Shown in pieces: positions 1 to 32,000 of a stretch of 32,000 bases of DNA. Where the stretch lies: assembly GCA_943789275.1 (NCBI GenBank), contig CALSTM010000002.1, forward strand, positions 630,001 through 662,000, written 5' to 3'. The notes under the pieces are model-generated. The model did no database searches and had not been told where the DNA came from. It was given only the letters and a program-made list of their open reading frames with translations. The stretch's first letter is position 1. The number at the start of each line of letters is the position of its first letter. The DNA comes from Candidatus Poseidoniaceae archaeon. Lineage in GTDB: Archaea > Thermoplasmatota > Poseidoniia > Poseidoniales > Poseidoniaceae. Position numbers and translations under genes: made by a program.

Positions 1-157
1 CGATATCAACGACTTTGCAGCAATGAACGAAGTCTACGGCGCTTGGGTGGAAGACATCGAAGTCCGACCTGCACGAGCCGCTTTCGCTGCAGCCGCATTA
101 CCCGCAGGCGCTTTAGTCGAAATTGTGGTTCAAGGCGCATGCCGAACATCGTTCTGA
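1..157 (+). CDS. RidA/YjgF/L-PSP family protein, C-terminal 51 aa only (N-terminus lies upstream of the window)
   Basis: Reading from nt 2 gives DINDFAAMNEVYGAWVEDIEVRPARAAFAAAALPAGALVEIVVQGACRTSF*. This fits the conserved RidA C-terminal pattern (DF..MNEVY...PAR..V.V..LP.GALVEI). The TGA stop is at 155-157. Confidence 0.7.
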   Translation, partial: DINDFAAMNEVYGAWVEDIEVRPARAAFAAAALPAGALVEIVVQGACRTSF

Positions 158-166
158 GGTGATGGC

Positions 167-349
167 ATGCCTGGCTCGCCGTACCTCAAAGAGCCACCGA
201 AGAGGCTGCTGACGTGGAGGCGGCTTCTCAGTTTCTCAATTCCAAGTTTACTCGTCACAACGTATCTTGCGTTCTTTTACGATGTTATCTTTCAGATGAT
301 TGCGGCCTTTACGTTCTTTTTCATCCTCACAGCCATCATGCGCAGATAA
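167..349 (+). CDS. Hypothetical small membrane protein (60 aa, two hydrophobic segments)
   Basis: ATG ORF preceded by GAGGTGATGG, a Shine-Dalgarno-like element of the kind used elsewhere in the window. It has hydrophobic stretches but no recognisable family. Confidence 0.3.
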   Translation: MPGSPYLKEPPKRLLTWRRLLSFSIPSLLVTTYLAFFYDVIFQMIAAFTFFFILTAIMRR

Positions 350-393
350 GCATCAAACAGCACCCTTGAAAGGGAAAAGGCGGTAGCAATTAC

Positions 394-1809
394 ATGGACG
401 AATGGCCGGTTCAGTGTTTCAAAGCCTACGATATACGCGGACTCGCGAACGGTGATGGCACCGGCGAGTTAACACCTGCCTTTGCTTATCGACTTGGACG
501 AGCAATGGCAACATACCTAGAATGCGAAACATTTGCAGTCGGTCGGGATATTCGTGATTCGTCACCAGCAATGACCAGCGAACTGATGCGTGGTCTGGTG
601 GATGGTGGCGTCAAAGTCCTCGACTTAGGAATTGTATCGACCGGTTGCGTCTATCATGCCTGTTGGACACTTCCAGTCGATGGTGGCGTCATGGTCACCG
701 CGAGTCACCTCCCAATGCCAACCCACAACGGGTTCAAAATGTGCCGTGGAACCTTGCCTCTTGCGGGTGAAGAAATTCAAGAATTGAAGGATGTGTTCCT
801 TGCCGGTGACTTCCGAGAAGGAGAGGGAGAAATCACCGATACCCCTCACCTGGATACATATCTCGATGCCATTCTCGAATCCACTGGGCCGATTGCTCGT
901 CCAGTCAAGGTGGCCGTTGATTGCGGAAACGCAGTTCCTGGGCCAGCCATGACGGCTTTACTTGACCGAATGGGATGCGAGCACATTGACCTGTACTGCG
1001 ATTGGGATGCGAGTGAACCTAACCACGGTGCAGATCCAACCCGTCCAAAGAACATGGTCGATTTGGGCAAGGCAGTTGTCGAAAACGGTTGCGAGTTCGG
1101 ACTCGGTGCTGACGGTGACGGTGACCGAATCGGTGCTGTTGATGAACGGGGTCATTTTGTCTATCCTGACCGACTCATCGCTTTACTGGCCGATGATGTC
1201 GTAGGTACTGAAGAAGGCAAAGACTTGTTGATTTACGATGTCAAGTGCTCAATGAACGTTGAGAAAGCAATTGTAACCGCTGGTGGCCGTCCGATGATGG
1301 CCAAGACCGGGCACTCGTTCATGAAACGAGTCTTAGCCGAACATCCTGATGCGTTGATGGCTGCGGAAATGAGTGGCCACATTTTCATGGCAGACCGTGG
1401 TTGGTACGGTTTTGATTGTTCGTTGTACAACGCCGCTCGCTTGATTGAACTCTGGTCAAGAACTGAAGGGAAAACCTTCAGCCAAGAACTCACCCGTCTC
1501 GCCCCTAATTTACCAACGACTGGAGAAGTCAAAATCCCATGCCCTGAAGAAAAGAAACTGGAGACCGTCGAGGCCATCAAGAATGCCTTTTCAGATTTCG
1601 AATCCTCGACCATCGACGGTGTACGAGTACGCTTCACCTCCGGCCAATCAACAGAACAATCCGGCTGGTATCTGGCTCGTAAATCGAACACTGAAGCCAT
1701 CCTTGTGATGCGCGTCGAGGCTGTCGATGAAACCGAACTCAACCGTTTACTTACGATGATTCACGAACGTGTTTCACCAATCATCGATATCTCCAAACTC
1801 ACCGCTTGA
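394..1809 (+). CDS. Alpha-D-phosphohexomutase (phosphomannomutase / phosphoglucomutase / phosphoglucosamine mutase family)
   Basis: 471-aa ORF carrying the catalytic serine loop VTASHLP..HNGFK, the Mg-binding loop GADGDGDR and the sugar-binding loop AAEMSGH. Confidence 0.9.
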   Translation: MDEWPVQCFKAYDIRGLANGDGTGELTPAFAYRLGRAMATYLECETFAVGRDIRDSSPAMTSELMRGLVDGGVKVLDLGIVSTGCVYHACWTLPVDGGVMVTASHLPMPTHNGFKMCRGTLPLAGEEIQELKDVFLAGDFREGEGEITDTPHLDTYLDAILESTGPIARPVKVAVDCGNAVPGPAMTALLDRMGCEHIDLYCDWDASEPNHGADPTRPKNMVDLGKAVVENGCEFGLGADGDGDRIGAVDERGHFVYPDRLIALLADDVVGTEEGKDLLIYDVKCSMNVEKAIVTAGGRPMMAKTGHSFMKRVLAEHPDALMAAEMSGHIFMADRGWYGFDCSLYNAARLIELWSRTEGKTFSQELTRLAPNLPTTGEVKIPCPEEKKLETVEAIKNAFSDFESSTIDGVRVRFTSGQSTEQSGWYLARKSNTEAILVMRVEAVDETELNRLLTMIHERVSPIIDISKLTA

Positions 1810-1826
1810 AGCGTTCAAATAAAGAA

Positions 1827-2547
1827 TCAAAGTTCTGCTTCATTGAATACTGGTGCAATCGTGTAATCGAACACAATCAACTCAACAGAGAAAGTGACTT
1901 CCTCGCCATTATCTGCTTCGACTGCAAGCCTGGACGGCGTGTACCTGCTTCGGCAGATACGCCAATTTCGGCAGAGTATGCGCCAAGGCCAGCGCCCATC
2001 GAATCGATTTGACTGATGATTTCAGATTCGGAAAGACCGGACACTTCTGCACCGACCATCGATGAGTTGAACCATTCGACAACGACTTCATGTTCGCCAC
2101 TTCCACCGTTGTTTTGTCCATCGGCTGTACCGTTGAAACCTGCATGCATGGCCGTGCCAGAAATTGTATCAGCAGCATCTTGTCCACCTGGACAGGTGAC
2201 ACAAGTCCTTTCGCATCTTCGTCTTCACCGTAGGACATGACAACACGCACACCAACGATGTTCATGTCTTCAGCGTCATCAATGGAATCGGTGTGAAGAT
2301 CGTCAATCATCTACGTATCACCATCGGCAATGTATTCGATGCCGTCGGTCAATTGAACGTAGGTGAGGTTGCCGTTGATTTGGTAATCGCCAACACCCCG
2401 AGTCCCTGCCACGCTGGATACACCGCTGGCTGCGAACGAGAAGTACAGTGGAAAAGCGATAAGGAAAAAGGCGATGCACCCCACGGTAATTTGGGTGTCT
2501 CGGTTGGTTTTCAAATCGTCCAACGTCATCATTTGGTTCGCCCTCAC
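1827..2547 (-). pseudogene. Fragmented gene for an acidic membrane-anchored or secreted protein (three consecutive frame segments)
   Basis: On the minus strand, 2547-2311 encodes an N-terminal TM anchor (ITVGCIAFFLIAFPLYFSFAASG) and ends ADGDT-TAG. An ATG follows immediately in the same frame (MIDDLHTDSIDDAEDMNIVG...GEDEDAKGLV). The protein-like sequence then moves to a second frame (TCPGGQDAADTISGTAMHAGFNGTADGQNNGGSGEHEVVVEWF...SAEIGVSAEAG). It moves again to a third frame (YTPSRLAVEADNGEEVTFSVELIVFDYTIAPVFNEAEL*, stop at 1827-1829). Confidence 0.4.
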
Positions 2548-2634
2548 CCCAACCGATGAAGCATCAACCTCTATGACTTTCGGTCAATTGACAAGCGCAA
2601 ACTGGATGTAAAAAAGAAGATTTTAGTCGCCAAA

Positions 2635-3138
2635 TCACTCGGATTCAGAATCCATCCACGGCTTTCTTGGACTGTTTGGCCAGTCGTTTTGACCAACTGA
2701 AAAACCTAACTTGGCAAAGTTCTTTCGCGATTTCTTCCACACCGGCAGAAGGAAACCAATCTTTGACCGTTCTCCAAAACTCCAACGCCACGGGCATCGG
2801 GGCAAACGAGAGACCCAATGCTGGAGAAGCAATTGAGTGAGGGGGAGTTCAAGTCCGCCGGGTAGAACCCAAGAAATCATGTTGAGTGCTCCAGATGAAC
2901 CACGGGTTTCAGACCAACTTGTGACTTCAAGACCTCGTAAAGGTCCATCAAGAATTCGTAGACCCAACGTTCGAGTGGTTTGGGTCATTGGCATGATGAT
3001 AGCGAACCGGTCGACCATCCGCGAACCTTCATGACGTTCCATGGACCAGCCGGCTTCTTCGGCAAGAAGCCGAAACACCTTAATCGATTGAACGGGCGAG
3101 ACACTGACTTCAAAATCTTGAGTCGCTCGTCGCACCAT
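2635..3138 (-). CDS. Hypothetical protein (167 aa, Trp-rich, no recognised motif)
   Basis: ATG-initiated ORF with no competing sense ORF, on the same strand as the ribosomal operon upstream. I recognised no family signature. Confidence 0.45.
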   Translation of the reverse strand: MVRRATQDFEVSVSPVQSIKVFRLLAEEAGWSMERHEGSRMVDRFAIIMPMTQTTRTLGLRILDGPLRGLEVTSWSETRGSSGALNMISWVLPGGLELPLTQLLLQHWVSRLPRCPWRWSFGERSKIGFLLPVWKKSRKNFAKLGFSVGQNDWPNSPRKPWMDSESE

Positions 3139-3194
3139 GGATGTTCCAATCGACAGGTTGGCATCAACACTCCGATGAAGGCGTCTTGATTTGG

Positions 3195-3350
3195 GCAGCC
3201 TTACGGCTGCAGTGAATGTTTCAGATCAAACTCGAAGTTTGATTCGCTTGTATGCACGGTGTTCCCACAGTCCCGCCCTTTCAGGCGAGGTATTCCGCGG
3301 GTAGGACCGAGTGGGACTACCGTGCTTCACTGGACGCGAGCATGTCGCGT
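3195..3350. other. GC-rich multi-hairpin intergenic element (candidate ncRNA or structured UTR)
   Basis: Four stems can be read directly. (1) GCAGCC(3195-3200)/GGCTGC(3205-3210). (2) ATCAAACT(3225-3232)/AGTTTGAT(3236-3243). (3) A long hairpin GCACGGT(3254-3260)+CCCAC(3264-3268) pairing with GTGGG(3311-3315)+ACCGTGC(3319-3325), with an inner CGCC/GGCG stem. (4) ACGCGA(3334-3339)/TCGCGT(3345-3350). The element lies in the 245-nt gap between the rpl12 stop and the next minus-strand gene. Confidence 0.25.
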
Positions 3351-3383
3351 ACCAAGTGCGCTCGGCGGCGCTCGATACCTGTT

Positions 3384-3680
3384 TCAACCGAAAAGGGATC
3401 CAAGACCGTCGAAGCCAGCTTCTTCTTCTTCTTCCTCTTCCTCTTCAACAGGGGCAGGGGCGTCAGATGAACCAGCAGCTGCTGGAGCAGCAGCGGCAGG
3501 AGCGGCGACAGCCTGGGTCATTGCATCAGCGATGTCAACACCAGCAAGTGAAGCAACCAGTGCTTTCACTCGAGCGTCGTCAGCTTTCACGCCAGCAGCC
3601 TTTAGAATGGCGCTCACGGTTTTTTCGTCAATGTCTTTTTCAGCAGCGTGCAGTAGCATAGCAGCGTATACGTATTCCAT
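3384..3680 (-). CDS. rpl12: Ribosomal stalk protein P1 (archaeal L12)
   Basis: 98 aa reading MEYVYAAMLLHAAEKDIDE...AAGVK..., with an Ala/Pro hinge, a poly-Glu run and a C-terminal GFDGLGSLFG. GAGGTGA Shine-Dalgarno upstream. Confidence 0.95.
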   Translation of the reverse strand: MEYVYAAMLLHAAEKDIDEKTVSAILKAAGVKADDARVKALVASLAGVDIADAMTQAVAAPAAAAPAAAGSSDAPAPVEEEEEEEEEAGFDGLGSLFG

Positions 3681-3703
3681 ATTTTTTCACCTCATTGTGT
3701 AGT

Positions 3704-4720
3704 TCAACCGAATAGATCTCCGAGTCCGCCGAAGCTTTCCTCTTCTTCCTCTTCTTCCTCTTCTTCGGCTTCAGTTGGTACCTCAGAAGTGCTGTCAGAT
3801 GAACTTGCAGCGGATGCGGCTGCGGATGCGGCTGCGCCCAACATGTTGGCAAGTTCTTCATCGAGTGCGTCGCTGTCAAGCTGTCCAGCAACGGCCATAG
3901 CGCCGTTGTGTGCTCGTCCAACGAGATGTGGCATGGTTTCTGCAGTTGTGATTGCAGCTTCCAATGCAACGGCCATTGCCTCTCGGCTGGCCTTTGCAAG
4001 AATTGTTGGCATGGTTTGACTTGTGAACCATGTGATGTTGCACGCAAGGTTGAATGCACCTGCGGCGTAACTGATGAGGTCGGTTTCGAATTGCTCGTAA
4101 TCGATGTCAAGCGTACTTGGAGCGAACAAAGTTCCACCTTCAAGCGTACCGCACAAACGTAGACCGGTGACGATTGGATTTATTCCAATCTTCGAGAGCA
4201 TCATACCCATGTCGCCTTCGAAAACATCGCCTGCTTCAAGAACAACTGTTCGCTTCTGAATTTGAACCGAGCCACCCATAATCTTCGCAGGAATGCCTAC
4301 CGAGTTCAAGTCACCAACTATTGGGCCAGGTGGCATACCGGTATCCATCTTCTCAACAACAATTTGGTGAGGAGCGACGTCGCCTTCCTTAGCGGCACGG
4401 CCTGCTTCTGTCTTCTTAAGTTCGGTAAAGAGTTCGAAGGAGTTGAGGTTTGAAGAGGAAACCAATGCTGGTTGTATCGCACCCTCGAACAATTCGTTCA
4501 AGTTTGAGTCTTCGAATCCAGCTCGTTCCCAAGCAATGCTCATCAATCGCTTCTTGGCGACTTGAATCTTCATGTCTGAACGAAGTGATGCACGCATACC
4601 GAGCATTGCACCGGCTGGAACGCCGTGAACGTCGATGACTGCAATGGTGTCTCCGCTCTTCAGCAAATCCACCAAATCTTTGACGGTGTCTTTCTTCCAC
4701 GAAACGACCTTAGGAATCAA
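3704..4720 (-). CDS. rpl10: Ribosomal stalk protein P0 (uL10)
   Basis: 338 aa. The N-terminus IPKVVSWKKDTVKDLVDLL...IAVIDVHGVPAGAMLGMRASLR is typical of archaeal P0, and the C-terminus is EEEEEEEEEESFGGLGDLFG. The TTG start overlaps the rpl1 stop (TTGA) and follows a GAGGTGA Shine-Dalgarno. Confidence 0.95.
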   Translation of the reverse strand: MIPKVVSWKKDTVKDLVDLLKSGDTIAVIDVHGVPAGAMLGMRASLRSDMKIQVAKKRLMSIAWERAGFEDSNLNELFEGAIQPALVSSSNLNSFELFTELKKTEAGRAAKEGDVAPHQIVVEKMDTGMPPGPIVGDLNSVGIPAKIMGGSVQIQKRTVVLEAGDVFEGDMGMMLSKIGINPIVTGLRLCGTLEGGTLFAPSTLDIDYEQFETDLISYAAGAFNLACNITWFTSQTMPTILAKASREAMAVALEAAITTAETMPHLVGRAHNGAMAVAGQLDSDALDEELANMLGAAASAAASAASSSDSTSEVPTEAEEEEEEEEEESFGGLGDLFG

Positions 4721-5361
4721 TTAATCACCTCGACCATTTGAGAAGGACCCATCGTTGTCTTGATGTAAAGAGAACGAATGTTTCCAATTCCACGCTCAAG
4801 TTTGGAGATGACACGGTTGTAGACTTCCATTGCGTTGGCGTAGAGTTCTTCTTCAGATTGACTGACCGTACCGAAAGCGATTTGGAACGTCATTTTGTCA
4901 CCGGATTTAACAACGACAGTTGATTGAAGACCTGCTGCGATGATGGCAGGGTCGAGTGTTGGAGGGACTGGACGAGGCATCTTGCCACGAGGACCAAGAA
5001 CAACACCGAGGTATCGTCCAATCAGTCCCATGTGAGGGACTTCAGAGAGGAAAAAGTCGAAAGCGTTTGCAATCTTCTTTGCCTTGCCTTTGTTACCGCC
5101 AAGGTCTTCAATTTCTTGAGGAGTGATGACGTGAATACCTGCAGCCTTTGCTTTTGTTGCAGCTTCTCCAGCAGCAAACATGGCGATTTTGAGTTCACGA
5201 CCGCGACCAGATGGAAGACGAATCTCTTCCTTGATACGGTTGTTCGGGTTTTTCAAGTCAACGTCACGAATCGTGAATGCAATATCCAACGATTCAACGA
5301 ACTTTCTCTTTGGTGCACTTTCAAGTGCTCCTTTAATTGCCTGGTTAATTTTTTCTTCCAT
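4717..5361 (-). CDS. rpl1: Ribosomal protein uL1
   Basis: 214 aa, in the operon position between rpl11 and rpl10. L1-like pattern (KRKFVESLDIAFTIRDVDLK....GPRGKMP.P). GAGGTGATTAAAAATG Shine-Dalgarno plus start. Confidence 0.93.
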   Translation of the reverse strand: MEEKINQAIKGALESAPKRKFVESLDIAFTIRDVDLKNPNNRIKEEIRLPSGRGRELKIAMFAAGEAATKAKAAGIHVITPQEIEDLGGNKGKAKKIANAFDFFLSEVPHMGLIGRYLGVVLGPRGKMPRPVPPTLDPAIIAAGLQSTVVVKSGDKMTFQIAFGTVSQSEEELYANAMEVYNRVISKLERGIGNIRSLYIKTTMGPSQMVEVIN

Positions 5362-5421
5362 TTTTAATCACCTCTGTGGTCAGCGAGACGCTCGAGGCGC
5401 CTCTACCACGGCTCGTGAGTT

Positions 5422-5703
5422 TCAGTTAAACCGCTCGTCCCATTCTCCTTTGCTAATGATTTCGAGGGCGTCATTGGCCCAGTGACCGTCAATCTTGACA
5501 CGCATTGAAACACAGGTTCCAATGATTTCTTTTGTTTGTGCCTTAAGATCGGCTCCGGTCAGGTGACCTTGACCGTTCTTGTCTCGAGCAACATCCATTG
5601 CTTTCTCAAGAGAGAGGTCTTCGGTCGCGGCATCGAGACTGCCGTTGCACTTCTTTACACCAAGAGCCTTCTTGATGAGTTCGGATGTCCAAGGTTTCGG
5701 CAT
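5422..5703 (-). CDS. rpl11: Ribosomal protein uL11, C-terminal (rRNA-binding) domain only (93 aa)
   Basis: From the ATG at 5703 the protein reads MPKPWTSELIKKALGV...LSLEKAMDVARDK...LKAQTKEIIGTCVSMRVKIDG...IISKGEWDERF. This aligns by eye with the uL11 CTD (IPPTTALIKKELGI...LTLEQVIKIAKMK...LKNAVKEVLGTCGSMGVTVEGK...EIDAGVYDEYF). GGAG sits 9 nt upstream and TATA-like ATTATATA lies at about 5754-5761. The in-frame upstream extension to 5841 (GTG) overlaps spt5 and has no uL11-NTD features. Confidence 0.8.
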   Translation of the reverse strand: MPKPWTSELIKKALGVKKCNGSLDAATEDLSLEKAMDVARDKNGQGHLTGADLKAQTKEIIGTCVSMRVKIDGHWANDALEIISKGEWDERFN

Positions 5704-5803
5704 TGTTTCAACTCCATTGCTCACTATGTGGGCATTCAGCCGACAAAACACCCCTATATAATCGCGCTGTGCGAAGAGGGTTGAGTCGCTTAGCCCAATA
5801 TAA

Positions 5804-6727
5804 TCACTCGACACGCTCCACGACACGAACGTGGTCGCCACGCATATTGAGGGTCATTGGGATAGGTTGTTCGTACAACTCCATGCTGACTTCTTCCTTG
5901 GATTCTGCCACACTGAGGACACGAGCTTTCTCGCCCTTGAACGCACCAGTAACAATTTCGACGATGCATCCGACTTCGATTCCAGAGGTCACTGCCTTTG
6001 GTTCGAGGTACGGTAGAATGTCGGCAAGAGGTGCTTCACCAGGAAGAACGGTCTTGGCGTTCTTGAGTGGGGTTTGGTTCAATCCACGGCGAGCTGCTGG
6101 GTCTCGACCACCGGAGCGGCCGATCAACTTCTCAACGTGGTGAAGAGCGCTGGATTCAATGAAAAGATATCCTCGCATCCCTGTAGGGTGAAGAATCGAC
6201 ATGATATCTGGGAGCAAAGAGGTGAGCGAACCACTGCCGTGAAGACGGTTGTACATCTCGTCAGCAACGCGCTTCTCTGAACCGATTGCGGTCTTTACGA
6301 TGTAAAGGAACGAACCGACTGAACCGTACATTTCTCCGAACAACTTGTTGTTGTTCTCCATATCGAGATTGGAGAAAATACAATTGTAGTTTTGCAGCGT
6401 ACCTGGGTCAATCCATTCTGCTTCAGTGTAACGACCGTTTGGAGTCACTTCCTCTGTGTTCGAGACAACCAACACCGGCACAACATCGACCAGAGAGCGG
6501 CCCATGTCAACACCACGCTCAGGGCCGGAGCCTTGGTAGTGGAGAGAGTCGACTGGGATTCCAGTGGATTCAGAGACGCGGGCGAGAACTTCTTCGGCTG
6601 TATCGCCGATTCCCCAAACGCCATCCCACAATGCTGGGAAGTCGCCATCAGACTTGCTGCGTCGCAGCAAGAGGAGTTTTTCTTCAAATCGAACGTATGC
6701 TACAAATGCTTCACTCATTTCATTCAT
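5804..6727 (-). CDS. spt5: Transcription elongation factor Spt5 (NusG homologue) with an N-terminal Nudix-like extension of about 135 aa
   Basis: The C-terminal ~170 aa form an NGN domain (FLYIVKTAIGSEKRVADEMY...GYLFIES) and a KOW domain (GCIVEIVTGAFKGEKARVLSV). The N-terminal part has a Nudix-fold pattern (AYVRFEEKLLLLRRS...FPALWDGVWGIGDTAEEVLARVSESTGI...EAEWIDP). It is one uninterrupted frame, and the gene sits between secE and rpl11. Confidence 0.85.
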   Translation of the reverse strand: MNEMSEAFVAYVRFEEKLLLLRRSKSDGDFPALWDGVWGIGDTAEEVLARVSESTGIPVDSLHYQGSGPERGVDMGRSLVDVVPVLVVSNTEEVTPNGRYTEAEWIDPGTLQNYNCIFSNLDMENNNKLFGEMYGSVGSFLYIVKTAIGSEKRVADEMYNRLHGSGSLTSLLPDIMSILHPTGMRGYLFIESSALHHVEKLIGRSGGRDPAARRGLNQTPLKNAKTVLPGEAPLADILPYLEPKAVTSGIEVGCIVEIVTGAFKGEKARVLSVAESKEEVSMELYEQPIPMTLNMRGDHVRVVERVE

Positions 6728-6740
6728 CTCCTGTATTCAC

Positions 6741-7010
6741 TCAGTTACCGATGTTCAACACATCAAACATCCAAGGGAAGAAATTGTCCATAAGGACGAG
6801 CATGGCAAAACCAATAGCGCCCAATACAAACAATCCGATACCACAAATAATGGAGGTTTGTTTGAATTCTTGAGGCGTAGGCTTACGAGCCATGCGAATG
6901 ATACGGGCCCATGAACCACGGGAAATACGACGGAATTGGGACTCAATCCAGTCTTGACGGTCCTGTACTTTTTCTTCAAAGGAGCGGTTTTCTGCATTTT
7001 CACCAGACAT
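6741..7010 (-). CDS. secE: Protein translocase subunit SecE / Sec61-gamma
   Basis: 89 aa with a single C-terminal TM following RKPTPQEFKQTSIICGIGLFVLGAIGFAMLVL. It holds the conserved position directly upstream of spt5. GAGGT Shine-Dalgarno before the ATG. Confidence 0.8.
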   Translation of the reverse strand: MSGENAENRSFEEKVQDRQDWIESQFRRISRGSWARIIRMARKPTPQEFKQTSIICGIGLFVLGAIGFAMLVLMDNFFPWMFDVLNIGN

Positions 7011-7146
7011 GGTACAACCTCGGCTTTCAATGCCACCTACCCTTCAATTATAACCACTCCGTCGCGATTACAGGAGTTTCTCGGCCTCAAAGTTTCGTAA
7101 ATTACGTTGCGAGGGTTGATGTGGGAGTGGCGTTGAAGGGCGCTTA

Positions 7147-8052
7147 ATGGCGAAGCAAGACCCCTATTCAGTGTTGGGCGTAGGTCGAAATGCCAGCGAT
7201 GTTGAAATCAAACGGGCTTTTCGCAAAAAAGCTCGCCAGTTCCACCCCGACCGGAATCAAGGCGATGCCTCGGCCGAGGCCAAATTCAAAGAAGTTCAAG
7301 CAGCCTATGAATCGATTGCTACCGCCAAAGATCGGAACGAATACGAACAACAACAACGAATGTCATCGATGTTTGGCGGTGGAGGCGGTGGTAACCCCTT
7401 CGGCGGTGGCGGTGGAGGCATGGAAGATATTCTTGGGCAAATGTTCGGCGGAGGTGGCCGTCCTCGAGGTGGAAACCCCTTCGGCGGGATGGGAGGTCAA
7501 CCGCAACAACGCCAACAACGGCCCAAAGGTGCTGACATCAGCGTCAGCCTCGAACTTACCGCAGAGCAGGCCGAGCAGGGGGGTCAATTTCCATTCACCT
7601 TCAAGCGGCTTAAGCCAAATGCTGCAGGAACGATGGAGCCAACTTCAGTTACGCTCAGAACTCGGGTGAAACCCGGCGTCAAACATGGAACGACATCACG
7701 TCTCAAGGGTCAAGGCCACGATCACCCTGAAGGTGCAGCCGGCGATGTGATGTTGACCATACGCATTCATTTCGGCGAAGGTCGTTTCTGGGATGGAAAG
7801 ATGCTTGTGCAAGAAGTTCCGACTCCCTTCAGCACCCTCATGCTCGGGGGAAAGGTGAAAGTTCAACTGCCTTCAAACAAGAAAATAATGCTCACCGTCT
7901 CACCTGAAACGATGGTTGGAGACCGCCTTCGTATCGCCGGAGCAGGTTACGACGGTGGCGATTTAGAACTTGAATTCGTACTGCCTGATTACGATGAACT
8001 CTCGAAAGAACAAGTAAAAGCGCTTGAGAATCTTAAGAACTCTGGATTGTAG
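7147..8052 (+). CDS. J-domain co-chaperone, class II (DnaJ/CbpA-like, no zinc-finger domain)
   Basis: J domain DPYSVLGV...EIKRAFRKKARQFHPDRN with the HPD motif, a long Gly/Phe-rich linker, and C-terminal substrate-binding beta domains. The CxxCxGxG repeats are absent. Confidence 0.85.
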   Translation: MAKQDPYSVLGVGRNASDVEIKRAFRKKARQFHPDRNQGDASAEAKFKEVQAAYESIATAKDRNEYEQQQRMSSMFGGGGGGNPFGGGGGGMEDILGQMFGGGGRPRGGNPFGGMGGQPQQRQQRPKGADISVSLELTAEQAEQGGQFPFTFKRLKPNAAGTMEPTSVTLRTRVKPGVKHGTTSRLKGQGHDHPEGAAGDVMLTIRIHFGEGRFWDGKMLVQEVPTPFSTLMLGGKVKVQLPSNKKIMLTVSPETMVGDRLRIAGAGYDGGDLELEFVLPDYDELSKEQVKALENLKNSGL

Positions 8053-8060
8053 GTGGGTTC

Positions 8061-10424
8061 ATGGGCCAAGGCAAGAAACGTAACAACCGTGGTTCAAAGA
8101 AGAACAAAAAAGGACCACAAATCTCTGATGTCGAGCGGTTATGGAAGCGTTTAGCGAGTCACTTTGCCGCCCAAGAAGAGTTGTGGAAGAAATCTTGGAG
8201 CAGTGAAGAAATTGCTACATTCCTTATCGATAAAGAAGACCTAGGCAAGCAATATGCTGGTGATTCTCGACCGGAACGGGTGTTTCGCAGTTCCATCGAT
8301 GAAACGATGGCACATGCCCGTGCAAAAAGCGAAAACTTCGTTCAAGTGGAAGACAAGAAGGTCCGGATTCGCAGTCCTGATGAAATCAAACGCATCAAAG
8401 AGGCTGTACTCGACTGGCAAGCATTCAGCGCAGTACACGCAACCAAAGGCTCGACCGGACTTCATGGTCGTCCAGCCCTCAGTGGCCCGGATGCTCCAGA
8501 AAACACCAGTGGAAGAGATGCTGAGAGATATTCACTGCTCGAAGAAGTTTGGCTGGCTCATCTGGGTGGACAAGATTACCCCTCCTCCTTCTCTCTGCTC
8601 CCGGACACAGTCGTCCGCACTTGGGGCACTTTCGATTTGGTAAAAGAAGCCCGATTTATCGCTAACAGGCGCTCAGGACTACGGTTTCGAGATGCTGAAC
8701 CCAGTATGGCATTGCTGCTGATACAATCTGGGCGGTTGAATGCACGCTCGCTGTTGGACTTGCGGCTCGAAAACAAACGCAAAGGCGGCTGGAATCCATT
8801 TCCCCGGACGTACGATGAGGCTCTGGTGGAATCTGCTGAACGGCTACCTGAAGTTGACGGTGAAGGTGAACTTTCCAATCATCGCAGTGACCTAAGACAC
8901 CTTCCGTTCGTAACCATTGACCCTCATGATGCAAAAGATTTCGACGATGCTGTTTGCTTGGTTGAGAAGGACGGTATCCGAACCCTTTGGGTCGCCATTG
9001 CTGATGTGGCTCATTATGTTGAGCCGGACACCCGTTTGGACACCGCCGCTCGCGCTCGGGCAACATCGGTCTACCTGCCGCACACCGTTCTCCCGATGCT
9101 GCCGCCACGGCTGGCCGATGACCTCTGTTCCCTGCGTGCTGGCGTTGACCGTCTTGCAATGGTTGTTTCAATGGAAATTGGCAACGACGATACCATCGTC
9201 GAATGCAAGGCGTTTGAAGCAGTGATTCGGGTTGTTGAAAACATGGCTTACGAAGATGCTTTGGACAATCCACGCTTTACCGACATGTTTGAACTGGCCG
9301 ATTCCTGGCAGAAAAAAGAAGTTCGCCTTAACATCCAAAATGCAGAACTCCGGCCTCGATTGCATGGTGACGAAAACATTCGAGTCGAAATCAAATGGCC
9401 AAACGCCGCCACACAAATGATCGAATCGTTCATGGTCGCAACCAATGCCTCAGTCGGGCATTTACTGGGTAAAGCCGGCGCACCGCTACCATGGCGTTGC
9501 CACACGCCGCCTGATGCCGTGGAAGTGGAAGAACTGAATGCAAAACTTTCAGCATTGGGCGTTAACATCGAACTGCCCCTTCCAAGTTATCGGACGCACG
9601 GCCAATCCGAAGAAGGTGAACTGGCAGACTTACTGGCAGGTTGGGCTGGCGGCTCAGTTGATGTTTCTGGGCTGGAGAGTGAAACAACAACCAGCAACGA
9701 CACGCCGGAATACCTGGACAGCGTCCTTGATGCTGATGCACGCCAGGAGATTCTCGATGCTCTGGATAAAGCTCAGGAGCAAGCCTCCGAACTCAAAGGA
9801 CCCGTTCGCAGAGTGGTGGACCAAGGATTGTTCCACCTCATGCAACGGGCCAGTTACAGTGAAGAAAATCTTGGTCATTTTGGGTTAAATCTCGATGCGT
9901 ATGTGCATTTCACCAGCCCGATTCGACGCTATCCCGACCTCATGGCACACCGGCAACTCAAAGCACACTTGCGAGCAGAGCAATGGGTTCATTCTCTCGA
10001 AGAAACGGCAAAAATAGCCAAACATTGCAGCGAACAAGGTCACACAGCCAAACGAATGGAGTGGGAACTTGTAGCGAATGCGTACCACCTACACTTGTTG
10101 CGCGGTGGGAAAATCGGAGGTGAAAGTTCTACAGAATCCACGCCCCTGGAACATACTTCGTGGCCCGCTCGAATTACCGGCTTGCGTACACCTTGGATTT
10201 TCCTTGACTTAGCAGACGATGGCGCAATTCACGGCCGGATGCATCTGCGCCAAATCGGTGGTAAAACCCAAATGAGCATCGACGAATATGGGCTTGCGGT
10301 CATACCAGCCGAACCAGATGCTCGAGGAGAACAAGAGCCGGTCGTTCAACTCGGCCAAAAATTCCCTTGCCGGTTGCGAGGCTTGGATGTATGGGCTGGC
10401 TCATTGGACCTCGCCCCACAGTAG
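8061..10424 (+). CDS. rnr: Ribonuclease R / RNase II family 3'-5' exoribonuclease
   Basis: 787 aa. RNB catalytic motifs are present (FVTIDPHDAKDFDDAVCL, LWVAIADVAHYV, SVYLPHTVLPMLP, HFGL...YVHFTSPIRRYPDL), followed by an S1-like C-terminus. It starts 8 nt after the J-protein stop, behind a GGTGG Shine-Dalgarno. Confidence 0.9.
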   Translation: MGQGKKRNNRGSKKNKKGPQISDVERLWKRLASHFAAQEELWKKSWSSEEIATFLIDKEDLGKQYAGDSRPERVFRSSIDETMAHARAKSENFVQVEDKKVRIRSPDEIKRIKEAVLDWQAFSAVHATKGSTGLHGRPALSGPDAPENTSGRDAERYSLLEEVWLAHLGGQDYPSSFSLLPDTVVRTWGTFDLVKEARFIANRRSGLRFRDAEPSMALLLIQSGRLNARSLLDLRLENKRKGGWNPFPRTYDEALVESAERLPEVDGEGELSNHRSDLRHLPFVTIDPHDAKDFDDAVCLVEKDGIRTLWVAIADVAHYVEPDTRLDTAARARATSVYLPHTVLPMLPPRLADDLCSLRAGVDRLAMVVSMEIGNDDTIVECKAFEAVIRVVENMAYEDALDNPRFTDMFELADSWQKKEVRLNIQNAELRPRLHGDENIRVEIKWPNAATQMIESFMVATNASVGHLLGKAGAPLPWRCHTPPDAVEVEELNAKLSALGVNIELPLPSYRTHGQSEEGELADLLAGWAGGSVDVSGLESETTTSNDTPEYLDSVLDADARQEILDALDKAQEQASELKGPVRRVVDQGLFHLMQRASYSEENLGHFGLNLDAYVHFTSPIRRYPDLMAHRQLKAHLRAEQWVHSLEETAKIAKHCSEQGHTAKRMEWELVANAYHLHLLRGGKIGGESSTESTPLEHTSWPARITGLRTPWIFLDLADDGAIHGRMHLRQIGGKTQMSIDEYGLAVIPAEPDARGEQEPVVQLGQKFPCRLRGLDVWAGSLDLAPQ

Positions 10425-10428
10425 TATT

Positions 10429-10459
10429 GTAGTCAAAACCAAGCGTTTATATTGACTAC
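10429..10459 (+). promoter_or_regulatory. Candidate cop-operon promoter/operator: an 8-bp inverted repeat enclosing a TATA box
   Basis: GTAGTCAA (10429-10436) and TTGACTAC (10452-10459) are exact reverse complements. TTTATATT (10446-10453) lies between and overlaps them, centred about 26 nt upstream of the ATG at 10475. That spacing is expected for a leaderless archaeal transcript. Confidence 0.4.
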
Positions 10460-10474
10460 ATTAAACGCAGTTAC

Positions 10475-10657
10475 ATGGCTCGTATCAAAGCAGAGAGGTG
10501 CAATTGCGGTTGCAAGATGAAGCGGCTATACACTCGCGCCGAAGGCGGCAAAGGTTGGGATCAAGTTGGCTGGATGTGTACATGCGGGTGTGGATGCGTC
10601 TCTATGGATGAAGGCGAATGGAGCCTTACCGGATGTACAGACCAAGGGTGTTGTTGA
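10475..10657 (+). CDS. Small Cys-rich protein (60 aa, 10 Cys), putative metal-binding protein of the cop operon
   Basis: MARIKAERCNCGCK...WMCTCGCGCV...TGCTDQGCC, giving the pattern CxCxC-x21-CxCxCxC-x12-C-x4-CC. It starts at leaderless distance from the TATA box and ends 14 nt before copA, which has its own GAGGTGG Shine-Dalgarno. Confidence 0.5.
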   Translation: MARIKAERCNCGCKMKRLYTRAEGGKGWDQVGWMCTCGCGCVSMDEGEWSLTGCTDQGCC

Positions 10658-10671
10658 GCTGAGGTGGTAAA

Positions 10672-12951
10672 ATGTCAACCGAATCGTTCGTTTTAGATGT
10701 AACAGGAATGACCTGTGCATCGTGCGTTGCATCGGTTGAGAAAGTGACGCTCCGTGCCGAACAGGTGGAGAGCGTTTCAGTGAACCTTCCCTTGCAACGC
10801 GCCGTTGTGAACGTGTCTTTAGACTCCAATGTTGAATCGACGAAAAGAAGCGTTATCGCTGCTCTTGAACGGAGTGGTTTTGGAGCCAAAGAGCATCGTG
10901 GCAGAACAACGATGATTGAGAATGCTCGAAAAGATTTACGCGCTCAATCACGGAAAGTAGTGCTCGCTTTGCTGATGGCTATACCCACTCTCTACCTCAG
11001 TATGTTTGCCGAGGATTTTGGTGAACTGAACGGCGTCAATACCCGTTTGTTGCTGGCTCTTGTCGGAACCGCTCCAGTCTATTTTTGGTCAGGATGGCAA
11101 TTTCATTCCAATGCTTGGAAAGCCTTGCGTTCAGGTTCGGCCAACATGGATGTGCTGATTCATTTAGGGACAAGTGTGGCCTTCCTTTGGTCAAGTTTGG
11201 TCACCTTATCGCCACTTCTCAGCATCCTACCGCCGGTATTCTCAAACTCAAGTCATGTATTCTTTGATGGAGTTGTATTCATCATCGGATTTGTGTTGCT
11301 CGGAAATTGGATGGAAGCAGGTGCCAAACTGAAAGCCACCGATGCAGTTCACGGTCTAATGGATTTACAACCAAAGCGAGCTCGCTTGGTCATCGATGAA
11401 GAACTTGGACATACCGATATGCAAGATGTCGCCGGAGTCCCGATTGGTTCGCTGATCAAAATTTTACTCGGCGAAACTGTTCCTCTCGACGGCGTAGTGC
11501 ACCAAGGAAAAGCCAGTATTGACACCTCAATGATGACCGGAGAACCTTACCCGGTTCGAAAGAAAGAAGGAGAACACGTCTCGGCAGGAACGCTCGTTCT
11601 CGATGGAACAATTCTCATCCGTACCACGCACAGTTCCGAAGATACCTTGCTTGCAAACATCATTCAACTGGTTGAGGATGCACAGATGGGCAAGGCCCCA
11701 ATACAACGGCTCGTCGACCGAGTTGCTTCGGTTTTTGTCCCCGTTGTCGTCGTGTTTGCGTTCACAGCGGCGATATTTTGGTGGCTGTATCCCGATTCAG
11801 CGTCGTACAATCCCATGGATTCAAATTTAGAATTGGCCATGATGGTGTTGGTGTCCACCCTCGTCATCGCTTGCCCGTGCGCTCTGGGCTTGGCTACACC
11901 GACAGCGTTGATTGTTGGCACAGGCGTAGGCGCCCGAAACGGATTGCTCATCAAAGGCATAGAAGCACTCGAACACGCCCACAGAGTTGACACGCTCATC
12001 GTCGACAAAACGGGGACGTTGACATCAGGAAAACCGCGAGTAAGCCATATTGAGTTGCTTGATTGCGAAGTGAAAGAAATTCTTTCCATTGCTGCTTCTC
12101 TTGAAGCCGAATCAACGCATCCTCTTGCGGACGCCATTCTCACCTCGTGGTCGAATGTGACCTCAACTCGCCCACAACTGACCGAAATCCAAACGCTTCC
12201 TGGGCTGGGGATGATTGGCGAAAAGGATGGCGCCTTAGTTGCGGTAGGTAACATCGAACTGATGGAAGAAATAGGTGTTCAAATCAGCGAAGAAATCTTC
12301 GGAAAGCTTAGTGCTGCTGCAACCAAAGGTGTTACGCTCGTGTTGGTAAGTCAAGGGTTGAAATTGCTTGGCTGGATTGAAGCACGGGACCGGATTCGTG
12401 AATCCACAGAAAAGGCTGTTCAAAGAGCCCAAAAAGCCGGTTATGACGTCATCATGTTGACCGGTGATCGAAAAGAGGCCGCTGAAACGGTCGCTCAAGA
12501 AGTTGGAATAAACACGGTTGTTGCCGGAGTGAAACCGGACCAGAAGGCTGCTCATGTTCAAGAGTTGCAAAATCAAGGGCGATACGTCGCCATGGTTGGA
12601 GATGGAATCAACGATGCAGCAGCTCTCTCTACCGCCCACGTGGGAATTGCTATGGGAGCGGGTTCAGACATCGCCATGGACGCTGCTGACTTTGTCTTGT
12701 TGAGAAACGACTTGATTGATGCTGTCTCCTCATTGGATCTTGGGAAGAGCACCATGCGCCGAATTCGAGTGAACCTTGGTTGGGCGTTTGTCTACAATGC
12801 AGTGGGAATTCCATTGGCCATGGGTATTGCGCTGCCATTCACCGGCGTCCTGCTCCCACCGGCTTTCGCTGCTGCAGCAATGTCGCTCTCGTCGGTCAGT
12901 GTAGTGGCAAATTCGCTGGTATTGCGCTGGTGGAGCCCCATCAGTGAATGA
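10672..12951 (+). CDS. copA: Copper-translocating P1B-type ATPase
   Basis: N-terminal HMA domain with GMTCASC, TGE loop (MMTGEP), CPC in a TM helix (VIACPCALGLATP), phosphorylation site DKTGTLT and hinge GDGINDAAAL. Confidence 0.95.
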   Translation: MSTESFVLDVTGMTCASCVASVEKVTLRAEQVESVSVNLPLQRAVVNVSLDSNVESTKRSVIAALERSGFGAKEHRGRTTMIENARKDLRAQSRKVVLALLMAIPTLYLSMFAEDFGELNGVNTRLLLALVGTAPVYFWSGWQFHSNAWKALRSGSANMDVLIHLGTSVAFLWSSLVTLSPLLSILPPVFSNSSHVFFDGVVFIIGFVLLGNWMEAGAKLKATDAVHGLMDLQPKRARLVIDEELGHTDMQDVAGVPIGSLIKILLGETVPLDGVVHQGKASIDTSMMTGEPYPVRKKEGEHVSAGTLVLDGTILIRTTHSSEDTLLANIIQLVEDAQMGKAPIQRLVDRVASVFVPVVVVFAFTAAIFWWLYPDSASYNPMDSNLELAMMVLVSTLVIACPCALGLATPTALIVGTGVGARNGLLIKGIEALEHAHRVDTLIVDKTGTLTSGKPRVSHIELLDCEVKEILSIAASLEAESTHPLADAILTSWSNVTSTRPQLTEIQTLPGLGMIGEKDGALVAVGNIELMEEIGVQISEEIFGKLSAAATKGVTLVLVSQGLKLLGWIEARDRIRESTEKAVQRAQKAGYDVIMLTGDRKEAAETVAQEVGINTVVAGVKPDQKAAHVQELQNQGRYVAMVGDGINDAAALSTAHVGIAMGAGSDIAMDAADFVLLRNDLIDAVSSLDLGKSTMRRIRVNLGWAFVYNAVGIPLAMGIALPFTGVLLPPAFAAAAMSLSSVSVVANSLVLRWWSPISE

Positions 12952-12981
12952 GTTCAAATCACACCACTTCTTCATCATCAC

Positions 12982-13194
12982 ATGGACCAAGCTGTACATG
13001 CCGTCTCTATTGCTGGAATGACGTGCGATGGGTGCTCCAGCAGAATCAATCGAGTTTTGGAATCAACTCCAGGAATTCTCAAGGCTGAAATCTCTCATTC
13101 CAAGGGTACTGGAAAAGTCACCACATCCGCTGAAATAACGATATCCACCGTGCTCCACATCATCAATTCAGCTGGATTTGAAGCACACGCTTGA
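12982..13194 (+). CDS. copZ: Copper chaperone, single HMA domain
   Basis: 70 aa, VSIAGMTCDGCSSRINRVLE..., a ferredoxin-like HMA fold with the MxCxxC motif. Lies immediately downstream of copA. Confidence 0.9.
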   Translation: MDQAVHAVSIAGMTCDGCSSRINRVLESTPGILKAEISHSKGTGKVTTSAEITISTVLHIINSAGFEAHA

Positions 13195-13235
13195 AGCGTT
13201 TCATTCAAATCCAAGAGGCGCCGCCATCAGTTTGC

Positions 13236-13319
13236 GCGGGGGTCGCCCAGCTTGGTCAACGGCGGTGGGTTTAGGTCCCATTCCTTATCGGTTCGCAGGT
13301 TCGAATCCTGCCCCCCGCA
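13236..13319 (+). tRNA. tRNA-Leu, anticodon UAG, with long variable arm
   Basis: Manual cloverleaf. Acceptor stem GCGGGGG/CCCCCGC. D-loop with GG. Anticodon stem GUGGG/CCCAU with loop UU-UAG-GU. 13-nt variable arm. T-arm GCAGG-TTCGAAT-CCTGC. Discriminator A. CCA is not encoded. Confidence 0.9.
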
Positions 13320-13535
13320 TCTCATTCAGTCATGCAGGTGAGAACCATGTGCACGCAGTGAACAAAGGTGAGAATCCTGCCCCCCGCATCTCATTCAGTC
13401 ATGCAGGTGAGAACCATGTGCACGCAGTGAACAAAGGTGAGAATCCTGCCCCCCGCATCTCATTCAGTCATGCAGGTGAGAACCATGTGCACGCAGTGAA
13501 CAAAGGTGAGAATCCTGCCCCCCGCATCTCATTCA
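13304..13535 (+). repeat. Perfect 69-bp tandem repeat (3 full units plus a 25-nt partial unit) that starts inside the tRNA-Leu T-loop
   Basis: AATCCTGCCCCCCGCATCTCATTCA occurs at 13304, 13373, 13442 and 13511. The 44-nt segment between copies, GTCATGCAGGTGAGAACCATGTGCACGCAGTGAACAAAGGTGAG, is identical in all three units. Confidence 0.95.
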
Positions 13536-13922
13536 AACAATTTTCTCAGCACGATTTAGAACCCATTCAAACAGGGAGTCAAGGCTCGGAGCCAATGCTT
13601 TCGCGTCTGAAGTCAATGAATATTCAACGGAAACAGGCACGGTTGGGTAGACCGTTCGAGTCACTAAACCGTGACCTTCCAACTCGCTCAAGCGCCGAGT
13701 AATGGTGGTCGAAGAAGTGCTTGCACGCTTTTTGAGTTCTGAAAACCGCAAGGGAGTCGAGTCACAGTTGAGAATGTATAAAATATTCAACATCTTTGAC
13801 TTCGATAACAGGACCAGTAAGTCATCCACTTGCGCTTTAGCAGAGTCGCACATCCCTTGCATTCGCTCATTTTGCTCTTTGGTCATGGAACGAGGCAGTA
13901 ACATTCTGTTATCAAGAGACAA
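13533..13922 (-). CDS. HxlR-family winged-helix transcriptional regulator
   Basis: LSKSKMLNILYILNCDSTPLRFSELKK....TITRRLSELEGHGLVTRTVYPTVPVSVEYSLT matches the HxlR signature. The true start may be an internal Met (about 13886). Its stop codon lies inside the last repeat copy. Confidence 0.85.
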   Translation of the reverse strand: MSLDNRMLLPRSMTKEQNERMQGMCDSAKAQVDDLLVLLSKSKMLNILYILNCDSTPLRFSELKKRASTSSTTITRRLSELEGHGLVTRTVYPTVPVSVEYSLTSDAKALAPSLDSLFEWVLNRAEKIV

Positions 13923-13994
13923 GTTACAACAGTGTTACAAGAAGTCACCTGTGCCACTTTCTCCCTTATGTACGGAAGGACACCCCCCCGCTCC

Positions 13995-15092
13995 ATGAGC
14001 AACGAATCTCAAGGCAAAATGATGAAAGCAATCGCATTCCAAAAATACGGCAAACCAACACTGTTGGAGAAAAAAGAAATCGCTTACCCATACGGGTTTG
14101 AAGTATCTTCCAACGTCGTCATTAAGGTTCATGCCTCCTCAATCAACCCAGTCGATAAAGCGCTTCTTGGTGGAGATTTGAAAATGGTCCGGCCAGTCGA
14201 TGCATTCCCACATGTGATTTCATACGATGTCGCAGGTATCGTTGAGCAAGCTGACGGGAAAGGTAAGTTCGAAGTTGGGCAAGCCGTATTCGCTCGAATC
14301 TTTGGACACTCCAGTGACGGTGCGAAAACCCCTTGGTACCGTGGTGCTATGGCTGAATACTGTGCGGTGCACACCTCCAACGTGGTCGCAAAGCCAGACA
14401 ACATCAGTTTCGAAGAAGCAGCATCCATCCCGTTGGTTGGAATGACTGCTCTACAGTCGCTCAAAACAGCAGGCCTCAAGGAAGGTGATTCAGTCTTTAT
14501 TTCCGGTGGAGCTGGCGGTGTTGGAACGATGGCCATTCAACTGGCGAAGCATGTGTTCAAGGCAAGTCGCGTTGTAACAACCGCTTCGAAAGGTGAGAAA
14601 GCCGACATGTGTAAAGCACTTGGTGCCGATGAAATTGTTGATTACAAATCACAAAACTTCGTCGAACTGTATTCGGCGGACAGCAAAAAGTTTGATGTCT
14701 GTTTTGACACGACCGCCGAAAGTCTCGACATGAGTAAAATTGTCAAGCAAGGCGGTAACATCGTGACGATTGCAGGCATGCCGACACTTGATGAAATACG
14801 ACGAATCGGAGGCACGGCTTGGATTCTCAAGTTGTTCTTGAAGCGAAAGGTAAAGCGAAAGGAGTACAAAGCTGCACTTGCAAACAACGCTTCATGGATG
14901 TACCTGTTCCTCTCCCCGAGTGCGGAAGACCTCACTGAACTTGCTAATCATCTCACCAACGGCACCATCAAGCCTGTTCTTGACGGAACTTGGGACTTTC
15001 ATTCAGAAGACGAACAAGCAGGATGGAACGGGGCTTTCACCCGCTCGTTCTCCGGACGAGCCAAAGGTAAGTGCGTTGTCAAGATGGTTTGA
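13995..15092 (+). CDS. Medium-chain dehydrogenase/reductase (quinone oxidoreductase / zinc-type alcohol dehydrogenase-like)
   Basis: KAIAFQKYGKP..., the GroES-like N-domain and Rossmann motif GGAGGVGTMAIQLAK. It is divergent from hxlR, a classic pairing. The ATG at 13995 lies about 26 nt from the TATA-like TTATGTAC (13966-13973). Alternative starts are 13932 and 14019. Confidence 0.85.
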   Translation: MSNESQGKMMKAIAFQKYGKPTLLEKKEIAYPYGFEVSSNVVIKVHASSINPVDKALLGGDLKMVRPVDAFPHVISYDVAGIVEQADGKGKFEVGQAVFARIFGHSSDGAKTPWYRGAMAEYCAVHTSNVVAKPDNISFEEAASIPLVGMTALQSLKTAGLKEGDSVFISGGAGGVGTMAIQLAKHVFKASRVVTTASKGEKADMCKALGADEIVDYKSQNFVELYSADSKKFDVCFDTTAESLDMSKIVKQGGNIVTIAGMPTLDEIRRIGGTAWILKLFLKRKVKRKEYKAALANNASWMYLFLSPSAEDLTELANHLTNGTIKPVLDGTWDFHSEDEQAGWNGAFTRSFSGRAKGKCVVKMV

Positions 15093-15427
15093 TCAGCAAA
15101 CATCAGTTGACTGCTGATTCGTTGTAAAGTGATGAGCACTCCTTTTTCCCCGAAACACAAAGTCGTTGATGCGGTGAGAAGAAGGCGTGAATCTCGATAC
15201 TTTGGCCTCATATGCAGAAATTATTGGCCTGATTACAATTCTTGGTGCTGCTGTTTACTCGTGGTTTCAAATTGGCAACCACCTGCTCGTTAATCGCTTG
15301 GGTACCCTTGCGTACACCCGTCGATACAGAGGGGGGCCCTTTGTATCAGTTGAAGAGTTTCTTTAGGATAAACATGTATAAATGAATTCTTTTTTATTAA
15401 TCAATAAAAATTAGGCGATTACTTGTT

Positions 15428-16219
15428 ATGGCTGCATTGCAACGAGAGATCATGGCCAGTCCAATTCTAAGCCCAGATGGGTTATGGGAATGGAATGGGG
15501 AGGAATGGATTCCCTACAAATTTGTACTTGACAACTATAATCACACTAATCTGTTTTTGGAACCCCCTCTCGCTCTATTTGATAAAGAAATAAAACCACA
15601 CCAGTCTATACAGCCAAATCCTTTACACAATATGATTGAACCCCCCCCTCTTCCTTCTCTCGGAAAAAAAGAAACAAAAATGGAGGTTAAAGAAGTTGAG
15701 AAATCTACAACAACACCAACTAACAATGTCAATGACTCAGGCGTATGGAGTAATCAACTTCAAACCTTACTTGGAATAATATTCGTTGTTGGAATACTGA
15801 TTTTTACACCGATTGTTAGTCAACATCAGACAATCGAAAATGGATTTAGTTTACCCAATGGTCAGAGGTATTTTTACGATATTGATTGTCCTGATGGATG
15901 TGAGATTCGAATTAATGTAACGGCAATGGCTTATGGTACATTAGAATTAATCACTGTAGAAGGGAGCGGATATAGATTATGTAATGGCGGCGTTTACTAT
16001 CCTTCCTTATCATCGCCAATCTATGGCGAAACTCATTTTGCAGAATTTTTAGAGCCAGGATCATACTCAATTATTTTTGATAATAGTGACTGTGGAAATG
16101 TTCCGGCTATAACTTACGGCGGTTTAGTGGTCTTTGAAATCACATTATGTAAACCAAAATTCACTGAAGCATCAATTGTTTCAAAATTACAATGTTTCGT
16201 TAAAGAGGAGATATTGTAA
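15428..16219 (+). CDS. Hypothetical single-pass membrane protein (263 aa)
   Basis: ATG ORF in the AT-rich islet. It has an N-terminal SPDGLWEWNGEEWIP motif, a Pro-rich linker and one TM (LLGIIFVVGILIFTPIV). The C-terminal domain is Cys-containing and beta-rich. No family was recognised. Confidence 0.6.
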   Translation: MAALQREIMASPILSPDGLWEWNGEEWIPYKFVLDNYNHTNLFLEPPLALFDKEIKPHQSIQPNPLHNMIEPPPLPSLGKKETKMEVKEVEKSTTTPTNNVNDSGVWSNQLQTLLGIIFVVGILIFTPIVSQHQTIENGFSLPNGQRYFYDIDCPDGCEIRINVTAMAYGTLELITVEGSGYRLCNGGVYYPSLSSPIYGETHFAEFLEPGSYSIIFDNSDCGNVPAITYGGLVVFEITLCKPKFTEASIVSKLQCFVKEEIL

Positions 16220-16300
16220 ATTTATCCTGATGCCTCGAGAAAATTTATTACTGCGTTTAAACAAGAAATAGCACCATCAACAAATTGATTCGGATAAGTT

Positions 16301-16337
16301 GCAAGGGGTTATCCGAAACCCCTTTGCATTTTATTTT
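16301..16337 (+). terminator. Hairpin plus T-tract downstream of the 15428-16219 ORF
   Basis: GCAAGGGG (16301-16308) pairs with CCCCTTTGC (16319-16327), followed by ATTTTATTTT (16328-16337). Confidence 0.4.
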
Positions 16338-16597
16338 CCCGATACAAAGGGGATTCAGTGGGCCGATACAGACGCTACCGATTCATCTGCTTCAAATCTC
16401 GTGAAGAACGCATTCATTCTCACTGCGAGTTAAATTATTCCAATTTAGGACGAAAACCGAAGTAGTCATTACCTCAACCTCGTCTGAAATGAATGCATCA
16501 GTGAGGGTCGGTGAAGGTTCTTCTTCTGCAGCTTGAGTTCTCTGTTGTATGTAAAATTTGAAGAAGTCTTATAATGAAATTCGATTGAGGTTTATCT

Positions 16598-17437
16598 ATG
16601 CTCAGAGCCTTTTATTGGCGCCTAAACTTGGGTTTTAAAAAAATAAAATCCAAGAGATTGAGGAAGAAGCTCGGCAACAATATCAAAGCCATAATCACAA
16701 ACAGTCAAAATGGGATTTTTGCAGTAGACCCCGAAGACCTTGAAGTCGGTCAAAAACTTCGCTCAGGCGGTTTCGGCCTTGAGGAAATTGCAAGATTAAG
16801 AAAATATATTGACAATGATTCAAACGTTTTAATCGTTGGAACACACATTGGGTCATTAGCGATACCACTTTCAAAACATTGTAAGGCAATTACCGCGATC
16901 GAAGCAAACCCAAAAACCTTCGAATTATTAGAGATAAATCTACATTTAAACAATATCGAAAACATAACCCCGCACAACATTTTTGCCAACGATTCTTCTG
17001 AAAAAGTAGAATTTTTACTTAACACAGTAAATTCTGGTGGAAGCAAAAGAAAACCAAAAAAGAGCAATTTCTTGTACGATTATGATAACCCTGAAGTCAT
17101 AGAATTGGAATCTCATCAACTTGATAATTATTTATCAGAACATAATTTTGACCTCATTCTGCTGGACATTGAGGGTTCTGAATATTTTGCCATGAAGGGT
17201 ATGAAAGAAATTCTATCCAATTGTAAAACATTAGTGGTTGAATTCTTACCTCACCACTTGAAAAATGTTGCAGATATTGATGTTGACACATTTATTTCAG
17301 CATTACCTCACCATTTCACTACGTTCCAACTACCAGATCATAATCAAGAACACAAAATTTCTGAAGTGAAAACAGTTTTACAAAAAATGTATGATTCAAA
17401 CATCGGTGAGGACGGAATAATTTTCACATCGAACTAG
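16598..17437 (+). CDS. FkbM-family SAM-dependent methyltransferase
   Basis: VLIVGTHIGSLAIPLSK..AITAIEANPKTFELLEINLHLNN...DLILLDIEGSEYFAMKGMKEIL matches the FkbM-type methyltransferase pattern. Confidence 0.75.
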   Translation: MLRAFYWRLNLGFKKIKSKRLRKKLGNNIKAIITNSQNGIFAVDPEDLEVGQKLRSGGFGLEEIARLRKYIDNDSNVLIVGTHIGSLAIPLSKHCKAITAIEANPKTFELLEINLHLNNIENITPHNIFANDSSEKVEFLLNTVNSGGSKRKPKKSNFLYDYDNPEVIELESHQLDNYLSEHNFDLILLDIEGSEYFAMKGMKEILSNCKTLVVEFLPHHLKNVADIDVDTFISALPHHFTTFQLPDHNQEHKISEVKTVLQKMYDSNIGEDGIIFTSN

Positions 17438-17494
17438 AATTTAATCTGAATAGAACGGCTCAACATTATAGCAAGCCTCCCTCTCACACAACAC

Positions 17495-18721
17495 ATGGCT
17501 AACCTCCAAAGAAAACGTCTTCTGTTAGTCAAAGGCTCTTTCGAACACTTTGGTGGCGGAGAAAGAGATCTCATCAACAACCTCGAAGCATGGTCAAAAT
17601 ATTTTGATTTGAGTATAGCAACCTTACACCCCCACGAAGAATTAAGAGAGAAACTCAATGAACTCAACATCCCTTTATTTTCTCCAATTGAAAATTGGTC
17701 GTATTCACACGGAACGCTTTCAGAAATTTTTGCTAAATCTACAAAGAAAGCATCTCAGAAATGGTATTCAATGCTGTCTCTCACAAAACAAGGAGTGGGT
17801 TTAACCACCTTATTTTCAAATATCGATGCGGTTAATATTACAACTGGAATGGCATCCTTGGAAATCCTCCCATTCATACCAAAAAATATCCCCCTCCACA
17901 CATACATGCACGAACCGAACAGAGGACTGCACAGCAACGACCTCCATTTCGATATAGATGGAAAACCAAAACAGAATTTAAAAATTACAAATTTGTTTTT
18001 ATCTAAACAGAGACGAATTGACGAAAAATTAGTCGAACTCGCAGCGAAGAGAGGAAAAATAAGTGGCAATTCCAAGTATACTTGTGAAAGGATACAACAA
18101 GTGTATGGCATTGAGTCAAACTTTCTTTATCCAAGTATCAATACAAAATTATGGCCAATAAAACCATCAAAAGATGAAGACTGGAATGCTGTTAAAAAAG
18201 AGTTCAATCTCACACAGAATCAATACATCATCACTATTGGACATGCAATTTATGCCAAAGGTCTTTGGCAAACAATAGAGAATCTAAACTCTTCAAAGTT
18301 AACAATAGTGCAAATCGGCGGCGGGGTCACGGACAGACATCATCAACATGCCAAAACGAATAACGTTGAACTCATAGCCCTACCAAGAGTGAGTCAAGCA
18401 ACAATTCGAGTATTGATGAGAAATGCAAAAGCGATGGTCAGCAACGCTATCAACGAACCGTTTGGACTCACTCCGCCCGAATCATACTTTGTCGAGTGCC
18501 CAGTCATTGTTTCGAATCAAGGGGGATTTAGAGAAACCGTAGTTGATGGTATCACTGGCAGACTTCTCAACCAAGGAGATGATTGGATCTCAGCTATTGA
18601 GGAAGGCCACATGAAGAGAAAAAAGTGGTCAAAGGCCGGAAGAGAACACATCGAGAAAATAGACCTCACTCCAGAAACACAAGCCAAAAAAGTGTATGAT
18701 TTACTCACGCAAACCTCTTGA
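17495..18721 (+). CDS. Glycosyltransferase, GT4 (GT-B fold) family
   Basis: C-terminal signature NEPFGLTPPESYFVECPVIVSNQGGFRETVVDGITGRL (EX7E-type motif of retaining GT4 enzymes). Confidence 0.85.
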   Translation: MANLQRKRLLLVKGSFEHFGGGERDLINNLEAWSKYFDLSIATLHPHEELREKLNELNIPLFSPIENWSYSHGTLSEIFAKSTKKASQKWYSMLSLTKQGVGLTTLFSNIDAVNITTGMASLEILPFIPKNIPLHTYMHEPNRGLHSNDLHFDIDGKPKQNLKITNLFLSKQRRIDEKLVELAAKRGKISGNSKYTCERIQQVYGIESNFLYPSINTKLWPIKPSKDEDWNAVKKEFNLTQNQYIITIGHAIYAKGLWQTIENLNSSKLTIVQIGGGVTDRHHQHAKTNNVELIALPRVSQATIRVLMRNAKAMVSNAINEPFGLTPPESYFVECPVIVSNQGGFRETVVDGITGRLLNQGDDWISAIEEGHMKRKKWSKAGREHIEKIDLTPETQAKKVYDLLTQTS

Positions 18722-18746
18722 TGAAACAAGGAGGAGTGCCGTCTTT

Positions 18747-19046
18747 ATGAATACAAATCAAATACGTGCAGCCAAAGCGCTCTACATGCGCTTGGAATGG
18801 CCCGTCTATGCATTTACTGCCAGTGTGTTCCTTTCCTTCGCTCTTGGCGTTCAATTCCTCTCCATTGGAACCGGTGCCGTTGTTGGCCTGTTTGTCCTGC
18901 TGACTGTAGCCTACGCATGGGTTGCCTGGGTGATGGTCAAGCAAAAAGCCGTCCTCGAACTTCACGCCTACATCCCCTGCTCTGCGTGCGGTGAGTTGAC
19001 GCCTTCACAAGGTAAGCATTGCATGAACTGCGGCGCCAACTTGTAA
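18747..19046 (+). CDS. Hypothetical membrane protein with a C-terminal zinc ribbon (99 aa)
   Basis: The ATG at 18747 is preceded by GGAGGAG. There are two hydrophobic helices, then CSACG...HCMNCG. The upstream part of the tracked ORF (from 18696) overlaps the GT4 gene and was discarded. Confidence 0.55.
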   Translation: MNTNQIRAAKALYMRLEWPVYAFTASVFLSFALGVQFLSIGTGAVVGLFVLLTVAYAWVAWVMVKQKAVLELHAYIPCSACGELTPSQGKHCMNCGANL

Positions 19047-19064
19047 TCAGGCGTGGGAGCCCAA

Positions 19065-21512
19065 TTAATTCGAAAGGTCTTTGATTTTTTCAATCAGGTC
19101 CATTCGGCGAAGTCGCCAAACGCCGAAGGGCGTCATGGCTACAGCGATGAGAATGACGCCGGACATCAGCTGCCATGCTACGCTTGGAACAATGGTCACT
19201 GGAACGAAGAACTGCCACGAAGAGAACGAAGCAGCAAGTCCTACTGCCCCTCCATAGGCAAACAGAACACCGACAATACCGCCGATGATTCCAATCAAGA
19301 GACTCTCAAACAGAAGCATAACGCCTAGACTGCGAGTAGATGCCCCAAGAACGCGTAGAGTTGCCAGTTCAAAGTCACGCTCAGCCACGTTCATGATCAT
19401 CGTATTGAACATGACAACGACCGTGAACAGAAGTCCGAGGTACATCATGGTCTGGAAAATTTGAGTTTGTTGGTCGAGTAAACTGTTGATGCCATCGAGA
19501 AGGGTTTGTCGTTCCACAATTCCCGTTGAAGCCTCTCCCAAAGCCGAATCAACCACAACGCCATTGGGTAGGTCGAGGTAAATCGAAGTCGCATTGACTC
19601 CAAGAATACCGCTCAAATCATCTCGGACAAAATACATCGTACGAGCTAATTCTGCTGTCGAAGTCCCGACAATTTCCACATCTTGTGGTGCTCCGTTAAT
19701 GCTCACTGTGCGTTGGTCTCCAACCTGCCAGTCAAGGAATTTCATGCTCCCCTCGTCCATCATCACCTTGGGGATGGCTGAGTTTGCGGTTGGAGTGTCT
19801 CCGGCAAGTACTGAAACTGAACGCATGCCATTATCAAACGAATCAAGCCCTACAAGCGTGAATATTCTGTCAATTCCATCCCCATCCGCAACTGAACCAA
19901 GTGGCATTTCAATTATCATCTCATACGAGGCGGAATTGTTGTTGGCCCAATCAACGACTGGGCCTTCGGCCTCTGGCATGATGTAGACTTGTGCATCCCA
20001 TGTTTGGTCGTCTTCCAGGCCTCCAACCATCGTATCTTGGAGTCCAGCAGACATCATTTGAATCGAGCCGAAAAGCATCAATGAGATTCCTACAGCTACA
20101 AAAGTCATCGTTAGACGGATTGGCTTACGCACGCTTGAGCGAATAGAAAGTCCAAGCGTTGTTGGCATCCATGAAGTGAGTTTTCGCAGCAGGTTTGACC
20201 CCACTCGCATTTCGTTTTGACCACTGAGAACTGCTAACGGGTCAAGGCGGCTCGCCTTCCACGCTGGGAATGCTCCAGAGAAGAACACGACAATCATGGT
20301 GGAACTTACAACGGATACAAGAACCGAGAACGGTACTGTTCGTTCAACAATCGGTACGCCAACCAAATCTTGGTAGAAATCCAACATCCCATTCATGCCC
20401 ATGGGCCCAGCTAACGCTCCAAGAGCACAACCGATTCCTCCAATCACCAATGGAGCAGCGAGATAGCCAGTCATGAGCGAGGAGCGTTTGACGCCCAGTG
20501 TTCGTAGCACTGCAATCTCCTTTGCTTGACTTTGAACCAAGCGTTGAAGGCTGAGGACAATGGTGATGGCGGCGATTGAGGCAATCATGACGGTAAACGG
20601 AACGGTTGTTCGCTCGGTTCCCTCCAAATCCTGTCGCATGACTTCAACGGGTTCGTTCTGTCCGCGGTCCCGTACCCGTGCATCAAGTTCAGATTCAGCA
20701 AGAGCGGTATCAACCAACGTCTTCACAGCGTCAATTTCATCTCCTTCATACTCGCTGGTGTCGGGTAAATCAAACGATGGAGTTCCTTCGACATCCAACA
20801 TGATGATGTTGCTAGCGCCAATGACTTCGCCAGTAAGACGAGCCATTCCAGCATCAGAGAGGTAACCCACGACGTATTGACCTGGTTCAGGAGGGAACAG
20901 CGTTCCTTCAGGCGCCATGAGCACATGCAGTGGATGGTACCCCGTACCTACAAGCGTGAAATCGGCAGTTGCATTTCCCGCTCCAATACTTATTGTATCC
21001 CCAAGACTGAGTTCAAGCGCTTCAGTGACGTGCGCATCGATGACAATCTCGTCAGCAGTCACTGCAGTTCGACCTTCTGAGTGCCCTTTAGGCATCCAAA
21101 CGCGGTCGGCATTTGCATCGTCAGGGATGCCGTGCCATAGAGAATTGATGATGTGCTGGCCGGTATCGTTGGTGTGGAACATCGCACCTTGGGTTACGGT
21201 ACGCCCTTCGCATGAATCAAGAGATGGAGAAACCGTTGAGGAAGCCCAAGCAGTCCCCAGTGCAGCACAGAAGGAATTGACTTGTTCCGGCGTCCAAGAA
21301 GTACTTCGATTGTCAATCCAAAGGTCTGCAAGGTTGGCGCCGCTTTCGTCATCGGCTTGCATGGTATCGTACATGCCACCGAGATTGTATGCATAACCGC
21401 CAAAGGTTATGCCAGCAAAAACGCCGACAAACACCATGAGAATTACGGCAGAAAGTCGAAGTTTGGTTCGCCATAAACTTCGGGCTAAGCGTTTGTTGAG
21501 AAGAGCAGACAT
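19065..21512 (-). CDS. ABC transporter permease, duplicated FtsX/MacB-type with large extracytoplasmic domains
   Basis: 815 aa. There are two FtsX-like 4-TM modules, each preceded by a long loop. The N-terminus LRLSAVILMVFVGVFAGI is typical of this family. It starts 9 nt after the ATPase gene. Confidence 0.85.
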   Translation of the reverse strand: MSALLNKRLARSLWRTKLRLSAVILMVFVGVFAGITFGGYAYNLGGMYDTMQADDESGANLADLWIDNRSTSWTPEQVNSFCAALGTAWASSTVSPSLDSCEGRTVTQGAMFHTNDTGQHIINSLWHGIPDDANADRVWMPKGHSEGRTAVTADEIVIDAHVTEALELSLGDTISIGAGNATADFTLVGTGYHPLHVLMAPEGTLFPPEPGQYVVGYLSDAGMARLTGEVIGASNIIMLDVEGTPSFDLPDTSEYEGDEIDAVKTLVDTALAESELDARVRDRGQNEPVEVMRQDLEGTERTTVPFTVMIASIAAITIVLSLQRLVQSQAKEIAVLRTLGVKRSSLMTGYLAAPLVIGGIGCALGALAGPMGMNGMLDFYQDLVGVPIVERTVPFSVLVSVVSSTMIVVFFSGAFPAWKASRLDPLAVLSGQNEMRVGSNLLRKLTSWMPTTLGLSIRSSVRKPIRLTMTFVAVGISLMLFGSIQMMSAGLQDTMVGGLEDDQTWDAQVYIMPEAEGPVVDWANNNSASYEMIIEMPLGSVADGDGIDRIFTLVGLDSFDNGMRSVSVLAGDTPTANSAIPKVMMDEGSMKFLDWQVGDQRTVSINGAPQDVEIVGTSTAELARTMYFVRDDLSGILGVNATSIYLDLPNGVVVDSALGEASTGIVERQTLLDGINSLLDQQTQIFQTMMYLGLLFTVVVMFNTMIMNVAERDFELATLRVLGASTRSLGVMLLFESLLIGIIGGIVGVLFAYGGAVGLAASFSSWQFFVPVTIVPSVAWQLMSGVILIAVAMTPFGVWRLRRMDLIEKIKDLSN

Positions 21513-21521
21513 GCGAAAACC

Positions 21522-22244
21522 TCACTCTGAAGAATCGTTGTTCGTCTGTTCATCCGAGACAATTTTTCCGCTGTCAATTCGGATCACTCGGGTCGCATAC
21601 TTGACCAAACCCTCATCGTGCGTAACGAACACTGAAGTGATGTTTTCTTGCTTGCATGCACTCACCAGCGCTTCCATGACTTTGTTTGAAGTCTCGGTGT
21701 CAAGGTTACCGGTGAGTTCATCACCAAGCAGGAGAGTTGGACGCTTCGCAATGCTTCGAGCAATCGCTACACGCTGTTGTTGTCCACCGCTGATTTCACC
21801 TGGGAAACGGTCGACTTCGGCTTCAAGGCCGACGAGTTTCAACAATTCTTTCGCCCGGGTAGGGTCTTTTTTACCTGCTAATTCTTGAATGAGGAGAATG
21901 TTCTCAAGTACTGTGAGGTCTTGCAGGAGATTGAAGAATTGGAACACATAGCCAATGTTTTCTCTTCGGAAAGAAGTCATTTTCTCAGAACTATTTCGGG
22001 GGACTGCATCCAAACCTCCCGTTTGTTTGGACATGAAGGTGTACTCGCCGCCGGTTGGACTGTCAAGGGCTGAAAGGCAATTGAGAAGCGTGGTTTTCCC
22101 AGAACCAGAAGGGCCCAGAAGAATCACACGTTCACCTTCATGGATTTCGAAACTGACACCGTCAAGCGCTTTGACAACGCCTGCAGGTGTTTCGTAATGC
22201 CGTTCTAGGTTTTCCATTTGTAATAATTTATTCATTTTCTTCAC
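21522..22244 (-). CDS. ABC transporter ATP-binding protein (MacB/LolD-like)
   Basis: Walker A GPSGSGKTT, signature ISGGQQQRVAIAR, Walker B LLLGDELTGNLD and an H-loop VTHD. Confidence 0.95.
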   Translation of the reverse strand: MKKMNKLLQMENLERHYETPAGVVKALDGVSFEIHEGERVILLGPSGSGKTTLLNCLSALDSPTGGEYTFMSKQTGGLDAVPRNSSEKMTSFRRENIGYVFQFFNLLQDLTVLENILLIQELAGKKDPTRAKELLKLVGLEAEVDRFPGEISGGQQQRVAIARSIAKRPTLLLGDELTGNLDTETSNKVMEALVSACKQENITSVFVTHDEGLVKYATRVIRIDSGKIVSDEQTNNDSSE

Positions 22245-22867
22245 CTTCTTGCTTCAAAGAGTTGTTTAAACATCTCAAAGAACTTGTCAGCCACTTGTGA
22301 TTCACTTACATGCCCCTCTTGCGTTTCATGCATCAGCCACACCTCATATTCCGTGTTCATGCGAACGAGTACATGGAGTGGGACATCATCACGGATCGCC
22401 CCGATCTCTACCCCGTGTTCGAGAATGGACATAAAATCAGCATACTCGCTCAAGCCCTCACATTCTGTGTTCAACTTACGGAAAAGGGGGTGGTCAGTCC
22501 CCATTGAAACCAATTGACGAATGAGGGACATCTGGATAGGATGCTGAAAAACGTCATTCCACTGCTTTGATGACAACCTCTTGATTGAATCCCAATATGT
22601 GGCTTTGTCCTCCGTCAACGGAAAGGAAGCCTTTGCAAAACCAAAACCTCCTGTGGCATCTGTAAAAGAATGCATAAAGCACGTGATGAACAAGTCTTCT
22701 TTGTTTTCAAAGTAATAGTACATCGAACCTTTGGAGATGCCTATTTTTTGAATGATTTTGTTGTACGAAGCGCCTTCAAAGCCAAGTGCAGCGAACTCTT
22801 GCTTGGAAACATCAAGAATCCTCGTTTTGAGGGACTCGTCAATGGATTCATAGCGTGCGAGAGGCAT
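22241..22867 (-). CDS. TetR/AcrR-family transcriptional regulator
   Basis: N-terminal HTH FEGASYNKIIQKIGISKGSMYYYFENKEDLF. Its stop overlaps the ATPase start (ATGA), so the three genes form one operon. Confidence 0.9.
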   Translation of the reverse strand: MPLARYESIDESLKTRILDVSKQEFAALGFEGASYNKIIQKIGISKGSMYYYFENKEDLFITCFMHSFTDATGGFGFAKASFPLTEDKATYWDSIKRLSSKQWNDVFQHPIQMSLIRQLVSMGTDHPLFRKLNTECEGLSEYADFMSILEHGVEIGAIRDDVPLHVLVRMNTEYEVWLMHETQEGHVSESQVADKFFEMFKQLFEARR

Positions 22868-22869
22868 TC

Positions 22870-22904
22870 GACCAGTTGGTCAGACCGGCCGGTCGAATAT
22901 AAAA
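22870..22904 (-). promoter_or_regulatory. Two tandem GACC-N4-GGTC palindromes between the TATA box and the tetR start (putative TetR operators)
   Basis: GACCAGTTGGTC (22870-22881) and GACCGGCCGGTC (22883-22894) are both perfect palindromes. On the minus strand they are preceded by TTTTATAT (22897-22904), and the tetR ATG is at 22867. Confidence 0.5.
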
Positions 22905-23027
22905 TTATTCTTCAGTCCGAGCAGATTTGTGGCCACACAGCGCTTTGAGAATCGGGTTTTCAACCGTCGAAAAACCCTTTTCTGAATCATACGCCGTCTT
23001 TAAGTCCTCAACAGTAGTAGAAGATTT

Positions 23028-26000
23028 ATGCGACAGATGAAGACAACGAAGATGATTGGAATTGTGATGACCCTCATTATGCTCACTGCTACAACCGTCC
23101 CCGTCTTGGCAGGGGCCTCTGAACAAACAGACGGCCGTTCAACCGGTAATGAATCGGTAAGCGCCGATGTAAGTGGAGTATTCTATGAGCGTGGAAACAG
23201 CATCTCTGTGACCGTAATGTCTACCAATCTCGACCCGTCAACAGAATATACGATAAATTGGGAACTGTGTTTCGCTGCTTACAACAATTGTAATCTTTAC
23301 AGCGAAATGGCAGCTTCTGGGGGCTCCGATCCTACTGAAACCGAAGGCACAATGGATCTTGGTTCTGGCAACATGTTCACAACATCGGTGTTCACTTTCA
23401 CTGACCCAGGCTTGTTTGAGGACGATGGAATGAACGGTATTTCCGGAATCATGAACCAATCGTATCACTTCCGCGTGACGCTTGACACACAAGGCATCGA
23501 ACTCGAGACCATCCAAAGCTCTGCTTTCGTTCTTGGTGGAGAGATGCGTGACCAATCTTACATTGATAACATCGGAAACCTACTCAAGAACACCCCGATT
23601 GAATTCAACGGAAGAATCTACTTCGATTATGAAAATCAAAACTTGTTAGATTACGGCCTTGACTGTAGCCTTTACGAAGGTGCCTCAACAACAGCGGTTG
23701 ACACGTACTCGATCGAAAACATAACCACATCTCAATCGTATGTATACTTCTATTCTACCGTTGTTGCAAACAACAGTGCTGGTGATGAATTGCTTCCTTT
23801 AGCATCTTCTGGTATCCATCGTGTTGAATGTTCACTGATGCGAAACATCGATGCAACCGTCATGGGCACGATGGTGAGTAACGATTTCAGCGTCATCGAT
23901 GCTGATGTAACGGGATTAGAAGAAATTCATGTTGATGACTTGACCACTGTCTTTTACGAACGGTCACTACCGCTGCAACCCCGTTGTTTACCGTTTCAAT
24001 GGAATTCACAGATATGTATGTTGGAGAAACATACACTGCCGATTGGGAACTGTGTTTCGCTGCTTACAACAATTGTAATCTTTACAGCGAAATGGCAGCA
24101 TCTGGCAACACCGATCCTACTGAGACAGAAGGCCAGTTCTCGTTTACACCAACCACCAGCACCATCACGCAGACCTTTGATTTCACCGACCCAGGCTTGT
24201 TTGAAGACGATGGAATGAACGGTATTTCAGGAATCATGAACCAATCGTATCACTTCCGCGTGATACTCAATGTACAGGGTGTTGAACTCGATGTCAACCA
24301 AAGCTCTGCTTTCGTTCTGGGTGGAGAGATGCGTGACCAATCTTACATTGATAACATCGGAAACCTACTCAAGAACACCCCGATTGAATTCAACGGAAGA
24401 ATCTACTTCGATTATGAAAATCAAAACTTGTTAGATTACGGCCTTGACTGTAGCCTTTACGAAGGTGCCTCAACAACAGCGGTTGACACGTACTCGATCG
24501 AAAACATAACCACATCTCAATCGTATGTATACTTCTATTCTACCGTTGTTGCAAACAACAGTGCTGGTGATGAATTGCTTCCTTTAGCATCTTCTGGTAT
24601 CCATCGTGTTGAATGTTCACTGATGCGAAACATCGATGCAACCGTCATGGGCACGATGGTGAGTAACGATTTCAGTGTTATCGATGCTGATGTAACGGGA
24701 TTAGAAGAAATTCATGTTGATGACTTGACCACTGTCTTTTACGAACGCTCTACTACCGCGACCCCGTTGTTTACCGTTTCAATGGAATTCACAGATATGT
24801 ATGTTGGAGAAACATACACTGCCGATTGGGAACTGTGTTTCGCTGCTTACAACAATTGTAATCTTTACAGCGAAATGGCAGCATCTGGCAACACCGATCC
24901 TACTGAGACAGAAGGCCAGTTCTCGTTTACACCAACCACCAGCACCATCACGCAGACCTTTGATTTCAACGACCCAGGCTTGTTTGAAGACGATGGAATG
25001 AACGGTATTTCGGGAATCATGAACCAATCGTATCACTTCCGCGTGATACTCAATGTACAGGGCGTCGAACTCGATGTCAACCAAAGCTCTGCTTTCGTTC
25101 TTGGTGGAGAGATGCGTGACCAATCTTACATTGATAACATCGGAAACCTACTCAAGAACACCCCGATTGAATTCAACGGAAGATTTTACCTTGATTACGA
25201 AAATCAAAACTTGATGGATTACGACCTTGACTGTGGCCTTTACGAAGGCACCTCGACAACACCGATTGACACGTACTCAATAGAAAATATAAACTTCTAT
25301 TATGCATACAATTACTTTAATTCAAACGGCGGGAATTCTTCGACTCCTGACCTCATTGCAACATCAACGACTGGAACGCACCATATTGAGTGTGCTCTTA
25401 CGCGAAACATTGACGGAACGGTGATGGGTAGAATCATCGGTGGAGATTTCCAAGTCATTGATGATACTGCAAACCAAGACGATGCAACGATTACAGTCAC
25501 TGTTGACATCCATGCCGACCACCAATACGGAAACATAACCATAGTGGGTGCAGATCTCGATGCAGGGCAGGAATACAAGTACAATTGGATTGTTCATGAT
25601 AACGTTCCGATTCCACCGGTAACTTTGATGCAAAACGATTACATTTGGGTACAAGGTAACGGTGGTTCAGATGTGTATATGTTGGAATTCCACGACCTCC
25701 CAGACACGGCAAATGCTTGTTTTTCAGTAACCTTCTCTGCCGGAGATACCGAACTCGAAACCGTATCTGGAATTTGCTGGAACTCAGCATCAACTTCAGA
25801 CTTTGATGGTGATGGGGTCTATGACAAAGACGACATTTGCGATGACACACCTGCAGGTTCTATCGTTCAAGCAGACGGTTGTTCAGATGGAGACGGTGAT
25901 GGATTTGACTCCTTTTACGAAACGGATTGTGGCTCGGACCCGAACGATGCAAACTCCGTACCCACTGATTACGACAACGATGGAACATGTGACTTGCTTG

Positions 26001-26551
26001 ACGCCGATGCTGATGGAGATGGGTTCCTGAACGAGGATGAAATATTGGCTGGAACGCTACCTCTCGATGAAACATCTTTCCCTGCAAACAGGCTTCCAAC
26101 ATGTTCCCTGTACTACTCGCTTGAAGCAGATGGCATGCCGACGAGCTTTGAAGGAGATGCGGTCATTCCTGCTCTTTCTGGCGTGACTGCACAAGCCGGT
26201 ATAGACTCAATCGTTCCGTCGACAGTCACGATACCATCGGGAAGTTACTTCATTACTGCGCACTGTATTGACCTTGACGGCGATGATATCACCGTTACCG
26301 TGAACGACATTACCATCGGACCTGTTGCTGGGGAAGTGAGTGCTGCCGCTCTTATCGTCATCGGAGAGAACGTAAGTGAAACCGTCGATGTAACCATCAC
26401 ATGGACAGACGGCTCTGATACGCTCATGACGATGGTAACCATCGAGATGGAAAGCGATTCTACATCCATAATCCCTGGATTTGGTGTACTCTTAGGGTTG
26501 AGTGCACTTCTGCTCGCAGGGCTTGCATCTTGTAGAAAACATGAGAATTGA
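23028..26551 (+). CDS. Large cell-surface protein: signal peptide, three ~261-aa tandem repeats, thrombospondin-type-3-like Ca-binding repeats and a PGF-CTERM anchor. The reading frame is interrupted by a 1-nt frameshift near 23966.
   Basis: Signal peptide MKTTKMIGIVMTLIMLTATTVPVLAGA. ORFs 23028-24218 and 23984-26551 carry the same repeat in different frames. DxDxDG motifs are present (DFDGDGVYDKDDICDD, SDGDGDGFD, DYDNDGTCDLLDADADGDGF). The C-terminus is STSIIPGFGVLLGLSALLLAGLASCRKHEN. The start is ambiguous (23028, 23037 or 23052). Confidence 0.8.
23257..25190 (+). repeat. Near-identical long tandem DNA repeats (periods 785 and 783 bp) inside the surface-protein gene
   Basis: ATTGGGAACTGTGTTTCGCTGCTTACAACAATTG occurs at 23257, 24042 and 24825. 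Long stretches are identical base for base between units (for example 23400-23960 against 24185-24745). Unit 3 diverges after about 25183. Confidence 0.95.
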
Positions 26552-26786
26552 GACGGTTTCTTGAGCCATACCCTTGGCGATGGAGGGTGTCTACAACCAA
26601 CCGTGCAGGCGTAGCACTGCTGTTGTTCGGGCTCATGCTTTGCGCACCTGTCGCCGCTGCCATGGGCAGAAGGGGCAACGAGTTATCTGACGTTGAAACG
26701 GAATGATTAGAGTTTGAAACAAACCATAACTCCACATCTCAATGCGGAAAGATTTGCCAATTTCAAAGGACATTTCAAGCCAGAAA

Positions 26787-27125
26787 TTAGACGTGTTCAG
26801 CAAGTTTGTTTTGGAAACGTGACAATGTTCCACCGCCCCATTCGGAAACGCGTTCACCGTGGACAAAAATAGCCATGAATGGCATAATGTCGATGTAAGA
26901 AATCCAAGACTGAGCCAGTTTGAAACGTGCCATGCCAGGGTCATCCAGCATGATTTTGCCAAAACGAACGTTGAGAGGTGCAGTTCCAGAAGACAACCAC
27001 GTGCTCAACTCATCACCCAGCTGTATGCACGAGATGCATTCCTTCTTTGATAACATCAAAACTGCAAGAGGCGCGTTGAGAAAACTCTCCCACGAGCCTT
27101 CATCAAGTTGTTCAATCGTAGCCAT
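26787..27125 (-). CDS. Thioredoxin-fold protein with a CxxC motif
   Basis: 112 aa with the motif C-I-S-C in a thioredoxin-like context (LAVLMLSKKECISCIQL). Located downstream of the peroxiredoxin and katG genes on the same strand. Confidence 0.55.
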   Translation of the reverse strand: MATIEQLDEGSWESFLNAPLAVLMLSKKECISCIQLGDELSTWLSSGTAPLNVRFGKIMLDDPGMARFKLAQSWISYIDIMPFMAIFVHGERVSEWGGGTLSRFQNKLAEHV

Positions 27126-27178
27126 CTCAGATAACCTCAGGCAATGGAAAACGGAACGCTAAAAGGAAGTGCGGGGCA

Positions 27179-27646
27179 TCAAAGCGAGGCAGCAAGAGCA
27201 ACTACAGCGTCATAATCGGGTTCGACACCGGGGTTTTCAGCGACCCAGCGATGTTGGACAACGCCATTTCCATCGACAACAACAACGACTCTGTTTGCAG
27301 ACATGTAGCCATCAATGCCGCCAAGGCCAACAAATGCAGCATCGTATGCTTTGACAACGTCTCGGTCAAGGTCCGAGAGTAAGGTGAATTCAAGGTTGTA
27401 CTTACGAGCAAACTCAGCGTTGGCCCAAGGAGAGTCGACGCTGATACCGAGAACGGTTGCATTGGCATCGTTGAGTTTACCGAGATTATCTTGGAAAGCG
27501 CACATTTCTTTGTCGCAGACGCCTGTGAAAGCACCTGGATAAAAGGCGAGAATTACGGTTTGGCCGCTGTAGTCAGCAAGGCTAACGTCACTCTTTTCTG
27601 TGTTTTTCAGGGTAAAGGCTGGGGCAGTGTCTCCAATATTGGCCAT
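27179..27646 (-). CDS. Peroxiredoxin (AhpC/TSA family, Bcp/AhpE-like)
   Basis: MANIGDTAPAFTLKN...VILAFYPGAFTGVCDKEMC contains the peroxidatic Cys in the PxxxTxxC motif. The ATG at 27646 was chosen over the TTG at 27694, which overlaps katG. Confidence 0.85.
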   Translation of the reverse strand: MANIGDTAPAFTLKNTEKSDVSLADYSGQTVILAFYPGAFTGVCDKEMCAFQDNLGKLNDANATVLGISVDSPWANAEFARKYNLEFTLLSDLDRDVVKAYDAAFVGLGGIDGYMSANRVVVVVDGNGVVQHRWVAENPGVEPDYDAVVALAASL

Positions 27647-27686
27647 GGAGTGCCCACGAAGCGCCGGCGTATATCCGTTACGCAGT

Positions 27687-29867
<2,181 letters not shown>

Positions 29868-29912
29868 TCACTTATATCAACCTGTAGTCATGGCGATTGG
29901 TGCTGTTGAGGC

Positions 29913-31160
29913 ATGCTGCGGCACGGTAGAATTGATGTGCTGAGCGCACAAGCATCAACCATGCAACGACCTTTACGCAGTCCACTGTCAAAGCACTGGA
30001 GGTTGGCCCCTGAATGTGTGTTCCTCAACCATGGCTCGTTCGGAGCAACGCCTACCCTTGTTATCGAGGAACAAAGGAGATGGCAAGATTTACTCGAAGA
30101 TGAACCGGTTCGATTCTATGAAGATTTGGCGATGGGATTCATGGAGAACGCTCGCCGTTCGCTTGCAAAGATGCTGCAGTGCGATGCAGATGACCTTGCT
30201 CTGCTTGAGAACGCCACGTCGGGAGTCAACACCGTTTTGCGCTCGTTGGTCTTCGAGGAAGGCGATGAAATCCTCGTTCCAGACCATGCCTATCAGGCAT
30301 GCCGCAACACCATTGATTTCGTTGCTGAGCGTTGGGGAGCAACGGTTGTCACCGTCAATATCCCGTTTCCGATCACGGGCCCTGATGTAGCGTTTGATGC
30401 CATTATGGCTGGCGTGACTCCACGAACCGTACTCGCCATGATTGACACCGTAACAAGCCCAACTGGGTTATTGATGCCGTTTGAACGAATGGTCCAAGCG
30501 CTTGAAGAAAGGGGCGTAGCGGTCATGCTCGATGCTGCACACGGCATTGGCATGGTTCCTCTGTCGCTGGATGAATTGGGTGCTTCCTACACGACAAGCA
30601 ACTGTCACAAATGGCTGTGTGCCCCAAAAGGATCGGCTTTCCTTCACGTTCGCAAAGATTTGCAACACCACATTCATCCACTCACCATCAGCCATGGAAT
30701 GACGTTTCCTTTAGGCGATACGACACGCTTCCGTCACGAGTTTGACTGGACCGGGACACGGGACATTTCCGCAGCATGCTCAATTCCAGCTACCATCGAT
30801 TACATGCAAACCATGGTCGATGGCGGGTGGCCTGCAATCATGCAACACAACCATGACTTAGCCATTGAAGGGCGCCGTATTCTCTGTGAACGCCTTGGAA
30901 TTGAGGCGCCGTGTCCTGATGAAATGATTGCGTGCATTGCGACCCTCGAGTTGCCGAGCGGCGGTGGAGCAGGCATTCCATTGCACGAGCCGGACCCGTT
31001 GCACAAGGTCTTGCAAGACACGTACGGGATTCAAGTCCCTGTCTGGTCCTGGGAGTCGCCAAAGGGGCGTTACATTCGAATCTCGGCTCAACTCTACAAT
31101 CATGTTGATGAATACCACTATCTAGCGGATGCACTTGCTACCGAATTGGCATTCGATTAG
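29913..31160 (+). CDS. PLP-dependent aminotransferase class V (cysteine desulfurase / isopenicillin-N-epimerase-like)
   Basis: FLNHGSFGATP..., DAAHG and SNCHKWLCAPKGSAFLHV (PLP-lysine motif). The alternative start Met is at 29961. Confidence 0.85.
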   Translation: MLRHGRIDVLSAQASTMQRPLRSPLSKHWRLAPECVFLNHGSFGATPTLVIEEQRRWQDLLEDEPVRFYEDLAMGFMENARRSLAKMLQCDADDLALLENATSGVNTVLRSLVFEEGDEILVPDHAYQACRNTIDFVAERWGATVVTVNIPFPITGPDVAFDAIMAGVTPRTVLAMIDTVTSPTGLLMPFERMVQALEERGVAVMLDAAHGIGMVPLSLDELGASYTTSNCHKWLCAPKGSAFLHVRKDLQHHIHPLTISHGMTFPLGDTTRFRHEFDWTGTRDISAACSIPATIDYMQTMVDGGWPAIMQHNHDLAIEGRRILCERLGIEAPCPDEMIACIATLELPSGGGAGIPLHEPDPLHKVLQDTYGIQVPVWSWESPKGRYIRISAQLYNHVDEYHYLADALATELAFD

Positions 31161-31193
31161 AATCTGAAAACTTTCTCACGGCTAACCCGCCAT

Positions 31194-32000
31194 TTAATTC
31201 GTTCTAGACAAGTCGGATGTCGAAAAAATAAGTCGTTCTTCGAAACTGACTGGATCTACGTAACTGAAAATTTTACCTGCGACTATATTACAATTATCGC
31301 AAACAAGTATACATCGGTGAACATCAACTTGTAAATTGGGTTCATCTCCTTTAGGCAAGCAATCGCAGTCAAAAAAACAAGATGTTTCAGGTTTGTGGTC
31401 CTTCTCTTCCTTCCTTTGGAGTTGATAGTTATGCATATCAGAAAGATCGTTTAAATTGAAACCATCGTAAGAAAGATGCCTAGAGAAGATTCCAAGTTCG
31501 ACCCATTGTGCGAGTAACTTACGCCAATGCTTTTTACAAATAAGGTGGATTATGTGATTCCTTTCTCGCTCAGCCAGAACGCCTTTAGAGAATTGGTTAC
31601 AAACTTCAGAATCGAACCCATGCTTCAACAAATAACTCCTCACTCCGCGTAAATTTAACCAACCATTCACAAGTTTTTCTCGGTTGTAGATGAGTTCTGG
31701 CCAGATTTCGTCAATAATAATTTCCTCAATCGCAATCGAGAGGTTTGGGAGGCGTACCGGGAACTTCTTGACAGGTTTTCGCTCCTTTGAATGGTGCAAT
31801 GAATCTTCCAAAAGTTTTGGCAAAAAGCCTTTGTTGGATGAAAGTATTCTCCAGACATCACGGCGTACCCTGTACGCATCGCCAGCAGGCTTTCTACCAG
31901 CTTTGCCCTTTTGCCCTGAAGAACGCTGACTTGCGGCAATCCACGTGGTGCTTTTTGGAGTGCGGTATTTGTAGTACCACTCGCCTTTACCAGATTCCTG
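31194..32000 (-). CDS. Hypothetical protein with a C-terminal Cys cluster; the N-terminus lies beyond the window
   Basis: The frame of tracked ORF 31194-31823 stays open upstream to nt 32000 (QESGKGEWYYKYRTPKSTTWIAASQRSSGQKGKAGRKPAGDAYRVRRDVWRILSSNKGFLPKLLEDS...). The C-terminus reads CFFDCDC...HRCILVCDNCN. The 31190-31840 part is AT-rich. Confidence 0.55.
   Translation of the reverse strand, partial: QESGKGEWYYKYRTPKSTTWIAASQRSSGQKGKAGRKPAGDAYRVRRDVWRILSSNKGFLPKLLEDSLHHSKERKPVKKFPVRLPNLSIAIEEIIIDEIWPELIYNREKLVNGWLNLRGVRSYLLKHGFDSEVCNQFSKGVLAERERNHIIHLICKKHWRKLLAQWVELGIFSRHLSYDGFNLNDLSDMHNYQLQRKEEKDHKPETSCFFDCDCLPKGDEPNLQVDVHRCILVCDNCNIVAGKIFSYVDPVSFEERLIFSTSDLSRTN

Follow-up and report, generated by a model that had tools for sequence, protein, structure and literature searches.

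In Escherichia coli the tyrT-tyrV-rtT region carries a tandem array of 3.14 copies of a 178-bp unit, and an exact 19-nt 3' end of tRNA-Tyr closes each unit. The number of annotated RtT copies ranges from 0 to 4 across 5426 genomes, in steps of about 178 bp, and the first pseudo tRNA 3' end of the array is exactly where the annotated 171-nt rttR stops. The classical literature on tyrT/rtT reportedly consists of Egan and Landy in 1978, Rossi and co-workers in 1981 and Bosl and Kersten in 1991. PMC3318445, citing Bosl & Kersten 1991, presents rttR as one repeat unit of the tyrT operon. Displaced tRNA 3' ends are also known from mobile DNA. In the Islander collection attP sites most often belong to the T-stem region class (PMC4383910), tycheposons accrete in tandem with elements separated by partial tRNAs only (bioRxiv 10.1101/2020.12.28.424599), and casposons, which can insert in tandem while sharing one target duplication, insert at tRNA-Leu 3' ends (PMC4779613).

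Here we describe a 69-bp tandem array that grows out of the 3' end of a tRNA-Leu(UAG) gene in a Poseidoniaceae archaeon, of which we found no description in the literature and for which E. coli tyrT-rtT is the closest known analogue. The window, meaning the whole stretch of DNA analysed, is 32,000 nucleotides long; positions are counted from its first letter.

Results

The array begins inside the tRNA-Leu(UAG) gene

The identity of the tRNA, first read from the bare sequence, was borne out by ARAGORN and by Rfam (RF00005, 48.5 bits against a gathering score of 29). Its last 17 nt are the opening of the array, for which TRF reports a period of 69, 3.4 copies, 100% matches, no indels and a score of 466. 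The exact 69-bp spacing of tRNA 3' ends claimed in the original prediction is likewise confirmed, since the core GAATCCTGCCCCCCGCATCTCATTCA occurs exactly at 13303, 13372, 13441 and 13510, where shuffled sequences are expected to give 0 matches. The proposed lengths of 25 and 44 nt needed correction: the core is 26 nt long and the filler therefore 43 nt. The core spans T-loop positions 4-7 (GAAT in the functional tRNA), the T-stem 3' strand, the acceptor 3' strand, A73 and the 9-nt trailer TCTCATTCA; in the three downstream copies the pseudo-A73 lies at 13388, 13457 and 13526. The last copy does overlap the stop codon of the convergent hxlR gene, as had been noticed: the TGA at 13533-13535 lies within the terminal core, whose final 3 nt are its complement. 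Each unit further contains the 9-mer AGGTGAGAA twice, 30 nt apart. Upstream of the tRNA, a presumably promoter-proximal block at 13176-13235 overlaps the final codons of the copZ-like gene and keeps 50-60 of 60 nt identical in lineages whose coding flanks are 59-86% identical; we infer a promoter function for this block.

Features of the tRNA-Leu(UAG) locus, in positions of the window
Feature	Positions	Strand	Basis
copZ-like HMA chaperone gene, conserved left flank	12982-13194	+	annotation; used to sample alleles and lineages
Conserved block upstream of tRNA	13176-13235	+	cross-lineage identity
tRNA-Leu(UAG), 84 nt, no encoded CCA	13236-13319	+	ARAGORN; Rfam RF00005
Whole 69-bp tandem array, 3.38 copies	13303-13535	+	TRF and repeat-family search
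Core copy 1, part of the functional tRNA	13303-13328	+	exact occurrence and sequence reading
Filler 1, 43 nt, GTCATGCAGGTGAGAACCATGTGCACGCAGTGAACAAAGGTGA	13329-13371	+	sequence reading; missing from empty allele L007
47-nt hairpin-forming segment	13334-13380; 13403-13449; 13472-13518		consensus fold, 10 unit variants
Core copy 2 (pseudo 3' end)	13372-13397	+	exact occurrence
Filler 2	13398-13440	+	sequence reading, TRF
Core copy 3	13441-13466	+	exact occurrence
Filler 3	13467-13509	+	sequence reading, TRF
Core copy 4 (terminal core)	13510-13535	+	exact occurrence
hxlR-family regulator gene, convergent, 117 aa	13533-13886	-	Pfam PF01638, E 2.6e-16
Flexible genomic island, from array to FtsX gene	13536-19064		annotation, strain comparison
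First T4 run past the tRNA, only oligo-T candidate terminator	13541-13544	+	sequence reading

The filler had been thought to contain degenerate T-arm-like pieces. A weak likeness exists in its first 12 nt only (GCAGGTGAGAAC against the T-arm GCAGGTTCGAAT, 9/12, P ~0.04 by shuffling); filler and tRNA align locally no better than chance. By local alignment against shuffles the filler resembles neither the tRNA nor its flanks to a significant degree, and we rejected both a decayed tRNA copy and a fragment of hxlR as its source because neither aligned better than shuffled sequence. A protein-coding array was also rejected, as its single open frame is broken by the indel-bearing units of other lineages, and the 145-aa and 174-aa gene-caller ORFs that cross the array are spurious. 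Each unit has a 4-codon ORF behind AGGTGA-N5-ATG, which we mention as a curiosity only. Readings as C/D-box, K-turn, replication-origin ORB, dif or REP/IS200-type sequences were discarded on sequence reading and Rfam, their defining boxes, symmetry or dispersed copies being missing. No comparable array was seen at other tRNAs, the sole other tRNA in the related loci being free of the repeat.

Copy number and unit sequence vary between strains

Contigs of the locus were drawn from NCBI MAGs, ENA, JGI and Logan, giving about 30 independent contigs from this species and related Poseidoniaceae. The comparison across strains that the original prediction had asked for revealed 0, 1, 2, 3 or 5 units. 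Among same-species contigs, whose flanks are 99.5-99.9% identical, we found alleles with no unit (L007), one unit (L004, L006), two units (L001-L003, L005, L093, L101), three units (the window, L008, L009) and five units (L010), unit counts from short-read assemblies being uncertain. The sample ERZ10646678 alone yields three different alleles. In the zero-unit allele, a single contig with flanks 99.8% identical, the tRNA and its trailer join hxlR directly, as at an unoccupied site. Short-read contigs often stop inside the tRNA or just past the hxlR stop, as expected where a repeat is polymorphic, and one five-unit assembly (L099) may be chimeric. An 85-bp spacer in L046 was tried as a further decayed unit and rejected.

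The claim that the units carry no mutations holds for the haplotype of the window and fails for other contigs, in which units have SNPs and indels. Filler variants G, T and TT occur in varied order (GGG, GTT, TGT, TG, TT-G). Four contigs (L095, L096, L098, L100) share C67>T in the tRNA and in all downstream cores, CTTGG replaces CCTGC in three of three downstream cores of L120, and two private changes are common to both units of L013. Such lineage-specific changes common to all cores indicate concerted evolution. The array thus combines the features by which minisatellites and VNTRs are recognised, namely head-to-tail units of 10-100 bp, copy-number polymorphism within a population, interspersion of variants and concerted evolution, and on these comparisons it is a real polymorphic minisatellite and not an artefact.

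The unit was found in at least five lineages, with upstream coding flanks 59-99% identical to the window, and given this spread it is probably old, as is the event that founded it. Across lineages the filler is more conserved than the flanking genes. It is identical at 43 of 43 positions in the L096 lineage, where the coding flank is 69% identical (P 1e-7), and at 42 of 43 in the L102 lineage with a flank identity of 77% (P 2e-4); by our own calculation these values become ~4e-4 and ~0.03 when the 22-mer that found the contigs is allowed for. Judged by these comparisons, a purely neutral minisatellite fails to account for the conservation of the filler.

The unit contains a hairpin-forming palindrome

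In the consensus fold of the unit variants, the filler sequence GCAGG pairs at the hairpin base with CCTGC of the next core, which is tRNA T-stem sequence. The interior consists of ACC/GGT and an imperfect palindrome, TGTGCAC-GCA-GTGAACA, which is perfect in the commonest variant (TGTTCAC), and the sequence-invariant 9-mers sit in the internal loop. The hairpin of the commonest (T) variant has a predicted energy of -17.6 kcal/mol and a z of -4.1, for a segment that was picked after the fold had been seen, and that of the G variant present in the window has a z of -1.9. Being a palindrome, it is therefore equally good on the minus strand (z -3.5). Covariation gave no sign of a structured non-coding RNA: among 10 unit variants 0 of 15 pairs are compensatory, with a covariation term of +0.33, and stem pairs are broken in several natural variants including all three units of the window. 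Neither the complete unit nor the complete transcript folds better than its shuffles (z -0.5 to +0.7 for the window, -1.95 for the T-variant unit). The unit lacks the acceptor 5' strand, GCGGGGG, and so cannot form a tRNA-like minihelix for RNase Z or the CCA enzyme. The predicted minimum-free-energy fold suggests that the extra cores may compete for the acceptor 5' strand of the pre-tRNA-Leu.

Archaeal RNA polymerase terminates at oligo-dT. On the + strand the array contains no oligo-T, and none occurs from the tRNA down to 13541; transcription therefore probably continues through the array and gives the pre-tRNA a long 3' trailer. No function of the unit is demonstrated, and we describe the array at the level of DNA.

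The array marks the border of a flexible island

In the loci compared the array always forms the border of a flexible genomic island on the side facing the tRNA. In the lineage of the window the first island gene is hxlR, followed by Zn-ADH, a strain-variable cassette (15305-16374), a methyltransferase, a GT1 glycosyltransferase and a variable tail (18737-19064); GC content is low, 0.36-0.44, at 15001-19000. Cassettes of the island have conserved inverted-repeat or hairpin ends, and one strain encodes a serine recombinase. Synteny between lineages breaks where the terminal core ends, and the DNA beyond it varies even within the species. Beyond the last core the window and L102 have hxlR, L096 and L098 have an ORF of 169 aa and a TSP3-repeat protein of 1204 aa, L094 has membrane proteins, and L112, 98.6% identical to the window in its left flank, has a small secreted protein. 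The precise break points vary, falling after 8, 17 or 26 nt of the core.

Two of the properties that define an Islander-type integration are present, an intact tDNA with direct-oriented displaced 3' fragments (three exact copies, 17 nt + 9 nt) and an unoccupied site in a close relative (L007, a single contig). An integrase and DNA of element size between the cores were not found; the cores are separated by 43 bp only. The reported absence of an integrase held for the window and extends to the ~30 related loci, none of which has one beside the tRNA, and no distal core (17 nt, up to 2 mismatches) lies within 10 kb at any locus. An attP would be expected to have the form ...AAAGGTGA + core + GTCATGCAGG.... 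The search for core and filler in viral and plasmid collections that had been suggested came back empty: neither an attP nor a dispersed filler was detected in IMG/VR, INPHARED or PLSDB, and in JGI metagenomes the filler occurs at this locus only. By exact scans both filler halves are absent from IMG/VR, where the tRNA 3' 22-mer and the 17-nt core hit just unrelated viral coding DNA of 56-58% GC and a high-GC UViG. Querying INPHARED and PLSDB by blastn with one unit and the tRNA end returned tRNA-end matches only, in bacterial phages and plasmids.

Discussion

Taken together, our results make it probable that we are dealing with a minisatellite (VNTR) at the level of DNA, seeded on the tRNA-Leu(UAG) 3' end in the marine Poseidoniaceae (MGIIa). 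An old event would have set a second copy of the last 17 nt of the tRNA and its 9-nt trailer 43 bp past the gene. This copy could be an attL/attR-type scar, most of the integrative element having later been deleted, or the tRNA gene could have been partly duplicated in tandem, as at E. coli tyrT, the two origins being equally possible. Misalignment in homologous recombination or replication involves first the pair of 26-bp direct repeats and later entire 69-bp units. The comparison of contigs shows units gained and lost, between 0 and at least 5, and variants shuffled between positions. All cores of a lineage are homogenised, sometimes including the functional tRNA 3' end where this is tolerated (G6.U67). 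Selection on the tRNA may halt homogenisation inside the T-loop, and it is presumably because of this block that identity starts at GAATCC. The array stands exactly at the tRNA-proximal junction of the flexible island, with different DNA joined at or within the last core.

Three explanations had been put forward with the original prediction. An excision scar amplified by unequal crossing-over fits best to the sequence data: the crossing-over finds support in the range of 0-5 units, the interspersed variants, the concerted cores and the empty L007 allele, and the att origin found none, with no integrase, attP or distal core in the collections searched. Simple slippage as the whole explanation cannot account for the origin, because the filler is missing from the empty site. 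An array of attB sites agrees with a last core exactly at the synteny break, and against it no element was caught using the core. The idea of a co-transcribed small-RNA array gains from the E. coli RttR precedent, the conserved filler and the hairpin closed by T-stem sequence, and loses from the missing covariation, the missing acceptor 5' strand and the existence of a zero-copy allele.

That small-RNA idea, in its fuller form, would have the units be functional RNAs co-transcribed with tRNA-Leu, each ~69-nt unit being a hairpin closed by T-stem sequence that finishes with the acceptor 3' strand, a target for processing or binding by tRNA-maturation factors and kept constant in its filler between lineages by selection. 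RttR is released from the tyrT transcript in E. coli, and the array offers a + strand free of oligo-T, a filler conserved beyond the coding flanks and, in the commonest variant, a 47-nt hairpin of z -4.1 with the invariant AGGTGAGAA in its internal loop. We nevertheless think a functional RNA unlikely, given that no stem pair is compensatory and natural variants, all units of the window among them, break stem pairs, that unit and transcript fold like shuffles, that the post hoc palindromic hairpin does as well on the minus strand, that the GCGGGGG strand is lacking, that copy number is free down to zero, and that the match to Rfam RtT reaches 14.5 bits against a gathering score of 45. A related and equally doubtful proposal is that the unit is a selected tRNA-linked module, either as RttR-like hairpin RNAs that would be cut from the pre-tRNA-Leu trailer and bear tRNA-like 3' strands, or as the hairpin recombination site of a cassette-exchange system, the primary site that would build the Poseidoniaceae flexible island. 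Either version, if true, would explain a near-invariant filler where neighbour genes are only 69-77% identical. It is rather improbable that the cores are att-type sites still used to swap island DNA by a recombinase encoded elsewhere or on a transient element, events that would leave core and arm remnants and so let the array grow. Synteny that breaks off at the end of the last core or inside it, with four unrelated contexts downstream and also within one species, would suit such an active site, as would identity running from the T-loop past the tRNA end in the commonest Islander attP class, the tandem accretion of tycheposons with only partial tRNAs between elements, the inverted-repeat-ended cassettes and the serine recombinase of one strain. 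Yet none of the ~30 loci has an integrase adjoining the tRNA, the far ends of the islands lack a second core, the fillers are identical instead of differing remnants, the break points differ, attP is in no collection searched, and the same pattern is explained if the island is replaced by homologous recombination between tRNA and FtsX/ABC flank.

Two further alternatives have very little left in their favour. It is hardly credible that the tandem array or its unit count was made by the assembler. A perfect 69-bp repeat spanning 233 bp does exceed the usual k-mers, many short-read contigs break at the array and L099 has a chimeric look, but the array was recovered independently in ~30 contigs from four sources (NCBI MAGs, ENA, JGI, Logan), position-specific unit variants give unique paths, and some unit sequences are lineage-specific. 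A Cas1-type (casposon or CRISPR-like) duplication of the tRNA end at each insertion of short DNA is already effectively refuted. Casposon target duplications at tRNA-Leu 3' ends carry a conserved CGCA followed by an AT-rich tail (PMC4779613), and the core ends in CGCATCTCATTCA. Target duplication leaves 12 nt of identity upstream of CGCA unexplained, however, and on sequence reading the filler ends are not inverted repeats; the TIRs, Cas1-solo and PolB that define casposons (PMC4779613) are all missing, Cas1 and PolB from both the window and the related loci. Nor is it a CRISPR array, as its 'spacers' are identical, cas genes are absent and the Rfam search matched no CRISPR repeat (CRISPR-DR) family.

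The minisatellite seeded on the tRNA end, our preferred reading, has several uses and implications. The array could serve as a precise strain-typing VNTR marker for an abundant uncultured marine archaeon, and as the precise left border of the island it aids the study of island exchange. It also carries a warning for assembly, since contigs break or may turn chimeric there. The acceptor-strand C>T common to tRNA and cores shows that the homogenising machinery of the minisatellite reaches a functional tRNA gene.

Comparison with known systems

With tRNA-integrated islands and prophages (Islander, PMC4383910; tycheposons) the locus shares a direct repeat of the 3' part of a tRNA from the T-arm region, its place at the edge of a variable island, an unoccupied site and the piling up of partial tRNAs at one tDNA. 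It differs by the 43 bp between repeats, the lack of an integrase, the identical 'inserts', an island whose far end is without a fragment, and an array that is homogenised like a satellite and not decaying. Casposon target-site duplications at tRNA-Leu (PMC4779613) resemble it in the archaeal tRNA-Leu 3' end, the CGCA with AT-rich tail and the known tandem insertions, but TIRs, Cas1 and PolB are absent here and the duplication is of 26 nt, with 12 nt upstream of CGCA and a 43-bp insert. As in prokaryotic minisatellites and VNTRs, the 69-bp units lie head to tail, are polymorphic in number between strains, show interspersed variants and evolve in concert, and a hairpin-forming unit could favour slippage. 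Unlike these, one end of the array lies inside an essential-type gene, so that the tRNA's own 3' end can be rewritten by the array, and the unit is conserved across lineages far beyond neutral DNA.

The likeness is closest, as an analogy, to E. coli tyrT-tyrV-rtT. There too a tRNA gene is followed by about three head-to-tail units that each close with the exact tRNA 3' end, identity starts at the same place in the T-loop (AATCC...), the strand upstream of the pseudo 3' end can pair with the T-stem 3' strand, and copy number varies between strains (0-4 RtT there, 0-5 units here). The differences are in unit length, 178 bp against 69 bp, in the host, which here is archaeal, and in the position at an island border. 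On sequence reading the E. coli copy includes CCA and an 8-bp pairing, GGGGAAGG/CCTTCCCC, that makes a tRNA-like helix, whereas in the Poseidoniaceae unit pairing is confined to the 5-bp T-stem. A processed sRNA and the small ORF tpr are annotated in E. coli, while the Poseidoniaceae array is known from its sequence alone, and the two share no sequence or structure homology under the RtT covariance model (Rfam RF00391, 14.5 bits vs 45, E 4.9). The array is a second, independent case, in Archaea, of the now largely overlooked tyrT/rtT type, in which every unit of a tandem repeat restores the 3' end of a tRNA, and two such cases suggest that tRNA 3' ends recurrently seed satellites.

The array and its variation within the species

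The only tRNA gene of the window, tRNA-Leu(UAG), lies in a neighbourhood of ribosomal L10/L1/L11, Spt5-NGN, DnaJ, RNase R-like, CopA, CopZ-like chaperone, HxlR and Zn-ADH genes. A 26-nt core, GAATCCTGCCCCCCGCATCTCATTCA, is found four times (starts 13303, 13372, 13441 and 13510; expected 0) and reads as the last 4 T-loop bases, the T-stem 3' strand CCTGC, the acceptor 3' strand CCCCCGC, A73 and a 9-nt trailer, the other 43 nt of each 69-bp unit being the filler. The final 3 bases of the fourth core are the complement of the hxlR TGA stop. ARAGORN, Rfam, Tandem Repeats Finder and an exact-match count thus bear out the original prediction of a tRNA followed by a 69-bp array.

Features of the window and of the contigs compared with it (L handles; coordinates without a handle refer to the window)
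Feature	Position	Strand	Remarks
tRNA-Leu(UAG)	13236-13319	+	ARAGORN, Rfam 48.5 bits
Period-69 array	13303-13535		3.4 copies, 100% matches, 0 indels; Tandem Repeats Finder
hxlR, HxlR-family regulator, 117 aa	13533-13886	-	PF01638; convergent to array
Flexible genomic island	13536-19064		Compared with L001-L010, L096, L112; GC 0.36-0.44 at 15001-19000
Cassettes with structured ends	L007 5965-5995, 11495-11523; L010 5661-5690, 9831-9859		Strain-variable
Further structured cassette ends	L008 ~9385-9417; 15305-15350, 16350-16379
~95-nt dispersed element	16275-16379	+
~95-nt dispersed element	L021 2062-2164, 6250-6346; L025 132-209, 2555-2633; L035 4473-4569; L040 209-312; L112 4513-4616; L115 3021-3123; L002, L004, L005, L009
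Serine recombinase	L006 12062-12850		7.5 kb from array
Tandem triplication	23257-25263		Spacing 785 and 783 bp; 300-nt blocks 90-94% identical
Two overlapping long ORFs	23028-24218, 23984-26551		Pfam match in neither

Two small features accompany the tRNA and the units. The 9-mer TCATTCAAA is present in the conserved putative promoter block, ~25 nt before the tRNA (13203-13211), and in the empty allele L007 it recurs immediately behind the gene (window counterpart 13322-13328, plus AA in L007), so that the tRNA gene is there bracketed by a short direct repeat; this could be chance, as we estimate that ~0.2 such pairs are expected. At 13336-13363, and again at +69 and +138, a Shine-Dalgarno-like AGGTGA is followed after 5 nt by ATG and a 4-codon ORF (M-C/F/S-T-Q-stop) whose codon 2 is the hypervariable dinucleotide of the array; this ORF is probably meaningless.

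Ten same-species contigs were recovered by an exact 70-aa chaperone match, with flanks 99.5-99.9% identical. The comparison between strains suggested with the original prediction gave 0, 1, 2, 3 and 5 units, the zero-unit allele in one contig only and the numbers being uncertain where the assembly is short-read. One sample yielded three alleles (3, 3 and 5 units), each with different island cassettes. The unit hot spot reads GTGCACG, GTTCACG or GTTTACG, and some cores also differ (GATTCC). Read unit by unit as variants G, T and TT, the order is GGG in the window and GTT, TGT, G-T-G-x-T, TG or TT-G in other contigs, a shuffling expected from unequal exchange. Short-read contigs with an exact HxlR or chaperone often end within the tRNA or just beyond the hxlR stop, indicating that the array is real and hard to assemble. 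Its presence in other same-species contigs and in other lineages, with variants reordered between contigs, argues against the assembly artefact considered at the outset. Contig L099 (OBOY01000131.1, 1-8968) is 59-75% identical to the window upstream of the tRNA and 99.6% from the tRNA on, with 5 perfect units; it may be a chimeric assembly joined at the invariant tRNA, or the breakpoint in the tRNA may reflect transfer of the island between species.

Units behind tRNA-Leu(UAG) in the contigs compared (copy numbers are uncertain where the assembly is short-read)
Contigs	Upstream coding identity to window	Units	Remarks
L007	Same species	0	Trailer joins AACAATTTT directly
L004, L006	Same species	1
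L001-L003, L005	Same species	2
L008, L009	Same species	3
L010	Same species	5
L112, L113, L115	98.6%, same species on left	3 or 1 fillers
L046, L119, L120	86%	1 or 3
L102, L092, L097, L013	77%	1 to at least 2	Private change GAACTAAGG
L096, L095, L098, L100	69%	2	Without hxlR downstream
L012	hxlR 89% aa	At least 1	Decayed unit

Other lineages and the island border

The unit follows tRNA-Leu(UAG) in at least five lineages, sampled by scanning genomes with HxlR and metagenomes with a filler 22-mer, and by chaperone-homologue look-ups free of 22-mer ascertainment. Units group by lineage and not by array position, which indicates concerted evolution. In the 69% lineage C67>T is present in the tRNA itself and in every core (G6.U67 wobble), and in the 86% lineage GAATCTTGG... 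is common to all downstream cores and differs from the tRNA. The 3' end of the functional tRNA joins the homogenisation where change is tolerated; T-loop changes (GATTCC) remain outside the tRNA.

Right of the last core lie, depending on lineage, hxlR-ADH, a 169-aa ORF with a 1204-aa TSP3-repeat protein, a small secreted protein or membrane proteins, and homology to the window returns only at the FtsX/ABC genes (19069-22249); the array therefore borders a flexible genomic island on its tRNA-proximal side. In the terminal core synteny is lost after 26, 17 or 8 nt by lineage, and in L112, L113 and L115 the array closes with an 8-nt pseudo-core only, followed by quite different genes. Within the species cassettes also vary at 15305-16374 and beyond 18736, in a low-GC stretch.

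The gene set between ADH and a conserved methyltransferase/GT1 pair differs in every strain, and the island of one strain holds a serine recombinase. The L007/L010 cassette (acyltransferase, fatty-acid hydroxylase, MBOAT; transposase absent) is bounded by imperfect ~31-nt inverted repeats, GGTAGGGACGAATAGGGCCGACTGCAATCCC, and other cassettes terminate in the related ...TCGCAGTGGGT.CTATACGTCG|CTACC; these structured ends look like an organised cassette-exchange system. A dispersed ~95-nt element (...GATTCGGATAAGTTGCAAGGGGTTATCCGAAACCCCTTTGCATTTTATTTTCCGATACAAAGGGGATTCAGTGGGYCGATACAGACGCTA), with an 8-bp stem CCCCTTTG/CAAAGGGG and no Rfam match, is found in both orientations, up to 3 per 8 kb, with 83-97% identity between Poseidoniales species that share only ~68% identity in HxlR; its 3' end in the window coincides with the right end of the strain-variable cassette. 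Further right, a tandem triplication lies inside two overlapping long ORFs, its 785-bp spacing shifting the frame between copies.

Origin and possible function

No integrase was found in the window, none adjoined the array at any of the loci compared, and none of these loci had an extra core (17 nt, ≤2 mismatches) within 10 kb. The attP or mobile source that the original prediction had envisaged did not emerge from IMG/VR, JGI metagenomes, INPHARED or PLSDB: both filler halves were absent from IMG/VR, the filler 22-mer was present in JGI metagenomes at the tRNA-Leu(UAG) locus only, and INPHARED and PLSDB gave tRNA-end matches only. The 17-nt core matched only unrelated viral coding DNA in IMG/VR, at about the chance number estimated for pattern length and collection size. 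With no integrase, distal core or attP found, the argument for an att scar is one of anatomy, by which such an origin is plausible. Under the Islander principle a regenerated tDNA is accompanied by a displaced fragment, the commonest attP site class being the T-stem region (PMC4383910), and in tycheposons partial tRNAs pile up similarly (bioRxiv 10.1101/2020.12.28.424599). The first duplication may have arisen by integration and later deletion or by tandem duplication of part of the tRNA gene. Of the T-arm-like filler pieces noticed earlier, GCAGGTGAGAAC matches the T-arm 5' half at 9/12 (P ~0.04) and nothing else is alike; derivation of the filler from the tRNA or its flanks was not detectable.

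The mechanism of the array is ordinary, namely unequal recombination or slippage between 26-69-bp repeats. Two facts go beyond the expectation for a neutral satellite, filler conservation and the unit fold. The filler is identical to a variant of the window's species at 43/43 positions in the lineage with 69% coding flank and at 42/43 in that with 77% (P 1e-7 and 2e-4; by our calculation ~4e-4 and 0.03 once the scan 22-mer is allowed for), comparable to the putative 60-nt promoter block before the tRNA, of which 54-55/60 positions are conserved in these lineages. The units may form a structured RNA: in the consensus fold of 10 natural variants filler GCAGG pairs with CCTGC of the next core, as in the tRNA T-stem, enclosing ACC/GGT and the 7-bp palindrome TGTTCAC-GCA-GTGAACA, and a 47-mer of the commonest variant is predicted at -17.6 kcal/mol (z -4.1; 0/200 shuffles as good). 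However, this segment was chosen post hoc, after the fold was seen, no pair shows compensatory change, and several natural variants break the stem, including all 3 window units (z -1.9). Neither the entire unit nor the putative 325-nt transcript has a more stable fold than shuffled sequence, the palindrome is equally stable on the opposite strand, and the unit, which lacks the acceptor 5' strand, cannot mimic a tRNA minihelix. Oligo-T is absent from the + strand of the array, the first T4 being at 13541, so that transcription from the tRNA promoter likely reads through the array. As DNA, a hairpin-forming unit would promote slipped mispairing.

We conclude that this is a genuine minisatellite, variable in the population and evolving in concert, which is anchored in the tRNA-Leu(UAG) 3' end at the edge of a flexible island and is more conserved in sequence than a neutral satellite would be expected to be.

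Comparison with E. coli tyrT

The Rfam RtT match is below threshold (14.5 bits vs 45) and is no evidence of homology, yet the analogue it suggested proved apt. Behind tyrV, a tRNA-Tyr gene of E. coli K-12, stand 3.1 copies of a 178-bp unit at 95%, each closing with an exact 19-nt tRNA 3' end, AATCCTTCCCCCACCACCA; copied identity begins at AATCC in the T-loop, as in the archaeal array. The annotated 171-nt sRNA rttR has its 3' end exactly at the first pseudo 3' end and, according to the passage of PMC3318445 that cites Bosl & Kersten 1991, constitutes a single repeat unit within the tyrT operon. Across 5426 complete E. coli genomes there are 0 to 4 annotated RtT copies and the locus span changes in ~178-bp steps, so the analogue is itself a VNTR. 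In the E. coli segment L124 (NC_000913.3 1285500-1288500) the tyrT-tyrV spacer and rtT units hold pseudo-T-arms with loop GTGAGAA or ATGAGAA (GAAGGGTGAGAACCTTC), and these share with the archaeal filler the 10-mer GGTGAGAACC, after the T-stem 5' strand in both; we estimate a chance probability of ~0.05. The architecture of the two arrays is identical, whereas the archaeal unit is different and shorter, falls outside the RtT family and sits at an island border, and an RNA product is known only in E. coli. By this analogy the array would be a known kind in a new form, a tRNA-3'-end repeat array like that of E. coli tyrT, in an archaeon.
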